Positions 1 through 64,000 of a stretch of 64,000 nt of DNA are shown here, piece after piece. Source of the stretch: a virus. Lineage: Duplodnaviria > Heunggongvirae > Uroviricota > Caudoviricetes. The notes below the pieces were generated by a model that was not told the origin of the DNA, searched no databases, and saw nothing but the letters and a program-made list of their open reading frames with translations. The stretch lies in IMG/VR virus record IMGVR_UViG_3300014204_000008, positions 34,837 through 98,836 of that record; one strand, 5' to 3'. The translations under genes were made by a program, and so were the position numbers. Every line of letters starts with the position of its first letter. Within the stretch, counting starts at the first letter, position 1.

Positions 1-218
1 CGTTCCTGTTCGTCCCATGTTCGTTGAACGTATCCCTTGGCCACAGCAGTAGAAAAGGATCACCAATGCACGAGTCAAACGCACATTCTTCTCTCAACAC
101 AGCAACCATTCCTTGTCCTCCGCCTATGGAAGACGAAGAACTGGAAGAGCTTCTCGATGAACGAAACTGGTCTCTCTTTGATGGCCAGCCGTTCTCAATG
201 GAGCCAATGCTTGGTTGA
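1..218 (+). CDS. 3' end of a hypothetical protein (partial, open at window start)
   Basis: Frame is open from nt 3 with no stop before the TAG at 216-218. C-terminus is acidic (EDEELEELLDE). A second overlapping frame (37..276) makes this ambiguous. Confidence 0.25.
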   Translation, partial: FLFVPCSLNVSLGHSSRKGSPMHESNAHSSLNTATIPCPPPMEDEELEELLDERNWSLFDGQPFSMEPMLG

Positions 219-295
219 GCGTTCTCGAAGGGGTAGAGGATTTCGATCCTTTACCCCTTCATTTTTCCCTTCCTAACATACGTTCTCTTTGATTA

Positions 296-385
296 GTTAA
301 CTCAACTTGTCAATTCTTAATATATAAGGGGTTTGTACAAAATGGACCCCTTTCAATGTTAGATTTACCTAACATCTAAACTCAT
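296..385 (+). repeat. copy 1 of a 95-bp upstream repeat (ACTTGTCAATTCTTAAT ... GGGGTTTGTACAAAATGGACCCCTTTCAA ... CATCTAAAC)
   Basis: Near-identical to 858-940. Contains hairpin GGGGT ... ACCCC. Confidence 0.6.
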
Positions 386-860
386 GAAAAACAACCAATC
401 TACCTACTACGAAATCCATTGTCCGCAGCTTCCTGCGGAAATCACGATCGAATCACTTCGTCTTGCGAAGAAACTCACACAAGCATTCGAAGGAGGTAAT
501 CATACGTATCGACTATTCCGTTTTTATGTCATCTCAGCGAGAAAAGGCCACTGGAACCTTAATGGATCTCCTGTTGCTGGCTATGAGAATAGACTCTTTG
601 ATAATTTCGAGGATGTTGAGAGAGAAACGATATTCCTCAATCCACATCATGAAAATGGTTTTGATCTAGGAATGGGTTACTTCTTCATGGCGAAGTCATA
701 CATTCCTCCTGTCGAAGAGAAGAAGAAAAAGATCACCTTCGAGAGCGAATTAGATGCAATTCTACGCAAAAAGGTCTTGAATTGTATCGAAAACGTCCGA
801 GATAAGATGCGTGATGAGATCGTCGACCTCCATGAACGATACATGGATGATGTCTACTAA
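384..860 (+). CDS. hypothetical protein (158 aa)
   Basis: ATG start, TAA stop. Preceded by copy 1 of a 95-bp repeat. No recognisable domain. Confidence 0.6.
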   Translation: MKNNQSTYYEIHCPQLPAEITIESLRLAKKLTQAFEGGNHTYRLFRFYVISARKGHWNLNGSPVAGYENRLFDNFEDVERETIFLNPHHENGFDLGMGYFFMAKSYIPPVEEKKKKITFESELDAILRKKVLNCIENVRDKMRDEIVDLHERYMDDVY

Positions 861-940
861 ACTTGTCAATTCTTAATTTATATGGGGTTTGTACAAAATG
901 GACCCCTTTCAAAGTAAAAAGTTCTTTACATCTAAACCTA
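858..940 (+). repeat. copy 2 of the 95-bp upstream repeat
   Basis: Direct repeat of 296-385. Confidence 0.6.
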
Positions 941-1245
941 TGCCAAGACTTGATTTCATGGACGATGATTGTGACATTGAAGGGTTTCCTCTTGAGGGAG
1001 ATACTTTTGACTGCGATAACACCGAAGGATATCCCTTCGCCTGCCATTGTAGAGACCGACAACAGCAAAATATCGATAATGCGATAGATCAGCGAAATAC
1101 ACAGATGGCTCAAAACCCTGTAGATTCGAATGCTTGGATACATATTGCTTCCGGTTTCGCTGCTCACAGCTCCAATCCTGAAGAAATAGCTCATAAGGCT
1201 GATCTCCTCATTATCGAATTCCGCAATCGTTTCCCTTACAGCTAG
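940..1245 (+). CDS. hypothetical Asp/Cys-rich small protein
   Basis: The ORF track starts at TTG 889. ATG 940 sits in the same position relative to copy 2 of the 95-bp repeat (catctaaacNNATG) as ATG 384 does in copy 1. Followed by a terminator. Confidence 0.45.
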   Translation: MPRLDFMDDDCDIEGFPLEGDTFDCDNTEGYPFACHCRDRQQQNIDNAIDQRNTQMAQNPVDSNAWIHIASGFAAHSSNPEEIAHKADLLIIEFRNRFPYS

Positions 1246-1280
1246 TCTAGACACCTCACCATTGTCAAAATTTGGTACCT

Positions 1281-1307
1281 AGGAGAGGTTTTACCTCTCC
1301 TTTTGGT
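1281..1307 (+). terminator. intrinsic terminator (GGAGAGG-TTTTA-CCTCTCC then TTTTGG)
   Basis: GC stem plus T-run directly after the gene ending at 1245. Confidence 0.5.
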
Positions 1308-1771
1308 ATCTGATACCACTTAACCATCTAATAGGCCTTAGAAACGATTCTAGGGCCTCACACACATGATCACTGTATTTGGTTCCTACCCAATATCTCA
1401 TCTCGATTGGAAGATCAATAGTTCATCTCCATGGTGGACTGTACACAAGAAAAGCAAGATTTGGCTCTACTCAGTCAAATTCTCTTGCTGGTTCACGAGA
1501 ACATTGTTTCACGTGAAACATAAACTTCTCTCCTGGAAGGTTCTTATTTTGAGGTAAAGGTTCTAATTCTTTCTCCCCATTCTCCATAATTTATAAATTC
1601 TCATCCATATTCTCCATAGATTCTCATCCATAACTACCTACCTAATTAAACCTTGCCCATTCAACTTTACATCATTCATCTCATGAACGATCTCCATCTC
1701 TTCCTGTCATAGATTCCTAGTGAATTATTAAAATTCACTTATTACTCATTCATTCTTCATTCTTCATCCCT

Positions 1772-2098
1772 ATGTCCGTACAAACTGTTAAGCGTACTAC
1801 CAACCGTGCCTTTATTGGCCGTGCTTGGATTAATCAAATGGCTGATGGAAAGAAAAACCTTTCTGTTCGTCTTGATCGTGACATTGTTCAAATGGCCATC
1901 AAAACCTCTGATGGTTCAATCATTCGTGTGAATCCTCGTGAATTCAAAGGCAATAAGAGCATCGACATGCTTCTCTTCCCTAATTCACGTCGAGAAGGTA
2001 AGAACGATGCTCATTTTCGTCTTTCTGTTTCTCTTCCTGAAGAACCAGTAGAAGAAAAAGTTGTAGAACCGATTGTCGTTGAAGATATTCAACTCTAA
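1772..2098 (+). CDS. hypothetical protein (108 aa)
   Basis: ATG-to-TAA ORF with an acidic C-terminus. Confidence 0.55.
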   Translation: MSVQTVKRTTNRAFIGRAWINQMADGKKNLSVRLDRDIVQMAIKTSDGSIIRVNPREFKGNKSIDMLLFPNSRREGKNDAHFRLSVSLPEEPVEEKVVEPIVVEDIQL

Positions 2099-2168
2099 TC
2101 ACATAGGAGATCACTTCGGTGGTCTCTTTTTAATTAGACACCTAAGTCTAATTATCATTACATTCCTT

Positions 2169-2717
2169 ATGGGCCTCGACATGTATTTAAGCCGACGTAC
2201 CTACGTCAAGCAATGGAACCATATTCCACCAGAAGAACAATTCCTCGTTAAAGTGACTAAAGGTGGAAAAGAAACAAACATTCAAACTTCTCGTATCTCC
2301 AACGTCATTGAAGAAATTGCTTATTGGAGAAAGGCGAATGCTATTCATCACTGGTTTGTTCTTAATGTTCAAAAGGGCGTTGACGACTGTGGTGAATATC
2401 ACGTTACGAGAGAAAATCTTCAAATTCTTCTTGATACCTGTAAAACCATTCTTGATAATAGTGTCATTATCAAAGCAAAGATTCAGAATGGGACAAGATT
2501 CTCTAACGGAGTAGAGACACCCATCATTGAAGATGGTGAAACCATTCAGAATCCTGAATACGCTGAAAGCTTACTTCCAGTTCAAAATGGATTCTTCTTT
2601 GGTTCTACTGCCTACGATCAATACTACGTTGCGGATCTTCGTTATACGGTAGAAAAGCTCACAGCTCTTCTTGAAGAAGAATGGGTAGGTCACATCTACT
2701 ACAATGCTTCTTGGTAA
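2169..2717 (+). CDS. hypothetical protein
   Basis: Track ORF 2073..2717 overlaps the previous gene. Internal ATG 2169 (MGLDMYLSRR) avoids the overlap. Followed by a hairpin at 2731-2769. Confidence 0.5.
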   Translation: MGLDMYLSRRTYVKQWNHIPPEEQFLVKVTKGGKETNIQTSRISNVIEEIAYWRKANAIHHWFVLNVQKGVDDCGEYHVTRENLQILLDTCKTILDNSVIIKAKIQNGTRFSNGVETPIIEDGETIQNPEYAESLLPVQNGFFFGSTAYDQYYVADLRYTVEKLTALLEEEWVGHIYYNASW

Positions 2718-2730
2718 AGATTAATGGTCA

Positions 2731-2769
2731 TCCCTCCTCTCGATTCATTTCCTGAGGAGGGATTCTTTT
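2731..2769 (+). terminator. putative intrinsic terminator (CCCTCCTC ... GAGGAGGG then TTCTTTT)
   Basis: Inverted repeat with a T-rich tail after the stop at 2717. Confidence 0.4.
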
Positions 2770-2782
2770 AACCAATTCTCTT

Positions 2783-3301
2783 ATGTCATTCCAAGTATAC
2801 CAAGAAGAACACGTCTACTTAGCCACAATCGAAGAAATAAAAGAAACTATTTGGTGTCGATTAGGACCATCGAAAATACATGGTATCGGAGTTATTGCTA
2901 TTCAAGACATTCCAAAAGGAACCAGAATACAATACGAATACGAAAAACTTTTTTGGAACTTACCAGATTCCTATTGGCATTTACTACCAAAAGAAATTCT
3001 CCACCTCTGCTTCGATAGAAACATTTTCGAACGCAACAACAACTTCCTTCTTGAAAATCCTAATAGAAACGCACATTTCAGATCATTCATGAACCATTCA
3101 GATCATCCAAATTCTGATGGAAATATCGTAAATAGAGATATCAAAAAAGGAGAAGAGATTACAGAATCCTACCTTCAAATGTGCAAAACGGATTTTCACC
3201 CAACTGCTAAGAAATACTACAAAGCAAACATCTTCGATAAAAAAGATCCAGAAAAAAATCTTTTCGGAAATGAATTCTTAGAAATCCAAAAACCACAATA
3301 A
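2783..3301 (+). CDS. SET-domain protein (putative protein lysine methyltransferase)
   Basis: N-terminal HGIGVIAIQDIPKGTRIQYEYE matches the GxG...IxkGe SET N-region. FMNHSDHPNS matches the NHSCxPN motif. C-terminal GEEITESY resembles the post-SET ELTxDY. Confidence 0.5.
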   Translation: MSFQVYQEEHVYLATIEEIKETIWCRLGPSKIHGIGVIAIQDIPKGTRIQYEYEKLFWNLPDSYWHLLPKEILHLCFDRNIFERNNNFLLENPNRNAHFRSFMNHSDHPNSDGNIVNRDIKKGEEITESYLQMCKTDFHPTAKKYYKANIFDKKDPEKNLFGNEFLEIQKPQ

Positions 3302-3312
3302 CCTTACTCCCT

Positions 3313-3636
3313 ATGCTCTACACAAATTACGCAACTCTTACCCCATTCAAACTCACAGACAACTTTTACGTCGGTCAAAAAATCGTAAGAATCGTAGGAA
3401 GTTTCTTAAACATCTCTAAAGGAGAAATCGCTACAATCAATACAATCTTAGAATCAAGTGGAAATGAGTACATAAGATTAGACGGCTACGGAGAAATCAA
3501 ATTTGATATTCAATACTTCGCTCCTCTTCCAGAAGAAGAATTCAAACCAACAAAACGAACATCAAATCCTCTTGTTGAAAAATACAAGAAAAAAGCACAA
3601 GAAATGCATCAATCTCTCCATTCTACCTATGCCTAA
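3313..3636 (+). CDS. hypothetical protein (107 aa)
   Basis: ATG-to-TAA ORF. Confidence 0.5.
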   Translation: MLYTNYATLTPFKLTDNFYVGQKIVRIVGSFLNISKGEIATINTILESSGNEYIRLDGYGEIKFDIQYFAPLPEEEFKPTKRTSNPLVEKYKKKAQEMHQSLHSTYA

Positions 3637-3796
3637 AGATATCAAATGCCCATACTGCAATCAGATGGGCTACTCTTGCTTCAAAGATGGACGGTTAATG
3701 TTCCAATGTGGCAGCTTCTGGTGTGGCTTTTCTTGTCTTCTCAAACTTCTCGCATCTCACGTTCCCCAGAAAACAATACCAGAACATAAGAAATAG
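3629..3796 (+). CDS. small zinc-ribbon protein (CPYC ... CGSFWC)
   Basis: ATG 3629 overlaps the upstream stop (ATGCCTAA). Two CxxC pairs. Confidence 0.35.
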   Translation: MPKDIKCPYCNQMGYSCFKDGRLMFQCGSFWCGFSCLLKLLASHVPQKTIPEHKK

Positions 3797-3830
3797 TTCC
3801 TTCTAGTCCTGGCATACATTTATTGTGGTC

Positions 3831-3862
3831 AGTTCTTCTGACCAGTTTGTTGTTTTGGAATG
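3831..3862 (+). terminator. intrinsic terminator (GGTCAG-TTCTT-CTGACC then T-rich)
   Basis: Hairpin plus GTTTGTTGTTTT. Confidence 0.45.
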
Positions 3863-3987
3863 ACTCCATTCTTATTCATGATGTCCAAAATCATGAATAC
3901 AAGAATAACAAAGTCATATCCTAACAAAGGGAAGCACTACGGACACCACAAAGCCATCAATAGGCTTTAAAAAACTTTCGTCCAGCT

Positions 3988-4061
3988 TTCCTTCTAAAGA
4001 TCACCATTCTTCCAGAGAGGCATCGGGTCATGCTTCTCTCTTTGATGGTGATCTTTTTTTC
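3988..4061 (+). terminator. nested inverted repeat ending in T7 (AAGATCACCAT ... ATGGTGATCTTTTTTT)
   Basis: 11-bp outer arms enclosing an AGAGAG/CTCTCT hairpin, followed by a T7 run. Confidence 0.4.
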
Positions 4062-4100
4062 ATAACTCGTACCTTCACAATTAACTCTTATCCAAAACGT

Positions 4101-6308
4101 ATGCCAGAAATCATTACTCGCAAACCATTCCCATTCAAGATCGGATCAGATCCTGAATTCTCAGTTCTCTTCAGAGAAAAGAAAATGCACGCACGAGAAA
4201 CATTCCAAGCCCTTCTCGGTGCATACGACAAACGTTACGCAGAAGGTCACATTGGCGTTGATGGATGTGCAGCCACAGGAGAACTTCGACCAAATGCCTC
4301 CAATACCGCAGACGAACACGCAAACAATATCGAAGGGATTTTCAAGAAAAGCTACAAAAATCTCAAAGGATTCAATTTCACAACCATCTCGCTCTACGCT
4401 CCAATCGGAGGTCATATCCATCTCGATCTCACGCCAAAACACAAAGAACTTCCCGTTGAAAACTTCATTCTTCCATTTCTTCTTCCAATTTGGTTGTCCG
4501 AAGATACCATCTCAAGAGAAATTCGAAAGAAAACTGGTTATGGAAAACTTTGGAATTTCAAAAGAGGTGAAGCTTCAACAGAAGTCGCAACACTTGAAGT
4601 ACGAGGTCCATCCGCAGAATGGATGACCACAAAACAATCAACCATCGCCGTTCTTGGTTATCTCGGAACCATCTGGGCCGAAATTGCAAAACGACCAGAA
4701 TTATTCCAACAAGAACTTCGAGAAATCTGCGGAACAACTTCAACCGACGGAGCACAGATCGCTTCAATGCTTACAAGTGACAACAATCTTTACATCGGAA
4801 CTGTCATGCGGAAGCTTCGATCAATTCTTCCTACCTTCGAATTCTATCAAGAATACAAGAAAGAAATTGATCTCATCTTGAATCCAAAGAAATTCAAGAG
4901 ACTCAAAACATTCTACGAATTTTCCGTCTTCCAAGGATGGGACATTGAAAAGAAAGAAAAAAACATTAATCAGAAAAAATTCATCCAAACAGAATCAGAC
5001 GATGCCGTTAACCTAGACGCCATCCAAGAAATTCTTGACAATGACGATGAAAATTCTGAAAAGATCAATTCTTTCTTCTCACATCAATCCATTGCCCACA
5101 ATACAGATCGAAACGTAAAGCTTCTTGACGAAGAACTCTCCAAACGAATCTTCGCAAATGGAATGAAGCCAGAACAAGAATTATTCTTATTCGGTTTACG
5201 AAAAGGTATTGATTCCCCTCTCGTCTTCAATTCGAAACAAGAACTCTTCGAAGGTGCTGAACTCATCAAAACAGAACAAGATCTAGAAACCTTCAAGAAA
5301 ACAGCAGACAAAATGATTGATAAAGCAAAAAAAGCTTGGAAATCATCCATCTACACAATCAAACCATTAGAAGGAATTGTCCTTCGAAAAGCTGATCCTA
5401 TTTTCATTGGTATTCCATTCGAATGGAGAAGGCTACCAATCCAAATTGATCGTTTCTTAAAACTTGCCTGGAAATATCTTCAACCAAAAATCGAAAATCC
5501 AGTCAAAGTAAACAAAGAAACATTAAAAAAAGATCAAGGCGGAGCATTCACTAAAGCTCTTGAGAAACAACAATCACCTCTCAATAGTTCCGCCATCGAC
5601 TCAAGTTCTCAAGGGCTAATCTATGCTAGACGTGGAATTCAAGAATACGAAGAGGAATTGGAAGCAAGACAACGTAGAGACTTAGAAATCCAACTAGCAA
5701 AAGAATTCCCCAATCTTTCTCCACTAGATTCTTGGTTCGAACACATCAAAAAAACTTGTGAACCAATAAAAATACTGATTCCAAGTCCAGGAATCAACGA
5801 AGAAAGACTCCATTTCTTAAATGGATACAAATTGGAAGAACCATACCAAAACGATACAGCCGTAATCATCATCAACCACGATGATCAACTCGCCCGTATC
5901 CAAATCCTAAAGGAGAAATTCAAAGAAAGATGGCCATCACTCGATCTTACAACACGAGAATTAGCATACCTACCAAGAAAAACAATCGAAGTAAGAACCG
6001 TGGGTGATGATGAATTCAATGAATACTTCAAAAAATTCATCACACCATCAGCTCTTTTCCAAGGAAGTGCATTGCACCAAAGAAACAACAAAAACCCTTA
6101 TCAAATTTTCTTCACTCAAAAACATTCTCAAATAATGAGAGAGATTGATAAGGAAGAATTAGAAGAAATCAATAAGGAAATCACAATAGGCAAAAAACTC
6201 CTTGGAACAATTGAAACGCCAACAACACCAACAGAATCAGAACCAGAGTCAGATGACATGATCATTCCTATTCTCAATCATGTCCACGAAGACCAAGTCT
6301 TCTTTTAA
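4101..6308 (+). CDS. large protein (735 aa) with an N-terminal amidoligase-like region
   Basis: The long ORF sits immediately upstream of a class-II glutamine amidotransferase gene. N-terminal features (IGSDPEFSV, GHIGVDGCAATGELRP, GGHIHLDL) recall the Amidoligase_2/GCS2-like fold, which is reported in conserved neighbourhoods with GAT-II. Assigned from memory only. The C-terminal two thirds are helical and acidic. Confidence 0.6.
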   Translation: MPEIITRKPFPFKIGSDPEFSVLFREKKMHARETFQALLGAYDKRYAEGHIGVDGCAATGELRPNASNTADEHANNIEGIFKKSYKNLKGFNFTTISLYAPIGGHIHLDLTPKHKELPVENFILPFLLPIWLSEDTISREIRKKTGYGKLWNFKRGEASTEVATLEVRGPSAEWMTTKQSTIAVLGYLGTIWAEIAKRPELFQQELREICGTTSTDGAQIASMLTSDNNLYIGTVMRKLRSILPTFEFYQEYKKEIDLILNPKKFKRLKTFYEFSVFQGWDIEKKEKNINQKKFIQTESDDAVNLDAIQEILDNDDENSEKINSFFSHQSIAHNTDRNVKLLDEELSKRIFANGMKPEQELFLFGLRKGIDSPLVFNSKQELFEGAELIKTEQDLETFKKTADKMIDKAKKAWKSSIYTIKPLEGIVLRKADPIFIGIPFEWRRLPIQIDRFLKLAWKYLQPKIENPVKVNKETLKKDQGGAFTKALEKQQSPLNSSAIDSSSQGLIYARRGIQEYEEELEARQRRDLEIQLAKEFPNLSPLDSWFEHIKKTCEPIKILIPSPGINEERLHFLNGYKLEEPYQNDTAVIIINHDDQLARIQILKEKFKERWPSLDLTTRELAYLPRKTIEVRTVGDDEFNEYFKKFITPSALFQGSALHQRNNKNPYQIFFTQKHSQIMREIDKEELEEINKEITIGKKLLGTIETPTTPTESEPESDDMIIPILNHVHEDQVFF

Positions 6309-6353
6309 AAAAGACTGAACTCATTCACACAAACTAACCTTAAACATACACCT

Positions 6354-7592
6354 ATGTGTGGAATCATTGCAGCCTTTTCGACAAAAGAAGATGAGAATCC
6401 GATCAATCAAGAAATCATTGATCAATTCGAAGATCAACAATCGAGAGGCACAAAAGGATTTGGAATCATCTCAATCAACCCAGAAAAGCAAATCCAAGTT
6501 TTCAAAGCCTGCGAACCATACAAATTCCTCCTTGATCTCTACTTCCAAAAATCGAAGATGCTTATCGTCCATCACAGGACACCAACATCTTCTCCAAACT
6601 GGATAGAACAAGCACATCCAATTTTCGTCTCAAATCCTGCATTAAACTTTGACTATTATGTCATCCATAATGGCATGATCTCAAATGCAGAATTTCTCCG
6701 TGAAAAGCATGAGAAGGAATACAACTTCCAATACTCAACACTATTCACTGACGAAAAAGATCTAGAAAAATTCAATGACTCAGAATCCTTAGCCATTGAA
6801 TTAGCCATCTACATAGAAGGAATCCAGAAATCAGCACGATTCGGAGGTTCAGCAGCTTTTATCGCATTACAAATCAACAAGAAAACAGGTACAGCTTCAA
6901 AAGTCTTCTACGGAAGAAATGATCGAAATCCATTAAAAATAGCTGCTACTCGTAGATACCGATTCCTCTCAAGCGAAGGAAAAGGTAATGATGTAAAACC
7001 TGGCGTTCTCTACTCCTTCAAACCAGAAGGAGAGATGAAAATCAACAATAGACCACTCATCATTACTACAGAATACAAACCCTATCCTCAATACAATCAA
7101 CCAGTAAATCACACACCTGGTTATAAGCAAGTTGAAGGATTTAAGGTAAAAGAAACAACCAAGCAATCAAACTTCATTAAACACGAAGAAGACGACTTCG
7201 TAAAGAAAACAAAAACAGAAGCCCTCGAAGGATACGATGATTCAAACAATCAAGACACCTTCGACGAATCAGATACATTCTCTGGACCTCATGCACAAGA
7301 ATTTGAAGATATCTTCGATACAACACAAACAAATATCGAAGATCTTATCCTAGAATTCTTTGAAGCAGCACAACGCGTTGAAACATCAGCCCTAGCTGAT
7401 CCAAGAGAAACTGCCGATAAAATGCACGTAATTCTCAAAGAAGCGTCAAGAAAGATCCAAGAGATCCACGATATTGACACGCTCGATCTAATCAACGATG
7501 CCAGATACGAAGACGAACGGGAATTACCATTCGAAGATGAAAAGGTAGAAAAAACAATTCTCACACCAACCATCTTCAGAAAATCCTCCTAA
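6354..7592 (+). CDS. class-II (Ntn) glutamine amidotransferase-like protein
   Basis: Starts MCGIIAAF with the nucleophile Cys at position 2 after Met, then ...HHRTPTSS... and NGMI. The C-terminal half is acidic with no obvious synthetase domain. Confidence 0.65.
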   Translation: MCGIIAAFSTKEDENPINQEIIDQFEDQQSRGTKGFGIISINPEKQIQVFKACEPYKFLLDLYFQKSKMLIVHHRTPTSSPNWIEQAHPIFVSNPALNFDYYVIHNGMISNAEFLREKHEKEYNFQYSTLFTDEKDLEKFNDSESLAIELAIYIEGIQKSARFGGSAAFIALQINKKTGTASKVFYGRNDRNPLKIAATRRYRFLSSEGKGNDVKPGVLYSFKPEGEMKINNRPLIITTEYKPYPQYNQPVNHTPGYKQVEGFKVKETTKQSNFIKHEEDDFVKKTKTEALEGYDDSNNQDTFDESDTFSGPHAQEFEDIFDTTQTNIEDLILEFFEAAQRVETSALADPRETADKMHVILKEASRKIQEIHDIDTLDLINDARYEDERELPFEDEKVEKTILTPTIFRKSS

Positions 7593-7597
7593 AAACT

Positions 7598-8071
7598 ATG
7601 GCAATTCACCTTGCAACACGGCTTCGTCTCGGAAAAATCGTCCGAGCTTGGAAACAAGAATGGTGGACCGACACATGGTACTCACTATCAGAAGCCACAC
7701 GCTTCGATGCAATCAAAGAATTTCTTCTACAAATCTATGTAGAATTTCCTTCACTCGCAACTCGCAATCTTCGAGTAAACCAAGGAAAAAAATACATGGC
7801 TATAAACAGTGTAAAAGAAAACTGGATTGTCATTAATAGAGAAAACGTATCCATGATCTCTTCACTCCATGAATTAGGTCATCTCATTTATGGAGTAGGT
7901 GAAGAACCGGCAACAAGATTTTCCATCTCATTCTTCCGTACCTTCTTCCCAAAAGAATATCTCGCTTTAAAAAGGAATGGAATGACACCACCAAAATGGA
8001 AACATGCCAATCAACTCACCACTAGACCTAAGACCAGTACCACCACAAACAAGAATAAAAGCAGATCCTGA
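7598..8071 (+). CDS. hypothetical protein with an HExxH motif (possible Zn metallopeptidase, SprT-like)
   Basis: SSLHELGHLIYG is the only functional motif. Coupled to the GAT-II gene with a 5-nt gap. Confidence 0.45.
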   Translation: MAIHLATRLRLGKIVRAWKQEWWTDTWYSLSEATRFDAIKEFLLQIYVEFPSLATRNLRVNQGKKYMAINSVKENWIVINRENVSMISSLHELGHLIYGVGEEPATRFSISFFRTFFPKEYLALKRNGMTPPKWKHANQLTTRPKTSTTTNKNKSRS

Positions 8072-8339
8072 AATAGAACTTGATTGCTTCTTCATTGAAA
8101 TACCATCAACTCAACTCATCATCAAAGGCAAATATTGGAAAAACGGAAACGTTCGAGTTGATCTTATTGATCCAAGCACAGGCAAAAAAGAATGCCTTGG
8201 GAAATCCCTAACTCAAGAACACCTCAAAACACTGATTGCTTTCGCGCTAATCCCGCACAAATTCCCACCAAACATTCAAGCCTTCATCAAAAGCTGGAAT
8301 GTCCTATTGTCATACATAACTTCATTACCAACCCTATAA
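8004..8339 (+). CDS. hypothetical protein (uncertain, overlaps previous gene by 68 nt)
   Basis: ATG ORF with no alternative start. Confidence 0.3.
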   Translation: MPINSPLDLRPVPPQTRIKADPEIELDCFFIEIPSTQLIIKGKYWKNGNVRVDLIDPSTGKKECLGKSLTQEHLKTLIAFALIPHKFPPNIQAFIKSWNVLLSYITSLPTL

Positions 8340-8347
8340 ACACGCCT

Positions 8348-8926
8348 ATGTTGAACTACAACGCCATCATCTCTGCACTCCGCTCCGTCGCACGAGACAT
8401 CCTCCGCCTCGAAAAGGTAGCAAATATTCGTAGCGATCGTCACAAGATGACAGTCAGCTATGATAACGAGATCTCTCTCGCTGAGAAATCCGTTACAGAA
8501 GCTGAAGAGAACATCACAACACTCAAGAAAAACCTCGCACGAGCTACATTCACAAAGAGCCAGATCAGCGACGAAGATCCAGACAAGGAGGAAAAGATGA
8601 ACCAAGCTTCAAAAACAGCAGAAAAGATCACATTAGACATCAAGCAAGCAGAAAAGAATCTAGCCATCATCAAGCTTGACGCAGAAAACGAAATCGAGAA
8701 CCTCAAAGCAGAGAAAGCCAAGCTCGAAACTGCCAACGATCTCGCCATCCAGAAAGTTCAGACGGGAGAAACGAAAGTTTGTACTGAAGACCTTGATTCA
8801 AAGACCCAAGAACTCATCAAGGAACTTATTCCAGGACAGCTTTCAGACGTTATCTCCCAAGCAGTTGCTACACCAGTAGCCACTGAAGAGGACACAAAGA
8901 CTTCAAAGAAATCTTCCTCCAAGTAA
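8348..8926 (+). CDS. coiled-coil protein
   Basis: ATG 8348 is the internal start of track ORF 8192. Heptad-rich sequence with a K/S-rich tail. Confidence 0.5.
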   Translation: MLNYNAIISALRSVARDILRLEKVANIRSDRHKMTVSYDNEISLAEKSVTEAEENITTLKKNLARATFTKSQISDEDPDKEEKMNQASKTAEKITLDIKQAEKNLAIIKLDAENEIENLKAEKAKLETANDLAIQKVQTGETKVCTEDLDSKTQELIKELIPGQLSDVISQAVATPVATEEDTKTSKKSSSK

Positions 8927-8960
8927 ACAACTTCATTCCTTCCACTGCTTGTTGTAAAAT

Positions 8961-8998
8961 ACAAAGGAACTATTCCAAAAGGAATAGTTCCTTTTTTT
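8961..8998 (+). terminator. intrinsic terminator (AGGAACTATTCC-AAAA-GGAATAGTTCCT then T7)
   Basis: Perfect 12-bp stem and a T-run 35 nt after the stop. Confidence 0.65.
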
Positions 8999-9277
8999 CT
9001 CATACCAGAACCTCAACCACATCACGTCAAAATTAGTTGAGATTTTCATCTTTTCTATACCCCTATTGCATTATTTTTCTTTTGCATGTTATGATTCCAA
9101 TAAGAGAAAATGCACGAGTTAGAAGGCACTTTTATTCAACTTCTCAACTCATCCATTTTAAAGAAACTCTTCATTCCCTAATTCTCCTGTAAAAAATCAA
9201 ATTTAATTGATTTTCTACGTTGAAATGGCTTTCGAAGATCGAAAAGATAGAAGTCGTTTCTTTCTTCTATTCAAAAA

Positions 9278-9312
9278 AAGACCTCTGACATCTCATTGGT
9301 CTTTTTTGATCT
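9278..9312. terminator. bidirectional terminator (A7-AGACC ... GGTCT-T6) in a strand-switch region
   Basis: A-run, hairpin and T-run between the convergent blocks. Confidence 0.5.
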
Positions 9313-9458
9313 GTTCTAAGGCGTAATTGATGCCAATAAGGAAAAAATTCATTGCTACTGTTTTTTGATCCTCATCTAATTCATCATTCGATGAAAGAAT
9401 TTTCCTTAATTTACGTTTACCTTCTATAGAAATCTTATCTGAAATTCTTTTCATACAC

Positions 9459-9653
9459 CTAATCATCACGTTTTACACGTCTTTTCTTCTGAGCAAAATT
9501 AAAATGATCATTTAGACGTTTTTTGATGAGCTTCAAACGAGTAACGATTGGCATTGTCTCAATCCCAAATGGAATTCGTTTTAAAGCATCCGTAACAACA
9601 TCATGAATAAGTTGCCACTCTTTCTCGTTTCCTACAAAACTATAAACCGTCAT
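9459..9653 (-). CDS. hypothetical small protein (64 aa)
   Basis: ORF only. Confidence 0.3.
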   Translation of the reverse strand: MTVYSFVGNEKEWQLIHDVVTDALKRIPFGIETMPIVTRLKLIKKRLNDHFNFAQKKRRVKRDD

Positions 9654-10039
9654 TTTTTGTCATGCCACCACTCTTTTTGATTATTTTCATTCATAGATTT
9701 TAAGATTACTCCCCTCTTTCCCACCCACTTATCTCGTCTTTAGAATAGATCCCCCGAGGGGAATCCCCGTGACCGCCGAACGGCCACAACAGACAAGCGG
9801 GCAGGAAGGAGTGGGGAACCTCCTTGAGTGGGTTAGACAATCACCTCTACCAAGTCTTCGGCGAGAAGATCAACCATAGAAGGTGCCCACGTGCCAATCG
9901 TGTCATCCGCCCCTCGCATGTCGATATGCGGACGGTACGTAATATCCGTACCTTCTGGCAGGATGTTAATCAGTGGGGCGCGATTCACCTTGAATTGCGA
10001 ACCTTCGACGAGGAAAACGCCTTTTGCGTTCTTATGGGG

Positions 10040-10351
10040 TCATACCTTTCCTGTTAATTCGTTAAGTCTCTCCTCTATCCTAATAAGCCGTTCATCCACG
10101 CGGTCGAGTTCGTCCATGGCGAAATCCTCAAATCGTTCAGTTACGAAATCCATAGTCTCGGTTGCATCTTTTCCATCTATTCTGGCATCATGAAAGGCCT
10201 GATTTACTGCGCGCGTTATCCTCTCGCTCGGCTTCATCCGTTCGAGCTTATCGTCTTCGGGGGCGATTTCTTTTACACCTTCCTTCTTAGGCCATTCACA
10301 ACCCATTTTCCCGCAGAAAGGAGTTCTTATATTTGGCGTACACTTGCACAT
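10040..10351 (-). CDS. hypothetical protein (103 aa, CxC ... CGKMGC N-terminus, acidic)
   Basis: ORF. Its TGA stop is followed in frame by 68 further sense codons (see findings). Confidence 0.45.
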   Translation of the reverse strand: MCKCTPNIRTPFCGKMGCEWPKKEGVKEIAPEDDKLERMKPSERITRAVNQAFHDARIDGKDATETMDFVTERFEDFAMDELDRVDERLIRIEERLNELTGKV

Positions 10352-10355
10352 ATAT

Positions 10356-10778
10356 TTATAGTGTTTTCACATCAATCACCCCTTTTTCGATGAGGTGGAG
10401 GAGTAAGAGGGCGCGAGCGTCTTGTTCGGTATTAGCAACAGTTACGTGAATCCAATCGCCTATTGGTTGTCCACTCGTCGTCTTATTCTGAATACCTAAT
10501 TTTATTCTTCTTTTTTTAACATTCGTATCTTGAATTATCATTGGATACGAATGTTCATTAGGCAGCATCTCTCCCAGTTCCGACGATAGGAAGGCGGAAG
10601 CATTCCATTCGATCTCACCAGACAAGATAGCAAGTTCAATACCGTCTTCTGGTACCTGAACAAGCAATGGTTCTTTGTTAAGGCTGTATTTCCTCCACTC
10701 GAAGCAACTCTCCTGCTTCACTCCCGCTTCTTTCAGCCTGCGGGAGAGTTCGAGCGATGTGACGTGGTTGGTGAGCAT
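10356..10778 (-). CDS. hypothetical protein (140 aa)
   Basis: Tightly packed - strand operon. Confidence 0.5.
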   Translation of the reverse strand: MLTNHVTSLELSRRLKEAGVKQESCFEWRKYSLNKEPLLVQVPEDGIELAILSGEIEWNASAFLSSELGEMLPNEHSYPMIIQDTNVKKRRIKLGIQNKTTSGQPIGDWIHVTVANTEQDARALLLLHLIEKGVIDVKTL

Positions 10779-10782
10779 AGTG

Positions 10783-11157
10783 TTATTTCTTCAACTGCTT
10801 ATATAACTCAGCACAAATGACCCGTGTTACTCCTTGTGCAATTTTCTCCGCCAACAATCGCATCATTTCCAGTTCGCTCGGAATGGTATCTGCCAAACGC
10901 TCCTCAAATGTGTACTCTTTCCCATTCAACGTAAAAGCGATGAAGAAAAGACCAGGTCGACCCATATCATCTATCCCCTGTTTAATAACAATGCCTTTCA
11001 AGAGATTGCCATCAGATACATGCGTCTTTACGATATTCTTCAAAAAACTACTCTTAACTTCATCGTACATATCTACGACGCGGTCTGGTGAGATCGTTTT
11101 TTCGACAACGCGGGTGACTGGTGTTACAGTTGTTGTGTGGTGTGTAGTGTTAAACAT
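10783..11157 (-). CDS. hypothetical protein (124 aa)
   Basis: ORF with a 4-nt gap to the next gene. Confidence 0.5.
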   Translation of the reverse strand: MFNTTHHTTTVTPVTRVVEKTISPDRVVDMYDEVKSSFLKNIVKTHVSDGNLLKGIVIKQGIDDMGRPGLFFIAFTLNGKEYTFEERLADTIPSELEMMRLLAEKIAQGVTRVICAELYKQLKK

Positions 11158-11298
11158 ATCGTTATTTCTTCTCTCTAATTCGGCGGTTTAGTTCGCGGAT
11201 GACAGATTTTTTAGTACGGATATGATCCAAGACGCCTTCATCTAACCCAGAATAAACTACCGCTTCCACCAGCTTCTTCACCGACATTTTTTTGAGGT

Positions 11299-11631
11299 TC
11301 ATATAATCAATTCGTATAAGAAGTTAATCGTAGCCTCATCCTGTTCATGGAGAGGTTTGAGGAGGTTCCACGTTCCGATCAAGTAATAATAGAGATGTCC
11401 TTCGTTACCTATAACAGCCGTAAAAGCTGTAAATCTCTTCAAGAGTTCTATCCATCCGATGTTCTTCGCTTTGTGTTCAATTAGTAAGCAAACATCCGCA
11501 AGCTGAACAGGAGTCTCTGATTCTGTCACGCTTCCATCATCCCAATTTTTCCCGTATTCAATATCTTGCCGAGATGGATTCACTGTAATACAGGCTTCAC
11601 GGATCGCTTCGAGCTTTTGTTGGTGGGTCAT
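11299..11631 (-). CDS. hypothetical protein (110 aa)
   Basis: ORF. Confidence 0.5.
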   Translation of the reverse strand: MTHQQKLEAIREACITVNPSRQDIEYGKNWDDGSVTESETPVQLADVCLLIEHKAKNIGWIELLKRFTAFTAVIGNEGHLYYYLIGTWNLLKPLHEQDEATINFLYELII

Positions 11632-11764
11632 AAGCCGTATAAATCATCGTAAAGTTGTTGAAGCCGATGTATCTTCTCTTTCTGCTCTTCTTTTATATAT
11701 TGGGGGGTGTAAGGATATCGTACCGCCTCTCGTAACTCTTCGATTCTGGCTTGTAGTTCTTCTT

Positions 11765-12124
11765 TCATAACATTTTCATGAGATAAGCCTCTACGTCTTT
11801 CATTCCTTGTTCGGGAGTATTAGGATAAGGAAATACATATTTAAGGGCTATATTTTCTACTACTTCCATCGCTCTTTCATAAATCCCGTGTTCTTTCCAC
11901 CCTTTTTTCTCCGCAATCAATGGAATCACGCGGATGAGTTCAGAGAAGGTGTAAGCCGATATCTTAGTGTCGATATGGTAACTCTCTGCCAAACGATACC
12001 GCTTCGTTAGACGAGTAAGTTGCATTCTTCCAAAACTATGTACCCATCCAAAATACGTCTTCTGCCCCCCGATGATCTCAAAGACCTTACGAGAGAACTC
12101 TAGGGATGTTGTTGGGTTGGACAT
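11765..12124 (-). CDS. hypothetical protein
   Basis: Track ORF 11765..12277 overlaps the upstream gene by 143 nt. Internal ATG 12124 (MSNPTTSLEF) removes the overlap. Confidence 0.4.
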   Translation of the reverse strand: MSNPTTSLEFSRKVFEIIGGQKTYFGWVHSFGRMQLTRLTKRYRLAESYHIDTKISAYTFSELIRVIPLIAEKKGWKEHGIYERAMEVVENIALKYVFPYPNTPEQGMKDVEAYLMKML

Positions 12125-12134
12125 ATGGTTATTT

Positions 12135-12458
12135 TCATAGGGAGGGGTTAGTTTTATACCACTCATTTCTTTCCTTTCTGCCACTTGCAAATGTGAACTC
12201 AATGAATGATAGAGATAAGCGGAATGTTTCTCCTTTTCGTTTTTTACAATGTTTATTTTTGTCGTATTCAATGACACGAGGACTTCTGACTGGTAGGAAT
12301 TGAGATCCCCAAGGACGATATTTATCTCTCTCTTTTACAAGAAACTCGTTTGCTATTTCACACGCTTTTTCTCTTGCGGTTTCGGATTCTGATTCAAAAT
12401 AGACAAATGTTCCGCATCCGTTACGAAAGAATTGTATTTGATAGAATTTCATATTCAT
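12135..12458 (-). CDS. hypothetical protein (107 aa)
   Basis: ORF whose stop overlaps the start of the next gene. Confidence 0.4.
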   Translation of the reverse strand: MNMKFYQIQFFRNGCGTFVYFESESETAREKACEIANEFLVKERDKYRPWGSQFLPVRSPRVIEYDKNKHCKKRKGETFRLSLSFIEFTFASGRKERNEWYKTNPSL

Positions 12459-12949
12459 TCAATCCTCACCTCAACCCCCTTCTCCGCCAATAGCTTTTCC
12501 GCTTCAGCGCGGGAGATGATTTTAGTAAATCCTTTAGGTAGAAGAATATATTTACTTTTAATTGCATCTAGAGACATTGATTCAAAGATAATACCAGAAT
12601 CATTCCTAGCTATAACAAGATGAACTTTCATCTTACATATCGTGCCAGTACCACGATGTTCGACTGTGCGATTAGCAACTTCATCCAATGTAAGAGAATC
12701 GAACGTCTTCTCCGGCTCTACAGGCAAGGCGGCAAAATACGAAATATGCATACATTTCATCCTATCATCTGAAGTCCTAAAAAAGATGCACCGATCATCT
12801 GAATCAAACCCAATAACTTCAAAGATCGTACCTGGTCTTATACCAAAACTATCATTTTTAAGAATAACGCTACTACCTTTCTTCGTTTGTGAAGAAGCTG
12901 GAATAGTACCAGTAAAAGATTGAAGTTTTTCGTGATCTTTATAAATCAT
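12455..12949 (-). CDS. hypothetical protein (164 aa)
   Basis: ORF. Confidence 0.5.
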   Translation of the reverse strand: MIYKDHEKLQSFTGTIPASSQTKKGSSVILKNDSFGIRPGTIFEVIGFDSDDRCIFFRTSDDRMKCMHISYFAALPVEPEKTFDSLTLDEVANRTVEHRGTGTICKMKVHLVIARNDSGIIFESMSLDAIKSKYILLPKGFTKIISRAEAEKLLAEKGVEVRIE

Positions 12950-13071
12950 ATATTTATTCCTAGATAATCAGCGTTATGAATGCGATAGACCAACCAACGA
13001 ATATTCCAAATAGGAATACCATTCCATATGAGAACCAGCGTTTCATCTTTTTCTGATCCATACATGTCGAT

Positions 13072-13326
13072 CTATCTTAGATATTTCGTACCAGAACTCG
13101 TTGAATACGAGATATCAATCATCTTCTTGATAATATCAACGAAATTCTGATCAGCCTCTAGGAAGCTTTTATCTGAATTGATAAGCGTACGGATCTGTTT
13201 CGTCGTATCCTCAATTTGGTCAACCGTTTTAAAAATCAATTCATCCTGCTTACGATTATCGACATAATTCATGACGGTGAGTAAGAGAACGATTCCTAAA
13301 GCGATAGAGAAAATTGCATCTTTCAT
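13072..13326 (-). CDS. small membrane or secreted protein (N-terminal hydrophobic helix)
   Basis: MKDAIFSIALGIVLLLTVMNYV. Confidence 0.4.
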   Translation of the reverse strand: MKDAIFSIALGIVLLLTVMNYVDNRKQDELIFKTVDQIEDTTKQIRTLINSDKSFLEADQNFVDIIKKMIDISYSTSSGTKYLR

Positions 13327-13365
13327 AGATATGATTACTATATTTTTTTATAATTGAATGTATTC

Positions 13366-14592
13366 TTATCCCTTCACGACGCCAAGTGGAGTAAGTTCAA
13401 CGATGATGTCGACAAGATCTTCCTGATTCTTCATGACGACATCAATATCTTTATAAGAACCTGGAGCTTCATCCAAATCCTCTACTCCTCGAATAGCATG
13501 AAGAACGCCCATATCGTCTAACTTCTTCTTCTCCTCTTCGAGGTTAAGTGTCCGCTGAGCTTCTCTGCGACCCATCTTCCGTCCTGCACCATGCGAACAA
13601 GAGTCAAAACTGTCCTTACAGCCCTTTCCACGTACAATATATGACTTAGTACCTTGAGAGCCTGGAATGATCCCTACGGTGCCATTTTGGGCCAATGTAG
13701 CCCCTTTGCGATGGACAAGGACATCCTTTCCGAAGTGATGCTCTAATACAGCATAGTTATGAGCGATATCTATGAATTCAGGAAACAGATCATCCGTACC
13801 ATCTTCATGAACGTGAGATCCTTTACGAAGATCCGATCCGCTTACATCAAAGATATCCTTGATACGATCCATCATCAGCTTACGATTCGCTTTTGCGAAC
13901 TCTACACAGTATTGCATCTCTTTCATGTAATCTTTCCCCTGTTGAGAATCGAGAGGAAGGAAAGCAAGATCCCATTCTTTTGGAACTGCTGAATGCCATT
14001 CCGCATTTAGATTTTTTGCAACTCCATTGTAGTAATCGGCCACTTTCTTCCCTAGATTTCGAGATCCTGAATGGATCATGATCCATATAAAGCCATCAGA
14101 TCCTTTTTGGATCTCTATAAAGTGATTTCCACCACCAAGTGTTCCGAGCTGCTTTAAAGCAGATTTATATTCCGATGAAACGATGTGGAGACCGGAAAAG
14201 TAACATAAATTCCCATTCTCTATCGCAACGCCATGAGGCATCAAAAGCTGATCCTGATCCTGTTCATGATGATTGTGTCCAAGAGGTATTTGTTCACGAA
14301 TCCTCCCCATTATCATCTTCAGCTGATCAATGGAAATTTCTGTTAAGCATGTTCGTACAGCTGTAACGCCACATCCAATATCTGATCCAACTGCATAAGG
14401 AATTACAACATTTTCTGTTGCCAAAACTCCACCGATTGGCATTCCGAATCCCTGATGAGAATCCGGCATGATCGCTACGTGGTGAAAGGCAAACGGAAGA
14501 TTAGCTAGATTCTTAGCCTGTTCTAAAGCCCCATCCTCGATCTCATCGAGCCACATCTTGATGGGTATATTCTCCGTTGAAATGATTTTCAT
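13366..14592 (-). CDS. rtcB: RNA-splicing ligase RtcB
   Basis: DSHQGFGMPIGGV, GGGNHFIEIQ, HSGSRNLG, NYAVLEHHF, SHGAGRKMGR and the full-length metal and GTP-binding residues of the RtcB family. Confidence 0.85.
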   Translation of the reverse strand: MKIISTENIPIKMWLDEIEDGALEQAKNLANLPFAFHHVAIMPDSHQGFGMPIGGVLATENVVIPYAVGSDIGCGVTAVRTCLTEISIDQLKMIMGRIREQIPLGHNHHEQDQDQLLMPHGVAIENGNLCYFSGLHIVSSEYKSALKQLGTLGGGNHFIEIQKGSDGFIWIMIHSGSRNLGKKVADYYNGVAKNLNAEWHSAVPKEWDLAFLPLDSQQGKDYMKEMQYCVEFAKANRKLMMDRIKDIFDVSGSDLRKGSHVHEDGTDDLFPEFIDIAHNYAVLEHHFGKDVLVHRKGATLAQNGTVGIIPGSQGTKSYIVRGKGCKDSFDSCSHGAGRKMGRREAQRTLNLEEEKKKLDDMGVLHAIRGVEDLDEAPGSYKDIDVVMKNQEDLVDIIVELTPLGVVKG

Positions 14593-14597
14593 AGATT

Positions 14598-15053
14598 TTA
14601 TAGATCGTAAAGCGTCTTTATTGCCTTCTCCCGTTCTCGTTTTAATCGGATCTTTTCTTCTTTTCTTAGATTATTAAAAAACTTCGTCCATTTAGAAAAT
14701 GGAGATATCAATCCATAACCACATACTTCATATCTAGGAAAAAATGGGAATATAAGACCCAAATCATCTACCTCACGTATCGTTGGAGCATTATCTGTCT
14801 TGATCTTCCAACAAGATGAATTAGAATTAACCTGTTTAAATACAGGAACGAATCTACCTGTAATACTATAAATAGATGAACTTCTAGCTATACGATATTC
14901 AATACGTGAAAAGAAATCATTCAATTCATTTTCTGGGATGTAGCGACGTTCCTGTTTTGTTCTAGAATAGAAAGCAATGAAACCTGCAATGATTCCAACT
15001 GTAATATATACCGAAAAGAAAAAGGCAAATACGATGCTTAGATTTATGAACAT
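14598..15053 (-). CDS. membrane protein (one N-terminal TM)
   Basis: Hydrophobic N-terminus, K/R-rich tail. Confidence 0.5.
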   Translation of the reverse strand: MFINLSIVFAFFFSVYITVGIIAGFIAFYSRTKQERRYIPENELNDFFSRIEYRIARSSSIYSITGRFVPVFKQVNSNSSCWKIKTDNAPTIREVDDLGLIFPFFPRYEVCGYGLISPFSKWTKFFNNLRKEEKIRLKREREKAIKTLYDL

Positions 15054-15222
15054 ATTTTACCTATTTACACTGCTTGATATGACAAGCACAGAATACAACA
15101 ACGGAAACAAAGTAGATAAACGTAACAAGCTGATATTCGGGAGAATCAGCAACGAGAACAGTAAATGCACAGAAAGAGGACAAGATAAGAAGTATCCAAG
15201 CAAATATTTTCATATATTTCAG

Positions 15223-15387
15223 TTATGGGTAAAGTCGTAATAGTTTGCCTACGAGTTCATTGATGATCGAATAGGCAAAACAGATAATGAATAGGACTAC
15301 ACAGAATAGAAGAAAATATCCAAAGATCTCCCTAAGAAAGAAAATGCACTTATCTTTCCACAGATGGATGATATCTTTAATCTTCAT
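15223..15387 (-). CDS. small hydrophobic protein (possibly leaderless)
   Basis: The track ORF starts inside the promoter. Internal ATG 15387 coincides with the predicted transcription start. Confidence 0.25.
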   Translation of the reverse strand: MKIKDIIHLWKDKCIFFLREIFGYFLLFCVVLFIICFAYSIINELVGKLLRLYP

Positions 15388-15393
15388 AAAGCT

Positions 15394-15422
15394 ATGATAG
15401 CACATTCTGATGCACTTGTCAA
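15394..15422 (-). promoter_or_regulatory. sigma70-type promoter, family copy (-35 TTGACA, 17 nt, -10 TATCAT, TGTGC upstream)
   Basis: Minus strand reads acTTGACAagtgcatcagaatgtgcTATCAT. Confidence 0.55.
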
Positions 15423-15426
15423 GTAC

Positions 15427-15828
15427 CTAATTCATTTGGGAAATTTTAATAATACCGGTGTATAACCCAATTAGAACAGATCCGACTAATGCTATAAGAG
15501 ATAAGAAACAGGTAATATCTTCAGCATCAAGATCCAAATTCCGCACGTTTTGACGCAACATTCGAATATACATTCGAAGCTTGATTATTCTTGATGAGAT
15601 AAATCGCTTGAATAGGAACATCCAAAAATCATATACCCACAAGACAGGAAACTTAGAAAGTTCATACTGTTCTGTAGGAACCCATTCCTTACATCTTCTA
15701 CAACTAACATGATCTAATTTCCTTCTAAGTTTCTTCTGCACGAATGGATGACCAACAAACCTACAAAACCACGGTCCAAAGATCTTACGCATCTTCTTTC
15801 GTAAACGTGCTTTCCAGTGAAGCTTCAT
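15427..15828 (-). CDS. tail-anchored membrane protein (C-terminal TM)
   Basis: Basic N-terminus. C-terminal LSLIALVGSVLIGLYTGII. Confidence 0.5.
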   Translation of the reverse strand: MKLHWKARLRKKMRKIFGPWFCRFVGHPFVQKKLRRKLDHVSCRRCKEWVPTEQYELSKFPVLWVYDFWMFLFKRFISSRIIKLRMYIRMLRQNVRNLDLDAEDITCFLSLIALVGSVLIGLYTGIIKISQMN

Positions 15829-15832
15829 AATT

Positions 15833-16090
15833 CTACGTATCTTTTTTAGAATCAGAAATCGTCACACGAAATAAGAACTCAGGATACTCGTAATTTGGAT
15901 CTAAGGTAAATGAAGAAAGAATCGCCCATTTGATCTCGAAGCAAAGATACAGAACAGCTGTATATGCTTCAAAGGCCCATAGATTTATAACAGAATCAGT
16001 CAGTTCAACCTTAAGCCCGCCAAAAGCATTTTCAGTTATTGTACATGGGAATATTCCCCAAACTCGACCTTTTCTTTCATTGGATTTCAT
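15833..16090 (-). CDS. hypothetical protein (85 aa)
   Basis: ORF. Confidence 0.4.
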   Translation of the reverse strand: MKSNERKGRVWGIFPCTITENAFGGLKVELTDSVINLWAFEAYTAVLYLCFEIKWAILSSFTLDPNYEYPEFLFRVTISDSKKDT

Positions 16091-16096
16091 AGGCTT

Positions 16097-16303
16097 TCAC
16101 GCTTCTATAAGAAGCTGCTTTTTTCGTGATTCTTCTTCACGAACAGCTTCAATCTCCTCAAGACGCTTCTTCACTGACTTTCCAGTACAGCTTCTGCTAC
16201 AACGAGGACAGTAATTTCCTCGAACAATGTAATTCTTATCAGGTTCTACGATCTCAGATCCGCAAGCAACGCAATTCGTTTTGATATTCATTTTATCATT
16301 CAT
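16097..16303 (-). CDS. zinc-ribbon protein (CVACG ... CPRCSRSC)
   Basis: Two CxxC pairs. Confidence 0.45.
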   Translation of the reverse strand: MNDKMNIKTNCVACGSEIVEPDKNYIVRGNYCPRCSRSCTGKSVKKRLEEIEAVREEESRKKQLLIEA

Positions 16304-16314
16304 ATATTAAGTGT

Positions 16315-16830
16315 CTATTTATCTCCAAAATATGCGATGATCTTTTCTACAATTTCTTCCGTAATTCCTGTTGCCCATTCCGTTTTGAAGAAGTGAGACA
16401 TCTGCTCAGGAAGCATATCAGAATCATCATCAAGAATAGCATACTCAACTACTTCAGTATGTTCATCTAACCATGCTTTAATCTCTTTTCCACGTTCACA
16501 CTCTTCCGCTCCTCCTGGAATTGGCATATGAGGTGTCTTTCCATAAAGAGGTGCGACGCGTTTCGATACTTCATCCGTAGATTCATCCCAAAGCCTCCAC
16601 GTTGAGCTGAGAACGACTTTAAGATCTGGAACATTGAGGATGATCTTCCCAACGAGAAACGAAAGATATGGATCAATGCCAATGAAACCAGCTGACGTAC
16701 GCTGAACCGTTCTTTTCGAATTTACAACACCATCTACGTCTAGAAAAAGCACCTTTATTCCTTTTTTCTTTTTGTCATCCATAAGAAATCTATTTATAGA
16801 ATTAGTTTCTCTACCATCTCGTCCATCCAA
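16315..16830 (-). CDS. HAD-superfamily hydrolase (putative nucleotidase or polynucleotide phosphatase)
   Basis: VLFLDVDGVVNS carries the HAD motif I DxDG. LSSTWR and ILDDD supply the downstream motifs. Confidence 0.55.
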   Translation of the reverse strand: MDGRDGRETNSINRFLMDDKKKKGIKVLFLDVDGVVNSKRTVQRTSAGFIGIDPYLSFLVGKIILNVPDLKVVLSSTWRLWDESTDEVSKRVAPLYGKTPHMPIPGGAEECERGKEIKAWLDEHTEVVEYAILDDDSDMLPEQMSHFFKTEWATGITEEIVEKIIAYFGDK

Positions 16831-16864
16831 TGTTGAATAGACGAGGGGCAGAACAACATTGAAC

Positions 16865-17236
16865 TTATTTCGCTGCGTCGAGACTACTTTTGATACTTCT
16901 CAAGAGTGACTTCATATCCTCTTGTTCTTCATGTGTAAATTGATTGTTATCCTCAATGACATTCTGCAAGAAGCGCGCAACAACTAATGGGACGACCACA
17001 AGTGGTACAACGTGCATAAGAATGATCCCAATCAACCTTCCGAAGAATGTTACAGGATAGATGTCTCCATAACCAACCGTCATTGCCGTAACACATGACC
17101 ACCAGATCGAATCCCATAAACTCTTTTTCTCCACAAAGGAGAATGCTATAGAACTCAATACGATGATGGACGCATAGATTACTGTAAGCTCCTTAAATGT
17201 ATCAGTAGCCCTAGCAATAGACTTTTGGAATTTCAT
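16865..17236 (-). CDS. minimal two-TM potassium channel (Kcv-like)
   Basis: 123 aa. TM1, pore helix, the canonical selectivity filter TVGYGD, TM2, and a short cytoplasmic tail. Confidence 0.7.
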   Translation of the reverse strand: MKFQKSIARATDTFKELTVIYASIIVLSSIAFSFVEKKSLWDSIWWSCVTAMTVGYGDIYPVTFFGRLIGIILMHVVPLVVVPLVVARFLQNVIEDNNQFTHEEQEDMKSLLRSIKSSLDAAK

Positions 17237-17237
17237 A

Positions 17238-17801
17238 CTAGAACTTCACCTTTGGAGCTTTCTCCGATCCTACGTCACTCTTAAATAGTGAACGTGGATC
17301 GAAACCGAACAGCTTGGCGAAAATATTCTTAGGAAACCGACGAATGTTCAAGTTATAGTTTGAAGCGGTCGTATTATACTGATCGCGAGCTTTTGCAATA
17401 GAATCTTCAGTCTTGCCAAGATCTGCCTGCAATGACTTTACGTTCTCATTACTTTTAAGCTCAGGATAAGCTTCTGTGATGACAAGGAGACGAGACAGTG
17501 CAGATTCTACATTCCCAGCTGCTGCTGCCTGTTCACTAGAACTCTTTGATCCAGCATAGGCAGAACGTGCATCGGCGATGTCTTTGAAAACCTTTTGTTC
17601 CTGACCCTGCGCGCCCTTTACGGTCTCTACAAGATTCTCGATAAGATCAAGGCGACGCTGATACTGCGTCTCAACCATCGACCATGACTTATCAACTTGG
17701 GTACCACTCTTTACGAGTGAATTGTAATTCCCGACGAGCCAAAGACCCGCAAGAACGAAGAAACCAGCAATGGAGAGAAAAATGATAGTAGCTTTAGACA
17801 T
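17238..17801 (-). CDS. lemA: LemA-family protein
   Basis: N-terminal TM, then NYNSLV ... QVDKSWSMVETQYQRRLDLIENLVETVKGAQGQEQKVFKDIADARS, typical of LemA. Confidence 0.7.
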   Translation of the reverse strand: MSKATIIFLSIAGFFVLAGLWLVGNYNSLVKSGTQVDKSWSMVETQYQRRLDLIENLVETVKGAQGQEQKVFKDIADARSAYAGSKSSSEQAAAAGNVESALSRLLVITEAYPELKSNENVKSLQADLGKTEDSIAKARDQYNTTASNYNLNIRRFPKNIFAKLFGFDPRSLFKSDVGSEKAPKVKF

Positions 17802-18414
17802 ATGACGGTTTTGATGAACGCTTATTGATTAAGTACGCGATACCAGCAATAACACCTCCTAGAAACAGGATCGTGATCACCCAATTAAGAATATACATTG
17901 GATCTGTCCCTTCTTCCTGAACAACCTTTTCGGTTGCTGCTGCGCCATTCTCACCAGGTGTTGAAACAACAGCTTCTCGATGCTGTTGATTCGACATAAT
18001 GAGGTAGAACGGAAGCCAGTCCATGATTCCACTATCTCGATAGTAAACAGTAGAACCTACTGGTGCTGTATATCCTCCACGAAACTTGGGAGCAAAGTCC
18101 TTATCAACGACATAACCCTTATTCGAATATGTCTTACTTCCTACCGTCTTTTTTGAAGGTGACGTTACTGTCTTTGTTGCTGTAGATGGCTTCACTGAAG
18201 GAGCCTTTGGAGGTGTCACTTTTGGAGCAGCTGGTGCGGTAACTGGAGAAGGCTTTGCTACCGGTGTAGGAGTTGTCTTCACCGTAGGAGTAGATGGTCT
18301 CGCTGCTGGTCTTGCAGAACCACCTCGCGCACCTCCGCCCTTAGCACTCACTGAATGAGGAATAAGAAAGACTGACACTAAGAGAATTGAGATAAAAACA
18401 ATGATTTTTTTCAT
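17794..18414 (-). CDS. secreted Pro/Thr-rich protein with a C-terminal membrane anchor
   Basis: Signal peptide MKKIIVFISILLVSVFLIPHSVSA, PT-rich linker, C-terminal TM. Sits where a TPM/YgcG-like partner is usually found next to lemA. Confidence 0.5.
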   Translation of the reverse strand: MKKIIVFISILLVSVFLIPHSVSAKGGGARGGSARPAARPSTPTVKTTPTPVAKPSPVTAPAAPKVTPPKAPSVKPSTATKTVTSPSKKTVGSKTYSNKGYVVDKDFAPKFRGGYTAPVGSTVYYRDSGIMDWLPFYLIMSNQQHREAVVSTPGENGAAATEKVVQEEGTDPMYILNWVITILFLGGVIAGIAYLINKRSSKPSYV

Positions 18415-18420
18415 AATATG

Positions 18421-18624
18421 TTAATTAGGAATTGAAACGATGATTCTACGAACAACGTGTCCTTCGTTTGGTTTTGATTTATAAATACCAGAAACAAATT
18501 CTTCGGCTTTTTGATTGTCATAGAAGACGTACATGAGTTCCTCTTCTCCATCATGATCCTTTTCTCGAAAGACCCCAAACATATAGATCTCTCTTACCGA
18601 TGTGGTTGAACCGGCCATAGGCAT
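18421..18624 (-). CDS. hypothetical small protein
   Basis: ORF. Confidence 0.4.
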   Translation of the reverse strand: MPMAGSTTSVREIYMFGVFREKDHDGEEELMYVFYDNQKAEEFVSGIYKSKPNEGHVVRRIIVSIPN

Positions 18625-18983
18625 TGTTTAATTTTAAGTATTATTAGAGGTGCTAACGCTTTCTGATGCATCCGATTCAGTCACTCTTCCAAGACGACTT
18701 CCTTGCCAAATCCTTCTCAACTCTTCAGGAGATATAATGTCCCTTGTACTGGTACGTAATACTGTCGATGGTCTAGTTGATCTAGTCGGTCTATCACTTG
18801 AAGAAGGTCTAGATGGTATATCACTTGAAGAAGGTGCATAATCCCAACCATCTGACTGTCTTCCTGGACTTGCTTGATAAATAAAAGAATATTGATCAGC
18901 TAACGATCGTAAACCGTATTCTATCGCTTCTCCGTGAGATTCTGGTAAGCCGGAAAAAACGGAGAAAACGCCACAATAAGATT

Positions 18984-19529
18984 TTAAAGATTGTTTGGAA
19001 GTTCTTTTTTTTTTACCTGTTCTTCAAGAAATTTCTCCAACGAACTCCTTTCGATTATTTCGAAGACGTACCGAGAATAGAAAGGGAATGTCGTAATGAA
19101 GTTTCTATTTACATCTACCAGAAAACGATTAACTCTATCCTCGTCGGTACGTTTTTTTAAAGTTCCAATGAATTCAGAGATAAACTTTCGTTTAGCATCC
19201 AAGTCTGAACGAGATTTCAATGGAAGTAAAATATCTAGAGATGGGCCAGGCTTAACAGCATCCTTATTCTCAACGAGAAACTCAGAAACAGATGCAACGA
19301 ACTTCTCAAGGAACAATTCTACGATGTCCGAATTTGACTGAAGATCGAATGAAAAAGCGAAAGGGTACTCCTTTTCATCGAAGATCGGTTTTACCTCAAC
19401 AAGGATATTCCCTTGCATATTGATAAAAGCGAGAAATGGGGTTGGCTCATATGCCGCCTCCACAGAAAGATCATGTGGCACGACAAGTCTACCTGGACTA
19501 AGGGTTAACCATTTATGCTTCATGTTCAT
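18984..19529 (-). CDS. hypothetical protein (181 aa)
   Basis: ORF downstream of promoter copy 19550-19578. Confidence 0.5.
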   Translation of the reverse strand: MNMKHKWLTLSPGRLVVPHDLSVEAAYEPTPFLAFINMQGNILVEVKPIFDEKEYPFAFSFDLQSNSDIVELFLEKFVASVSEFLVENKDAVKPGPSLDILLPLKSRSDLDAKRKFISEFIGTLKKRTDEDRVNRFLVDVNRNFITTFPFYSRYVFEIIERSSLEKFLEEQVKKKELPNNL

Positions 19530-19549
19530 AGGTATTTTTTATTATCTTC

Positions 19550-19578
19550 ATCATAGCATATATCTCGACACTTGTCAA
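19550..19578 (-). promoter_or_regulatory. sigma70-type promoter, family copy
   Basis: Minus strand reads acTTGACAagtgtcgagatatatgcTATGAT. Confidence 0.55.
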
Positions 19579-20384
19579 GTACCTAACTGTGGATATAATA
19601 CCTTGATAAGTCTTTCTTCTAAAGTTCCTGCATTGTGCAGTTGGCGACAACGTTCTCGTGAGATATCCAAGATCGCTGAAATGTCTCTTCTTGAATACAC
19701 CTTCCCATTGATCGTATAGACGTACCTAGATCTGTTTGTCTTTAAACCAACAGGTGGGTTGATAGTCCATTTAAAATTCTTAGGACCTAATGGCTTCGAA
19801 TCATCTTTTTGGATTAAATAAACTCGTTGATACCCTGTAGCTGATCTATCACCAAATGGATATGATTCGAATGTATCATCTGCAAACTGTACGAAATTCC
19901 ACCATTCCTCAGGAAGACGTTTGATGTGCTTAAGATGTGTCCAGAACTTCCAAAAAGCTGTTCCAGAAAGCCCATGTGTTGTTTTCGAATCCGTATTGCC
20001 ACAACCGCAACTTTGGCTTAAACCCCTTATAATGTTAGATTCTCTAAAGTCTCTAATAATTCCGCAATCACATTTACACTTCCAATATGAATAACCTTGA
20101 GAAGAATTTTTTCCTTTTCTCATTCCAGCCCATGCTAAGACGAGAAGTCTTCCAAATCTCTCACCAACCAAATCTGACCGTCTACATCTCTTAAGAGATT
20201 TTAACTTCAAGCAACCACAGCTACGTTTCGTTCTCGTCTCATACGCATACTTTTTGACATTAAGAACTTTTCCACATTCACATCGACATCGAAGATACCC
20301 ATTACGAGTCGCTTCCCGAAGCACTGTTAAATAGGTTTCCATTTTTCGTCTTTCGCGTGTAGGAATAGAAATAATTTTTGTCAT
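19575..20384 (-). CDS. Cys-rich protein with two CxCxCG ... SCGC modules
   Basis: CRCECGKV ... SCGCL and CKCDCGII ... SCGCG. Confidence 0.5.
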   Translation of the reverse strand: MTKIISIPTRERRKMETYLTVLREATRNGYLRCRCECGKVLNVKKYAYETRTKRSCGCLKLKSLKRCRRSDLVGERFGRLLVLAWAGMRKGKNSSQGYSYWKCKCDCGIIRDFRESNIIRGLSQSCGCGNTDSKTTHGLSGTAFWKFWTHLKHIKRLPEEWWNFVQFADDTFESYPFGDRSATGYQRVYLIQKDDSKPLGPKNFKWTINPPVGLKTNRSRYVYTINGKVYSRRDISAILDISRERCRQLHNAGTLEERLIKVLYPQLGT

Positions 20385-20390
20385 ATCATT

Positions 20391-21350
20391 CTATTTCTTA
20401 AGCATCCTCTCTCGAATTCGATAGAATTGCGATTTCTTAATACCGAGATGACCGCAGATCTTCGTAACATCACGAATACCTTTAGAGATGAGATCTTTAA
20501 TACCAGATACACGCTTCTTAAAGATATCGTCATTTCGTTCCTTCATCGTTTTATAAGAAGGAGCAGGCAATGATGCTTGAGTAACAGCATTCATAATTCC
20601 TCCAAAATGTTTTTGATATGTCCCATAAGAAGGAATAAGCCCTGAAACACAATCTGAAATTGATGGGATTCGATTATGCTGACGATAGAAATTCCTAATA
20701 GCATCCAACAACTGATCATCTGTATATCTCCAAGACGACTTCAATGAATGACCTCCAACCTTATTTGGTTCGAAACCGGCTGCTCGTACAGCATTTGTCC
20801 ATGACCCAAACACGCGAACAAACGTGCCTTGCGAAGAATTAAAATCTCTACTCGAAGGCACTCTACCATGTTCGCGATGAAACTCCTTAATTCGGTTTAA
20901 AAGTTGAAGATAACAGGTACCCTTTACATTCTTTGTCTCAAACCGCGTTTCCCAATTCTTCTTCATCTCTTCAGAAATCTTTCTCTTCGTTGCTTCTGTA
21001 TGCGGTGTTGAATGAGACCGAAGATTCGCAAGACATGCATCTTGATGAACATGCACAAGCTTCGCTCGCTCCTGATCAGAAATAAGAATCGTCTTCTTAT
21101 TAAGGCCGACAAGATCTCGATACTGAGCCGTATTCATATTATGCTCTCGATGTATATGATTCGAGAGATTCGGATACCACTCACCACAAAAATGACACTG
21201 AAGATCTCCAGTCTCTTCATCAGCTAATAAGACACCACGAAAACCATAGCCTCTATCGAAAGGCATAAATGGTTCTTTATAGTGGTACAGAGCTACGCTA
21301 CCACTTGGCGCATCTGGATATTCCATGAACTGTTCTCTAACTCTTTTCAT
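20391..21350 (-). CDS. homing-endonuclease-like protein (CHFC ... HxxxH zinc finger, two HNH-associated repeats, C-terminal HTH)
   Basis: Repeats HGRVPSSRDF ... FGSWTNAVRAAGF and HNRIPSISD ... FGGIMNAVTQASL. C-terminal ICGHLGIKKSQFYRIRER. Confidence 0.5.
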   Translation of the reverse strand: MKRVREQFMEYPDAPSGSVALYHYKEPFMPFDRGYGFRGVLLADEETGDLQCHFCGEWYPNLSNHIHREHNMNTAQYRDLVGLNKKTILISDQERAKLVHVHQDACLANLRSHSTPHTEATKRKISEEMKKNWETRFETKNVKGTCYLQLLNRIKEFHREHGRVPSSRDFNSSQGTFVRVFGSWTNAVRAAGFEPNKVGGHSLKSSWRYTDDQLLDAIRNFYRQHNRIPSISDCVSGLIPSYGTYQKHFGGIMNAVTQASLPAPSYKTMKERNDDIFKKRVSGIKDLISKGIRDVTKICGHLGIKKSQFYRIRERMLKK

Positions 21351-21481
21351 ATATTTTAAATTAGATTGCTTATCCTAACTATATACTCGCTTATCCCTAT
21401 CTCTATAAACGGGGCTAGGTGGGAGGGTTAATGGAAGGAACGGAGAGATAGGGATAGGTGAGTATACATACTCACCTATCC

Positions 21482-21650
21482 CTAAGAACCATTACCTAAA
21501 AATCGAATTGAAGTTCCGGTCTTTCTCTTCTTCTTTTGACAATCAGGACAATTCCACGGTCTATTGTTCCTATAAGTAAACGATTCACCACACGTTGTAC
21601 AATTCACTGTCTTCTCTTTTCCTGGAGATCTTTTTCTTGGAGCGCGCATG
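21482..21650 (-). CDS. small zinc-ribbon protein (56 aa, not in ORF track)
   Basis: MRAPRKRSPGKEKTVNCTTCGESFTYRNNRPWNCPDCQKKKRK. Confidence 0.3.
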
Positions 21651-21662
21651 TATTAGTAGAAA

Positions 21663-21920
21663 TTATTCTTCAGAATCATCTCTTGATCGCTTTCTGCGTC
21701 GTCCGGAACTTCTATCCGCATTGTCCATACGTGCTCGAAGTTCTTTTATTCGTGCGATTTCCCTCTTTTTCACGCCATCAATTCTTGCCTTCGTAGCCTG
21801 CTCAACTGACTGAATATCCTTTGGATGAAGCTTCTTATGAGTTTCCTGTCGCTTCTTTTTGTTAAGAACGCTACGTGCAAAATCATTCTTCCACTTCGTT
21901 TTTCTGCGATCTGACTTCAT
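21663..21920 (-). CDS. highly basic small protein (85 aa)
   Basis: K/R-rich. Confidence 0.45.
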   Translation of the reverse strand: MKSDRRKTKWKNDFARSVLNKKKRQETHKKLHPKDIQSVEQATKARIDGVKKREIARIKELRARMDNADRSSGRRRKRSRDDSEE

Positions 21921-21921
21921 A

Positions 21922-22341
21922 TTAGATAATGATAAATGGTTGATTATTATCTTTAAGCTTTGCTTCGAATTCCTCCTTAGTTATTTGAAGATCTTCTTCT
22001 GGACATACAATGTAGAAATACGCACGTTGATTCCCTGTACTTATAAACCACTGACTCCTTTCATAAGGATGGCTAATATCTCCATATCTATCAAAAACAT
22101 TCAGTGGAACTATATTTCTTAAATAGATATCACGAGTATCCATGCGAAATATGGTTCCAACGAGAAAATCATCTGTAAACACTGCTCCAGCATCTTCTCT
22201 TCCAGTAGGAATTCTATAATTATATCTTTCAATGATACCAGCACCGTCTGCATTAGTAATAATCTGAGTACCAGGAACTAATCTTGCTAATGCTCCAGGA
22301 TCACAAAAAAGAAACTTTTCAGATTTACGGTAAATACTCAT
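21922..22341 (-). CDS. hypothetical protein
   Basis: The track start 22353 lies upstream of the predicted TSS. ATG 22341 is 4 nt past the TSS (near leaderless). Confidence 0.5.
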   Translation of the reverse strand: MSIYRKSEKFLFCDPGALARLVPGTQIITNADGAGIIERYNYRIPTGREDAGAVFTDDFLVGTIFRMDTRDIYLRNIVPLNVFDRYGDISHPYERSQWFISTGNQRAYFYIVCPEEDLQITKEEFEAKLKDNNQPFIII

Positions 22342-22351
22342 AGGTAACGAC

Positions 22352-22380
22352 ATCCTAACACATTTCTATCTACTTGTCAA
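22352..22380 (-). promoter_or_regulatory. sigma70-type promoter, family copy
   Basis: Minus strand reads acTTGACAagtagatagaaatgtgtTAGGAT. Confidence 0.5.
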
Positions 22381-22384
22381 GTAT

Positions 22385-24604
22385 CTATTTATCAACAGAT
22401 ACCATCTTCCGTTCTATTGCAGAAAGAACAAGATTTGCGAACGTTGATTCAACAGCTTCTTCGGTACCATCGACGAGCTTCGAGATAACTCGATCTTTCG
22501 ATGAGATAATATTTTTCATAACTTCATCAATCGTTCCTTTTGAAAAAAATTGGTAGACGGAAACTGGATTCTTCTGACCGATACGATGGCATCGTGCTTC
22601 AGCCTGAGAAGCATCAGATGGACACCAGCTAAAATCTAGAAACAATACGATATGTGCATTCGTAAGTGTAATACCTGTATTCGCTGATTTAATCCCACCA
22701 AGAAAGATCTTCTTCTCAGGATCGTTTTGGAATGCTTTTACAATATCTCTACGCTCCTCATCAGCCGTTTCACCTAAGATCGTAACCGCTGAAGATCCAA
22801 AGTATTCACCTAATTGATGGATAGGATCAACAAACGATGAGAAAACGACAATCTTTTCTCCATTTTCGATAACGTCTTCAATAAATGAGATCGCAGATTT
22901 TAACTTTCCAGCAGATGCAATCTGCCGAAGAACGTTGAGCTTCACAAGCTGTTTTGCTTGGAGTGATCGCAACGCCTCTTTCGACGTTTTCTTTTTCTTC
23001 TCAACGAGAAACTTAAAAAGATCTTCTTCGGCCTGGACGTAATCAGCTTTAGCCTCTTCTGATAATTCTACGGGAACAGAGATAAGAGGAAGTTTTTCTG
23101 GAAGGTCGTCTAGAACATCTTCCTTCTTTCGACGTAAGAAGTATGGAGCAATTCTTTTACGCAATTCATCAATATTCGTAGAACCAGAAGAATCCCAACC
23201 GTACATGCCCATATGTCCTCCACAGAACTTTTTAGAAAACGACATCCAGCTTCCCCATTCTTTCGGATGAAGGATGTTCAATGGGACGAACAGCTCCGAT
23301 GGTCTATTCATGACAGGCGTCCCAGACAGAAAGAGAACATGTTCTGATGAACGTGCTAAAAACATCGCTGCTTTTGTACGCCTAGCTGCGAGTGATTTTA
23401 TCATGTGACTTTCATCAAATATGATTGCATCCCATCGAAGAACGGAAATAGGTTCAACGAACTTTCGAAGAAGATCATAGTTCACGATAAAAACATTCTT
23501 TTTCGGATCTCGAAAAACTTTTGATGGCGTCTTGGAATCAATGACAACTGGTTTCAATCTCGTCCACTTCTCAACTTCATCGTACCAGGAATATTTAACC
23601 GTAGCCGGACAAACAACAAGAACACGAGAGAAATTCTCGTGAGCAACGTATGCGAGAGATTGGAGACTCTTACCACAATTATGAACAATAAACCCATTCG
23701 CAATGAAATTCCTATCAGGATCATCCATCACAACATCATAGACATGATGCTTTCCAACACCATCAATAGAGACAATCTCACGAGCAGAACATGCTTCATC
23801 AGAATCTGGAGTAATAGATGATTCCATGAAGACTTCTTCGCCAATAGTCAATGAACTTGCTTCAACCCACTCAACATCATTTCCAAATCTCGCGACAAGA
23901 ACCTTATGATCTGGCGTGAGGATGATGCTCTTCTTCTCTTTCGCAACCTGGACCGTAATACGAATAGCATCTTTCTTCCCCTTGTCTAGAACGTCCATAA
24001 CCTGATTCAAATGAAATGGAAGAACCTTCCCTTCGAGACATGACCGAAGAAAAACCTTCTTTCCATGCCAAGCATCTTTAGAGAATTTCTCATAAAACGA
24101 AGAAAGCTTCATCTCTTCTTTTTTTGCATTCCCAATGAAAACAGAAACGATCGCATCTCCAGAGATACAACCCATTTCGTCCGCTAGGATTGCTCGCCCA
24201 TTCGCATTCAAAAGAAACTCAGTTCCAACGCGTTGATACCCATAGAGTTTCTCACCATTTTTGACATTATTTGGGACAAAATCCGTTTCTTTCTTTTCTT
24301 TCAGATACATAGCCTGATCCTTTCGAACTTCAGCCTCTTGTTGCATCAAATGATTGAGTTTCCATTTATTTCTTACCGTATCCGAAACACTTGTCGTTGG
24401 AAACTTATTCACGATAAGGGCGACAATCTCATACTGAGAAAATCTCCATACCTTGCTCGTTGCATCAAAAGAGAATTCCTTCCAACCATACTTCTCCTTG
24501 ATGAGCCTACAAAAATCCAGAAATACAACTGAAAAAGGGAACTCAAACACTAATTCGTGATAAGCCGTCTTTTCATATCGTATTTCTGGATTTAAGACCG
24601 GCAT
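22385..24604 (-). CDS. SNF2-family helicase interrupted by a mini-intein
   Basis: LYGYQ, ADEMG / CGKSLQ (motif I split), DESH motif II, LSGTP motif III, QAEARCHRIGQ motif VI. Confidence 0.85.
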   Translation of the reverse strand: MPVLNPEIRYEKTAYHELVFEFPFSVVFLDFCRLIKEKYGWKEFSFDATSKVWRFSQYEIVALIVNKFPTTSVSDTVRNKWKLNHLMQQEAEVRKDQAMYLKEKKETDFVPNNVKNGEKLYGYQRVGTEFLLNANGRAILADEMGCISGDAIVSVFIGNAKKEEMKLSSFYEKFSKDAWHGKKVFLRSCLEGKVLPFHLNQVMDVLDKGKKDAIRITVQVAKEKKSIILTPDHKVLVARFGNDVEWVEASSLTIGEEVFMESSITPDSDEACSAREIVSIDGVGKHHVYDVVMDDPDRNFIANGFIVHNCGKSLQSLAYVAHENFSRVLVVCPATVKYSWYDEVEKWTRLKPVVIDSKTPSKVFRDPKKNVFIVNYDLLRKFVEPISVLRWDAIIFDESHMIKSLAARRTKAAMFLARSSEHVLFLSGTPVMNRPSELFVPLNILHPKEWGSWMSFSKKFCGGHMGMYGWDSSGSTNIDELRKRIAPYFLRRKKEDVLDDLPEKLPLISVPVELSEEAKADYVQAEEDLFKFLVEKKKKTSKEALRSLQAKQLVKLNVLRQIASAGKLKSAISFIEDVIENGEKIVVFSSFVDPIHQLGEYFGSSAVTILGETADEERRDIVKAFQNDPEKKIFLGGIKSANTGITLTNAHIVLFLDFSWCPSDASQAEARCHRIGQKNPVSVYQFFSKGTIDEVMKNIISSKDRVISKLVDGTEEAVESTFANLVLSAIERKMVSVDK
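23678..24169 (-). mobile_element. mini-intein (about 164 aa) inside the Walker A motif of the SNF2 helicase
   Basis: CISGDAIV at the N-splice, TPDH block B, VYDVVMDDPDRNFIANGFIVHN at the C-splice followed by +1 Cys. Removal restores DEMGCGKSLQ. Too short to hold a homing endonuclease. Confidence 0.7.
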
Positions 24605-24607
24605 AGA

Positions 24608-24843
24608 CTACTTTTTCAGATCCTTCAAACGCTTATTCGATTTCTTACCATCTTCAATGGAAGATAAGAACTTTTTGACTTTTATACTATCGAAAATCCC
24701 CATACGACCGATCGTATATTCAGGTTTTAGAAGTCCAATAGACACGTAATATTGCAATTTTGTCTTCGGGAGACCAACGTCGAGAGCTATTTCTGCAAGA
24801 GACGTAAGTGATCCTTTAGATGAAGAAGTATTTTTTGACATAG
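24608..24843 (-). CDS. small HTH protein (MerR-like)
   Basis: SLAEIALDVGLPKTKLQYYVSIGLL. Start moved to ATG 24843, downstream of promoter copy 24884-24912. Confidence 0.45.
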
Positions 24844-24883
24844 TTATAATTATCCCAATAACAAAGCCCCAAATCTTGGGTAG

Positions 24884-24912
24884 AGCATAGCATATTTCTA
24901 GATACTTGTCAA
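24884..24912 (-). promoter_or_regulatory. sigma70-type promoter, family copy
   Basis: Minus strand reads agTTGACAagtatctagaaatatgcTATGCT. Confidence 0.55.
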
Positions 24913-24986
24913 CTGATGTATCCACTATTCGACGCACGAGAAAAAATCTGCTATGCTGAATAGCAAACATTCATACTCACAACTAT

Positions 24987-25292
24987 ATGCAAAATGGACA
25001 GGAATTCATGCAGACACCAGAGATTTTCTCTACCAGAGATATCAAACTCGCCTCAACGCTCATGACATTGGGTTTTCCACTCGTCGGAATCGACTACCAG
25101 CGAGAAGGAACGAAGCCTCAAGCTGTTGGATATTTCAAGTTTAAACAGACAGATGCCCTAGAAGATGTGAAGATTGGCCATATGCAAGATCGCTACATGT
25201 TCCGTCGCCTCCTTGAGAACGTAAACGCATTACGTGCCGAGGTGACGAACATGAAATTGAACCCAAATTCCCAACAAAACGAGAGATCCTAA
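24987..25292 (+). CDS. hypothetical protein (101 aa)
   Basis: ORF divergent from the - strand block. Confidence 0.45.
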   Translation: MQNGQEFMQTPEIFSTRDIKLASTLMTLGFPLVGIDYQREGTKPQAVGYFKFKQTDALEDVKIGHMQDRYMFRRLLENVNALRAEVTNMKLNPNSQQNERS

Positions 25293-25296
25293 ACCA

Positions 25297-25330
25297 TTGA
25301 CGGATGTGGAAATCTGTGGTAATGTGTCGC
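25297..25330 (+). promoter_or_regulatory. sigma70-like promoter (TTGACG, 17 nt, TAATGT)
   Basis: cATTGACGgatgtggaaatctgtggTAATGT. Confidence 0.4.
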
Positions 25331-25416
25331 TGTAGAAAAAAAACATTTACGTTGTAGCGTTTAAATGGAAAAGATGATCGTCATCTGCTTGCAAGGATGA
25401 AGATCCCTGACCCGTC

Positions 25417-25461
25417 TCACGCTACAAAGTGAGACGGGTCTTCTTTATCCTAAAAAAACAA
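25417..25461 (+). terminator. intrinsic terminator (GACCCGTCTCAC-GCTACAAA-GTGAGACGGGTC then TTCTTT)
   Basis: Perfect 12-bp GC-rich stem with a T-rich tail. Confidence 0.6.
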
Positions 25462-25490
25462 AAATTACGCTAAGTTAAGCGAAGAATTAT

Positions 25491-26354
25491 ATGGCATCAA
25501 TCAAGTTTCAGAAAGGAAATTTCATTACAGTTCCGAACAAAGCATCACTGAGAGGACTGCCTGCCGCGTTACAAATCGTTTATATGTGGATTTGTGACTA
25601 TGCAGATAATGATGGAAAATGCTTCCCATCATACACTCGATTGGCCGAAGATGCTGGAATCCATAGGGCAACAGCGATCGAAAATATAAAAAAACTCGTA
25701 GAAATAGGCATATTGAAAATAGAAAAGCGAGTCCGCAAAGATGGCGGATACTCAAGTAATGAGTTTACAATTCTATTGAAAGAAACTAAAGCAATTAATC
25801 TTTCAAAAAACGAAATTTGTGATGAAAAAGAACCAGGGGGGGAGTCGTCCTACGCTACTACCCCAGGTCGTCCTACGCTACTACCCCAGGTCGCCACAGA
25901 CGACTACCTATATAAGGAACTATCTATTAACTCAATCCATAAGGAACAAGTGAACCCTATAGTCCCTTCGCTTTCGGTTCCGCCTCCGGCTGCGCCTTCG
26001 TCTCCTCCGAAAGCTCGGAGTGCGAGCGAGAACGAGATGAAGAAAAGATTAGACGATGATGAATTAGAAATTAGCTTTAAGACATTTTGGGATTTGTATC
26101 CTCGTCATGAAGCGCGGAAGGTTGCGTGGACGCGTTGGAAGAAGCTAAACATAAGTGCCAGCGAACTCTCGTTAATTCTTGGGGCTTTGGAAAAGTTCAA
26201 AAGAACAAAGCAGTGGAAGGACAATGGGGGGCAATTCATTCCTCACGCCGCCACATGGCTCAACCAAGAGCGATGGAAAGATGACTTGAAAATTAGAGAT
26301 CCTTTGGGCTTAGAAACAGATTTTTCTAAGTTTGATCAGATTAAAATCAATTAA
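25491..26354 (+). CDS. replication initiator / replisome organiser (winged-HTH N-terminus)
   Basis: FPSYTRLAEDAGIHRATAIENIKKLVEIGIL has DnaD/phage replication protein-like HTH character. Internal 23-bp tandem repeat. Directly upstream of the DnaC-like loader. Confidence 0.55.
   Translation: MASIKFQKGNFITVPNKASLRGLPAALQIVYMWICDYADNDGKCFPSYTRLAEDAGIHRATAIENIKKLVEIGILKIEKRVRKDGGYSSNEFTILLKETKAINLSKNEICDEKEPGGESSYATTPGRPTLLPQVATDDYLYKELSINSIHKEQVNPIVPSLSVPPPAAPSSPPKARSASENEMKKRLDDDELEISFKTFWDLYPRHEARKVAWTRWKKLNISASELSLILGALEKFKRTKQWKDNGGQFIPHAATWLNQERWKDDLKIRDPLGLETDFSKFDQIKIN
25849..25897 (+). repeat. 23-bp perfect tandem direct repeat (GTCGTCCTACGCTACTACCCCAG x2) inside the replication-initiator gene
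   Basis: Seen directly. Unit length is not a multiple of 3. Followed by AT-rich sequence with TAAGGAAC x2. Confidence 0.6.
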
Positions 26355-26358
26355 ATCT

Positions 26359-26931
26359 ATGAAAAATATAGGGGCTAGGTACGCATTAGCAAAACTTGAG
26401 GACGTTCAAGAAAATATCAGAGAACGCTTTAAAAACATAGAAAAAACAAGAAAAGGCTTATTCATCTTCGGTCCGGTCGGTTCTGGAAAGACGCATACGG
26501 CTTGTGCTTTATACAAAAACGCTCGTTTAAAAATACAGAAAAAAACGACTTGGGGCGAAGAAACGGAGGTTATCGTTGAACCGATTTTCTGGAATGTTTC
26601 GGAACTATTCCATGAACTAAGAAGTGATTTTGATCGTCAACAAGGTCAAAAAATGCATATCGAGGATCAAATAATGCAGCATAAAGGAATCTTATTTTTG
26701 GATGATATTGGTTCGGAAAAGGTCTCAGATTGGGTTTTAGAGACGTTTTATCTCATCATCAACAGCCGATACAACGAGATGTCTCCGATTATTTTCACGT
26801 CAAATTTCAACATTGGCGAAATAGCCACTCGACTAGGTGAACGAATTGCATCCCGCATTGTTGAATCTTGTGACATTTTTCGACTGGATGGTGATGACAG
26901 ACGTTTAGGTGCCTCTAGGAATGCATCCTGA
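26359..26931 (+). CDS. DnaC/IstB-like helicase loader ATPase
   Basis: Walker A GPVGSGKTH and Walker B ILFLDDIGSE. Start moved to ATG 26359 (track start is TTG). Confidence 0.7.
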   Translation: MKNIGARYALAKLEDVQENIRERFKNIEKTRKGLFIFGPVGSGKTHTACALYKNARLKIQKKTTWGEETEVIVEPIFWNVSELFHELRSDFDRQQGQKMHIEDQIMQHKGILFLDDIGSEKVSDWVLETFYLIINSRYNEMSPIIFTSNFNIGEIATRLGERIASRIVESCDIFRLDGDDRRLGASRNAS

Positions 26932-27034
26932 GGCCCAAAATTGACTTCTAATGCCTCTTACACCCTATTTAGGTATCAGATAGCCATTTAAGATTTAAGA
27001 CGCCTTAGAAAGGCAAATAGAGGCATAAAACGAT

Positions 27035-27421
27035 ATGACGATAATTGAAGAGAAAATTACGAAGGTTTTGCTAGATCTTCAGCTTAATCCAGAAGACAAG
27101 TTCGGTTTCCGTTCTTTAACAGAAGCAAAAGCCCATAAGCGCAATGATAATGTGAATGAAATTGCTGTATTTAAGTTAAGTCTCCATCTCGAAGAAGCTT
27201 TAGAGACTGGGAATGGAAACCCATTAAAAGTAAAGTCTGCTAGATGTCCAGCATGGAGAGCGGATAACTTCTATGAAGGTCTAGGAAATTCGTACGAACA
27301 CCTTCGTTGTAATCGTTCATGTTTTGTTCTTGAAAAGAATGGGCGCAGGACGAAAAGAATCTTCTGTCCAGCTTGTGGCTATCTCGGTGAATTTTTCTCA
27401 ATTAACATAAAAAAGATGTAA
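27035..27421 (+). CDS. hypothetical protein with C-terminal CPACG zinc ribbon
   Basis: ORF. Confidence 0.45.
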   Translation: MTIIEEKITKVLLDLQLNPEDKFGFRSLTEAKAHKRNDNVNEIAVFKLSLHLEEALETGNGNPLKVKSARCPAWRADNFYEGLGNSYEHLRCNRSCFVLEKNGRRTKRIFCPACGYLGEFFSINIKKM

Positions 27422-27424
27422 TTT

Positions 27425-27602
27425 ATGAAAAAGAAATCACTCAAGAAAAGACAGATGGAGTTAACTTCGATCCAATGTATCGAACGCACGTATGATCTGA
27501 ATGGACGGTGCATTTTTGAAAAAATAGAACTCTATTCGCCTAATAAAAAAGAAGATGATGAAAAAGTCGTAGGTTTCAGAAATAATCATAAGAAAAAATA
27601 GT
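27425..27602 (+). CDS. small basic protein (58 aa, not in ORF track)
   Basis: ATG 4 nt after the previous stop. Confidence 0.3.
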
Positions 27603-27788
27603 ATGCCACGTCATCGACCTTTTGCAGATATTGAGTTCATCAAGTGGGAAACATGCCCAAAGTGGGTACGAGATGGGAAGAAGTACCTTGAGAAGGAAAT
27701 GCCACCATGCTCACATTACGCACCTAACTGCGTTGTTTGTGAAGCGTGGATCGGATTTATGAGGATCGCTTCACTTCTCGAAAAATAA
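27603..27788 (+). CDS. small Cys-rich protein (61 aa)
   Basis: ORF. Confidence 0.35.
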   Translation: MPRHRPFADIEFIKWETCPKWVRDGKKYLEKEMPPCSHYAPNCVVCEAWIGFMRIASLLEK

Positions 27789-27796
27789 TAATAATA

Positions 27797-28696
27797 ATGA
27801 CTATGCCAAAGACCCATGCAACGAAGAAGGTAGAAAAGAATGTATCATATTTCAACCTTCCTGATAGCGTAGAAAAAGCGATATTTGAATATGCAGGAAT
27901 GTCTTTCACCCCAACAGGGATCAATTTCTTCGATAAGACATTCAACGGTGGACTAGAAGATGGAAGTATCTATCTTTTTGTAGGTCCTGCTAAGTCTGGA
28001 AAGTCAACCATTCTTCGAAGTCTTGGATATTCGATCTCGAAAAAGCGTCCAGTAATTTATGCCAACTTCGAGCAGCTCCATCGAAATGTAACGGCAAAAC
28101 TCTATGAGATGTTTACGGGGACAGATCTTCGAGGGATGCTCCAAGATAATGCAGATGGTGTCTGGGAATCTCTCAAGCTCTTTCCAGACGTTCCATTCTA
28201 TCTCGTGAAGTGGACAGATGCGCTTGATAATAAGGCGTTTAATCTAGAAGTAAAAACTCAGTTGCATGAGAACGTCCGTCAGGTCCGTGAAGAGTTTGGC
28301 GTATCTCCAGTTCTCATTTTGGAAAATCTTACAGATATCTACAATGAACGTATGACTGGTTCTGGAGATTCCCTCTATCAGATCGCAGGACAGACGGCAT
28401 TAGATATTAAGAACTTTGCCATCAAGGAAGAGATCCCCGTTCTCCTTGCTCACCATACACCAAAGATTACAGGTATTCGGCCTACGCTTGATGACGTACG
28501 TGATTCAAAGCGTATTGCTGATATTGCTCACAGTGTATTCTGTATGTTCGCTATAGAAGAGATTGATAGTCTTACTGGAACAACCGTTTCTCGTGAACGC
28601 CATGTTGCGTATATCGGAGGACGAGACTATGGTGAGTACCTCCAAGGGTCTGTAACAGTGCTCCCTAAATTAGAAATTGAGATTAAACCTGAATAG
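27797..28696 (+). CDS. DnaB-like / RecA-fold replicative helicase ATPase
   Basis: Walker A LFVGPAKSGKST, Walker B VLILENL, LLAHHTPK. Start moved to ATG 27797. Confidence 0.55.
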   Translation: MTMPKTHATKKVEKNVSYFNLPDSVEKAIFEYAGMSFTPTGINFFDKTFNGGLEDGSIYLFVGPAKSGKSTILRSLGYSISKKRPVIYANFEQLHRNVTAKLYEMFTGTDLRGMLQDNADGVWESLKLFPDVPFYLVKWTDALDNKAFNLEVKTQLHENVRQVREEFGVSPVLILENLTDIYNERMTGSGDSLYQIAGQTALDIKNFAIKEEIPVLLAHHTPKITGIRPTLDDVRDSKRIADIAHSVFCMFAIEEIDSLTGTTVSRERHVAYIGGRDYGEYLQGSVTVLPKLEIEIKPE

Positions 28697-28698
28697 GT

Positions 28699-29799
28699 AT
28701 GCAGAAAGACGAAGCCCTCATGCTCCTTTCCTCGATTGCAAGTTCACGCAATCGAAAAGATGCATATGATCTCTATCAACAAGTGTCTTCACCAAAAGAT
28801 CTTATTGAGGAACAAGTAAAGAAATATCTTGAGGGCTTCGTCATTCCAACGCTCCATGGTTTGGATAAAAAAAGTTCTACTCTTTCATTTGAAAGTCAGA
28901 TCTCTCTTTTCTCGAAACCGATAGAGGTCTCGTGGAAAGAGTGGATGGAGAACTTTCCCCATGGCGTTGTTGAAGTACGTGAAGATAGAACGAACGGAGA
29001 TGTTCTTCTTCAAGGAATCCCGTATAGTGATGCATGGCCACTTGCAAGAAAAGCAGGAGTTTTCTATTCATTAAATGGTTTCTACGACGCTCCAACACCA
29101 GGTCACGTTCTTCGTCGCTCGGAAGATAACGTACGAAGCTACAATGCAATCTGGTCAGACTTTGATGGGGGTCCAGAAAAGAAACATCTCCTTCTATCGA
29201 AGATCATTTCTCTTCCGTTGACGCCAACGTTCGTGATTGAAACGAAGAACGGATATCACATCATCTATCTTCTTGAAAAGTCATATACAGATGGACCAGT
29301 TTGGCAGAATATTCAGAATGGCATTATCGAGTTTACTGATAGCGACAAAGCTTGTCGTAACGCATCAAGAACACTTCGAATGCCCTCTTCTTGGCACTGT
29401 AAAGGACTTTGGAAAGATCCTCAGGAAAATCCCTATCGAGTTGCTCTTATCTGGAAAGGAAAGCAGAAATATAGTCTAGACGATCTTTCCGAATACTATT
29501 CACCAAAACCTAAGAAGAAATATCAAACAAGATACTACGATCAATTTCAACCAAGCCAAGAGATCAAAATGCCGAATCAATTAAATCTTCCTGTAGGAGG
29601 AAGACACTTGGGATTGCTAGAAGAGGCTGGAAGGATATATGCTCATCTTGATCCGTCAAAAGCTCTAGAAGCACGAGAACTTATTAAACGTTGGTACGCA
29701 TCCGCATCTACAGAAGTAAAACCGAACTTCGAAAAAGAAGTTGACGACATCTGTGATTTCGTTGAACGCCAACAATATGGGAGCATTACATCACGTTGA
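28699..29799 (+). CDS. putative DNA primase / primase-polymerase
   Basis: Position between helicase and RecA. SDFDGG acidic motif. Weak family assignment. Confidence 0.45.
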   Translation: MQKDEALMLLSSIASSRNRKDAYDLYQQVSSPKDLIEEQVKKYLEGFVIPTLHGLDKKSSTLSFESQISLFSKPIEVSWKEWMENFPHGVVEVREDRTNGDVLLQGIPYSDAWPLARKAGVFYSLNGFYDAPTPGHVLRRSEDNVRSYNAIWSDFDGGPEKKHLLLSKIISLPLTPTFVIETKNGYHIIYLLEKSYTDGPVWQNIQNGIIEFTDSDKACRNASRTLRMPSSWHCKGLWKDPQENPYRVALIWKGKQKYSLDDLSEYYSPKPKKKYQTRYYDQFQPSQEIKMPNQLNLPVGGRHLGLLEEAGRIYAHLDPSKALEARELIKRWYASASTEVKPNFEKEVDDICDFVERQQYGSITSR

Positions 29800-29800
29800 T

Positions 29801-30037
29801 ATGCCAATAGATAGAAATGACATTATCTCGATCTGTGAAGAGATGAACGTTCCAGAAGAAACGATCTTCGAAATAATTACGTATATTGATTCACACAAGA
29901 ACGATGATCCTAAATCAGTTGATGCGATTTCTCAAACTCAAGGAATAACTCTTGAAGAACAAATCGCCGCAGAAACGGATTGGAAGAAAAAGACAGCATT
30001 AATTGCAATGAAAATATCAAGAGATATTCAAATATAA
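29801..30037 (+). CDS. hypothetical acidic small protein
   Basis: ATG 29801 directly after the primase stop. Confidence 0.4.
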   Translation: MPIDRNDIISICEEMNVPEETIFEIITYIDSHKNDDPKSVDAISQTQGITLEEQIAAETDWKKKTALIAMKISRDIQI

Positions 30038-30041
30038 ATCT

Positions 30042-30212
30042 ATGCCTACCATAAAAATTGGAGATAAGAAACCTACCTGTTCGATAGAAGGTTGTTCTAG
30101 GACATGTCGAAATAAGGGTTTAACTCCTAGCGGAAAAAGAAAATACATGAACATTTGCCCAACGCATTTTTTGAAGAAAAAAAGATTAAAGAATAAGGAA
30201 CAATTAGTATGA
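30042..30212 (+). CDS. small zinc-binding protein (56 aa, not in ORF track)
   Basis: CSIEGCSRTC ... CPTHF. Stop overlaps the recA start (ATGA). Confidence 0.35.
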   Translation: MPTIKIGDKKPTCSIEGCSRTCRNKGLTPSGKRKYMNICPTHFLKKKRLKNKEQLV

Positions 30213-31291
30213 TCAAAAAACAAGCAGCAGAAGGAGCAAAGACGCTTTCAGAAATTCTAAAAGAAGCGAGAAAGAAGTATGGAGAAGGGACGCTCGCTTT
30301 TGCCGATGACTTTGAAAGTCTTAATCTCGAAGTCATCCCTACGAATTGCTATTCGCTTGATGATGTCTTCGGCGTAGGCGGACTTCCACGTGGTCGCATC
30401 ATCGAGATCTTCGGTCAACCGTCAGGAGGGAAAACAGCAATGTGCCTCTACCTCATCGCTCAGGCTCAGAAGGAAGGAAAGACAGCGGCATTTATTGATG
30501 CCGAATATTCTTATTCAAGCGATTATGCACAGAAGCTCGGTGTAGATACGAAAGAGCTTGTCTATATGCGACCAGAGACGGGTGAGGATGTCTTTGACGT
30601 TGTAGAGGATCTTGTGAAGTCAGGAGAGGTCGCGATCATTATCGTCGATTCAACTGCTGCTCTCATTCCAGCTTCTGAAGCAGAGGGGGAGATTTCTGAT
30701 TCGACAATCGCTCTTCAAGCCAGACTTCTCGGCAAAGGTCTTCGGCGGATGATTCCGTTCGTCTCCAAGACGAATACGACTGTCATATTCATCTCGCAGA
30801 CACGAGATCGTATTGGCGGATACGGACCAACGAAAGAATCTACCGGTGGGAATGCTCTCAAGTTCTTTGCTTCTGTAAGACTTGAAGTGAATAAATTGAA
30901 AGGCATTGAATCAGATGGAGCTTTGATTGGTAACCGTCTTAAAATCAAGGCTGTGAAAAATAAAGTAGCACCTCCGTTCAGAGAAGCAGAAATCGAACTT
31001 TACTTTGAGAGAGGTATTGATCAGATTCTCGATCTTATTGATTATGCAGAACGTTATGAAATCATCGAAAAAGCAGGCCACACGTACAGCTTCGAAGGCG
31101 AAAAAATCGGGGTTGGTAAAGAAAATGCCTGCAAAGAAGTCTCAGAAAACCAAGATCTCCAGAAAAAAATTAGAACCAAAGTCGAAGCGTTTAGATCTAA
31201 AAAAGACCCATCGGAAAATAAAGGAGAAAGCAAAGAAGGAAAGCGTTCCAGAGCAACCGATCAAGATCAAAAACGCGAAGACGCGTCTTGA
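30209..31291 (+). CDS. recA: RecA recombinase
   Basis: GRIIEIFGQPSGGKTA Walker A, AAFIDAEYSY, IIIVDS, FISQTRDRIGGYGPTKESTGGNALKFFASVRLEV. Confidence 0.85.
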   Translation: MIKKQAAEGAKTLSEILKEARKKYGEGTLAFADDFESLNLEVIPTNCYSLDDVFGVGGLPRGRIIEIFGQPSGGKTAMCLYLIAQAQKEGKTAAFIDAEYSYSSDYAQKLGVDTKELVYMRPETGEDVFDVVEDLVKSGEVAIIIVDSTAALIPASEAEGEISDSTIALQARLLGKGLRRMIPFVSKTNTTVIFISQTRDRIGGYGPTKESTGGNALKFFASVRLEVNKLKGIESDGALIGNRLKIKAVKNKVAPPFREAEIELYFERGIDQILDLIDYAERYEIIEKAGHTYSFEGEKIGVGKENACKEVSENQDLQKKIRTKVEAFRSKKDPSENKGESKEGKRSRATDQDQKREDAS

Positions 31292-31298
31292 TTCTCAC

Positions 31299-31847
31299 GT
31301 GTTTGCAATCAAAGAAGTTCTAGATGAACATCTTAAGAAAGAAGGTACGCTACAAGGTGTAGGGAATCATATATTCTTTATATCGACACGAAAGAATACG
31401 ATAGAAGAGATTATTGCATCAGCGCATATTTCTTTTGAAGAAGATGCTACGAAGACAGTAAAGAAGTTCGCATTCGATGCTGCAAAACTTAGAACGAATA
31501 TCCCTGTAGGTTTCTGTTTCCTATTCGAATCTTCTGTTCAGGTAAAGGATAAGAAAACGAATGGTGTAAAAATCTTACCACACACAATCTGCATTTCAGC
31601 TCAAACGTTAGATGGGCAATCACGTTTTGAAATGCTTGAAGAAGACGGTGACCATCTCGTGCATGTTCCAACGGAAGTTATGCCAGAGACCTTGAATGGA
31701 AAATGGGTAATCGTTCCAACGGATGAGGAAATGAAATCTTTCACAGAAAAGAATATCCCTGCGTATCAAGATAAGTTTCTGAAAACGATTGTAGACGAAT
31801 ACTTGTTTTATAAATTGTTTTCAACTGTTGGGATAGTTACCAACTAA
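31299..31847 (+). CDS. hypothetical protein (start uncertain)
   Basis: The track ORF starts at 31005 inside recA. GTG 31299 is the first plausible start after the recA stop. Confidence 0.35.
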   Translation: MFAIKEVLDEHLKKEGTLQGVGNHIFFISTRKNTIEEIIASAHISFEEDATKTVKKFAFDAAKLRTNIPVGFCFLFESSVQVKDKKTNGVKILPHTICISAQTLDGQSRFEMLEEDGDHLVHVPTEVMPETLNGKWVIVPTDEEMKSFTEKNIPAYQDKFLKTIVDEYLFYKLFSTVGIVTN

Positions 31848-31853
31848 AAACAC

Positions 31854-31882
31854 TTGACAAGTTCATAAAATTGTGCTATGCT
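31854..31882 (+). promoter_or_regulatory. sigma70-type promoter, family copy
   Basis: cacTTGACAagttcataaaattgtgcTATGCT. Confidence 0.6.
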
Positions 31883-31929
31883 AACGTAGCACTCGAACTT
31901 TCAAAAAAGCGCACTAACCGTATACGACT

Positions 31930-32553
31930 ATGAGTGACATTAACATCTTCGAAGAAGGAGTAAAGCCAACGGGTGAATGGATTAAGCTTGCAAATGTAGG
32001 TGACCGTTTTCAGGGTACTTATATTGGGAAGTTTAAGTCTGTTGACCAGAAGTATCATACCGAACAGATCGTCTATAAATTCATTAAGGATCGAAAGCTC
32101 TATTTCTGGGGTGTTCGGGCAACAAAGGTGCCTGTCCACAAGCAGATGAGTGCCGTGAATCCTGGTCAAATTGTAGGCGTGGTTTTTACGAAAGAACTTG
32201 CTCCAGAGAAAGGACAGAATCCTACAAAGATCTATGAGATCTTTTCAAAGGCTGATGCCATCGAAGAGGGTTGGGAGAAACTAGCTGCTGAATACAGAGG
32301 TGTCGGAGCTTATGATCCTGATTCACAGGATTTTGAGGAAGACGCACTTGCGCCTGCTGAAGATCCATTCTCTTCAACGCCAAGTGCTCAACCTCAGGTA
32401 CCAACAGATGACCTTTTGAAAGAGATTAATATGATCTCTCGTCTCAAATTCCTTGCTGATTCGCAAGAAGAGATAAAGCAAAAGGTAGAAGAATTTACAG
32501 GTTTAGCTTTCATCCCTGGGAACTTTCCAGAGATTCTAAGCAAGCTTAAATAG
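31930..32553 (+). CDS. hypothetical protein (207 aa, acidic C-terminal half)
   Basis: ORF downstream of the promoter. Confidence 0.5.
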   Translation: MSDINIFEEGVKPTGEWIKLANVGDRFQGTYIGKFKSVDQKYHTEQIVYKFIKDRKLYFWGVRATKVPVHKQMSAVNPGQIVGVVFTKELAPEKGQNPTKIYEIFSKADAIEEGWEKLAAEYRGVGAYDPDSQDFEEDALAPAEDPFSSTPSAQPQVPTDDLLKEINMISRLKFLADSQEEIKQKVEEFTGLAFIPGNFPEILSKLK

Positions 32554-32597
32554 GAAGACTTAAAAAGAAAACGCGCTTTGTTGAAAGATCGAGCATA

Positions 32598-33095
32598 ATG
32601 AATATTACTATGAAAATTACCATTGTTAGAAACGATGTTCCAGTTACCATCGAGATGGATGCATCCGAAGTAACAGATATCTCATCCTTCCTAGAAACGA
32701 TTAGCAATCCATCTCCTCGGTCACGTTTCTTGGATAAGACGAGAACGATTGATGTGAAATCTGTTTTAAGGAAAATGTCTCCGATTAAGAGTGAAAGGGC
32801 TGAAATTGAAGTATCAAATTCTTGGAATGATGACGATATTTCTACTATTGTCGATGGTATCTTAGAAGGGAAACGTCCGAATGAAATTGCAAATGATAAG
32901 AAGCTTACGTCACGTCATCCTTTCAGTAGCATTACTTGGCACGTCTATCAGGCAGCAGCTCCTGGGAAGGATCGCACAAAGTTCCAGATCCAGGTTTCGA
33001 AATTCTTAGCTGAAAAATTTCAGGGAACTCGAAATGAGCTTCATGAAAAATATCGAGAATTTCGCATTGCAAGCCGAGAGAAAAACGTATCTTAA
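32598..33095 (+). CDS. hypothetical protein (165 aa)
   Basis: ORF. Confidence 0.5.
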   Translation: MNITMKITIVRNDVPVTIEMDASEVTDISSFLETISNPSPRSRFLDKTRTIDVKSVLRKMSPIKSERAEIEVSNSWNDDDISTIVDGILEGKRPNEIANDKKLTSRHPFSSITWHVYQAAAPGKDRTKFQIQVSKFLAEKFQGTRNELHEKYREFRIASREKNVS

Positions 33096-33123
33096 GTAAT
33101 TAAGTCGTTAAAACGAAATACCC

Positions 33124-34191
33124 ATGAAAATCGGAATCGTAGGAGATTTGCATTTCAAAGATTCTTTAAGCTTTTCATTTAGCGTTAAAGATCATAGAGA
33201 AAAAGAAAAGCAAGATGTGCTTCAGACGATCATCTCGTCTCTTGCCGACTGCGATTCCGTTGTTTTCATGGGAGATCAACTTGATACGAAGCAGAGTTCT
33301 CCGCACGTTATTAAAGACTTCATTACGTTTATCGAAGCATTTCATGACAAACAATTATTCTTTCTTGCCGGTAATCATGAAAAATGGGGAGATGGGAGAT
33401 CTGCTATAGATTTTTTACGTGAAGTGAAGAACAAGCAATGGCACGTTATTTCAAATTCTATTTTAAGAACTTTTATAGATGGAAAACGTTTTGTATTTCT
33501 ACCATATTTCACACCTTCTGAATTAGAACGAAGATGGGGTGGCCAAGATAAGCAAGAGAATGTTGAACGTATTCTTGCAGAATTGCATGGAGAGTTTCTC
33601 TTTGCACATCATGCAATTAGTGGTGTTGAAACGTATGAAGGACAAACAGATCTCTTTAAAGAGATTGTTCTTCCAATGGAAAAACTTCTTGAAAAGATTC
33701 CAATCGTATTCGCTGGTCATATTCATAAACCAGGTGTTTATACCTTCGGATCTAAATTTTGTTGTATGACTGGATCAATATTTACCAAGAACGTTGGTGA
33801 GGATGAGAAATTCGTATGGAAACTTGATATAGATTCAAAACAATTGGAAAGAGTTCAGCTCCCCGTTCGTCCAATAAAGCGAATTTCTTCAGAACATCTT
33901 TCAGCATCTGAACTTGAAGAAATGCTCGAAAGCTGTCCATCAGATAGTATCTTGCGAATTATAAATACGAATCCAGAACTTTCATTCGAAAATATCTTAA
34001 AGAAGACAAAACAGTTTGACGGTGTTAGTATCAAGAATGAGTTTGTAAAGATACGTAAACAGATTCAGATTGATGAAGATGAGTTTCATCAAAAAGATAT
34101 TCCAGGTCTTCTAAGAATATTCGCAAAAATAAGGAACTTACCTGAAGAAGATGTTCTTCAAGGCTTCGATCTCATCCCGAATACCGTATGA
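33124..34191 (+). CDS. sbcD: SbcD/Mre11-family nuclease
   Basis: Calcineurin-like phosphoesterase motifs GDLHF, GDQLD, GNHE, GHIH. Confidence 0.8.
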   Translation: MKIGIVGDLHFKDSLSFSFSVKDHREKEKQDVLQTIISSLADCDSVVFMGDQLDTKQSSPHVIKDFITFIEAFHDKQLFFLAGNHEKWGDGRSAIDFLREVKNKQWHVISNSILRTFIDGKRFVFLPYFTPSELERRWGGQDKQENVERILAELHGEFLFAHHAISGVETYEGQTDLFKEIVLPMEKLLEKIPIVFAGHIHKPGVYTFGSKFCCMTGSIFTKNVGEDEKFVWKLDIDSKQLERVQLPVRPIKRISSEHLSASELEEMLESCPSDSILRIINTNPELSFENILKKTKQFDGVSIKNEFVKIRKQIQIDEDEFHQKDIPGLLRIFAKIRNLPEEDVLQGFDLIPNTV

Positions 34192-34751
34192 AATATATCT
34201 CTATTGGTTTAGATCTTTCGTTATGTCGAACAGGTATATCTATTATTGAAAGAGACGGTGTTTCAAAAAAAGAAGCTATTGAAACGTCTATCGTCACTTC
34301 AAAACCACCTGAAGAAAAATCTTATGCAACAGAAGCTCTTCGATTACTAGAAATAGCATCTTCTATTCTTAAGGTTGAAGAAAGGTTTGATTTTAAGAAA
34401 GTAAAAGTCTTATTTGTCCTCGAAGGCTTTGCTTACCTCGCACATAATACTTCAGCCGTATTTCAATTAGCTGGTCTTAGTTATCTTATACGGACATCTC
34501 TTGCTAAGAGGTCAATTCCATTTGTCGTAGTACAGCCAACGACATTGAAAAAGTTCATCACTGGAAAAGGAAATTCTCCAAAGGACATTGTTATGATGGA
34601 CATCCTTCGACTCTATGATAGGAGGATCATAGATAATAACGAAGCCGACGCTTTTGGACTTGCTCGAATTGGGATGGATCTTATGCAAGGTTCTAAGAAA
34701 TTGTTAAAACATCAAGAAGAAGTCCTTACACTCTTAAGATCACAACTATGA
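34188..34751 (+). CDS. RuvC-like Holliday-junction resolvase
   Basis: IGLDLSLCRTGISII matches GIDPG.R.TG. VLEGF carries the catalytic Glu. GKGNSPKD and NEADAFGLARIG match the C-terminal DA..A motif. Confidence 0.5.
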   Translation: MKYISIGLDLSLCRTGISIIERDGVSKKEAIETSIVTSKPPEEKSYATEALRLLEIASSILKVEERFDFKKVKVLFVLEGFAYLAHNTSAVFQLAGLSYLIRTSLAKRSIPFVVVQPTTLKKFITGKGNSPKDIVMMDILRLYDRRIIDNNEADAFGLARIGMDLMQGSKKLLKHQEEVLTLLRSQL

Positions 34752-35029
34752 ACTCCCCAAATTCTATTAAAGGTCTCTTTCCACTCCCATGTCCACATTG
34801 TGGAGTGATGAACTATGCAGCATTAGAAACTCAGATTCCATCAATCCAAAAGATCTATTCTCAGGAAGAGATTGATATGGCAAAAGAGGAAGTCATGAAT
34901 AGGATTAGAACAAAGAATCTTTCAGAAGAAATCTTATGGAGTATCTCACAAAAGATTTCTGATAAGGATACGTTATTTGCTCCTGAAGACGTTGATAATG
35001 TTGTTGAACAGCTTCTTGCAGAGGTTTAA
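34748..35029 (+). CDS. small protein with CPHCG motif
   Basis: ORF. Confidence 0.45.
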   Translation: MNSPNSIKGLFPLPCPHCGVMNYAALETQIPSIQKIYSQEEIDMAKEEVMNRIRTKNLSEEILWSISQKISDKDTLFAPEDVDNVVEQLLAEV

Positions 35030-35038
35030 TCTCATCAC

Positions 35039-37132
35039 ATGATCTTATTAGTTTCTCTTGAGTTGAAAGGATTCTTGAGTCACAAAGATACGAAAATATC
35101 TTTTGAACCTCAAGAACGTCTTTTGATTGATGGAGAAATAGGAGCTGGAAAGACTTCGATCATAGAGGCGATCGAATGGATTCTATACGAGAAGGCTAGG
35201 AATAAGACTGTTATCAATTTCGATGAAGATAAAGTTACTGGTATTCTTACTTTAAAGAATGGAGATGTCTTCATTAGAATCACCAGATCTTTAACAAAGG
35301 ATCGTGCAGGGACTTTATCTGTTCAAGAGTCTGATTCGATTGATGGGAAGTTTATCTCGATAGGCGTATCGGGAAAGAAAAATCTTCAAGCATGGATAGA
35401 ACGTGATTTTCTTTCTTGTCCGTATGAATTATTCATTAATTCAATCATCTATCCTCAACATTCACGAGAATCGTTCGTCTCACTTTCCGCATCACAAAGG
35501 AAGAGCCTCCTTCTCCAAATGTCTGGCTTAGATGATCTTAGTTCCTATTATGTAAAAGCATCTGATGAAATCAAGAAGCGTTTAACAGAAATATCTTCAC
35601 TCGTTGTAGAGAAACAGTCGATAGATTCTTCTCTAAAACGTCTTCCGATCCTTGAAGAAGAACTAGAGAAAACGAAAAAGAAACTATCAGAAGCTGAAGA
35701 TACTCTTCTTCAAAAGAAGACATTGCTAGATGAAAGAAGAGCATTAATGGTACCATTTAAAAGCGTTAGAAATGAGTATAAAATCATTTCTGATAAGCTT
35801 TTAAGACAACGAAGTTCGTTGAATATCATTGAATCAAGGATTTCTAAACTGAATGAGGAAAAGAGCCTTAAAGCAACGAAACAGGACATCAATTCTTTAT
35901 TATCAGAATTAGAAACGATTGATTCTCAGTTGCATAAGATTCAAAAGAAAATAAATGAATCGAATCTCCTTGAACAAGAAATCCGATTAATTGTTTCTTC
36001 TAAACCAAATGAAATTCCATATGCAGACTCTATATTAAAAGCCCAAGAAGAACTTCAAAAGATCAGAGAAGAACATACATCGAAATGTATTCTTCGTGAC
36101 GAATGTTTAAACTTCAAAGAACTTCTTACGACGAAAACCTCGTATATTGAAGAAATGATCAAGGACAGGTCTGAGCTTCTCTTCAACCAGGAAGAAAGAA
36201 AAAAAGAATATACTGAACGACTTGAAGCTCTCCTCCAAAAGAAAATCCAATACGAATCAGTGACGATTGAATACTCTTCATTGTTAAAAAAGAAGACAGA
36301 ACTTGAAGATATTAAGAAAGTATTTCTTGAAAATGAACAATCGTATAAAGAATTGCTAGAATTCAATCTCAAACGCGATGCAACATTCGAGCAAATCGAG
36401 GAGCTAGAGAAAGAACTCATTCATCTAGAAGAAACAGCTTTCGATGAAAAGCAATTCGAATCTATTCGACAAGAGATAGAAATACTTGAAAAGGAAATTC
36501 AAGAACTCGAAGTTAGTATTCGTCTCTTTTCTACAAAGATTGGTGAGTTAGGCGGTACGATGAAGATGATCACTGAGATGAAAGAAAGAGGGATACTTAT
36601 CGAATCTTCTATCGAAGAAAAACGTTCTGAATGTAGAAAACTTGGATACGTCAAAGATGCTTTCGGTGCAAATGGAATTCAAACAATCGCTATTGAGCTT
36701 CTTCTACCGAAGATCGAGCGAAGTGCAAATGAGATCCTATCACAACTATCGGACTTTTCTATCGGATTCGAAACTCAGAAATCCTCTCTAGACGGAGATA
36801 CAACAATTGAGGGTCTCTTTATCAACATTACAAACCCAGAAGGAAAGGTATCTGACTTTTCGTCATTTTCTGGCGGAGAACGTCTAGCTATCACGATAGC
36901 CATTTCTGAGGCTTTTGCTTCCATCCAGAAGATAGGATTTCGGGTCATCGACGAACTCTTCGTTGGTCTAGACGCGAAAAGCATCCCAAGCTTTATCGAA
37001 ACGTTGCAGAAGATTCAGGGAAGATTCGATCAAATGCTTTGCATATCGCACCTTCAAGAGGTTAAAAATGAATTTGAGAAGAAGATATACGTTGAAAAGC
37101 TTCATGGAATCTCATCCGTAACCTGTGTATAA
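35039..37132 (+). CDS. sbcC: SbcC/Rad50-family ATPase
   Basis: Walker A GEIGAGKTS, long coiled coil, signature FSGGERLAITIAISEA, Walker B VIDELFVGLD. Confidence 0.8.
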   Translation: MILLVSLELKGFLSHKDTKISFEPQERLLIDGEIGAGKTSIIEAIEWILYEKARNKTVINFDEDKVTGILTLKNGDVFIRITRSLTKDRAGTLSVQESDSIDGKFISIGVSGKKNLQAWIERDFLSCPYELFINSIIYPQHSRESFVSLSASQRKSLLLQMSGLDDLSSYYVKASDEIKKRLTEISSLVVEKQSIDSSLKRLPILEEELEKTKKKLSEAEDTLLQKKTLLDERRALMVPFKSVRNEYKIISDKLLRQRSSLNIIESRISKLNEEKSLKATKQDINSLLSELETIDSQLHKIQKKINESNLLEQEIRLIVSSKPNEIPYADSILKAQEELQKIREEHTSKCILRDECLNFKELLTTKTSYIEEMIKDRSELLFNQEERKKEYTERLEALLQKKIQYESVTIEYSSLLKKKTELEDIKKVFLENEQSYKELLEFNLKRDATFEQIEELEKELIHLEETAFDEKQFESIRQEIEILEKEIQELEVSIRLFSTKIGELGGTMKMITEMKERGILIESSIEEKRSECRKLGYVKDAFGANGIQTIAIELLLPKIERSANEILSQLSDFSIGFETQKSSLDGDTTIEGLFINITNPEGKVSDFSSFSGGERLAITIAISEAFASIQKIGFRVIDELFVGLDAKSIPSFIETLQKIQGRFDQMLCISHLQEVKNEFEKKIYVEKLHGISSVTCV

Positions 37133-37139
37133 GTACCAC

Positions 37140-37168
37140 TTGACAAGTATCGAGAAATGTGTTATAGT
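37140..37168 (+). promoter_or_regulatory. sigma70-type promoter, family copy
   Basis: cacTTGACAagtatcgagaaatgtgtTATAGT. Confidence 0.6.
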
Positions 37169-37190
37169 GGGTTAACAATAAAGAACACAT

Positions 37191-37589
37191 ATGCCAATCG
37201 ACATTGATGAACAGATTGATTTTCAAGACCAGGTATACTATGAAGAATATGGAAGTATCCTTCATCGTCTGGAAACTGAACCGATGAGTGCTGAAGAAGT
37301 AGGTAAGATTATCATGAAGTTTGCTCAGTATTTTTCAGAATACAATATTCGATTGACGGCTTCTGAGCGGAGGATGGCCCTCGTTGCAGAAGAGATCGAA
37401 AATCGACGTGATGAGAACAATAAGCCAATTACATCCGCGAAGGCAAAAGTCTTCCTTGATGCGACAGCTGAAGCTTCTCAACGCGATATCATCAAGACCC
37501 ACCTTCAGAATGTTGAGAACTGTATTGCAGCTCTCAAATCACTTCAAAAGGGTCTTCTGAACGAATTCCATCAGATGTCGTCAACATAA
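37191..37589 (+). CDS. hypothetical protein (132 aa)
   Basis: ORF. Confidence 0.5.
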   Translation: MPIDIDEQIDFQDQVYYEEYGSILHRLETEPMSAEEVGKIIMKFAQYFSEYNIRLTASERRMALVAEEIENRRDENNKPITSAKAKVFLDATAEASQRDIIKTHLQNVENCIAALKSLQKGLLNEFHQMSST

Positions 37590-37625
37590 CAAACTGGTCA
37601 AAGATCATTCATTCGTAAGCAAACT

Positions 37626-37832
37626 ATGAATAGCATCCTCAGCTTCTTTCGCAACATTCTCTTAAATGAGAATGACAGACTTCTCCAAAAAATGGGTATT
37701 GAATCTCGGAAAGGGATTCCTACATTTCTAGGAAAAGCAATTGCAAATGAACTAGCTTTCCGTGAGAATCGTGCAAACGTTATCGCGATCGCTAATTCAT
37801 TCAAGGAATCAACCAAGAAGAAAAAAGATTAA
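37626..37832 (+). CDS. hypothetical small protein
   Basis: ORF. Confidence 0.35.
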   Translation: MNSILSFFRNILLNENDRLLQKMGIESRKGIPTFLGKAIANELAFRENRANVIAIANSFKESTKKKKD

Positions 37833-37848
37833 TTAACAATGAAAATGT

Positions 37849-38415
37849 ATGTCTACGTGCTGTGCAAAAGAGTGTGAGTTGAAGAAAAATGGCGACATCA
37901 ATATTGGAGAAACTGTTTCTTGGCATAATCGCCAGAATGGTTATTCTGGGACTGGTATTGTTGTGACGGGCAAGTGTAGATCAGAAGATGGGGTAATAAA
38001 ATGGCTCATCAAGGTTACTAACGATGGTTTCAAAATTTCTGGCAAGTCTCCCGAAGCTAAGGATGCTCTCGTCTACTGGGGGGTGAAGAAGGGTTCTGGT
38101 CCTTATCAATGGGCAACATTCGTCGAGACCCACGACGGACGTTACATTGGAAATATTAATTTATTAATGAACAAAACTATGCCAAGCGCATCAAGTGTCA
38201 ACGTAGACGTTCTCTCATTCCTTCGTAACTCCGAACTTACGGATGACGACAAGCTCCTGATCGAACTCGGTCTTGAAGATCCAACGCACGTACCAACGGC
38301 GAAGGGTATCCAGATCGCACAGGAATTGATCTACCGTGACAAGCGGGCTGAGATCATCACGATCGCTCAGAAGTTGAAGGCAGAACAGGACAAGGAGAAG
38401 GAATCTTCAAACTAG
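37849..38415 (+). CDS. hypothetical protein (188 aa)
   Basis: ORF. Confidence 0.5.
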   Translation: MSTCCAKECELKKNGDINIGETVSWHNRQNGYSGTGIVVTGKCRSEDGVIKWLIKVTNDGFKISGKSPEAKDALVYWGVKKGSGPYQWATFVETHDGRYIGNINLLMNKTMPSASSVNVDVLSFLRNSELTDDDKLLIELGLEDPTHVPTAKGIQIAQELIYRDKRAEIITIAQKLKAEQDKEKESSN

Positions 38416-38422
38416 TCAAAAA

Positions 38423-38468
38423 AACAGGTAGATCAGGATAGAAAGATATCTATCCTGATCTACCTGTT
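38423..38468. repeat. perfect 19-bp inverted repeat (AACAGGTAGATCAGGATAG ... CTATCCTGATCTACCTGTT)
   Basis: Seen directly. No T-run on the + side. A7 on the 5' side. Confidence 0.6.
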
Positions 38469-38494
38469 AGGTAGTCCATGCTATAATTAGTTAT

Positions 38495-38935
38495 ATGAAT
38501 TATGAATCGCATGGTAAACGGGATACGAAAATCTACCAGTGTTGGCATAACATGAAAAGCAGATGTACGAACAAAAAACATCCACAATATAAACATTACG
38601 GAGGCCGAGGTATATTCGTATGTAAGGAATGGGTATCGTTTCGTAACTTTTTCTCAGACATGGGTGATAGACCTGAGGGTATGACTCTAGAAAGAAAAGA
38701 TAATAATAAAGGATATTCAAAGGATAATTGTAAATGGGCTACCGCAAAAGAACAGGCAAATAACCGTCGTTCAAATAGACTGATTCCATTTAATGGAAAG
38801 AGATTGAGTCTATCTGAATGGGCAAAGAATCTATGCATTGATAAGTCAGCCTTACGTCTTCGTCTAAAAAAGTGGACAGTAGAAAGAGCACTTACTGAGT
38901 CGTCAAAACGATTTAGTATAAAAAACAATCTGTGA
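38495..38935 (+). CDS. HNH-type homing-endonuclease-like protein (phage WxxMxxRC ... YGGRGI ... NCKWAT family)
   Basis: YQCWHNMKSRCTN ... YKHYGGRGIFVCKEW ... LERKDNNKGYSKDNCKWATAKEQANNRR. Confidence 0.5.
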   Translation: MNYESHGKRDTKIYQCWHNMKSRCTNKKHPQYKHYGGRGIFVCKEWVSFRNFFSDMGDRPEGMTLERKDNNKGYSKDNCKWATAKEQANNRRSNRLIPFNGKRLSLSEWAKNLCIDKSALRLRLKKWTVERALTESSKRFSIKNNL

Positions 38936-39384
38936 ACCTCATCATGAAGTCACTGTTATCTTTCTTCATAACTTGTTCCAGTCTGTTCGTTTCTATAACA
39001 AATACTACTGACATTGCACCGCCAGTTGTAGAAACGCCACCGATACAAGTTAGAGAAGAAGAAAAACCTGATCCTATCATGGTGGTTTCTCGCAGAGTTT
39101 CTGCCTATACATCAAGAGAAGAAGAAACGGATTCAACCCCGTGTTTGGCTGCAAATGGAGAAGATATATGTGTTCTTTACTACGAATACGATTCTCTCAC
39201 ATGTGCAGCTAATTTTGTTCCATTTGGAACGATCTTGGATATTCCAGGATATGGAACATGTGTTGTAAGAGATCGTATGGCAAAGAGTAGATGGAACATG
39301 GTAGATATCTACTTCGGACTTGAACTCGATAAGGCGTTAGAATGGGGTGTCAGGACAGTAGATGTTTCAATCAAAGAACCTTAA
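38932..39384 (+). CDS. secreted 3D-domain protein (MltA-like cell-wall binding or lytic domain)
   Basis: Signal peptide, then VSAYTS ... CAANFVPFGTILDIPGYGTCVVRDRMAKSRWNMVDIYF, typical of 3D domains. Confidence 0.55.
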   Translation: MNLIMKSLLSFFITCSSLFVSITNTTDIAPPVVETPPIQVREEEKPDPIMVVSRRVSAYTSREEETDSTPCLAANGEDICVLYYEYDSLTCAANFVPFGTILDIPGYGTCVVRDRMAKSRWNMVDIYFGLELDKALEWGVRTVDVSIKEP

Positions 39385-39385
39385 C

Positions 39386-39715
39386 ATCTTAAGAAGAAGA
39401 ACATGTCTAAGAGGTGGAAGGATTGAGGTCGGCGTGTACCTTAAACACGGTCACTGGCCAGTGGCTTCACCGATGGTACTAATGTACCGATCTACTATCA
39501 CTTAAATTGTTGATGGATCACAAGCCGAAAGGCGATCCATTGATCGTGATTGCTCATTGCAAAACCCTTAACCTCTAAGAAACGAAAGAGGAAATTGGAA
39601 ATCTTTATACACGACACTTGGTATGATCCAGACGTGGGGACCTAGTGTGCGGAACACCCGAAATGCTAAATTTGAAGAAACGAAATCCTACTTACCGAAT
39701 CCTTGCTTCTTAGAC
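39386..39715. repeat. ORF-free structured segment bounded by about 25-bp imperfect inverted repeats
   Basis: Left arm CTTAAGAAGAAGAACATGTCTAAG. Right arm CTTAGACATATTCTTAATCTTAAG. Interior has GAAA-loop hairpins. Confidence 0.45.
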
Positions 39716-39744
39716 ATATTCTTAATCTTAAGAATCCTAATACT

Positions 39745-40056
39745 ATGAAAATCGCCGAAGGACTTTTGCTGCGTAAGCAGCTCGAAGCAAAAGTGAAGCA
39801 GTTGGAACCTTTAAAGCTTAATGGCGAAAACGGTGTTTACGACACAAAGGTCGTACGTCGTAAGGTTTCAGAAGATGTTGATGAGGTCACTCTCCAAAGT
39901 CCTCGTGTCGACATCAAGACTCTTACGAAGGAATACGATGTGTATGCCTCCCGTCTCCGTCGTCTTGATTCAGCAATTCAGAAAGCAAACTGGCAGTTTG
40001 ATCTTGATTTCAGTGAAGAGGTTGAAGTGGTAACATCTGAGGTTGCAACTTCGTAA
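39745..40056 (+). CDS. hypothetical protein
   Basis: ATG 39745 (track start is TTG 39703). Confidence 0.45.
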   Translation: MKIAEGLLLRKQLEAKVKQLEPLKLNGENGVYDTKVVRRKVSEDVDEVTLQSPRVDIKTLTKEYDVYASRLRRLDSAIQKANWQFDLDFSEEVEVVTSEVATS

Positions 40057-40333
40057 ATTCCAGTTTATGGATACGGAAAAGAAGGTGATAAGGCGTGGTG
40101 ATATTTTCAGAGATTCGAAAAAAGAGGAATGGTTTAGAGTTATTGGTATTCTTAGAGAAGGCGGAGAAACAATATTTTTCACAACCATTCCTAGGAAGAC
40201 AGGAGATCTGAAAGAGGAAGATGATTTTCATTCAATCGTTACACTCACCGGTCTCTTGAAAGAAAGATATATTCCTATTGGAAATTTTTATGAAAAAGAG
40301 AATGAAAGAAGAGTTCTCTTTTCTAGAGATTAG
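40043..40333 (+). CDS. hypothetical protein (96 aa)
   Basis: ORF. Confidence 0.4.
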   Translation: MQLRKFQFMDTEKKVIRRGDIFRDSKKEEWFRVIGILREGGETIFFTTIPRKTGDLKEEDDFHSIVTLTGLLKERYIPIGNFYEKENERRVLFSRD

Positions 40334-40351
40334 GGATATAGCTATCTGCTC

Positions 40352-40428
40352 TCTGACGTAGTTCAGCTGGATAGAACAGAGGACTTCTAAGCCTTTAGAC
40401 ATCGGTTCGAACCCGATCGTCAGAACCA
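40352..40428 (+). tRNA. tRNA-Arg (anticodon UCU), CCA encoded
   Basis: 7-bp acceptor TCTGACG/CGTCAGA, D-arm GTTC-AGCTGGATA-GAAC, loop CTTCTAA, T-arm ATCGG-TTCGAAC-CCGAT, ACCA end. Confidence 0.6.
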
Positions 40429-40502
40429 TGGAGTTTATGTCAGTTATTCTCCTATAAAAATATTGATACGGGTTTGGCAGGAACGTATAAAAACTGTCCC
40501 AT

Positions 40503-40576
40503 CGCGGAATGGAGAAATGGCATCTCGTCAGTTTCATAAGCTGAAGTTTCCAGTTCAAATCTGGATTCCGCATCCA
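40503..40576 (+). tRNA. tRNA-Met (anticodon CAU), C1:A72 mismatch, CCA encoded
   Basis: D-arm GAGA-AATGGCA-TCTC, anticodon arm TCAGT-TTCATAA-GCTGA, T-arm TCCAG-TTCAAAT-CTGGA. Could instead be an Ile(LAU) or initiator-type tRNA. Confidence 0.6.
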
Positions 40577-40577
40577 G

Positions 40578-40665
40578 GCAAGCGTATACTGCTAAGGAGG
40601 CAGCGCAGACTGTAAATCTGTTGTCTTAAATGACTCGCTCGGATCGTTCCCGAGAGCTTGCACCA
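40578..40665 (+). tRNA. tRNA-Tyr (anticodon GUA), class II with long variable arm, CCA encoded
   Basis: Anticodon arm GCAGA-CTGTAAA-TCTGT, variable hairpin, T-arm CTCGG-ATCGTTC-CCGAG. Four nt between acceptor and D-stem is unusual. Confidence 0.45.
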
Positions 40666-40666
40666 A

Positions 40667-41024
40667 GGGTCTGATCATATTTCGATAGGTTGCTCATTGA
40701 AAAATTGCAGGACAAGCTGTAGTAACTTGTTAAAAGGCTACGAAATTGTAATTGCCAAAGCTATTGAAAGTCTGAAGTCGTTCTACACTTCGGTGTTTCG
40801 AACCCCTTCATTCGTTGCGTCATTCGTCTAACGAACTGATGCCCGATCATCATGATTTGTTTGTAGGTCATGAATGATCGTCACTTATACAAACTGGTGG
40901 AGAACACAAATCTCACGCTCTGAATGTAGGTACATAGCAGCTCTTGCTTTAAGGAGCTAATCCTGTGAATGAAATTTTTCATATATCAGCCTATACACGG
41001 GAGAATCACCCGTCAGATCCACCA
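40667..41024 (+). ncRNA. ssrA: tmRNA (ssrA), about 358 nt
   Basis: 5' GGGTCTGATCATATTTCGATAGG aligns with the E. coli tmRNA 5' end GGGGCUGAUUCUGGAUUCGACGGG. 3' ACGGGAGAATCACCCGTCAGATCCACCA aligns with GCGGGUUCAACUCCCGCCAGCUCCACCA. Acceptor GGGTCTG/CAGATCC carries the G3:U70 alanine identity pair. A-rich tract, TAA, TT, then GCC is a resume-codon context like E. coli UAG-UC-GCA. Confidence 0.65.
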
Positions 41025-41027
41025 GAG

Positions 41028-41102
41028 AGGAATGTAGCTCAACGGTAGAGCAATTCGCTTATATCGAATAGGTCGTGGGATCGTCACCCACCATTCCTAC
41101 CA
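41028..41102 (+). tRNA. tRNA-Ile (anticodon UAU), CCA encoded
   Basis: Acceptor AGGAATG/CATTCCT, D-arm GCTC-AACGGTA-GAGC, anticodon arm ATTCG-CTTATAT-CGAAT, T-arm GTGGG-ATCGTCA-CCCAC. Confidence 0.55.
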
Positions 41103-41103
41103 T

Positions 41104-41191
41104 CGGCCTGTGATGAAATGGTATACATGGGAGGCTTAGACCCTCTTGCCCTTTATTGGGTTTGCAAGTTCGAATCTTGCCAGACCGACCA
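41104..41191 (+). tRNA. tRNA-Leu (anticodon UAG), class II, CCA encoded
   Basis: Acceptor CGGCCTG/CAGACCG (one mismatch), anticodon arm GGAGG-CTTAGAC-CCTCT, long variable arm, T-arm GCAAG-TTCGAAT-CTTGC. Confidence 0.55.
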
Positions 41192-41321
41192 TCGAAATTT
41201 AAAACATTTCGTATCAACATATGCTTCGTTTTTTGGAAATTCTCTTCGGTCTAGCAGTCGTGACCGCTTGGGTAATACTTCTCGTGAAATATCTTAAATC
41301 GGAAAAGAAGAAAAAATAACT

Positions 41322-42128
41322 ATGAACAAGATTAATCTTATCATTTCTGGTGTCATTGCATTTGCACTTTTAAGCATCATAATGATCCTAAATCCATTTG
41401 CACAGGTTTCAGCTGGTGAGCGTGGAGTTGTTCTAACATGGGGTGCTGCCGGAGATCAGGTTCTTACAGAAGGCCTCCACATGGTCACACCAATCGCTCA
41501 ACATGTTCAGATTGTAGATATTCGAGTTCAGAAGGAACAGGTAGATGTTGCAGCAGCTTCAAAAGATCTCCAGACAGTGAATTCAACAGTTGCTATTAAC
41601 TTTCATCCAGATCCAAGTAAGGTAAACATTCTTTGGAAGACCATTGGTAGTGATTATTCATCTCGAATCATCTCTCCAGTCGTTCAGGAAGGCGTTAAGG
41701 CTGTCACAGCCCGTTATACGGCAGAAGAACTCATTACGAAGCGAGAAGAGGTTCGTGACGGTATCAAGAATATTCTCACTGAACGTTTGAGCTTGAGTAA
41801 CATCCTTATTGATGATTTCTCTATCATGAACTTCTCCTTCTCTAAGGGATTCAATGATGCGATTGAAGCGAAACAGACAGCTGTACAAGATGCATTAACG
41901 GCAGAAAATAAGTTGCGACAAATCAAGGTTGAAGCCGAACAGCGTGTTGCCACAGCTCAGGCAGAAGCTCAAGCTATCAAACTTCAGAGTGATGCCGCGA
42001 ACAATGACAAGTATATCAATTTGAAAGCCCTTGAAGTTCAACTTGAAGCAGTCCATAAATGGAATGGTGTCTTGCCAACACAGATGACACCGAATGGAGC
42101 AGTTCCTTTCCTGAATCTTACGAAATAG
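41322..42128 (+). CDS. SPFH/Band-7 (stomatin/prohibitin-like) membrane protein
   Basis: N-terminal TM, ERGVVLTWG ... GLHMVTP ... IVDIRVQ, then a long coiled-coil tail with AQAEAQAIKLQ, typical of SPFH. Confidence 0.7.
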   Translation: MNKINLIISGVIAFALLSIIMILNPFAQVSAGERGVVLTWGAAGDQVLTEGLHMVTPIAQHVQIVDIRVQKEQVDVAAASKDLQTVNSTVAINFHPDPSKVNILWKTIGSDYSSRIISPVVQEGVKAVTARYTAEELITKREEVRDGIKNILTERLSLSNILIDDFSIMNFSFSKGFNDAIEAKQTAVQDALTAENKLRQIKVEAEQRVATAQAEAQAIKLQSDAANNDKYINLKALEVQLEAVHKWNGVLPTQMTPNGAVPFLNLTK

Positions 42129-42221
42129 GTACTTCATCGTATATGGTAAAAGCAAAACTTTCTCGTCTAAAGACAACCACTGCGTAATCACCGTCACCTA
42201 AGACGGAATTGATTATGCGCC

Positions 42222-42440
42222 ATGAACACTTCAAAAGCTCGAATCAATCCATTCTATCCTAAACAGCACTTTACCCGTAAGGATCGTCGAAAGAATTACG
42301 ATAATGCTGACTATCTGTGGATGATAGGGACGGGTTGGCGTAAAGACTTAAAATGCGCAACTGCCCGTAAGTCTAGGAGAAGAAAGATCGCAGATGAGAC
42401 ACCTTATAAAAAGCTTGTAGATCCATGGGCCTTTGATTGA
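42222..42440 (+). CDS. small basic protein (72 aa)
   Basis: ORF. Confidence 0.35.
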   Translation: MNTSKARINPFYPKQHFTRKDRRKNYDNADYLWMIGTGWRKDLKCATARKSRRRKIADETPYKKLVDPWAFD

Positions 42441-42958
42441 ACCTATTGGAGATGACGTTAGATCACTATGGTGGTCTTCCGTCTATGATAGATGATCTGA
42501 AATGACTTCTTTTCATCTATCATAGACGGAAACACGATGTTTCCGTCATTCGTCTTCGTGGACAATAAGCGTATAAAGATTGAACATGTTGAAGGGAACG
42601 ACCTCGGTCTTCCTGTGTAGACACTATCGAGCTTTGCTTATTACGAATCTTAGACACAAAAGTTCCATAGACTGATAAATCTCCCTGGAGATTTCGCAAG
42701 ATAGGTCGAATGGTCAGGAAAATCAAAGATTAAGTAGCGGATAGAGAAACGGGCATCATTTCCCCTTAAAAGGAATGCCTACTCTATTGGTAAAATCACT
42801 GGTAACTCTTTTACGTGTATGGATGTGATATCGTGTACACGTAAGTGATCTTAATCTTTCTTTCCTTGAGGTGATGAGAACATAACCGTTCCCCTTTTGG
42901 TGGAGCCTCTGTTAATCAATTCATCTCTTCAAGGAAGGAAGCACTGGAGGACTAATTC

Positions 42959-43069
42959 ATGAAAAATATTTCTATGACTTCCAAAAAGAAGCCAGCAGCC
43001 AAGACTTCCAAGAAGCCTACAAAGGTTGCAAAGAAGGTCGTGAAGACGACAAAGAAGGCATCAAAGTAG
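42959..43069 (+). CDS. Lys-rich 36-aa peptide with a strong RBS (GGAGGACTAATTCATG)
   Basis: MKNISMTSKKKPAAKTSKKPTKVAKKVVKTTKKASK. Embedded in the large noncoding region. Confidence 0.3.
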   Translation: MKNISMTSKKKPAAKTSKKPTKVAKKVVKTTKKASK

Positions 43070-43750
43070 GTTCCAGAGGATGATCTTTTGATCATGCAGG
43101 GCCTTTCGGTCCCTATACGGGACTTCCCTGAGAGTGTATGAAATTAGGGATATGATACACAGGTGAGTTCCTTTAAAGGGAAGAGATTAGTTCATGGGGT
43201 ACGTCCCTGCGGTTTCAAATTGGAACGTATTTTCCAGTGGAGTTTACAAATCAGGTGTAAGTCGATTTTCCTAGGAGCGGATCGACATCTTTAAAACCGA
43301 GTCCCCCATGAACTAATCTCTCTCGCCTCTAAGGAGCAATGAAAAGTCTAATGCTCGGAGCGTCGAAAGACGTGGATTGCCTTGCCACGGGGTGTCCGAG
43401 AATGATGTCAAATCATGGGGTGAGCGACCATTACTCTTTAGAGGTGGGATAGGATCTCCAGTCGTTGTAACACGCAGGGTGAGATCGCTATTCCAGCGAG
43501 ATAAAAAGTCGTCCTTATCAAGATGCTAGTGACCCTTAAATAAGAATCTGCTGACCAACGCTTACACTAGCCGTTGTAATGGTCGGCTCTCGCCTTGGAA
43601 CGATAATGTTGTTCAATGATATTGTGAAAGTAACTGCTTTCCCTGCCTATCAAAAGAACAGCCCCCCATTTTCGTTCCAAGGCGGATGGAGAATGAAGCC
43701 GTTCTTCAACCGTTGGCGATAGCGTTTATAAAAACGTGAGCTGTAGAGGA

Positions 43751-43890
43751 TTGAGTGGCGAAATTGGCAGACGCTGAAAGTCGAGCAATCGGCAAAGCTA
43801 GACGACTGATACGATCTCATTGCGTATCTAACTAGAAATAGTTGTCGGAGGACTAGCGTAACTGTGAGTTCAAATCTCACCTCAATCTTC
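43751..43890 (+). tRNA. tRNA-Leu-like gene with an insertion of about 55 nt (possible intron or tRNA-like structure)
   Basis: 5' GATTGAG-TG-GCGAAATTGGCAGACGC closely matches the tRNA-Leu acceptor and D-arm. 3' GTGAG-TTCAAAT-CTCAC plus CTCAATC completes a perfect 7-bp acceptor. The anticodon region between them does not fold canonically. Confidence 0.35.
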
Positions 43891-44139
43891 TTTCGCCTCA
43901 TGCTTCGGAGGATGTGTAATCAGCACAAGCTGGTGACCTTTCCCCCCTTCCGAAGCAGTAGGCGGGATCGGGAGCCTGATACCCGTGAGCGAGTACATAC
44001 TAGTCAGAGATACTACGGGGAGGTGCTTAACTTCCCGTTATACCAAGTCTACCCTCGCACGGGTTACGAAAGGACAAGGGGTATCTCTCTCGTTCGAAGA
44101 AGTAATGATAACAATTCAAACCGTTGCCAGGGCTGAATG

Positions 44140-44205
44140 TTGCAACTCAAGCATAGGAGCCGAAAGGCTTGACTGATGAGCGAAAGCGAAACGAGAAATC
44201 GTATC
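44140..44205 (+). ncRNA. hammerhead-ribozyme-like core
   Basis: CTGATGA-GC-GAAA-GC-GAAAC, then ACGA-GAAA-TCGT-A (stem III-like hairpin with an NUH site). Preceded by hairpin TCAAGC ... GCTTGA. Stem arrangement is not fully consistent with a canonical hammerhead. Confidence 0.3.
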
Positions 44206-44415
44206 TAAGAGTCCATATTCCTATGTTCAGTGATGGACGGTGTAGCCCAAAAAAAGAATTGTTTGATAGTTATTATTACTTTTTCGAACGGGATACCTCA
44301 TACGTTCCCTAAACATGTTGAGTGTTAGAGAAGTTGCAACTTCTCTCTCGCTTTCTGCTTTAATATGAATATACCTGGCGTTATATGCATAATGTGGCAG
44401 AAAGCGGGTAAACCT

Positions 44416-44790
44416 ATGAAATCTAGATCCACTCGACCAAAGAGAAGTAAAACCTTCCCTCAACTCCTTTCGAAGAAGAAAGTTTCTAAACGCCTTAATA
44501 GGCATGTTGCATCAAAACTCCGTCGTAGGATCTACGTTGAACAGGCTGGAAAATGTTTCTACTGCGGTTGCGAATGTATCCCTACAGATAACAAAAAGAT
44601 AAGATTTGAAGACCAACCAGATAATCTTTTTACCATTGACCACATCTTTCCAATATCAGCCGGTGGAAGCAATCGCTATGCGAACTTATTAGGTAGCTGT
44701 AGGAAGTGCAATGAAGAAAAAGGAAAAACGACAGATTTGGCGACATTTCTTCTCAAGAAGAAAGAAGAAAGGTCGACCCTTGACAAGTGA
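44416..44790 (+). CDS. HNH endonuclease
   Basis: CFYCGCEC ... DHIFPISAGGSN ... CRKCNEEKG is the canonical HNH motif. Start ATG 44416 or 44365. Confidence 0.6.
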   Translation: MKSRSTRPKRSKTFPQLLSKKKVSKRLNRHVASKLRRRIYVEQAGKCFYCGCECIPTDNKKIRFEDQPDNLFTIDHIFPISAGGSNRYANLLGSCRKCNEEKGKTTDLATFLLKKKEERSTLDK

Positions 44791-44808
44791 CGAAAAATAT
44801 GCTATGAT
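44780..44808 (+). promoter_or_regulatory. sigma70-type promoter, family copy (inside the 3' end of the HNH gene)
   Basis: cccTTGACAagtgacgaaaaatatgcTATGAT. Confidence 0.5.
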
Positions 44809-44867
44809 CTCTTTGCTCTCTGCACTGGGCAGTCCACCTGTCCGCTCATACACGAGTAGCGGAGAAG

Positions 44868-44905
44868 AGAACTTATCCCTTGGCTTAATTGCTGAGGGAT
44901 TTGTT
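44868..44905 (+). terminator. intrinsic terminator (ATCCCT ... AGGGAT then TTGTTTTTT)
   Basis: Hairpin plus T-run about 60 nt downstream of the promoter, convergent with the end of the giant - strand gene. Confidence 0.45.
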
Positions 44906-47900
44906 TTTTATGAACGAGTTGATGGCTCCGAAATACTTCTCAACGATTGGTTCGATCTGAGTGATAATACCCATGTAGCGATAAACATCCTCTTCGCGCT
45001 TTGCCCCTTCATAGCTTGAATAGTTCCTATTCATATCAGGTCTCGTGACAAGGTGGTATCCAATACGAAGGAGCTGATCTTCTGAGAGACCACTTCCATT
45101 TATCATATAGTCTTCAAAGACTTTATCCATGATCTTTTCAGATTCTCCAGCAAGTTTACCGGTTTCCATATTGTAGTCTCTACTGAACTCTTTCTCATCA
45201 AAAACTTCACCCTTCTCTTGGGCGGCTCTTCGCGCCTTATCCATGACAACGGAACGCGCTTTACGTCGCGCTTGGCGAGAAGCGTTGATGTTCGCGGCCA
45301 TCTTTACAATGTGAGATTCAGGCGTGCCAGAAGTAATCTTAAAGAAGTCCTCACCTTTTTCTTCAATAAGTGATTTCTTTACTTCCTGTGCCGCAAAAAG
45401 GTCTGCGGCGTTCTGGGCCTTGATATCTGTACGCTCAATTGGTTTTAAACCTCTGAACTGATCCAGTATCTCAAAGAATGGCGTCAACTTCCCATCGGCT
45501 GCATTGATTCGATCATTGAGGTTAAAGATTTTCTCTAAAGAATACACGAGATCAGATGTCGATTCCAGGGTATTCTTTTCTTCGTCGACGAGTTGAAATG
45601 CCGTCTGGAAGTCTCGAAGCTCTTTAGAAATCTTCAGGATCTCCTTCTTCGTCGTAACTCCAAAAAGATGTGAGATGAGAACTTGGTTCGCATCCTGAAG
45701 ACCTGTTTCCTTCAATCGACGTTCAAAGTCTCCATAGGTAACACCATCAACGGTCTCCTGTGCCAATTGACCAACGAAACGCGGATCGTTCTTCATATTC
45801 GAAGCAACAGGAAGATTCGAATCTCTTACTTGAGAGAGAATGCGACCTATTCCTTGTGCCTGACCAACGCCTTTCCCAGAATTCACTGCGGCATTTACCG
45901 TATAGCGAACACCTTGATCAGTCATTTCGATTGGCTTCTCTCCAGCTCCTTCTCCGAATTTCGTAAGAGGATCAAGAACAATATCTTTATCACTCTTACG
46001 CTGTGTTTCAATATAGTCAGCGTATTCCTCAGGAATGCCTCTCCCCTGGAGTTCATGCCCCTTCCCATAGATAGGGAAGACTTCATAAGCATCTCCATCA
46101 AAGTCGAACTCTTTTCGGACATATCCATCATATGCAGAAGTGATAATCGTGCCTTTTTTCACCTTCATTCCAAAGTCCTCAGCAATAACAACGTCTGCTT
46201 TTGCAAGAGCCGTAAGTCTCGTGATAGGTTGGCGAATGGAAACAACACTCGTTGGTTTTCCGATGCGCTCCCAGTCTGCACGAGAAAGCATGATTTCATT
46301 TGGCTTCAGATAGAGGTTCTTTGCCTGTTCCTTAAGGAACGTTTTTCCATAATCACTTAGACGGTTTGCCTTATCAGCGTCTTCAAGAACATCTACAATT
46401 CTATAGATATCTGCTTGATCGTCTAAGAGGTATCGAGCGTCTTTCTCTGAAAGAACGCTGTCACCAAATAACTCATTGAAATGAGTTCGTAACGTTCCTA
46501 CTTTGTCCTTTACTTCTTTTGACTTTGCGAATGTCACGAGTTCTGCGACATGAGCGAAGTGACCAAGGTCTTCTTTCTTTGGATGATTTGCAACTTCAGA
46601 AATCTTCAAAGCCCCTTTTGAAGCAAGATCTGGTTGAACGTAATTGTAGGTAGATTCTCCTAAGAATCTTCCTGACATGATCTTTGATTGGAAAGCTTTT
46701 GCGATATTCTCTTCAAGTTTCTTTTCAATAAACATGTCTGGCGTATCCGAGCGACTGAGGAGCTGATTCATCTTCTCCCAATCTGCACTATCAATTTCTC
46801 CAACAAGGTCTATACCAAATTTCTCTTTGAATTTCGTATTAGCCTCTCGAATAACCTCACGTATCGGTGTCCCGTTTTTCTTTGCTTCTCGAATCGAGGA
46901 GAAGAGATCTGTGTAATCCTTGATTGGTTCTGAGAAGCGTTCCGTGAAAGCTTTATTTACAACAGGATCATTTGAAGCTCGTGAGTAGATAGAAGCAGCA
47001 GCCTTTGGCTTTGTAACCGCTTTCTTTGGGACAACCTTTGCGTGCCAAGATGAAGAAGGCGTCGTGCCTCCAACAATCCCATCTCCCATATCTTCAAGAA
47101 GTCCTAACCCAATTTTAACATTCTCTGAAGAGCCAACGATCGAGAACTTATCAAGAGGTTTCCCAATACGTCGTTCGAAAGAACGTTGCATGTGCTCAGG
47201 CATTGGATAGAATTGACCTTTGATGATTGCTGTTCCACTTCCAGTGTTCCAGACAAGGTTAGATTTGATATATCCAAGAGATGGGTCAGAATTCATTGCC
47301 TTCAAGAGAAGTTTAAATCCTTCTTCGGGAATGAAGTTCGCTCCATCCATAATATCTTTTCCATTAATCCCATCAAGAACCTTTGTACGCTTCACACTTT
47401 CCGTTGGGAGTTGGAGCATGTTCTCATCGACAAGCCCAAGTTCTCCCATTTTCTTTCCTGGAAAAACGAAGAGTGGCATCTGAACTTCATTCCCCTTTTC
47501 ATCTCGAAGATCGAGTTTTGGTTCAGAAAAGTTGAGAATGCTTGTACGCTTGTTGAGCTTACCGAAATTCGAAGCTGTTTTCTGATCAAGACCTACGACA
47601 TTCTGATAGAAAGAAACTCTAAATCGCTCACTTGGCGTCATCTTTTCAGCACCTTCGCCCGTATACATGTTTGCAAGCTTCTCGTTGTATTTTACCAAAA
47701 TCGTATTCTTAATGTTGTTTCCAGCAATACCAATAACCACGTAACTGTCCTTTTCAGCACGTCCACTATTAACGATATCAAGAACTGCTTGATAGGCATC
47801 ATCTGATTTTGTTTCAACCAAGCCATCTGTCTCATAACGCTTCAATTCAATCTTTCCAATATCTGGATTTCTTGATGTGAAGTCTTCAATGAGTCTATCT

Positions 47901-50900
47901 GTAGGACTCTTTGATTTCATGGTTAACGTTTCAACATCTTCTTGGATTTTACCGTTCTTTACTTGGAAGGCTTCACGTGGTTTCGCATCAATAATTCTTC
48001 GAAGAAGAACTTTAAAATCATTCTTCGTAGCCTCATTTGAAAAGAGTGATGGGAGTTCAACATCGTACTTTTCAGAAAAGTCTTTTGTACTCGTTTCCAT
48101 TGATTCGATAAGCTCGTCCATTGCTTTATGAGAATCTCCGCCATTCTTCTCTCGAAGCTGCTGTAATCTCTTTTGGATATTCTCTCTGGAAAAACTATTC
48201 TTTCTTTCTTCAAGAGCAGATATCGTTTTCCCGAAATGGGACAACTGTTCACGCTGGTCCTCTGTAAGAGTTCTATTCCCGTTCTCAGAAAAGAACTTGT
48301 TACGCAAGTCATTACGCTTTGCAATGATCTCTTTCTGCTTAGAAGAGAAAACAATGGTAGAGAGTTCTAATTTTCCATTCTTAAGTGTACGAGCATCGCT
48401 TGGAGATGTAAGTGATACGTCTTGCGTATCAAATGGTCTATTCGTTGTAAGCTCATCAGAAAGAGCAATCCTTTCCTCTACGGTAGGATTTCGTACAAGT
48501 TCAACGCCAAGAGATTCTGCTGCTTTCTTTTCAACAGGGGTCTGAACAAAAGATTCTTCATTTCGTGTGACAATCTCTGCTTCACCCTTTTCAGGAACGT
48601 ATTTAACATTCTTTCCTTCCTTGATTGCGGAAAGCTGATCTCGTACCTCCAAAGGTAAAGATTCAGGGATGTTTTCCTTCGTTTTCGGTTCTATCTGCTG
48701 TCTAACTGGTTCTTGTACCTTAGGTGGTTCCTCTATAGGAACTATGCGTGGCTCCGCGACAGTTTGCTTAACTTGAGGCTCTGATACCATCTGTGAGGCT
48801 CTAGGAGCCTCTATGACAGGTTCTTGTGGCAAAATTGGCGTCTGTACCTCTTGTTTAATTAGAAGGCTCTCAGTGGCCATTTTAGGCGTTTCAGGTGGTA
48901 TTGTGGTATCTGATACTATTTCAGGAACAGGAAGGCTCTCAGGGGCCATTTTGGCCTCTACAGGAGCTTCTACTGGGACATCTGAAGGCTTTTGAATAGC
49001 TGTCTCTTTAACAGTTCTCTTAGACCCAAGAAGTGGAAGATCGAGAAAATGACCAAGAAGAGGGCTTTGAACGAATTCAGAGGTACGAAGAATACCGCTT
49101 ACAATTCTTGCCTGATCAGAAATTGCTTGAATGTTTGCCGTTCCAGAAGAGATGCCATCTTCGAGTACCGAAAGAAGATCACGGAGAGAGACTGAATCTC
49201 CCTTAGCGATGATCTCTCCAGCTCTTTCTGGTGACAGAATTTCTCCGTAACGTTTTGAGATCTTTGAGACAAGATCATCAGCACTCTTACTTCCAGCAGC
49301 TTCAGAGAAGAATGAGAAAACTTCTTCACCGTCTTTTATCCTTTGGATGAATGCTTCAGAATATTCTTCTGGGTTATTAAAAACCTTATCGAGCATCTCA
49401 TATGAAGGCTCGATGTCCATCTTCTGTTTTAATGTATCTACGAAACGTTTTGAATCCTCAGGTCCAGTAAGAGCACGAGCACGTGCCATAAGTTCCATCG
49501 GTGAATGAACCTCTGAACCAGACTTTGTTCCTTCGAATAGTTGCTGAGTCTTCGAAATGCCATCTTCGGTAATAGCAATTTTAAACCAACGTTTTCCTTC
49601 CTCTGCACCCATTTCTCGAATATCTCCAACCATGGCACCAACGTTTTGGTCATCCATCCATCTTGAAAGAGTATCCTTGTCTAAGTTGAGCTGTTCTCCT
49701 TGATAGTTCTTCCAGCGATCATCTTTTGTTCCTAAGGAACCAACAAGTTCTTCCGTTTTCTCATTCATTCGATCGAGGACTTTCTTTGATGGCATCATCC
49801 CAACCTTCACCCAAGAAACAGTTCCATCGACTTCCTTATGTGGAACATAAACAGAAATGACTGAATCTGGGTTAGATTCAATATCTTTTGTTGCACGTTC
49901 TTCAGGTGTGTACTGGCTTCGACGTAGAGTTTCTTTTGTTCCCTGACCAGGAGATCTTATTAAGAGTGCTCTTGTTCCACGATTTCCGTTTACCTTTGCG
50001 TCTTGAAGAAGTTGCCACTGGCGTTCAGTCATGCTCCATTCTCCACCAGTCGTTTGGAATACACCTGTAGGACTGTCGACTGGAACGATGGACGGATCTG
50101 CTGAACGTGTTGCCGTTGAATCAACATTTTCAAAGAAGATATTCTTTGCTTCATTTGCCGTTAAACGAAGTGACGGATCGGCAGTAGCCTGGCCATTATT
50201 TAACATTCTTTGAAGAAGAACGCTCCATGACTGGAGATCCTGTAAAAGCATCCTATCAGATTCAACAGGATTCTTCGTTGTTGATTCCAAGAATCGAAGT
50301 GATGTATCAAGTTGTCTTGTCACTAAAGACAAATCCTCTTCACTCCAAATAGGGTTTCCATTTTTATCTACATTCTTTTCTGCCGTTTCTTTCCATTTAT
50401 TCGTCCCTTCAATCCGCAATTTAACCAAAGCTTCTGAAGAAAGATCCTTCCCAGCGTAATATTCAGTTGGTTTAAAGTTTTCGAATTTACCAGGATTTGG
50501 GAACATCTCTGGATTAACAGCATGAAGATTTACGGCAGCAGCGAACTTCATTCGGTCATCAAGTCTAACAAGAAGTTGATTCTGGAGAGATGCTTGTTTC
50601 TCTGCGTAAACCGTCTTCATTGCCTGTTGAACGAATGGTGATTTTTCAATAATATCACGTTCTGAAGCTGAAAACGTTGGCTTTGTTCCAGCATCAGCCA
50701 CTTTAGCTTGCTTAATATATTTTCCTACAACATCCACACCTTTTTCACGGGTTCTAATTTCTTTCGTATGTCCTAGACCATGAAGAGCTGTAAGCATCAA
50801 AGCATTCTGAAGAATGCCCATGACATCTCCTTCAGAAGATTCATCCTTCATATTGAATCCCTGCTCCATCGAAGCCAAAACAGCACCTTTGCCAAAGACC

Positions 50901-52729
50901 TTCATGTAACCAGGAATGTTATGTGCATCCATTCCAAAAGCAGCACCATTAACAGAGTCCCACATAACTCTATTCATCGTTGCTCCAAGAGAGCGGTCAT
51001 CTTGTTGATGGAGAAGCCCGTGAACAACCATGAGTCCAATATTTTCCATTTGAGCATTCCACTTCAAAGCTCGCATCGTGTCTCCAAACGCTTCACCAAT
51101 CATTGGAACTTTAGCCGTCTTCACATCAGTCCAAGCCCATGGAGCTGCTTCAAAAATACGAGCCGTTGGTCCTGGTTTCTCGACAGCAGCTACAGCCGCC
51201 TTTGCTGCTTTTAAGGTATTACGAGCTGCAACATTTCCTATAGGGGATGAACCAAATTTCTCAAATGCCTTTTGCTTTAATCCTGCAGCAACGGCACTGA
51301 TGCCAATTGGTCCTTTTGCAGCAGCTTCTCCGATACTCTTCGTAATTCTTCCTATTTTTGTAGGTTCAATAAATTCAGCTGCTTTGCCAAGTTTTGTTGC
51401 ATAACCTACTTTCGTAGCAACCTTTGCTAGTCCACCAGTGACGATAAACGAAGCAAGAAAACCGAGCGTTGATCCTACGGCGTTTCCAACTTGTCCTGCG
51501 ATTTTATTCTGTTCAGCGTATTGGCTTTTCCAATATGGAGCATCGCTTGCTTTTGCAGCTTCTTCCCAATTTGTAGAACCTAATTTTCCATATCCAAAAG
51601 TAAGTTCTGTCCCAAAGCCACGAGTAGCTTCAGATAGAAAAGGTGTGACAACGGGCTTCTGACCGAAAATAGGTAAGGATTCTACCTTCTTAGACATCCA
51701 GTCGCCCACAATCTTTCCCGCAGCACCCATTTCTTTCGGGACTTGTTTCAATGTTTCGAAAAATGATGGCTGCTTATATGTTTTCCAAGCTTTCCAAGCA
51801 TTTGCAGCCTGTTCAATGGAAATAACTCCAGTATCATCTGGAGTAGATAAGTCGGTATCTGAATAGTTTTTCCAATCCGTGAGTGCAAGCTGGGCTTCAC
51901 CTAATTGAATCGGATCTACACCATACTTTTTAAGTTCTTCTGGATTGTCTCTAGACGCTCTCCAAAGTGTATATGGAACAGATTGAATCTTCGTTTTCTT
52001 CTCATGCTCCTGGTTCGTGAGGAGCTGCATGTTCGAGATATCGTCTGCTCCACCCATTGAAAGCGGAAGTGCATGGTCAACTTGATAAAGTGCTGGATCT
52101 CTTCCTTGTAAAACCTTTGCTTTTATACTCGCAGCCTGAGAAGCGTTTCGAATAGTATGGATCAAGCCACCTGGTTGAGATGGATCTGTAAGGTAATAGG
52201 CTCCACTAGCCTGGGAAATTGGATTTCCCTGATTATCAACATTCGAAGACGGGACTTCTCTTACTTGAGCTTGATCTGTTGGATTCACCCAACCTAATCC
52301 TGGATTCGCAGGAGCAATATCCATTGGACCTTCTTGTCTTCCGGCTTGAAACTGAGAGAGTGGTTGTTGTGATCCTGGGAAAGATGAAGGGGCGATGTTT
52401 TGACCAGTCTCGAATGCCACTGGAGTAAGTTGATCAAAACGAGTTGAAGGATCTTCCGCTGGCGGCGTAAAACTCGATTTCATTCCAGCATTAAAAGATG
52501 GAGTAGGGACTGTACTCATCTTTGTTCTTTGTTGTGCAACAAGAACTTTCAATGCTGCTAACAGTTGTTTTGAATCAGGAATACCGTAAGACTGGTCCTT
52601 TGCCTTTTGGGAAGGGACAACATTAGCCAATCTCGCCTTCTCTTTTGCCGTTAATTTCTGGCGAGAAGAGTACGATGTATTTTGAGTTATATTAGCCATG
52701 TTAGAAGGAATACATGAAAGAATTTCCAA
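44885..52729 (-). CDS. giant virion-associated protein (2614 aa), putative tape-measure or ejected polyvalent protein, with N-terminal HNH-like motif
   Basis: Single uninterrupted ORF. YQVDHALPLSMGGADDISNMQLLTNQEH (His-Me finger-like) near residue 215. Gly/Ala-rich amphipathic segments (GLAKVATKVGYATKLGKAAE ...). PQ/PE-rich low-complexity linker. Large helical C-terminal region. Last gene of the tail operon. Confidence 0.75.
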   Translation of the reverse strand: MEILSCIPSNMANITQNTSYSSRQKLTAKEKARLANVVPSQKAKDQSYGIPDSKQLLAALKVLVAQQRTKMSTVPTPSFNAGMKSSFTPPAEDPSTRFDQLTPVAFETGQNIAPSSFPGSQQPLSQFQAGRQEGPMDIAPANPGLGWVNPTDQAQVREVPSSNVDNQGNPISQASGAYYLTDPSQPGGLIHTIRNASQAASIKAKVLQGRDPALYQVDHALPLSMGGADDISNMQLLTNQEHEKKTKIQSVPYTLWRASRDNPEELKKYGVDPIQLGEAQLALTDWKNYSDTDLSTPDDTGVISIEQAANAWKAWKTYKQPSFFETLKQVPKEMGAAGKIVGDWMSKKVESLPIFGQKPVVTPFLSEATRGFGTELTFGYGKLGSTNWEEAAKASDAPYWKSQYAEQNKIAGQVGNAVGSTLGFLASFIVTGGLAKVATKVGYATKLGKAAEFIEPTKIGRITKSIGEAAAKGPIGISAVAAGLKQKAFEKFGSSPIGNVAARNTLKAAKAAVAAVEKPGPTARIFEAAPWAWTDVKTAKVPMIGEAFGDTMRALKWNAQMENIGLMVVHGLLHQQDDRSLGATMNRVMWDSVNGAAFGMDAHNIPGYMKVFGKGAVLASMEQGFNMKDESSEGDVMGILQNALMLTALHGLGHTKEIRTREKGVDVVGKYIKQAKVADAGTKPTFSASERDIIEKSPFVQQAMKTVYAEKQASLQNQLLVRLDDRMKFAAAVNLHAVNPEMFPNPGKFENFKPTEYYAGKDLSSEALVKLRIEGTNKWKETAEKNVDKNGNPIWSEEDLSLVTRQLDTSLRFLESTTKNPVESDRMLLQDLQSWSVLLQRMLNNGQATADPSLRLTANEAKNIFFENVDSTATRSADPSIVPVDSPTGVFQTTGGEWSMTERQWQLLQDAKVNGNRGTRALLIRSPGQGTKETLRRSQYTPEERATKDIESNPDSVISVYVPHKEVDGTVSWVKVGMMPSKKVLDRMNEKTEELVGSLGTKDDRWKNYQGEQLNLDKDTLSRWMDDQNVGAMVGDIREMGAEEGKRWFKIAITEDGISKTQQLFEGTKSGSEVHSPMELMARARALTGPEDSKRFVDTLKQKMDIEPSYEMLDKVFNNPEEYSEAFIQRIKDGEEVFSFFSEAAGSKSADDLVSKISKRYGEILSPERAGEIIAKGDSVSLRDLLSVLEDGISSGTANIQAISDQARIVSGILRTSEFVQSPLLGHFLDLPLLGSKRTVKETAIQKPSDVPVEAPVEAKMAPESLPVPEIVSDTTIPPETPKMATESLLIKQEVQTPILPQEPVIEAPRASQMVSEPQVKQTVAEPRIVPIEEPPKVQEPVRQQIEPKTKENIPESLPLEVRDQLSAIKEGKNVKYVPEKGEAEIVTRNEESFVQTPVEKKAAESLGVELVRNPTVEERIALSDELTTNRPFDTQDVSLTSPSDARTLKNGKLELSTIVFSSKQKEIIAKRNDLRNKFFSENGNRTLTEDQREQLSHFGKTISALEERKNSFSRENIQKRLQQLREKNGGDSHKAMDELIESMETSTKDFSEKYDVELPSLFSNEATKNDFKVLLRRIIDAKPREAFQVKNGKIQEDVETLTMKSKSPTDRLIEDFTSRNPDIGKIELKRYETDGLVETKSDDAYQAVLDIVNSGRAEKDSYVVIGIAGNNIKNTILVKYNEKLANMYTGEGAEKMTPSERFRVSFYQNVVGLDQKTASNFGKLNKRTSILNFSEPKLDLRDEKGNEVQMPLFVFPGKKMGELGLVDENMLQLPTESVKRTKVLDGINGKDIMDGANFIPEEGFKLLLKAMNSDPSLGYIKSNLVWNTGSGTAIIKGQFYPMPEHMQRSFERRIGKPLDKFSIVGSSENVKIGLGLLEDMGDGIVGGTTPSSSWHAKVVPKKAVTKPKAAASIYSRASNDPVVNKAFTERFSEPIKDYTDLFSSIREAKKNGTPIREVIREANTKFKEKFGIDLVGEIDSADWEKMNQLLSRSDTPDMFIEKKLEENIAKAFQSKIMSGRFLGESTYNYVQPDLASKGALKISEVANHPKKEDLGHFAHVAELVTFAKSKEVKDKVGTLRTHFNELFGDSVLSEKDARYLLDDQADIYRIVDVLEDADKANRLSDYGKTFLKEQAKNLYLKPNEIMLSRADWERIGKPTSVVSIRQPITRLTALAKADVVIAEDFGMKVKKGTIITSAYDGYVRKEFDFDGDAYEVFPIYGKGHELQGRGIPEEYADYIETQRKSDKDIVLDPLTKFGEGAGEKPIEMTDQGVRYTVNAAVNSGKGVGQAQGIGRILSQVRDSNLPVASNMKNDPRFVGQLAQETVDGVTYGDFERRLKETGLQDANQVLISHLFGVTTKKEILKISKELRDFQTAFQLVDEEKNTLESTSDLVYSLEKIFNLNDRINAADGKLTPFFEILDQFRGLKPIERTDIKAQNAADLFAAQEVKKSLIEEKGEDFFKITSGTPESHIVKMAANINASRQARRKARSVVMDKARRAAQEKGEVFDEKEFSRDYNMETGKLAGESEKIMDKVFEDYMINGSGLSEDQLLRIGYHLVTRPDMNRNYSSYEGAKREEDVYRYMGIITQIEPIVEKYFGAINSFIKNKSLSN

Positions 52730-54974
52730 TCATTGAGCCTAACCACTGGGCTGTCATCTGATTGATAGGCGTCGCTCTTACAGCTTCAGCGTTTCTCTTC
52801 AAAGCTTCCCATGAATACGAGAGAAGTTTCGTATCTGTTACACCATTCTTCTTAGCGATATCCATAAACTTCTGCTTATCCTGATCCGAGAACGTCGATC
52901 GAGAGGAAACGACCTTTTTTAATGCAGAAGAGATCGCTTCCCAATTTGAAGCTACAGAATCACCGAAGACAGATTTCACGCTTTCGGTAAGAGGCGTCTT
53001 CATCGTCTCAAGGAAAGATAATTCTTGGTTGATATCTCCTAAACGAGGATCGGCAGGATTTGCTTTTTCAAGTTCTGTTGCCGCTGCTTTCAAATCAGTA
53101 GAACGTTTACTAATCGAATTAGCGTAGCGTTCAGCGAGAGCGAGCTTATCTACAGGCTTATTCTCATCATAAGGAGCTTGGAGCGAAGAGGCCATCGTTG
53201 CCTGCATGAGGTAGTAGACGGCTTTAGGATTGCTTGGAGCGTATTGTTTGATAAGAGAGGTAATATCATCAAATCCAGGATTCCATCCCGTGCCAGTATC
53301 AACGGTTTTTTGAAGCTGGTTAACGACTTTCCAATCTTCATCGCCAAGATTTGTTCCAGAGGTTTCAGTTGTATATTTCAAGATCTCAGCTTGAGTCTTA
53401 AATAGTTCAAGTTGATTCTTTAAGTTCTCAGCTTCGTTCTGAGAATAAAGAGCTGGTTTCTGATAGTTTTCTCCGATCATACTAACGAGAGATGTCCAAT
53501 CTTCTTGTCCTTGGGCTACAGCAACATTCAATTCTTGTGTCTTAAGATCAATGTCACTCTTCATTTGAGCCATCTGTGTATTTCGCTGATCTATCGCATT
53601 ATTGAGATATGATGCATATCGAGAAACAGTCTTTCCTTTCATCGAAGTAAGGTAGTTCTTGTAGCTCGTCATCATTTGACCAAAGACAGGTGCATCCATT
53701 GGCATGGATGCCATCTTCTTATTTGTATCATCGAGAAGGCCATCTATACCTTTCAAAAATTCATCTTGGGCAACGATATAATCACGAGCATCTGTCTTGA
53801 ATTTTGGATTCTCGATAGCCATCTGATTATAACCAGTAAGCATCTGATCCAGACCCATCTGTTTCTTCTTAAGATCAATGAGAGCCTGTGTATGCTGTGT
53901 AGCTGTTGAACCAAGTGGTTTTTGAACACCTGGAAACACTTTCTGCCATTCAGCATCTTCCATCCCAGATATCGTATTTAAAACTTTCATTTGATATTGA
54001 GTCTGGGAAAGTCCCTGGTTAGAAGGATCGTAGATATTTAAACCAGGGATAGCATTAAGATCCCATTGTGAACCTATTGGTTGAGAGCCAGAAGATGAAG
54101 TATCCATTTCAGATCCTTCTGGGTATTGAATCTCAGAATATGAAGACGACGAAGATCCTGAAGCTTGGCTCGGTATCGTTGGACCATAAACAGGACCTTG
54201 TGGTGCTGTTGGTTTCTGAGGTTCTTGATACGGAGTAAGACCGGGAGAAGCTAACGCCTTATCAAGCTCAACCGTTGGACCAGACGGAGGATTTAACGTT
54301 CTAGCGAATGTAGGATCAATCTCTTGTGTTTGAGGAGCAGTTTGTTGAGACCCAGAAGGAAGAAACGGATTCGTAATTGGCTTAGAGAGATCTGTTCCAA
54401 ACAGGGTAGATCCTAGAGAGTTCTTTGCGTAATTTGTAACGGCATTTCCTAAATAACTTGCAGCAGGCAAAAGAGACTTTGTGGCATAGCCACTAAGGTC
54501 TGTATAAGCATTCTTGGCTGCTGTTCCAAGAGAGTTAAAACCTGCATTTACGACATTACCAATTGCAGGAAGAATCCCAGGGAATCCTCCTTGTCCATCC
54601 TGTTTCGATTGATTGAGCCAAGGCAAAACTTGATTAACATAAAGCGGACTTGGTTGCTGAACTCCATAACCAGGACCTCCTTGACCATCTTGAGCAACTT
54701 TACGCTTTGGAGCTGGTTTTGCGTAATGGAGAGTAGGAGTATGATTTGGAATCAACGAAAGAATATCCGTTTTATTATATTTCTGCGGGGCTGGTGTAGG
54801 CGCAGACGAAGATCTAGGTTGGATACGTCCAAAAAGAGAAAGGACAGACTTAGCCTTCGCTCTTTGCGTAGAACCGATCGGTGCATTCCAAGCATCCTGA
54901 ACAAGTTTAGAGAGTTCAGGATTCTTCATGATAAGTTCTATCGCCTTGGATTTGATGGCTGAGTCTTCCGACAT
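52701..54974 (-). CDS. large helical virion protein (757 aa), possible tape-measure or internal protein
   Basis: N/G/S-rich segments followed by extended helical and coiled-coil sequence. Overlaps the giant gene by 29 nt. Confidence 0.6.
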   Translation of the reverse strand: MSEDSAIKSKAIELIMKNPELSKLVQDAWNAPIGSTQRAKAKSVLSLFGRIQPRSSSAPTPAPQKYNKTDILSLIPNHTPTLHYAKPAPKRKVAQDGQGGPGYGVQQPSPLYVNQVLPWLNQSKQDGQGGFPGILPAIGNVVNAGFNSLGTAAKNAYTDLSGYATKSLLPAASYLGNAVTNYAKNSLGSTLFGTDLSKPITNPFLPSGSQQTAPQTQEIDPTFARTLNPPSGPTVELDKALASPGLTPYQEPQKPTAPQGPVYGPTIPSQASGSSSSSYSEIQYPEGSEMDTSSSGSQPIGSQWDLNAIPGLNIYDPSNQGLSQTQYQMKVLNTISGMEDAEWQKVFPGVQKPLGSTATQHTQALIDLKKKQMGLDQMLTGYNQMAIENPKFKTDARDYIVAQDEFLKGIDGLLDDTNKKMASMPMDAPVFGQMMTSYKNYLTSMKGKTVSRYASYLNNAIDQRNTQMAQMKSDIDLKTQELNVAVAQGQEDWTSLVSMIGENYQKPALYSQNEAENLKNQLELFKTQAEILKYTTETSGTNLGDEDWKVVNQLQKTVDTGTGWNPGFDDITSLIKQYAPSNPKAVYYLMQATMASSLQAPYDENKPVDKLALAERYANSISKRSTDLKAAATELEKANPADPRLGDINQELSFLETMKTPLTESVKSVFGDSVASNWEAISSALKKVVSSRSTFSDQDKQKFMDIAKKNGVTDTKLLSYSWEALKRNAEAVRATPINQMTAQWLGSMIGNSFMYSF

Positions 54975-54976
54975 AC

Positions 54977-56026
54977 TTATATTGGTTTCTTTTGATTTAA
55001 AAAGATATTTGGGTTTATGTACTTCCCATACGCATCACGAACTCGATAATCAAGATGAGAACCTGTACCACCAGATGTGGAATAGGTACTTCCGGAGTTT
55101 CCCATTTCGCCGATTAACTGACCTTTCTTTACAGTATCTCCTACCTTTACCCATTCACTGTTAAGATGACTGAAACGATGTTTATTTCCACTAGAATCTT
55201 GAATTGTTATATTGTTTCCGAAACCAGCATCGCCTTGTTTCCTTCCAGTTTCTTCAGCAATGACTTTGCCTTCCACAAATGAAGGGATCTTTGTTCCAAT
55301 CTTATTCGCGATATCTATTGCTGGGTGTGAAGCTTCATACCTCGTCGAATCTCCAAATCTTGTTGTAACCGTACCTAAAGAGGTTGAAGGAGTTTCCATT
55401 GAGGATTGTGGACCAGAAATACTTGATTGTGAACTAGAAGTTGTTCCTAATCTCTCTAAGGCCTTATTGAATACGTTACCAGGAGCTACGCGACGTGATA
55501 CTTCTTTTCCTCTATACATCAGCTTAGAAGGATTCTCGTTAGACATCTGTGCTACTTGAACCTGACTAGCCGTAGGCGCGGCTATGGTTTCTGTAGGAAG
55601 ATTACGATACTTATTATACATCGAAACAACATTTTTGACGTACTTTGGTACAGAAGTACCTGTAACATCTTTTGACATGTTGTTCGCGACAGGTCTCCCA
55701 GAAAACCATACCGAGGCGACATCTGCTGGATTCTTGTATTGTTGAAACGACGAACTCATCTTAAATCTCGCTACGGCATCTTGGATTGCTGGATTCTTTA
55801 AGAATTCATTTACGGTATACGATCTCCCTAAAGCTTGTTTTGTCCAACTAGGAATATTTGCAGCCATGACTTGATACTTACCATATGCTCTATCTCCAGA
55901 AGCAGTCTTAGGCCCTATAGCTCCGTAATTTCCTCCAGATTCCTGTTGAGCTATCGCTTTCATGATAGCAGAAATAGCATCAAATGATTTTGGTGCCTTT
56001 TGCTGCGATGAAAGATTGTTTTCCAT
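54977..56026 (-). CDS. tail-associated lysin: lytic transglycosylase (SLT-like) plus M23 peptidase
   Basis: N-terminal QQESGGNYGAIGP ... AYGKYQVM matches the SLT catalytic Glu and GLMQ-like motif. C-terminal HPAIDIA ... GNSGSTYSTSGGTGSHLDYRV matches the M23 HxxxD ... HxH motifs. Confidence 0.7.
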   Translation of the reverse strand: MENNLSSQQKAPKSFDAISAIMKAIAQQESGGNYGAIGPKTASGDRAYGKYQVMAANIPSWTKQALGRSYTVNEFLKNPAIQDAVARFKMSSSFQQYKNPADVASVWFSGRPVANNMSKDVTGTSVPKYVKNVVSMYNKYRNLPTETIAAPTASQVQVAQMSNENPSKLMYRGKEVSRRVAPGNVFNKALERLGTTSSSQSSISGPQSSMETPSTSLGTVTTRFGDSTRYEASHPAIDIANKIGTKIPSFVEGKVIAEETGRKQGDAGFGNNITIQDSSGNKHRFSHLNSEWVKVGDTVKKGQLIGEMGNSGSTYSTSGGTGSHLDYRVRDAYGKYINPNIFLNQKKPI

Positions 56027-56029
56027 GTA

Positions 56030-58402
56030 TTAAGAAGCTTTATTCGTCCAGCCGCGCTTAGACCAATAATTGTTGTAATCTAATGTTGAAACTTCCATTT
56101 GAGAATCACTATTCGGATAGAAGATTTTTGTCTTTGCCGATGGATCTATCGTTGTTGCTGAAGTCGTAGAAGTAGACGATGTTGTCGAGGTTGGCTTATA
56201 GACACTATCAGCTATTTTCCCAGCAGCATCGGCAACAGACGTATCGACAGAACTCTTTGCTTGGTTTAATGGGGTTTCGAACCTATTCTGGTCAGAGAAG
56301 TAATCAACCGAAGTCGGATCTGGAGGTGTATATGCTGCAAAGAGTTTGTCGTTTGCTATTTGACTCTCTTCTTGGACTCTACCTTGTTGATAGTTGAGAC
56401 GAGCTAGTTCATTTTTACCCTTATTCTGTTGATAGGTTGAATAGATGGATGATCGAATATTTCCATTTTCATCCAAGATCGAATTTCGAAGTGCTTCTGC
56501 TTGCTGACGAGCCATCCATTCTGGGGTACCTGGATAATCCTCCATCATCTTCTTCGTCATGGTTTCTACATCAAATTGTGATACGACATCCGCATTAGGA
56601 CGTAAACCCCATTTGACAGATTTCCATTCAGATTCTGGAAGACCAGATGCTTTATCCTGTTCAAGAAGTTTTTGAATTTCTTCAGCAGAAGCAAAGTTCA
56701 AGTAGTAATTCTGCATCTCCTTCTCTGCTGTCGAGGTACTAACATCCCTTGTTACCGCATTATCTTTACGAATACCTTGGAGATAGCGATCGTACGTTTC
56801 ATTAAAGATACCAGATCCGGCTAACCCAGCTCCTGAAGCCTGTTTTTCGAGATTGATCAACTGATTCCAGGCCTTAGAAGCATCATTTTCTAAAGTAATT
56901 CCGAGATTTTTCTTAACTTCATCCCTGTAGTTATTCCAATTTGTCTCGGCTATCTGCTTATCGCGTTCCGTCGTAGCGGAAAGTTGCTGATCTATGATGT
57001 CATGATACGTTGAACGAAGAGCGTCCATCTTTGTTTTAAAATCTGGAGAATTCAACATATCCTCCAATGTACCCTGCTGGAAGTAATCTGTATTCGTCGT
57101 CGCAAGGAGAAGATCTTCTGCTACATTCTTTGGAATAGAAAGATACGGATTTGAAGTTGCTGTCTTATAGGTATCAGTCTTCATGTAATCCGTCTTCGAC
57201 TTCGTAGAGTCTATGACGTTAACGTTTGCTAAATCCGTTCTACCTGACTTTACAAGAGCCGTCTTAATCACTTCTTGAGAAACATCTTGTCCACCATAAC
57301 CTCCATAAGCAACAGCATTGATAAGCTTCGCAAGAAGGACTGGATCATTCCAGGCTGTCGTAAGTTGTTGAGCATTCACACCTGATAATGTTCCATTCGC
57401 ACTTAAAGAATCCATCTTATTCTTGATCATCTTTAAGACACCTATAGCCTCTGCTGTAGATTCATCATTCTGTTCTTTTCCATAGCTCTGTCTTAGAAGC
57501 GATGGGTTGAAATCCTCATTTTTAATTGTCCCACTAGATTCAACGCCATAATCAGGACCGAGTAGAACATAATTCTTTAAAGATCCAGCTTCGAGTTCTC
57601 TTGGATCGAATGAGTTGATACTGTTCCAAGCCTCAGGGCCAGCATAGGCATTAAAAGCCTCTTCATTTAAGAAAGGACGAAGAGATTTTGTAGTCGGATC
57701 TACGAGCCAAACTGTTGTTTGGTCTCCAGGGAGAGAACCATTCGGATCAGAACTGAACTTCACATACGTCTTATCTAGTATACCAGTGCCTAAAGGCGAT
57801 GTAGGAGTAGAAACTGGAGCCGTAGGTGTGTTTACTGTCGATTGTTGTGTTTGCTGTGTCTGTTGAGATGCCGTAGCAATAGGAGCGCGTGTATCCTGAA
57901 AACCGCTACTTACGAATCTTTGTAAAGTAGCCTGATCAGGAATATAGGTCGTACTTGAACCATCCCAAGCATAAAGTCGTCCATTATCTGAAAGAATTTG
58001 CTTAGAAGATTGGGAAGATGGAGTTTGTTGAGAAGGTGAGGTGGATCGAGACTGACCATTCCCAACCACACTAGAATACGCTGCCCGTGTATCTTTGAAA
58101 CCGAGCTGATTAACGTATCTTACTAATGTAGCCTGGTCTGGTATATATGTTGCGCTTTTCCCATCCCAAGCATATAAACGTCCATTATCTGAAAGAATTT
58201 GCTTCTGTTGTGTCTGCTGCTGCGTTGGTGCTTGTGGGGTCTGAACCTGATTTACTGGAGGTGTTTGAGGTTGATTCGGTGCAGCATTTGTTGAAACAAT
58301 TGAATACTTCCCGTTTGGAGCAAGTGAGTAGACAGAATTCCAAGCCTCTTGAGAGACGGTGAGCTGATTTCCATTTCTATCTTGGATAGTAACATTTGCC
58401 AT
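56030..58402 (-). CDS. tail protein (790 aa) with two tandem 40-aa repeats and Q/T-rich linkers
   Basis: KQILSDNGRLYAWDGKSATYIPDQATLVRYVNQLGFKDTRA and KQILSDNGRLYAWDGSSTTYIPDQATLQRFVSSGFQDTRAP. Confidence 0.6.
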   Translation of the reverse strand: MANVTIQDRNGNQLTVSQEAWNSVYSLAPNGKYSIVSTNAAPNQPQTPPVNQVQTPQAPTQQQTQQKQILSDNGRLYAWDGKSATYIPDQATLVRYVNQLGFKDTRAAYSSVVGNGQSRSTSPSQQTPSSQSSKQILSDNGRLYAWDGSSTTYIPDQATLQRFVSSGFQDTRAPIATASQQTQQTQQSTVNTPTAPVSTPTSPLGTGILDKTYVKFSSDPNGSLPGDQTTVWLVDPTTKSLRPFLNEEAFNAYAGPEAWNSINSFDPRELEAGSLKNYVLLGPDYGVESSGTIKNEDFNPSLLRQSYGKEQNDESTAEAIGVLKMIKNKMDSLSANGTLSGVNAQQLTTAWNDPVLLAKLINAVAYGGYGGQDVSQEVIKTALVKSGRTDLANVNVIDSTKSKTDYMKTDTYKTATSNPYLSIPKNVAEDLLLATTNTDYFQQGTLEDMLNSPDFKTKMDALRSTYHDIIDQQLSATTERDKQIAETNWNNYRDEVKKNLGITLENDASKAWNQLINLEKQASGAGLAGSGIFNETYDRYLQGIRKDNAVTRDVSTSTAEKEMQNYYLNFASAEEIQKLLEQDKASGLPESEWKSVKWGLRPNADVVSQFDVETMTKKMMEDYPGTPEWMARQQAEALRNSILDENGNIRSSIYSTYQQNKGKNELARLNYQQGRVQEESQIANDKLFAAYTPPDPTSVDYFSDQNRFETPLNQAKSSVDTSVADAAGKIADSVYKPTSTTSSTSTTSATTIDPSAKTKIFYPNSDSQMEVSTLDYNNYWSKRGWTNKAS

Positions 58403-58422
58403 ATGTATATTTTACCGTTTTT

Positions 58423-59886
58423 CTATAATGAAGTCCAACTTGTACCGCCTGTACAGTATGCTGGTGGGTTACCAGAACGAAGACAGAAATCTCCATCAGT
58501 TCCAGTTAGATTACCATTCGGATCTGTTGCATCAGCAGCATACCAAATAGTATTAGCATCACTATTGATATTAATAATAGGTCTGAAATGAGCAGTTCCT
58601 GATGCAGCAAATCTTGAAATACGCAAAGCTGCAGCTGAAGCTGTCATATCATTATTTGTATGTTCTATCGTTACTGCTTGAGATGCTGCTGAATGAACGA
58701 CATAAATAGAACGATCTGACGATGACCCAGAATCTATACGTAATCCGTTATCAGTTCCGTTATTTACAATATAAATTCCTTTTCCTTCTCCTGAAGTTAT
58801 GATATTTAAAGTATCTCCTAATCCTGCATTGTCGATTCTTGCTACCTGGCTAGCAGCACTAGCACTTGTTTCATTCAAATGAAGCAAATACTCAGAAGCT
58901 GAAACGGCTAAATTTCTTGAGATAGAAAGTCCTTTTTGCTGATCACCAGTGTAACTAGAATCGAGATCGAGGAACATTACGGCTCTATCTCCAAAGGCAG
59001 CATTTGTCGTTCCGACGGAGAACATGACATGCCCAGTCCTGTCATAGAGACCAATAGAGTTTGCTTGAAAATCAGTTCCTATATCAGCACTCGTTATCAA
59101 TGCTCTCGCACCGCTTGAAGCTGTCTGTAAGATTCCTCCAGTAATCGTAGAACCAGTGATCGTTCCAGAAAAAGAAGCGTCACCAGTGACTGCATCAATA
59201 GCAAAGGTGACGACACCAGAAGATGCTCCAACAATTCCTCCTCGATAGATAGCTACACCTGTACCACTTGTTACTACACCACTACCATTCCATGTGATGT
59301 CACCTGTACGGACGGCACCAGCATAGTCTGTCGTGCCGAAGCTGAAGTCCTTCAAAATCGTTTGTGCTGTTGAATTAAGGACAACGGCTCCTGAAGCATT
59401 TATAAGATTTCCAGCATACTCAAGAGATCCAGTTGCGATATTGAACTTCAGTTTCGTTGTATCTAAAGCTCCGCCAAAATAAATTCCTTCTGGTCCAATA
59501 TAGTATCCAGCATTTGCTGTATCCGTGAAACTTGTCTTTTGATACGAGATAGATCCACCGGTAAGAGTCAAATTTGATGCTTCAATAACACCACTCTTTG
59601 CATCAATCATGAATCCTCTTGTTTTCGGAAGATAGTTTGTAGAACGCATGACATTACTAAGAAAGAGATCTTTTATCTCAGCTCCGCTTGTGATGGTATT
59701 TGAAGAAGATTCATTTGAAGATACGGTATTTTCTGATGAAATACCTCCAGATACAGAAAAAGCATCACTTTGAGTACGGCTTAAATAATCATCATATGGA
59801 GATTCCAATGTTGAGTAATTAAGTTCTACGGCTTTTCCATTTGCATCTGTAGTAAATGACATATTATTCTGTAGATTCCTTATCAT
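58423..59886 (-). CDS. tail fibre / tailspike-like protein (487 aa)
   Basis: G/S/T/N-rich beta-repeat composition typical of fibres. Position in tail module. Confidence 0.55.
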   Translation of the reverse strand: MIRNLQNNMSFTTDANGKAVELNYSTLESPYDDYLSRTQSDAFSVSGGISSENTVSSNESSSNTITSGAEIKDLFLSNVMRSTNYLPKTRGFMIDAKSGVIEASNLTLTGGSISYQKTSFTDTANAGYYIGPEGIYFGGALDTTKLKFNIATGSLEYAGNLINASGAVVLNSTAQTILKDFSFGTTDYAGAVRTGDITWNGSGVVTSGTGVAIYRGGIVGASSGVVTFAIDAVTGDASFSGTITGSTITGGILQTASSGARALITSADIGTDFQANSIGLYDRTGHVMFSVGTTNAAFGDRAVMFLDLDSSYTGDQQKGLSISRNLAVSASEYLLHLNETSASAASQVARIDNAGLGDTLNIITSGEGKGIYIVNNGTDNGLRIDSGSSSDRSIYVVHSAASQAVTIEHTNNDMTASAAALRISRFAASGTAHFRPIININSDANTIWYAADATDPNGNLTGTDGDFCLRSGNPPAYCTGGTSWTSL

Positions 59887-61657
59887 TTACCTCATGATTT
59901 GTAGGCGTCGAATAGATACTGAATCCAGCAAGAACCGTCTTCTGAGAACTGTCTTTACGGAAAGAGATCCCTAATCTTCTACAAGTAGGAGGTGTATCAA
60001 AATCAGTTGATTTGCCATGAATCTTTATAATTGAAACACCTTTATTCGCTTCCTTATTACATGAATACCAGTTTCCACCATCTAGAGATGTAAAGACTTT
60101 TACCCCAACCCCACGAAGAGTTTCTACGGCAATTTCTACAGGATGAGATATCTTTTCAAATTTACCAGACAGTGGAGGAAGAAGAAAATCGACTCTAAAT
60201 GGAATAGCACTCCCATTGTCCGTAGTACCAGAAAGATATTCAAGAACAAGCGCAGAAGATTCATCGTTTCCAATCATCAACTTATCCGTATCAAGTGTAT
60301 CCACAAACGTGCAGAAGTGCTTTATAGACACTCCTGTATGGGTAAACCAGAGATTGAAAATCGTATTAAACTCTAGAGTAACCTTCGATAATGTCATTTC
60401 AGTAGATCCATCATCTCTATAGAGCGTAACATCTCCTATATAACAAAAGATGCTATTACCTTTTTTCCCCATCGCAGCAGCTTCTTTTCCAGCTTTTGTT
60501 GCTCCGTTCAGATATCTTTCAATCTTGTTTGAAATTAACTTCGGAGTTGTCCCATCAGTAACGTATATTCCATTATATCCAAGAAAATAAAGTCCTCCGA
60601 AATGTTTCACATAACCATTCTTTGAAACACATCCAATATTCATATCAAAATGATCTAGAGAAACATCATCCCAACTTGCCATTGAAGTCTTATTCGAGAT
60701 AATCAATTTATTGCCTATTACTTCAAGCATCGTTAATGGACTTCCATCAGAACTTTGAAGAGAAAATGTCCCATATTCACGTTCTTCTGTTCCTGTCGTA
60801 GAGGAATTTTTCGGCCAACGAAATATTTTTTCTCCTGTATATGTCCCAGAAATCCATAACTCATCTGCGGACATGATTGTCGTTTGACCGGCCTCAAAAA
60901 CCGTGGTTCCCACGATTGTATCCTCAGTCAAAGAAGAGACGGTAAAGACAGCAATCTTTGTTCCTGCTCTATAGATATCGTATGTATTTGCCCCAGCAAC
61001 GTCATAAACATACATGGTATCGGTCAACGTAATCGTCGTATACGGAGAAACGGGATCTCCACTAACAAGACAAACAAGCCCGAGTGGCAAAGAAGATCGC
61101 ACGACTTTTGTTGAATTTCTCGTAGATCCAACAAGAAAATCTCCTAGAAACAGTCTGCCTTTATAGGTTGTTATTAAAGAAGCATTTGGTGAGTTGTAAA
61201 GTGAACCTGACACCGTTGTAGAATCGGTTACTGTCGTTCCATCTGAACCTGAAATCATCCTATTTTGATCATTGTAATTAACAAGGTAGAGATTGCCTTC
61301 AGCTACAGTGCTTTTAAAACACCCTGTTGCTAAAGAAGTTCCTTCTCCTGAAAGGATCGACCACGTATTAGAATTTTTCCAATAAATAGATGTCGTTGCT
61401 CCAACAGTAGCTATTCGATAAAGACCTTTTCCTGATTTTGCAGAAAAAGAAAAGAGTCCATATTCTTCTGTAGCACTTATATTGTTTCCAACAGCTGTAG
61501 AACCGTCCCTAGAAGTAAGAAGTCCAATCTTTTCTTGCCGAACATTCTCAGAATGGACAATTTCTCCTTTACGTACGAGATTCGGAGAAACAGAAGAATT
61601 GATACCTTCAAAATAAGGTACCTCGTAACGCTTGATAGTATTATTGATTCCTTGCAT
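59864..61657 (-). CDS. tail/baseplate structural protein (597 aa)
   Basis: Position and composition. Overlaps the downstream gene by 23 nt. Confidence 0.55.
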   Translation of the reverse strand: MQGINNTIKRYEVPYFEGINSSVSPNLVRKGEIVHSENVRQEKIGLLTSRDGSTAVGNNISATEEYGLFSFSAKSGKGLYRIATVGATTSIYWKNSNTWSILSGEGTSLATGCFKSTVAEGNLYLVNYNDQNRMISGSDGTTVTDSTTVSGSLYNSPNASLITTYKGRLFLGDFLVGSTRNSTKVVRSSLPLGLVCLVSGDPVSPYTTITLTDTMYVYDVAGANTYDIYRAGTKIAVFTVSSLTEDTIVGTTVFEAGQTTIMSADELWISGTYTGEKIFRWPKNSSTTGTEEREYGTFSLQSSDGSPLTMLEVIGNKLIISNKTSMASWDDVSLDHFDMNIGCVSKNGYVKHFGGLYFLGYNGIYVTDGTTPKLISNKIERYLNGATKAGKEAAAMGKKGNSIFCYIGDVTLYRDDGSTEMTLSKVTLEFNTIFNLWFTHTGVSIKHFCTFVDTLDTDKLMIGNDESSALVLEYLSGTTDNGSAIPFRVDFLLPPLSGKFEKISHPVEIAVETLRGVGVKVFTSLDGGNWYSCNKEANKGVSIIKIHGKSTDFDTPPTCRRLGISFRKDSSQKTVLAGFSIYSTPTNHEVNDKESTE

Positions 61658-61662
61658 AGCTT

Positions 61663-62796
61663 TTAGACCCAGCTACTCTTCTCAATACCCCAACTATCTA
61701 ACGTATCGGATCGTTTAATAGATACCTCCTTCATACTATTTATCCCTTCGTTAAACAGCTGTCTCGATTGGCCCATTCGCCCATCTTGAAGCTTCTCATA
61801 TGCCTTTGATAGAGCATAATCACGTACTGCGTAGAACGAAGAGTTTGGAAGTGCTAGGATATCAGAATAGGAATCCAAAACGTCTGCTTGAAGTCTGCAA
61901 CGATATTTATATGTAGCACTTGAAATCGGAGTAGGCACGAAGCCGACATAACTTACACCGGCAGACATTCTTAAATAGTATTTTGTATCACTTGCACCAG
62001 AAGAGAGATATTCTGGGATATCTCTTATAGCTATCTCTTCTATTCTATTCGTCGATGCCGTGTTCGATGCATCGTATGTTCTTAAATAGACGAGGTCACT
62101 GAAACGGTCAGAAAGTGCATATTCCTGAGTTCCAGAAACCACTGAGAGTGTTAATTCGTCTGAAACAGTTATCTCCCTCGTAACCAGGTTGAGCTTATCT
62201 GTTGTTATATCATAGCCCTCCTGTATCCAACCAAGCATGTCATCCTCACTAATAATCTTGCGTTCAGAATCACTTAGCGTAGAGAACACCTTTGAAATCA
62301 ATGTAGAGACTGAATCTCCTGAAAAACCTTCATACGGAACAGGATTTGATTCATCTGATGCTGTTGAAGTCGTCGAATTGAAGAATGTGAACCATCCATA
62401 ACCAGTATCATTTGAAGCATCTGAACCTATAGAATAGATTTCAGCAGGATTAACGTTTACATACCCAATAAGTTCGGAAGTAGCGAATACAGCCGTTGCT
62501 GTATGATAGAATTTAACTCTGTTATATGGGATGATTGTGACTTTTGAACTCTCCGTATGGGCAAACTTTGAAGCAGTATCTAGAGTAAGTGTATGCGTCG
62601 ATCCTGTTACTGTACTTACTTTTATGATTTCAGCAGTTTCACTTCCGATTCCCTCAAGTAGAATATAGCAATTATCCGTAAAAGATGTGGAATTTGTTAC
62701 AACGATTGATGTAACGCCAGCTGAATAATTCGTATATAAATACGAGAACTGGGCATCTTGGGTCAACATTCTGTTGTCAGCCTTGATAGTAAACAT
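61663..62796 (-). CDS. tail structural protein (377 aa)
   Basis: Position in module. Confidence 0.55.
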   Translation of the reverse strand: MFTIKADNRMLTQDAQFSYLYTNYSAGVTSIVVTNSTSFTDNCYILLEGIGSETAEIIKVSTVTGSTHTLTLDTASKFAHTESSKVTIIPYNRVKFYHTATAVFATSELIGYVNVNPAEIYSIGSDASNDTGYGWFTFFNSTTSTASDESNPVPYEGFSGDSVSTLISKVFSTLSDSERKIISEDDMLGWIQEGYDITTDKLNLVTREITVSDELTLSVVSGTQEYALSDRFSDLVYLRTYDASNTASTNRIEEIAIRDIPEYLSSGASDTKYYLRMSAGVSYVGFVPTPISSATYKYRCRLQADVLDSYSDILALPNSSFYAVRDYALSKAYEKLQDGRMGQSRQLFNEGINSMKEVSIKRSDTLDSWGIEKSSWV

Positions 62797-62808
62797 AGTT
62801 GTTCTGTA

Positions 62809-63969
62809 TTAGCGAATATCAGCACGTGGCATCTTAATAGACATCTTCAACGCTGTTTTCTTCATCATTATACCACGAATTACAGGTATTTGTGGAGAAG
62901 GTGAAAGAGATGAACTTGGTGAGTAAGACGGAGAATTGGAAGGAGATTCTGACGATGAAGGTGAATTGCTAGAACTTGGAGATAGGGATGAACTTGGAGA
63001 TGGAGATTGAGACGATGAGGGCGAAAGAGATGGTGAATTTGAAGGGCTATTTGATGACGATGGACTATCAGACTCTGATGGGCTAGAACTTGGAGATAAT
63101 GAAGCTGATGGTGAAAGTGACGGAGAATTCGAAGATGAAACACTAGAACTTGGCGATTGGCTAGAACTTGGAGATGGTGATTCTGAAGCAGATGGTGAAA
63201 GTGATGGACTATTTGAAGGACTTTCTGAACTTGAAGGTGAAAGTGAAGGGGAGTTTGAAGGACTGTTTGACGATGAAGGAGAATTGACTGTATATGTAAT
63301 CTTGACAACGCCATTCCCTCCATAACCTCCTGAAGTAGGTGTTGTAGAATAGTTCGATGCTCCTGCTCCTCCTCCATAATATTTACCATTTTCTCCAGTT
63401 ATTGAAGGAGTAGCATCACCTCCACCACCATGATAATCACTTGGACCTAATTGTTCTACAGGCATTGCGCCTCTAGCGTATCCATAAGAACCAAAGGTAG
63501 ATCCGTCATTTCCATTTGAAACATATCCAGCTCCGCCTCCACCAGATCCAGGAGCATTTGAAGGTATGTATCCAGGAGATCCACCGGTTCCTCCTGAATA
63601 TTTTGTATCCCCTACACTTGCTGATGCTTGACCACCTTGGCCTCCAACAGCACTAGAATTACCTGATCCACCCTTAGCCATTACCGTTGAAGCATCTATG
63701 AAATAAGAATCACCTCCAGCACCGCCATTTGTTGTTGTTACTCCATTTCCACCTTGTCCTACGTAAACGGTGTAAGAATTACCATATGAAACGGATATGG
63801 TATTTTTCTTAGAATAGGCTCCACCGCCACCTCCACCCATTCCAGCTCTATCATTTAATTGTGATCCTGCTCCACCACCACCTCCAATACATTCAACGCT
63901 AACCTCAGTCACCCACATTGGACAGACCCATGTATTGCTTCCAGGAGTTGTAAATATTTCGTATGCCAT
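62809..63969 (-). CDS. Gly-rich fibre-like protein with a Ser/Pro-rich repetitive C-terminal tail
   Basis: N-terminal GGGGAGS ... GMGGGGGGAY ... GQGGNG. About 150 aa of SPSNSPSLSPSSSES-type repeats. C-terminal basic tail. Confidence 0.6.
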   Translation of the reverse strand: MAYEIFTTPGSNTWVCPMWVTEVSVECIGGGGGAGSQLNDRAGMGGGGGGAYSKKNTISVSYGNSYTVYVGQGGNGVTTTNGGAGGDSYFIDASTVMAKGGSGNSSAVGGQGGQASASVGDTKYSGGTGGSPGYIPSNAPGSGGGGAGYVSNGNDGSTFGSYGYARGAMPVEQLGPSDYHGGGGDATPSITGENGKYYGGGAGASNYSTTPTSGGYGGNGVVKITYTVNSPSSSNSPSNSPSLSPSSSESPSNSPSLSPSASESPSPSSSQSPSSSVSSSNSPSLSPSASLSPSSSPSESDSPSSSNSPSNSPSLSPSSSQSPSPSSSLSPSSSNSPSSSESPSNSPSYSPSSSLSPSPQIPVIRGIMMKKTALKMSIKMPRADIR

Positions 63970-64000
63970 ATTAATTCGTTCCCTTGTACTTAATCCTGAA

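Follow-up and report, generated by a model that had tools for sequence, protein, structure and literature searches.

Phage-encoded tmRNAs

Genes for tmRNA have been reported in 402 of 18,146 phage genomes (2.3%), non-jumbo phages included, in a survey that used ARAGORN at its default setting (PMC9004378), and are carried by Bxz1-like mycobacteriophages and by Bacillus phage G (PMC4131195). The role of these molecules in infection is unproven (PMC4131195, PMC9004378). Mycobacteriophage DS6A encodes a related but reduced molecule, little more than the tRNA-like domain of a tmRNA, with a potential to bind SmpB (PMC4131195). The T-loop of tmRNA is considered 'highly conserved', with U341 and U342 present in most tmRNAs, and the departures from these two residues that have been listed are limited to the Reclinomonas mitochondrion and Caulobacter (PMC1168896).

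The window, that is, the entire 64,000-nucleotide stretch of phage DNA analysed here, to which all coordinates refer, encodes a tmRNA at 40667-41024 on the + strand. Phage tmRNAs being already known (~2% of phage genomes), this gene is not new in kind. Similar to the known examples (Bxz1-like phages, phage G, and the two-piece forms of Melnitz and pelagimyophages), it is a complete ssrA gene in a lytic-looking phage and lies beside tRNAs, as is usual for them; in contrast to these, it is missed by default ARAGORN and has a non-canonical T-loop and tag end. Similarly to DS6A, the phage carries a tRNA-like domain that could bind SmpB, whereas, unlike DS6A, it retains the mRNA-like and pseudoknot body. 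What is unusual in this tmRNA is its elbow, the end of its tag, and a tRNA-like domain held in common with one type of jumbo-phage tmRNA, hereafter A-type. The initial annotation had described phage tmRNAs as rare and limited to a few jumbo phages, which understates their spread given the survey counts above and the size of the present phage.

The phage and its gene neighbourhood

The source contig, 98,854 bp in length, comes from a landfill metagenome, sample LW1, and represents a phage of ~99 kb, which is not a jumbo phage; the same sequence is present in independent assemblies (Logan SRR6484787 and ENA ERZ27247350, contig k141_2421725). Phage genes extend for tens of kilobases on both sides of the tmRNA, with SbcCD, an SNF2 helicase, RecA, a DnaB-like helicase, and an M23 peptidase among the neighbours, and the genome also encodes an SU10-type adaptor and portal, tail proteins, and a terminase with an intein. 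The tmRNA has the same orientation as the genes for replication and recombination. On the opposite strand, the window encodes an RtcB RNA ligase (13366-14592; Pfam PF01139, 365.9 bits; PHROG 1075, E 5e-119) and the HAD domain of 'Swiss Army Knife' RNA-repair proteins (HAD_SAK_2; 16315-16830; Pfam PF18143, 90.8 bits), both of which may be functionally linked to the tmRNA. No integrase was found among the annotated ORFs, a subset of those in the window and its ~15 kb flanks. A tblastn search for SmpB with one E. coli query, which is an insensitive test, found none in the window and 14.6 kb of flanks (~79 of ~99 kb), so that the tmRNA would depend on SmpB, AlaRS, and EF-Tu of the host.

The tmRNA is embedded in a tRNA cluster that starts with tRNA-Arg(UCU) (40352-40428; 61.1 bits with the Rfam tRNA model) and tRNA-Met(CAU) (40503-40576; 54.4 bits) and continues beyond the tmRNA with tRNA-Ile(UAU) (41028-41102; 64.8 bits; T-loop AUCGUCA) and, finally, tRNA-Leu(UAG) (41104-41191; 47.7 bits), all on the + strand and all called by ARAGORN. 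The placement of the tmRNA between tRNA-Tyr and tRNA-Ile, proposed originally, holds on the Ile side; on the other side, there is a sub-threshold candidate for a class-II tRNA-Tyr(GUA) (40578-40665, + strand; T-loop AUCGUUC), found by ARAGORN at -ps80 only and called neither by default ARAGORN nor by the Rfam tRNA model at E<=1. The tmRNA is separated from the Tyr candidate by 1 nt and from tRNA-Ile by 3 nt. A scan of the + strand from 39300 to 41500 for sigma-70 promoters and terminators detected nothing above shuffled expectation.

Identification of the tmRNA gene

The initial annotation staked its reading on detection by a covariance model and on the presence of pseudoknot 1 and a resume codon. 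A cmscan search against Rfam 15 matched RF00023 (tmRNA) at exactly the coordinates proposed in that annotation, with 63.8 bits and E 1.4e-22, and the same match was obtained when the search was restricted to 39800-41800. The score is above the curated gathering score of 47 bits, by only 17 bits. The alignment covers model positions 1-374 of 374, that is, the full length of the family. A two-piece (permuted) form was considered and rejected, the gene being full length and collinear with RF00023. The predicted fold is strand-specific: the minimum free energy of the + strand is -110.8 kcal/mol (z = -5.16, with none of 100 shuffles as good), whereas the - strand does not stand out from shuffles in this way (z = -1.06). 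In all helices that could be defined, namely, H1, H2a-c, PK1, H5, PK2, and the T-arm, pairing is complete, and the reading frame contains no disruptions. The G+C content of the gene (41%) is close to that of the phage (~40%), so the tmRNA is not a recent raw capture.

ARAGORN, which the initial annotation had suggested as a check, does not call the tmRNA at this locus by default and does so only at -ps80, with the same tag as obtained by translation. We discount the latter call because, at -ps80, ARAGORN also reported 47 'tmRNAs' in a set of 14 bacterial loci unrelated to this one. The rejection by default ARAGORN and the modest Rfam margin count against reading the locus as a ribosome-rescue gene.

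The tmRNA gene at 40667-41024 is confirmed, and the original interpretation stands overall. In overall structure, the molecule (358 nt compared to 363 nt in E. coli) follows E. coli ssrA, with an acceptor stem that carries G3:U70 and ACCA, a T-arm, a long helix 2, PK1, U-A at -5/-4 before a GCN codon, a stop codon within the helix 5 loop, and PK2 thereafter. The two differ in the T-loop (AGAAUCA vs UUCAACU), in the tag (25 residues ending in ASFV vs ANDENYALAA), in the PK3/PK4 region, where only three hairpins were found in the phage, and in genomic setting, the phage gene lying in a tRNA operon without an adjacent smpB.

The tRNA-like domain and its elbow

The acceptor stem is formed by GGGUCUG (40667-40673) and CAGAUCC (41014-41020), with 7 of 7 pairs as originally described, followed by the discriminator A and an encoded CCA (41021-41024). 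The alanine identity pair also proved to be in place, G3 (40669) pairing with U70 (41018), and is invariant in all five tmRNAs that we compared (the window tmRNA, three jumbo-phage types, and E. coli ssrA). Across the acceptor and T arms of these five molecules, 60 of 60 cells are paired, and 6 of the 12 pairs show compensatory double changes. The reported match of the first 23 nt to E. coli ssrA is weaker than it seemed: an alignment exists, but with only ~16 of 23 positions identical and one gap.

The 3' hairpin noted originally is a T-arm (ACGGG/AGAAUCA/CCCGU; 40997-41013) with 5 of 5 stem pairs, a 7-nt loop, and closure by G53-C61. Its loop (AGAAUCA, 41002-41008) departs from the usual UUC..A, taking UUCRANY as the consensus, at positions 54, 55, 56, and 58. 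The D-loop analogue AUCAUAUUUCG (40674-40684) lacks GG and has UA where E. coli ssrA (L082), with D-loop AUUCUGGAUUCG, has GG. The phage tmRNA therefore deviates from the elbow consensus (U54 U55 C56 ... A58 together with the D-loop GG). This consensus is a conserved feature that is not decisive for membership in the family, given that RF00023 still scores above threshold. The altered T-loop positions and the missing D-loop GG, both belonging to the conserved tRNA elbow, count against a function in ribosome rescue. The A54/U58 combination is common to three RNAs of the cluster, namely, the tmRNA, tRNA-Ile, and the Tyr candidate.

The mRNA-like body, tag, and pseudoknots

Helix 2 (23 bp) consists of 8, 9, and 6 pairs, the maximum possible and all standard, between a 5' strand at 40685-40712 (2a AUAGGUUG, 2b UGAAAAAUU, and 2c GCAGGA) and a 3' strand at 40961-40994, and is recovered in the minimum free energy fold. 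It leads into pseudoknot 1 (40712-40742), in which ACAAG/CUUGU (5 of 5 pairs) and UGUAGU/GCUACG (6 of 6 pairs) are interleaved as in an H-type pseudoknot; this element aligns with the PK1 helix of RF00023 and ends 11 nt before the GCC codon. Directly upstream of the resume GCC (40754-40756) is GAAAUUGUAAUU, so that the codon is preceded by UAAUU, as the initial annotation had read it, with U at -5 and A at -4. In the RF00023 alignment, GCC coincides with GCa, the resume codon of the consensus. The A at -4 is the counterpart of E. coli A86, which among the upstream bases is the most conserved and is essential for function (PMC2481249), and the U at -5 is that of U85. Both elements on which the original reading hinged, pseudoknot 1 and the resume codon, are accordingly present and in the right context.

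The tag frame starting at this GCC, offered originally as a candidate, comprises 25 codons (40754-40831), reads AKAIESLKSFYTSVFRTPSFVASFV, and terminates at UAA (40829-40831). The tag ends in ...PSFVASFV rather than in the usual (L/V)AA, and its ...ASFV terminus has no match among the degrons tested. The UAA stop is located in the UCUAA loop of helix 5 (GCGUCA-UUCG/UCUAA/CGAA-C-UGAUGC; 40817-40842), a 10-bp helix of 6 + 4 pairs that is present in the minimum free energy fold and aligns with the stop-codon hairpin of RF00023.

Downstream, pseudoknot 2 (40844-40894) consists of CGAUCAU.AUGA/UCAU..AUGAUCG (7 + 4 pairs) interleaved with GUUUGUA/UACAAAC (7 pairs), all of them standard. In the usual PK3/PK4 region (40897-40958), where we sought pseudoknot pairing, only three plain hairpins were found (GUGGAGA/UCUCAC, AUGU/ACAU, and AGCUCUU/AGGAGCU). 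Pseudoknots 2 to 4 are variable and, in some lineages, dispensable.

Searches for relatives

No sequence similarity to the window tmRNA was detected among the GenBank phages (50,697 records) by megablast and blastn of the cluster, blastn of a 34-nt T-arm segment, or blastn of the tmRNA of jumbo-phage locus L047 (see below), and tblastn of the adaptor protein indicates a phage lineage with no relative among the GenBank phages. In IMG/VR, the first 19 nt of the tmRNA had no match. The last 16 nt had 21, all of which were either chance matches or tRNA-Ala genes of phages in which the acceptor stem is the same, and both matches to a gapped pattern from acceptor to acceptor fell by chance in coding DNA. 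A pattern that admitted any acceptor stem led to L047; a D-loop-based pattern and a looser T-arm pattern returned L047 again and nothing else. Scans of metagenome contigs and of bacterial genome contigs for GGAGAATCACC-N8-TCCACCA yielded 8 and 14 matches, respectively, all chance; the true spacing being N7, these scans are uninformative on relatives or on a bacterial source.

At the protein level, the 19 Band_7 neighbour loci (at most 57% identical) contain no tmRNA and share little gene order with the window. SbcC has no relative in IMG/VR and, among 5.8 billion proteins, a single one, in locus L045, which is 32% identical and lies in the same gene order. This locus, the only relative of the phage found, contains neither tRNA nor tmRNA, which also counts against the rescue reading.

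A jumbo-phage tmRNA with a near-identical tRNA-like domain

The A-type tmRNA recovered by the pattern search is encoded at L047 (IMGVR_UViG_3300021426_002908, positions 1215-1589 of the locus) and also at L071-L075 and L079-L081, all from gut and rumen jumbo phages. Its T-loop is identical to that of the window tmRNA (AGAAUCA, 7 of 7), as is the D-loop UCAUA, and the similarity extends to the 5' end (16 of 20 positions), the 3' end (24 of 27), G3:U70, ACCA, and the UAA-N2-GCN resume context. The differences between the two 3' ends fall in the compensatory pairs 4:69 and 50:64. In contrast, the remaining parts of the molecules are ~50% identical, which is the background level. The A-type tag, ANRTSRTARKATRLVA, has an ending of the canonical type, unlike the ASFV of the window tag, and the tags of the jumbo-phage relatives end in RLVA or RLAA. 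The genomic setting differs as well, the A-type gene preceding a large array of tRNA genes in phages of ~220-260 kb. The RF00023 scores of the A-type RNAs (26.6-31 bits) are below the Rfam threshold.

The A-type RNA is 98.7% identical across contigs, whereas the adjacent gene is 78-88% identical in DNA. Its tag-coding segment is ~90% identical to those of sister tmRNA types with different tRNA-like domains, and at one jumbo-phage locus three different tRNA-like domains occur with the same tag. The more divergent jumbo-phage relatives (L087-L089) have B-type and C-type tmRNAs only, with no tRNA-like domain resembling that of the window. The presence of a near-identical tRNA-like domain in two otherwise unrelated tmRNAs hints that such domains are exchanged as modules or that the elbow is under the same selection in both.

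Proposed role and alternative explanations

The locus is a genuine one-piece tmRNA of a ~99-kb tailed phage, encoded within a six-gene tRNA operon, and in our assessment it is probably active in ribosome rescue with host factors. Under this scenario, RNase P and 3' processing would cut the tmRNA from a tRNA precursor, consistent with the short spacers and the encoded CCA; host AlaRS would charge it with alanine via G3:U70; and, in infected cells, host SmpB and EF-Tu would bring it to ribosomes that have stalled on mRNAs that are broken or have no stop codon. Translation would then resume at GCC, adding Ala and AKAIESLKSFYTSVFRTPSFVASFV, and termination at UAA would release the ribosome. The combination with RtcB, the HAD_SAK domain, and the tRNAs of the phage suggests that the benefit is likely to be translation kept running during RNA damage, caused by phage host shut-off or by RNA-cleaving defences of the host, and the phage might in this way gain control over trans-translation. 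The tag lacks the (L/V)AA used in ClpXP-type recognition, so it may be, speculatively, that ribosome release rather than rapid proteolysis of the ClpXP type is the selected activity. In bacteria, a degradation-deficient tag still supports survival, rescue and not proteolysis being essential (PMC8012679).

The departures of the T-loop and D-loop from the conserved consensus would also be expected of a decoy, an RNA that titrates host SmpB (or AlaRS/EF-Tu) and inhibits host trans-translation, with the altered elbow blocking productive use; there is a precedent in a molecule similar to that of DS6A, a strong inhibitor of tmRNA that perhaps acts by titration of SmpB (PMC4131195). A decoy, however, needs the tRNA-like domain only, whereas here PK1, A(-4), the 25-codon frame, and the helix 5 stop are all intact, and the near-constancy of the tag segment among jumbo-phage types with differing tRNA-like domains argues that the message is used; we regard this explanation as improbable. 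Slightly less probable still is a decaying or inactive copy, acquired with the tRNA cluster and kept as a passive passenger without a role. The modest Rfam score, the lack of a default ARAGORN call, the non-canonical tag end, the apparent reduction of the PK3/PK4 region to hairpins, and the absence of the gene from L045, the one distant relative, all fit decay, but the full pairing of the defined helices, the fold z-score, the undisrupted frame, and the G+C content matching that of the phage do not. Moreover, the unusual tRNA-like domain is almost unchanged in L047, with compensatory differences, and the A-type RNA is strongly conserved, which indicates that this domain is not a product of decay.

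The ssrA gene is a frequent integration site for phages and genomic islands, which then carry its 3' end, and prophage ssrA fragments have been discussed (PMC9004378). This raises the prospect of an attP/attL fragment left over from integration at a host ssrA instead of a phage gene proper. We reject this reading, which is extremely improbable: the gene aligns with the family model over its full length and in the same order, has its own 5' end, and is tightly spaced between tRNAs, and the surroundings comprise phage genes on both sides with no integrase among those annotated. Concerning the source of the tRNA-like domain, similarity between phage tmRNAs and those of host lineages is common (PMC9004378), and the domain could be that of an uncharacterised lineage of hosts, copied from their tmRNA and captured by both phages. 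We consider such an origin possible but rather unlikely, considering that the listed departures from U341/U342 are confined to the two cases mentioned above (PMC1168896) and that A54/U58 recurs in the three cluster RNAs, which suggests that some agent acts on the RNAs of the phage itself.

A putative subclass of phage tmRNAs

A bolder reading, which we put forward tentatively and deem unlikely on balance, is that the window tmRNA and the A-type RNAs constitute a subclass of phage tmRNAs with a rebuilt elbow that is under selection, travels as a mobile module, and is accompanied by rescue uncoupled from ClpXP-type proteolysis. If so, the tRNA-like domain would pass as a unit from one phage tmRNA to another unrelated to it, and the elbow would either escape recognition that relies on the canonical T-loop (a T-loop nuclease, modification, or quality control of the host) or fit a particular SmpB; the A54/U58 change in tRNA-Ile and the Tyr candidate of the same phage would be a related one. 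The window tag, having no (L/V)AA, would be the feature that uncouples rescue from proteolysis, and a tag so unlike a ClpXP degron would make the two separable. Whatever the status of such a subclass, the phage, with its tmRNA, RtcB, HAD_SAK, and private tRNAs, offers a compact candidate system for phage trans-translation under RNA cleavage. Because surveys with default ARAGORN miss the window gene and the Rfam cut-off misses the A-type, the frequency of tmRNAs in phages is probably underestimated, and a subclass of this kind would be largely invisible.

Identification of a tmRNA gene in a phage tRNA cluster

The window encodes a tmRNA (ssrA) on the plus strand at positions 40667-41024, and this identification is secure. 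The Rfam tmRNA model RF00023 matches exactly this interval, the same as that delimited in the initial annotation, over the entire length of the model (positions 1-374 of 374), with a score of 63.8 bits (E = 1.4e-22) against a curated gathering score of 47; a second covariance-model search returned the same match at the same position. ARAGORN, which had been suggested as a check, reported four tRNAs in the window and no tmRNA at its default settings, probably because of the atypical T-loop, AGAAUCA. With the threshold lowered to 80%, ARAGORN did call a tmRNA at 40667-41024, with the tag AKAIESLKSFYTSVFRTPSFVASFV. This setting also yielded 47 spurious tmRNA calls across 14 unrelated bacterial loci, so the Rfam match, rather than the ARAGORN call, is the evidence for the tmRNA.

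The four tRNAs called by default, all on the plus strand, are tRNA-Arg-UCU (40352-40428), tRNA-Met-CAU (40503-40576), tRNA-Ile-UAU (41028-41102) and tRNA-Leu-UAG (41104-41191). The tmRNA was initially described as lying between tRNA-Tyr and tRNA-Ile; the tRNA-Ile neighbor is among the default calls, whereas the tRNA-Tyr (GUA; 40578-40665, plus strand) is a candidate only, detected by ARAGORN at the 80% threshold and missed by the Rfam tRNA model even at E<=1; position 7:66 of its cloverleaf is mismatched (G.A), and the D-arm is weak. The tmRNA is separated by 1 nt from the Tyr candidate and by 3 nt from tRNA-Ile; such spacing implies that it would be processed, in the manner of a tRNA operon, from a single precursor.

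The T-loop of the tmRNA carries A54/U58, the reverse of the near-universal U54/A58, and the same reversal is found in two more RNAs of the cluster, tRNA-Ile (AUCGUCA) and the Tyr candidate (AUCGUUC); the T-loops of the other three tRNAs are canonical. Outside the cluster, A54/U58 occurs in one gene only among the sequences analysed (124 tRNA calls, duplicate gene copies counted), a tRNA-Asn (AUCGUAA) at 768-842 of a 279-kb viral contig (L032). In tRNA-Met(CAU) as drawn by ARAGORN, the acceptor stem is topped by a C1.A72 mismatch, which is characteristic of initiator tRNAs in bacteria. The anticodon stem of initiator tRNAs usually contains three consecutive G-C pairs, which this tRNA lacks, and it could alternatively be a tRNA-Ile2 precursor. 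An acceptor stem identical to that of the tmRNA (GGGUCUG/CAGAUCC, with G3:U70) is present in tRNA genes, presumably tRNA-Ala, of three IMG/VR contigs of 129-283 kb (L026, L032 and L034), which is why a scan with the 3' 16-mer matched these contigs.

Structure of the tmRNA

Pairing was checked by script on the sequence. The acceptor stem, GGGUCUG/CAGAUCC, forms 7/7 pairs including G3:U70, as had been noticed at the outset, and is followed by ACCA. Helix 2 is built of three segments with 8, 9 and 6 pairs, every one of them standard, and pseudoknot 1 (40712-40742) interleaves ACAAG/CUUGU with UGUAGU/GCUACG. A single-stranded stretch, GAAAUUGUAAUU, precedes the GCC resume codon at 40754, from which a frame of 25 codons extends to the UAA stop at 40829-40831, in agreement with the tag frame initially proposed. 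The resume codon is immediately preceded by U(-5) A(-4) A U U. Among the upstream bases in E. coli, the one at -4 (A86) is the most strongly conserved, and activity is lost when it is mutated (PMC2481249). Helix 5 (40817-40842) is a 10-bp hairpin with the stop codon in its five-base loop, the same placement as in the Rfam consensus. Pseudoknot 2 (40844-40894) has 11 and 7 pairs, the region of pseudoknots 3 and 4 is represented by three plain hairpins, and the T-arm is ACGGG/AGAAUCA/CCCGU. Thus, the covariance-model match, pseudoknot 1 and the resume codon, on which the initial annotation had made its tmRNA call depend, are all present, and the call stands.

The minimum free energy of the plus strand is -110.8 kcal/mol, compared with -83.8 +/- 5.2 for shuffled sequences (z = -5.16; 0/100 shuffles as good), and the corresponding fold reproduces the acceptor stem, T-arm, helix 2 and helix 5. 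The z-score of the reverse strand is -1.06.

The elbow and the tag are unusual. The T-loop AGAAUCA differs both from that of E. coli ssrA (UUCAACU) and from that of tRNAs (UUCRANY), and the D-loop analogue, AUCAUAUUUCG, has UA at the site of the E. coli GG. According to a comparative study (PMC1168896), the T-loop of tmRNAs is highly conserved, with only two exceptions to U341/U342 listed, the Reclinomonas mitochondrion and Caulobacter. The elbow of the phage RNA may have been copied from an uncharacterised host lineage, which bears on its novelty. The tag is long, at 25 residues, and ends in ...ASFV rather than (L/V)AA.

Related tRNA-like domains in jumbo phages of the gut and rumen

A pattern in which the T-arm was kept and the acceptor stem left free matched a single IMG/VR contig, from sheep rumen (L047; IMGVR_UViG_3300021426_002908), with a 375-nt tmRNA-like RNA at 1215-1589. 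Its T-loop is identical to that of the window RNA and its D-loop is UUCAUAACUCG. The two RNAs share 16/20 bases at the 5' end and 24/27 at the 3' end, compared with about 50% identity overall, and the 3'-end differences fall in compensatory pairs, namely, 4:69 (U-A in the window RNA, C-G in L047) and 50:64 (C-G and G-C, respectively). The L047 RNA, with the tag ANRTSRTARKATRLVA, scores only 26.6-31 bits on the Rfam model, below the threshold.

Through the 128-residue gene upstream of the L047 RNA, a family of phages from gut and rumen was identified (contigs of up to 262 kb). In this family, three types of tmRNA occupy one conserved locus, with this ORF on one side and a large array of tRNA genes on the other. 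The A-type (T-loop AGAAUCA) was found in nine contigs, with 0 or 5 substitutions relative to L047 (98.7% identity), whereas DNA identity of the adjacent gene across the same contigs is 78-88%. The B-type has the canonical D-loop GG and the T-loop UUCGAAG or UUCGAGG (61.3 bits for the L070 contig), and the C-type has the T-loop GGCAGAA (37.8 bits); the A- and C-types both fall under the Rfam gathering score. All three types share a tag-coding segment at about 90% identity (ANRTSRTARKATRLVA or ...RLAA). The type does not track the similarity of the flanking gene: L070 has the flanking gene closest to that of L047 (90%), yet carries a B-type tmRNA, so the tRNA-like domain and body appear to be exchanged independently of the flank. 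Comparison of these sequences suggests modular replacement of the tmRNAs at this locus.

In an alignment of the acceptor stem and T-arm of the window RNA, the A-, B- and C-types and E. coli tmRNA, with one B-type loop base removed for register, 60/60 cells are paired, with double compensatory changes in 6/12 pairs and G3:U70 invariant. Slid controls were each about 40-55% paired.

Probable function of the phage tmRNA

The most economical reading of the sequence is ribosome rescue during infection. The tmRNA would be cut from the tRNA precursor and charged by the host AlaRS via G3:U70. With SmpB and EF-Tu supplied by the host, it would then free ribosomes stuck on mRNAs that are damaged or lack a stop codon, adding an extension of 26 residues, that is, the charged alanine and 25 templated residues. 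Bacteria survive with a degradation-deficient tag, since the activity they require is rescue and not proteolysis (PMC8012679), and a tag without (L/V)AA is therefore compatible with a useful tmRNA.

An SmpB decoy has a precedent in the DS6A fragment, which consists of the tRNA-like domain only (PMC4131195), but in the window RNA the message is fully intact and pseudoknot 1 is present. Decay of a formerly functional copy is hard to reconcile with helices that pair perfectly, with the z-score of the fold and with a tRNA-like domain that is conserved and carries compensatory changes, and an integration remnant would not be expected to be full-length and embedded among tRNAs.

Phage tmRNAs are known in Bxz1-like mycobacteriophages and Bacillus phage G (PMC4131195), and an ARAGORN survey reported them in 402/18,146 phage genomes, including two-piece forms in marine myophages (PMC9004378). 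The initial view of phage tmRNAs as a rarity of a few jumbo phages understates these numbers; the present phage, of about 99 kb, is not jumbo. The tmRNA is not new in kind and overturns nothing known; it occurs in a phage lineage without described relatives and has a variant elbow, a variant tag end and a reduced region of pseudoknots 3 and 4, features that standard pipelines partly miss. The shared tRNA-like domain and the swapping in the jumbo-phage family deserve specialist attention.

Genomic context

The window is phage DNA. Annotated genes include SbcD, a RuvC-like protein, SbcC, RecA, a DnaB-like helicase, a replication initiator, a primase-like protein, a phiEco32-type COOH-NH2 ligase, an SU10-type adaptor, tail-fibre-like proteins and an M23 peptidase, with an SU10/P22-type portal just outside. 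The tmRNA has the same orientation as the replication and recombination genes, and its G+C content (41%) is close to that of the phage (~40% throughout). Shortly downstream of the RNA cluster, the structural-gene block opens with a 2,614-residue ORF (44885-52729, minus strand) for which neither Pfam nor PHROG gave any match. The same sequence is contained in Logan SRR6484787 (100% identity over 20.8 kb) and in an ENA contig of 98,854 bp, so the genome is at least about 99 kb and not that of a jumbo phage; fragments occur in IMG metagenome 3300035208, from a landfill leachate well. A tblastn search of the window and 14.6 kb of its flanks, together about 79 kb of the 98,854-bp contig, detected no SmpB.

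No relative was found among GenBank phages by DNA or by the adaptor protein. The sole distant relative among 5.8 billion proteins, the L045 locus, has an SbcC that is 32% identical and the same gene order (SbcD-RuvC-x-SbcC...Band_7); neither tRNA nor tmRNA was found in it, which argues that the RNA cluster is an accessory acquisition.

Two genes on the minus strand, about 1.7 kb apart, encode an RtcB RNA ligase (13366-14592; Pfam 365.9 bits; PHROG 'tRNA splicing ligase', E = 5e-119) and a HAD_SAK_2 ('Swiss Army Knife' HAD) RNA-repair domain (16315-16830; 90.8 bits). Alongside the phage's tRNAs and tmRNA, these genes look like an RNA-damage counter-measure kit, which fits a toolkit that would keep translation going while RNA is cleaved.

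An SNF2 helicase gene (22385-24604, minus strand) appears to contain an intein, with a splicing-domain match of 29.3 bits (E = 8.5e-7) below the Pfam cut-off of 35.8 bits. HNH endonuclease genes are located at 19575-20384 and 44365-44790, and the neighbor of the portal gene, just outside the window, encodes a 929-residue protein with an intein and a LAGLIDADG domain (502-3291 of the L085 sequence). An unrelated viral contig of 57 kb (L005) has a group I intron (9057-9272, minus strand; Rfam 53.5 bits) in the vicinity of a Band_7 gene.

What the first reader, a model, noticed from the sequence alone, without database searches (positions are those of the whole stretch)
42441..44300. About 1.8 kb ORF-free, highly structured region next to the tRNA/tmRNA cluster: candidate large ornate noncoding RNA
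This phage is otherwise gene-dense. From the end of the 72-aa ORF at 42440 to the HNH gene there is no ORF over 60 aa on the + strand, apart from a 36-aa Lys-rich peptide at 42959-43069. The sequence is rich in GNRA tetraloop hairpins (GCCGAAAGGC, GCGAAAGC, ACGAGAAATCGT, TTACGAAAGGA). It has a 17-bp perfect hairpin at 42480-42530 and a 9-bp hairpin directly after it. It also has a 17-bp long-range helix (GAGATTAGTTCATGGGG at 43183-43199 pairing with CCCCATGAACTAATCTC at 43304-43320) enclosing a domain of about 100 nt. Large structured RNAs of unknown function (GOLLD, ROOL and similar) are characteristically phage-encoded and sit next to tRNA genes, which is exactly this context. The region may hold one large RNA or several smaller ones. 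I cannot match it to a known family from sequence memory.
Basis: partly seen in the sequence, partly recalled or inferred. Interest (0 to 1): 0.8.

Follow-up and report, generated by a model that had tools for sequence, protein, structure and literature searches.

The report
Hammerhead ribozyme in structured RNA array
The 1.9 kb gene-poor stretch of this phage is not one giant RNA but a row of separately folded RNA modules, of which one is a self-cleaving hammerhead ribozyme from an uncatalogued phage family, one is a crippled tRNA-Leu look-alike, and the rest are unidentified.

Summary
Window 42441-44364 has no credible gene except a 36-aa ORF. No single stop-codon reassignment opens a frame. 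It folds far better than shuffles (z -4.5 to -7.2) and 74 kcal/mol better on the + strand.

No Rfam 15 family matches, including GOLLD, ROOL, HEARO, OLE and group I/II introns. The region is a tandem set of stem-closed modules, not one RNA.

- **Hammerhead.** Module 44089-44292 holds a type I hammerhead (core 44120-44248, predicted cleavage 44203|44204) with a 2-bp stem II and two pseudoknots. I found 7 window-type and 11 sister-type homologues in viral and metagenome contigs. In the window-type set, 95.5% of pairs hold, against 30-44% for slid controls, and 19 of 38 pairs show compensatory changes. A model built without the window hits it at 122.5 bits, E 2.7e-29.
- **tRNA-like element.** 43749-43888 is derived from tRNA-Leu but has no anticodon arm and no CCA.
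- **Module M2.** 43313-43455 shares four collinear blocks with a syntenic relative, L057.
- **Shared stem base.** Five modules share a stem-base motif (AUC-UCUCU-CG...CG-GGAU).
- **Orphans.** M1, M3, M4 and the pseudoknotted M5 have no homologues.

Most likely this is a processed polycistronic ncRNA array. The phage also encodes RtcB.

The parts
42477..42547 (+). Two overlapping, mutually exclusive hairpins just after the 72-aa ORF stop. The first is a perfect 19-bp hairpin (42477-42495 with 42513-42531). The second is a 9-10 bp hairpin (42525-42547) followed by ATTCGTCTTC. They look like a terminator or attenuator, or a processing site.
   Evidence: z -7.3 (+) and -6.3 (-)
42858..42940 (+). 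Leader hairpin immediately upstream of the ribosome-binding site of the small ORF. The arms are 20 nt and 85% complementary.
   Evidence: I9; z -4.8 on + against -1.0 on -, so it is strand-specific
42959..43069 (+). 36-aa Lys-rich ORF (MKNISMTSKKKPAAKTSKKPTKVAKKVVKTTKKASK). GGAGGA lies at 42946-42951, 7 nt before the ATG. It is probably a real small gene.
   Evidence: no Pfam family
43182..43321 (+). Module M1. An 18-21 bp closing helix encloses a junction of three short hairpins. No homologue was found.
   Evidence: z -5.8 (+) and -6.2 (-)
43313..43455 (+). Module M2. Its 13-bp base helix is CGCCUCUAAGGAG with CUCUUUAGAGGUG. Four collinear blocks are shared with the syntenic relative L057 (1326-1484): CTCTCGCCTCTA, ATGAAAGTCT, GAATGATGT and GGKGTGAGC. 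The conservation is at the nucleotide level, not the protein level, because frames and stops differ.
   Evidence: z -3.6
43583..43695 (+). Module M3. A long branched hairpin with 18-nt arms that are 94% complementary.
   Evidence: (I8); z -8.8 (+) and -7.6 (-)
43749..43888 (+). tRNA-Leu-derived tRNA-like element.
- Acceptor stem of 7 bp: 43749-43755 with 43881-43887.
- D arm 43758-43774, almost identical to the tRNA-Leu D arms of L057.
- T arm 43864-43880.
- In place of the anticodon and variable arms there are 89 nt of small hairpins.
- No CCA is encoded.
   Evidence: no Rfam tRNA hit at E<=10
43886..43975 (+). Module M4. An imperfect long hairpin (CGCCUCAUGCUUCGGA with UCCGAAGCAGUAGGCG) directly after the tRNA-like element.
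   Evidence: (I14); z -4.9 (+) and -2.8 (-)
43980..44088 (+). Module M5, a predicted pseudoknot. Helix 43982-43993 with 44054-44063 crosses helix 44006-44013 with 44081-44088. An inner hairpin sits at about 44016-44039. No homologue was found.
   Evidence: (I23); the crossing is read from the coordinates, so this is inference
44089..44292 (+). Hammerhead module. A 22-24 bp closing helix P0 (44089-44112 with 44269-44292, with G-U pairs on the + strand) surrounds the conserved ribozyme core.
   Evidence: z -5.9 to -7.2. Other members also have long flanking inverted repeats, of different sequence.
44120..44248 (+). Conserved type I hammerhead ribozyme core.
- Px: 44120-22 with 44239-41.
- Pa: 44123-27 with 44142-46.
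- Pseudoknot Pb: 44130-34 with 44244-48.
- Stem I distal: 44152-58 with 44219-25.
- Optional hairpin: 44159-68.
- Stem I proximal: 44169-72 with 44204-07.
- CUGAUGA: 44173-79.
- Stem II: 44180-87.
- GAA: 44188-90.
- Stem III: 44191-44202.
- H17: A44203.
- Pseudoknot Pc: 44211-15 with 44234-38.
44203..44204 (+). Predicted self-cleavage site, GUA|U. Cleavage would leave a 2',3'-cyclic phosphate on A44203 and a 5'-OH on U44204.
   Evidence: Position follows from the hammerhead consensus. Residue 17 is A, C or U, never G, in the seven complete window-type sequences. Cleavage itself was not tested.
44338..44410 (+). Hairpin carrying the same stem-base motif (UCUCUCU-CGCUUUCUGC with GCAGAAAGCG-GGU). 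It encloses the annotated HNH start codon at 44365.
   Evidence: (I3); z -4.4

Best explanation
The stretch is a rightward-transcribed array of independently folding, stem-closed RNA modules. It lies between the SPFH/72-aa genes and the HNH gene, where a related phage (L057) carries about 25 tRNA genes.

**Shown.**
- The last module is a self-cleaving type I hammerhead ribozyme of a phage and metagenome family that Rfam 15 does not detect. It has a 2-bp stem II (GC-GAAA-GC) and two covariation-supported pseudoknots that tie stem I to flanking sequence.
- Another module is a decayed or repurposed tRNA-Leu frame.

**Inferred.**
- The array is made as part of a long + strand transcript. No phage consensus promoter lies inside it; the nearest upstream one is at 37139.
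- It is cut into pieces at the hammerhead (44203|44204), which separates the ncRNA array from the HNH mRNA and gives that mRNA a 5'-OH end.
- It is probably also cut at the tRNA-like element by RNase P and RNase Z.
- The shared stem-base motif (AUC-UCUCU-CG...CG-GGAU) at five modules may be a further common recognition or processing signal.
- The phage's own RtcB ligase could reseal the 2',3'-cyclic phosphate and 5'-OH ends. The long P0 helix would hold the two halves together after cleavage.

What the orphan modules M1-M5 do is not known.
For: **Hammerhead.**
- The exact core 20-mer retrieved homologues from viral and metagenome contigs.
- The canonical core is present: CUGAUGA, GAA, A15.1-U16.1 invariant in 18/18 sequences, and residue 17 never G in the seven complete window-type sequences.
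- On 7 window-type sequences, 95.5% of cells pair, against 30-44% for slid controls. 19 of 38 pairs show double changes and 0 of 500 shuffles reach the observed values. Both pseudoknots pair in 100% of cells, with 2 and 4 covarying pairs.
- On 18 sequences of both subfamilies, 92.1% of cells pair and 22 of 27 pairs are compensatory.
- A model built without the window hits 44120-44248 at 122.5 bits, E 2.7e-29. It is the only hit in the 64 kb window.

**Modularity.**
- Homology to other loci ends at the module edges.

**Strand.**
- The + strand minimum free energy is 74 kcal/mol lower than the - strand.
- Several modules are significant on + only.
- The hammerhead, the tRNA-like element, the small ORF and all flanking genes are on +.

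**tRNA-like element.**
- Its D arm matches the tRNA-Leu genes of L057 at 85-90%.

**Synteny.**
- L057 runs SPFH, then 700 nt free of ORFs, then tRNAs, tmRNA and an HNH gene, then a giant gene on the opposite strand.

**Motif.**
- One search shows the shared stem-base sequences.
- CTCTCG occurs 4 times in 1.03 kb, against 17 + strand copies in 64 kb.

**Context.**
- RtcB and a HAD_SAK_2 RNA-repair domain are encoded in the same phage.
- A sister-type hammerhead sits about 40 nt upstream of an RtcB gene in L048.
- RtcB ligates hammerhead-cleaved ends in vitro (PMC7229834).
- Hammerheads with 2-bp stem II and pseudoknots that flank phage genes were described by Perreault et al. 2011 (PMC3088659).
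Against: - There is no transcript or cleavage data.
- Stem II never varies, so covariation says nothing about it.
- The window's stem I proximal helix has a U-U mismatch at 1.3/2.3; this position is paired in the close relative L046.
- No Rfam hammerhead model hits the window at E<=10.
- A 22-24 bp P0 helix would keep the cleavage products together, so 'processing' may not release them.
- M1, M3 and the 42477 hairpin fold equally well on both strands. They could therefore act at the DNA level.
- The stem-base motif and the role of the tRNA-like element as a processing signal rest on one genome.
- M2 is conserved in only one other sequence.
- No homologue at all was found for M1, M3, M4 or M5.
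Confidence: 0.6

Rival explanations
1. The whole 1.8 kb is one large ornate noncoding RNA of the GOLLD or ROOL kind, and the modules are its domains.
For: - The region sits next to tRNA and tmRNA genes in a phage.
- Structure is continuous and strong across the whole stretch.
- The stem-base motif is shared by five modules.
- Alternative pairings link neighbouring modules: ATCTCT can close M1 or M5 upstream, or M2 or P0 downstream.
Against: - No Rfam large-RNA family matches, even at E<=10.
- Each module is closed by its own long helix, and no long-range helices join them in the minimum-free-energy fold.
- The hammerhead module occurs alone elsewhere, with unrelated flanks.
- A translated small ORF with a strong Shine-Dalgarno sequence and terminator-like hairpins interrupt the region.
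- A self-cleaving site lies inside it.
Confidence: 0.08
2. The region is a decayed tRNA-gene array: pseudogene debris and selfish hairpin insertions with no function beyond the hammerhead.
For: - The syntenic relative L057 has about 25 tRNAs in the equivalent interval.
- The window keeps only a crippled tRNA-Leu frame there.
- M1, M3, M4 and M5 have no detectable homologues.
Against: - Fold z-scores of -5 to -9 and strand-specific G-U pairing are not expected of decaying sequence.
- M2 blocks are conserved with L057, although the flanking coding genes are only about 66% identical.
- The shared stem-base motif implies a common constraint or recent duplication.
- Phage genomes are under strong size selection.
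Confidence: 0.17
3. The inverted repeats act in DNA, as a replication origin, packaging site or recombination hotspot, rather than in RNA.
For: - The 19-bp perfect palindrome, M1 and M3 fold equally well on both strands.
- The region abuts the switch from + to - strand genes and the cumulative GC-skew maximum near 44300-44450.
- The phage encodes SbcCD, RuvC and RecA (Pfam tags).
Against: - The + strand is favoured by 74 kcal/mol overall.
- Most modules depend on G-U pairs.
- The hammerhead and the tRNA-like element are RNA devices on the + strand.
- There are no iterons or AT-rich unwinding element; GC is in fact highest here, at 0.46-0.50.
Confidence: 0.1
4. A protein-coding gene is hidden by recoding, frameshifts or introns, for example a group I intron with the HNH as its homing endonuclease.
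For: - An HNH gene lies directly downstream.
- Patescibacteria and their tRNA genes carry divergent group I introns that RF00028 misses (PMC13011429).
- A sequence resembling the group I 'R' element (TCAGAGATACTAC, 44004-44016) is present; the resemblance comes from my own recall.
Against: - There are 27-42 stops per frame, and no stop reassignment opens a frame.
- No Pfam hits were found for the longest ORFs scanned.
- No group I or II hit appears at E<=10.
- The M5 pseudoknot lacks a P4-P6 domain, and its strand order does not fit P3-P7-P3'-P8-P7'.
- No split exon flanks the region. The tRNA-like halves are only 143 nt apart and the insert is too small for group I.
- No single excision yields a sound tRNA.
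Confidence: 0.03

Closest known systems
Type I hammerhead ribozymes of bacteria and phages (Perreault et al. 2011, PMC3088659; Rfam clan CL00010)
   Same: - The 11-nt catalytic core is the same.
- A15.1-U16.1 is invariant.
- The NUH cleavage triplet is GUA, GUC or GUU.
- Stems II and III are closed by loops and stem I is open.
- Stem II is only 2 bp.
- Pseudoknots replace the loop-loop contact.
- The location is intergenic, in phage DNA upstream of small genes.
   Different: - No Rfam 15 hammerhead model detects the window copy at E<=10 or the other loci at gathering score. The best result is a partial HH9 hit at 18.5 bits on a sister-type copy.
- Stem I is interrupted by an optional GNRA hairpin.
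- The ribozyme is wrapped in about 70 further conserved nucleotides that form Px, Pa and two pseudoknots (Pb, Pc).
- The whole unit is usually enclosed by a long variable helix P0.
- Whether this exact architecture was among the 2011 hits could not be checked.
Large ornate phage-associated RNAs (GOLLD RF01998, ROOL RF03087; accessions from my own recall)
   Same: Phage-encoded, next to tRNA genes, with many GNRA loops and multi-stem junctions, and of unknown function.
   Different: No sequence or structure match was found. The region is modular, with independently occurring parts. It contains a small ORF and a self-cleavage site.
HDV-like theta ribozymes next to phage tRNAs (PMC10879173)
   Same: They are small self-cleaving or pseudoknotted RNAs placed beside tRNA genes in phage tRNA clusters, proposed to process tRNA transcripts. 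M5 has the same strand order of crossing helices as the HDV fold: P1, P2, P3 hairpin, P1', P2'.
   Different: - M5's 'P3' is 7 bp rather than 3.
- There is no G-U at the base of 'P1' and no P1.1.
- M5 is not adjacent to the tRNA-like 3' end.
- There is no Rfam HDV-type hit.
- The ribozyme actually identified here is a hammerhead.
tRNA-Leu genes and tRNA-like processing signals
   Same: The acceptor stem, the 3-bp D stem with an 11-nt loop containing GG, and the T arm with a TTCAAAT loop all match class II tRNA-Leu of the related phage. Such a frame is what RNase P, RNase Z and the CCA-adding enzyme recognise (established knowledge).
   Different: - There is no anticodon stem-loop.
- An 89-nt insert of small hairpins takes its place.
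- No CCA is encoded, although all four real tRNAs of this phage encode it.
- No Rfam tRNA hit appears.
- The 125-nt tRNA-Leu-like genes in IMG/VR (L063-L070) keep an anticodon stem and score as tRNA; this one does not.

Membership tests
Hammerhead ribozyme (type I) | Conserved core: C3 U4 G5 A6 N7 G8 A9, G12 A13 A14, the A15.1-U16.1 pair, and residue 17 not G | tested here: met
   - Window 44173-44179 is CUGAUGA.
- 44188-44190 is GAA.
- A44191 pairs with U44202.
- Residue 17 is A44203.
- A15.1-U16.1 is invariant in 18/18 sequences.
- Residue 17 is A, A, A, C, C, U, C in the seven complete window-type sequences.
Hammerhead ribozyme (type I) | Three helices around the core, supported by covariation, with stems II and III capped and stem I open | tested here: met
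   - Stem I distal: 5 of 7 pairs show double changes.
- The N1.1-N2.1 pair covaries (GC 8, AU 6, CG 4).
- Stem III: 2 of 4 pairs covary.
- Stem II is invariant, so it is uninformative.

Sources.
Hammerhead ribozyme (type I) | Tertiary contact that aligns stems I and II (loop-loop or pseudoknot) | tested here: inconclusive
   Two pseudoknots (Pb, Pc) pair in 100% of cells, with 2 and 4 covarying pairs. They tie stem I's internal loop and the Pa loop to 3' sequence. Whether they position the GAAA loop of stem II is not shown.
Hammerhead ribozyme (type I) | Match to a curated covariance model (Rfam RF00163, RF00008, RF02276, RF02275, RF02277; the accessions other than RF02275 are from my own recall) | tested here: not met
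   No hammerhead hit on the window at E<=10. None at gathering score on 20 homologous loci. One partial HH9 hit, 18.5 bits against a gathering score of 52, on L038. I read this as a gap in model coverage: the stem I insert and flanks are large.
Hammerhead ribozyme (type I) | Site-specific self-cleavage giving 2',3'-cyclic phosphate and 5'-OH ends | not testable with these tools
   Needs in vitro transcription or end-specific RNA-seq.
The window-type hammerhead family defined here (model R1) | Full-length match to a model built from other members only | tested here: met
   122.5 bits, E 2.7e-29, model positions 1-126 of 126, at window 44120-44248 on the + strand. It is the only hit in 64 kb.
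GOLLD / ROOL / HEARO / OLE / raiA large RNAs | Match to the Rfam covariance model | tested here: not met
   No hit at gathering score over the window, or at E<=10 over 42100-44500.
Group I intron | Rfam RF00028 match; P3-P7 pseudoknot with a P4-P6 domain; flanking exons that join into a gene | tested here: not met
   No hit at E<=10. The M5 crossing helices are in the wrong order and no P4-P6 is present (read from the sequence). No exon pair exists. Caveat: divergent Patescibacteria introns escape RF00028.
tRNA (for 43749-43888) | Cloverleaf with a 5-bp anticodon stem and 7-nt loop (U33, purine 37); 3' CCA or a processable end | tested here: not met
   - The acceptor, D and T arms are present.
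- No anticodon stem exists. ARAGORN's intron model needs a stem with a mismatch and a G-U pair.
- The best of 2695 excision variants still have mismatched stems and C33.
- No Rfam tRNA hit appears.
- No CCA is encoded.

The most novel reading that the evidence does not exclude
One or more of the orphan modules next to the hammerhead is a new class of structured RNA, possibly a new self-cleaving ribozyme. The candidates are the pseudoknotted M5, the M2 conserved with L057, M1, M3 and M4. All share a common stem-base motif. Together with the hammerhead, the tRNA-like element and the phage RtcB, they would form an RNA cut-and-reseal system that the phage uses against, or in place of, host tRNA and RNA damage. 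The sister-type hammerhead immediately upstream of an RtcB gene (L048) would then be a ribozyme-ligase feedback pair.
Probability: 0.2. Interest if true: 0.85.

Novelty: new variant of a known kind. Interest (0 to 1): 0.55.

Why it matters
- **A gap in the catalogues.** A recognisable, probably active ribozyme family of about 125-130 nt, doubly pseudoknotted, is present in phage and metagenome DNA but invisible to Rfam 15. This gives a concrete seed (window, L024, L034, L036, L043, L037, L056, plus 11 sister-type copies) for a new model.
- **A link to RNA repair.** The ribozyme sits among genes of one functional theme: tRNAs, tmRNA, RtcB, an RNA-repair HAD domain and SPFH. One copy lies directly upstream of RtcB. 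That makes the long-open question of what bacterial and phage hammerheads are for testable as a cleavage-religation circuit.
- **Candidates for new RNA classes.** Self-cleaving ribozymes cluster with one another in bacteria (PMC6765202). The five strongly folded orphan modules beside this one are therefore reasonable candidates.
- **If the orphans are debris.** The result is still a clean re-annotation of an 'ornate RNA' candidate.

Tried and rejected
1. **Known RNA families.** Rfam at gathering score and at E<=10 gave nothing in the region.
2. **Hidden coding.** Stop reassignment and open-frame counts exclude it. Pfam found nothing for four of the small ORFs scanned.
3. **DNA homology.**
   - GenBank phages: no match.
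   - 19 IMG/VR loci carrying SPFH relatives: no match. The ORF-free gap in L004 is unrelated AT-rich sequence.
4. **Protein-anchored searches for related phages.**
   - The giant-protein C-terminus and SbcC found no relatives in IMG/VR.
   - The giant protein returned nothing from the 5.8-billion-protein search, not even itself; this is probably a limit of the candidate filter.
   - The 72-aa ORF matched only its own cluster (one hit, 99% identical).
   - SPFH homologues led to L057, which is syntenic and useful. L058-L062 share no homologous region, and P0004's contig has no DNA available.
5. **Repeats.** The modules are not MITE-like or otherwise dispersed repeats; none recurs elsewhere in the 64 kb.
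6. **tRNA with an intron.**
   - An exhaustive excision scan found no sound product.
   - The exact T-arm plus acceptor sequence is absent from GTDB genomes.
7. **Group I intron and HDV-like readings of M5.** Both were rejected on helix order and sizes.
8. **Second hammerhead or circular RNA.** There is only one CUGANGA...GAAA core in the region and only one hit of model R1.
9. **Pattern scans for M2 homologues.** Two IMG/VR scans found nothing.
10. **The 20-mer in bacterial genomes.** Only chance coding matches were found.
Full report
**1. Context**

The window is identical to a Logan contig from run SRR6484787. It is a phage.
- Genes run rightward from about 25.5 kb to 44.8 kb. They then meet a 2614-aa ORF on the opposite strand.
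- The phage encodes an RtcB RNA ligase (phrog_1075, E 5e-119) and a HAD_SAK_2 RNA-repair domain.
- It also encodes RecA, SbcC and SbcD; the contig annotation adds a weak RuvC tag (Pfam tags).
- It carries four tRNAs and a tmRNA at 40352-41191.
- An SPFH gene lies at 41322-42128. Its named homologues are from Parcubacteria and Falkowbacteria. From that I infer, but do not show, a Patescibacteria host.
- A phage promoter consensus (CTTGACAAGT, about 17 nt, TATGCTAT) occurs six times in the window. None lies inside the finding; the nearest are at 37139 and 44779.

**2. The observation**

- The first hairpin is 19 bp. Its 3' arm is shared with the second hairpin, so the two exclude each other.
- Two GTG-start ORFs of 90 and 63 aa exist on the + strand. 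The 90-aa ORF has no Pfam match; the 63-aa ORF was not scanned. Both overlap the ribozyme.

All six frames carry 27-42 stops, and no single stop reassignment opens a frame.

Folding is far beyond chance.
- The four segments give z -6.3, -6.1, -4.5 and -7.2.
- Single modules reach z -8.8, against +1.8 to -2.7 for coding controls.
- The + strand is favoured by 74 kcal/mol.

**3. What it is not**

Rfam 15 finds nothing in the region at gathering score or at E<=10. That rules out GOLLD, ROOL, HEARO, OLE, group I and II introns, and all catalogued self-cleaving classes as detectable members. The GenBank phage collection has no similar DNA.

**4. The hammerhead**

Inside the last module I noticed CUGAUGA-GCGAAAGC-GAAA-hairpin-GUA.

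*Homologues.*
- The exact 20-mer retrieved 3 IMG/VR and 25 metagenome loci. In GTDB genomes it gave only chance coding matches.
- The window-type family comprises L024, L034, L036 (=L047), L043, L037 (=L045) and L046. L056 was added by a looser pattern.
- The sister-type family comprises L022, L023, L026 (=L030, =L039), L027, L028, L035, L038, L041, L042, L048 and L049.

*Architecture.* The window-type members share a core of about 125 nt.
- Px is an invariant 3-bp helix, ACC with GGU.
- Pa is a hairpin. Its loop pairs with the 3' end to form pseudoknot Pb.
- Stem I is split into a distal and a proximal part by an optional GNRA hairpin.
- The catalytic core follows, then a 2-bp stem II with a GAAA loop.
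- Stem III ends in GUH.
- A second pseudoknot, Pc, joins stem I's 3' internal loop to downstream sequence.

*Covariation.*
- On the 7-sequence MAFFT alignment, 95.5% of cells pair, against 30-44% when partners are slid.
- 19 of 38 pairs carry double changes, and none of 500 shuffles reaches the observed values.
- Both pseudoknots pair in 100% of cells.

*Membership.*
- A covariance model built from the six non-window sequences hits window 44120-44248 at 122.5 bits, E 2.7e-29. It is the only hit in 64 kb.
- The same model hits sister-type copies at 26-46 bits, several of them over the full model, so the two types share one architecture.
- On 18 model-aligned sequences, 92.1% of cells pair and 22 of 27 pairs are compensatory. 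A15.1-U16.1 and G10.1-C11.1 are invariant, and N1.1-N2.1 covaries. That alignment is fitted to the model, which flatters it.
- Residue 17 is A, C or U, never G, in the seven complete window-type sequences.

*Cleavage and setting.*
- The predicted cleavage is between A44203 and U44204.
- Most members, including the window, are enclosed by a long helix of unrelated sequence. This is P0, 22-24 bp in the window.
- They lie 50-160 nt upstream of assorted small ORFs.
- L046 shares 130 nt at 90% identity and nothing else, so the unit is autonomous.

*Why Rfam misses it.* Rfam's hammerhead models do not hit the window copy at E<=10 or the other loci at gathering score. The single exception is a partial 18.5-bit HH9 hit on a sister-type copy. 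Perreault et al. 2011 had already reported phage-associated hammerheads with 2-bp stem II and pseudoknots. The class is therefore known, and this elaborated form is a variant.

**5. The tRNA-like element**

43749-43888 has three tRNA features.
- A perfect 7-bp acceptor stem.
- A D arm 85-90% identical to the tRNA-Leu genes of L057.
- A canonical T arm.

The 89 nt between the D arm and the T stem form small hairpins, including GUCGA-GCAA-UCGGC. They do not form an anticodon arm.
- ARAGORN's Ser(CGA)-plus-intron call rests on a poor stem.
- None of 2695 excision variants gives a sound tRNA.
- Rfam's tRNA model is silent.
- No CCA is encoded, unlike the four real tRNAs here.

I read it as a tRNA-Leu derivative that can no longer decode. 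It may still be seen by RNase P, RNase Z and the CCA-adding enzyme; that last point is inference.

**6. Synteny**

L057 carries an SPFH gene 64% identical at the protein level. Its layout runs as follows.
- The SPFH gene.
- About 700 nt free of ORFs and tRNAs.
- tRNAs and a tmRNA homologue.
- More tRNAs, with an HNH gene among them, and a further small ORF and tRNA.
- A giant gene on the opposite strand.

The window's structured stretch therefore occupies the place of a tRNA array.

M2 (43313-43455) shares four collinear blocks with L057 1326-1484. Among about 1 Mb of fetched loci, only these two sequences (and the window's own duplicate L020) have that combination. Reading frames and stops differ, so the conservation is not protein-level. 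A plain local alignment score alone is not significant. With two sequences, structure cannot be tested.

**7. Shared stem base**

M2, M3, M4, the hammerhead's P0 and the hairpin over the HNH start all begin (A)AUC-UCUCU-CG(C/U)(C/U) and end (G/A)(G/A)CG-GGAU.
- CTCTCG occurs 4 times in 1.03 kb here, against 17 + strand copies in 64 kb.
- The same ATCTCT also forms the 3' end of the closing helices of M1 and M5, so neighbouring modules compete for it.

The cause is unexplained. Duplication, or a common protein or RNase site, are the options.

**8. Mechanism**

*Shown.* There is a conserved hammerhead motif and a tRNA-derived frame, both on the + strand, among strongly folded modules.

*Inferred.*
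- Co-transcription with the upstream operon.
- Self-cleavage at 44203|44204, which separates the array from the HNH mRNA.
- Possible RNase P and RNase Z cuts at the tRNA-like element.
- Possible resealing by the phage RtcB.

On the last point, RtcB joins hammerhead-cleaved ends efficiently in vitro (PMC7229834). A sister-type copy sits about 40 nt upstream of an RtcB gene in L048, and another sits upstream of an ORF that by eye resembles an SPFH/Band 7 domain in L042.

Self-cleaving ribozymes in bacteria tend to lie near one another (PMC6765202). That keeps open the possibility that an orphan module is catalytic.

**9. Limits**

- M1, M3, M4 and M5 have no homologues, so their structures are predictions only.
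- No expression data exist.

**10. Verdict**

This is a modular RNA array whose one identifiable functional part is a new variant of a known ribozyme class. Interest is moderate at 0.55. It would be higher if the orphan modules prove functional.

Noticed in passing
window 44779-44912 (+): The best promoter match in the area (TTGACA, 17 nt, TGnTATGAT, 11 of 12 positions) is also a copy of the phage's own promoter consensus. It is followed by about 100 nt that fold at z -5.9 on the + strand only, and by a terminator hairpin (44875-44900) with a T-run. This is likely a small independent ncRNA between the HNH gene and the giant gene.
   Followed up: partly
window 40100-40349 (+): This stretch, just upstream of tRNA-Arg, folds at z -3.3 to -4.6 on the + strand only (-37.8 against -25.9 kcal/mol). 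It overlaps a 96-aa ORF (40043-40333) with no family. It may be a further structured RNA rather than a gene.
   Followed up: no
window 13366-14592 (-), 16315-16830 (-): The phage encodes an RtcB RNA ligase and a HAD_SAK_2 ('Swiss-army-knife RNA repair') domain protein, alongside tRNAs and a tmRNA. This is an RNA-repair theme. A relative's contig (carrying P0004) places RtcB directly after SPFH.
   Followed up: partly
L048 627-741 and 773-1978; L042 1255-1398; L035 1535-1660 and 1677-1765; L023 about 640-770: The sister-type hammerhead (same 2-bp stem II, with conserved CCGUGG and GGAAUAAC blocks) appears in several settings.
- About 40 nt upstream of an RtcB gene that is 58% identical to the window's (L048).
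- Upstream of an ORF that by eye resembles an SPFH/Band 7 domain; no family scan was run (L042).
- Directly downstream of a tRNA (L035) and of a tRNA-like T arm (L023).

It is not detected by Rfam.
   Followed up: partly
L063-L070 (e.g. L070 7858-7981, L066 246-370, L065 8371-8494): IMG/VR phage contigs carry tRNA-Leu-like genes of about 125-130 nt. Rfam scores four of the six loci scanned as tRNA (37-40 bits). In L070 the anticodon 'loop' is 43 nt instead of 7, and the central regions of the others are similarly enlarged. The inserts seem too short for group I introns, and most copies encode no CCA. L066 also has a bona fide group I intron at 7071-7287.
   Followed up: partly
L057 1910-2286: This stretch is 66% identical to the window's tmRNA gene (40663-41053). 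It was not reported as tmRNA by Rfam at E<=1 or by ARAGORN. The window's own tmRNA was found by Rfam but not by ARAGORN. This appears to be a divergent phage tmRNA lineage.
   Followed up: no
window 15414, 19570, 22372 (-); 31853, 37139, 44779 (+): A phage-specific promoter-like consensus, CTTGACAAGT followed about 17 nt later by TATGCTAT-like sequence, sits upstream of gene blocks on both strands.
   Followed up: partly
window 44885-52729 (-): The 2614-aa ORF returned no hit at all, not even itself, from the 5.8-billion-protein search. It also has no IMG/VR relative. It carries an HNH-like motif near its N-terminus (DHALPLSMGGADDISNMQLLTNQEHEKKT). Its nature was not determined.
   Followed up: no
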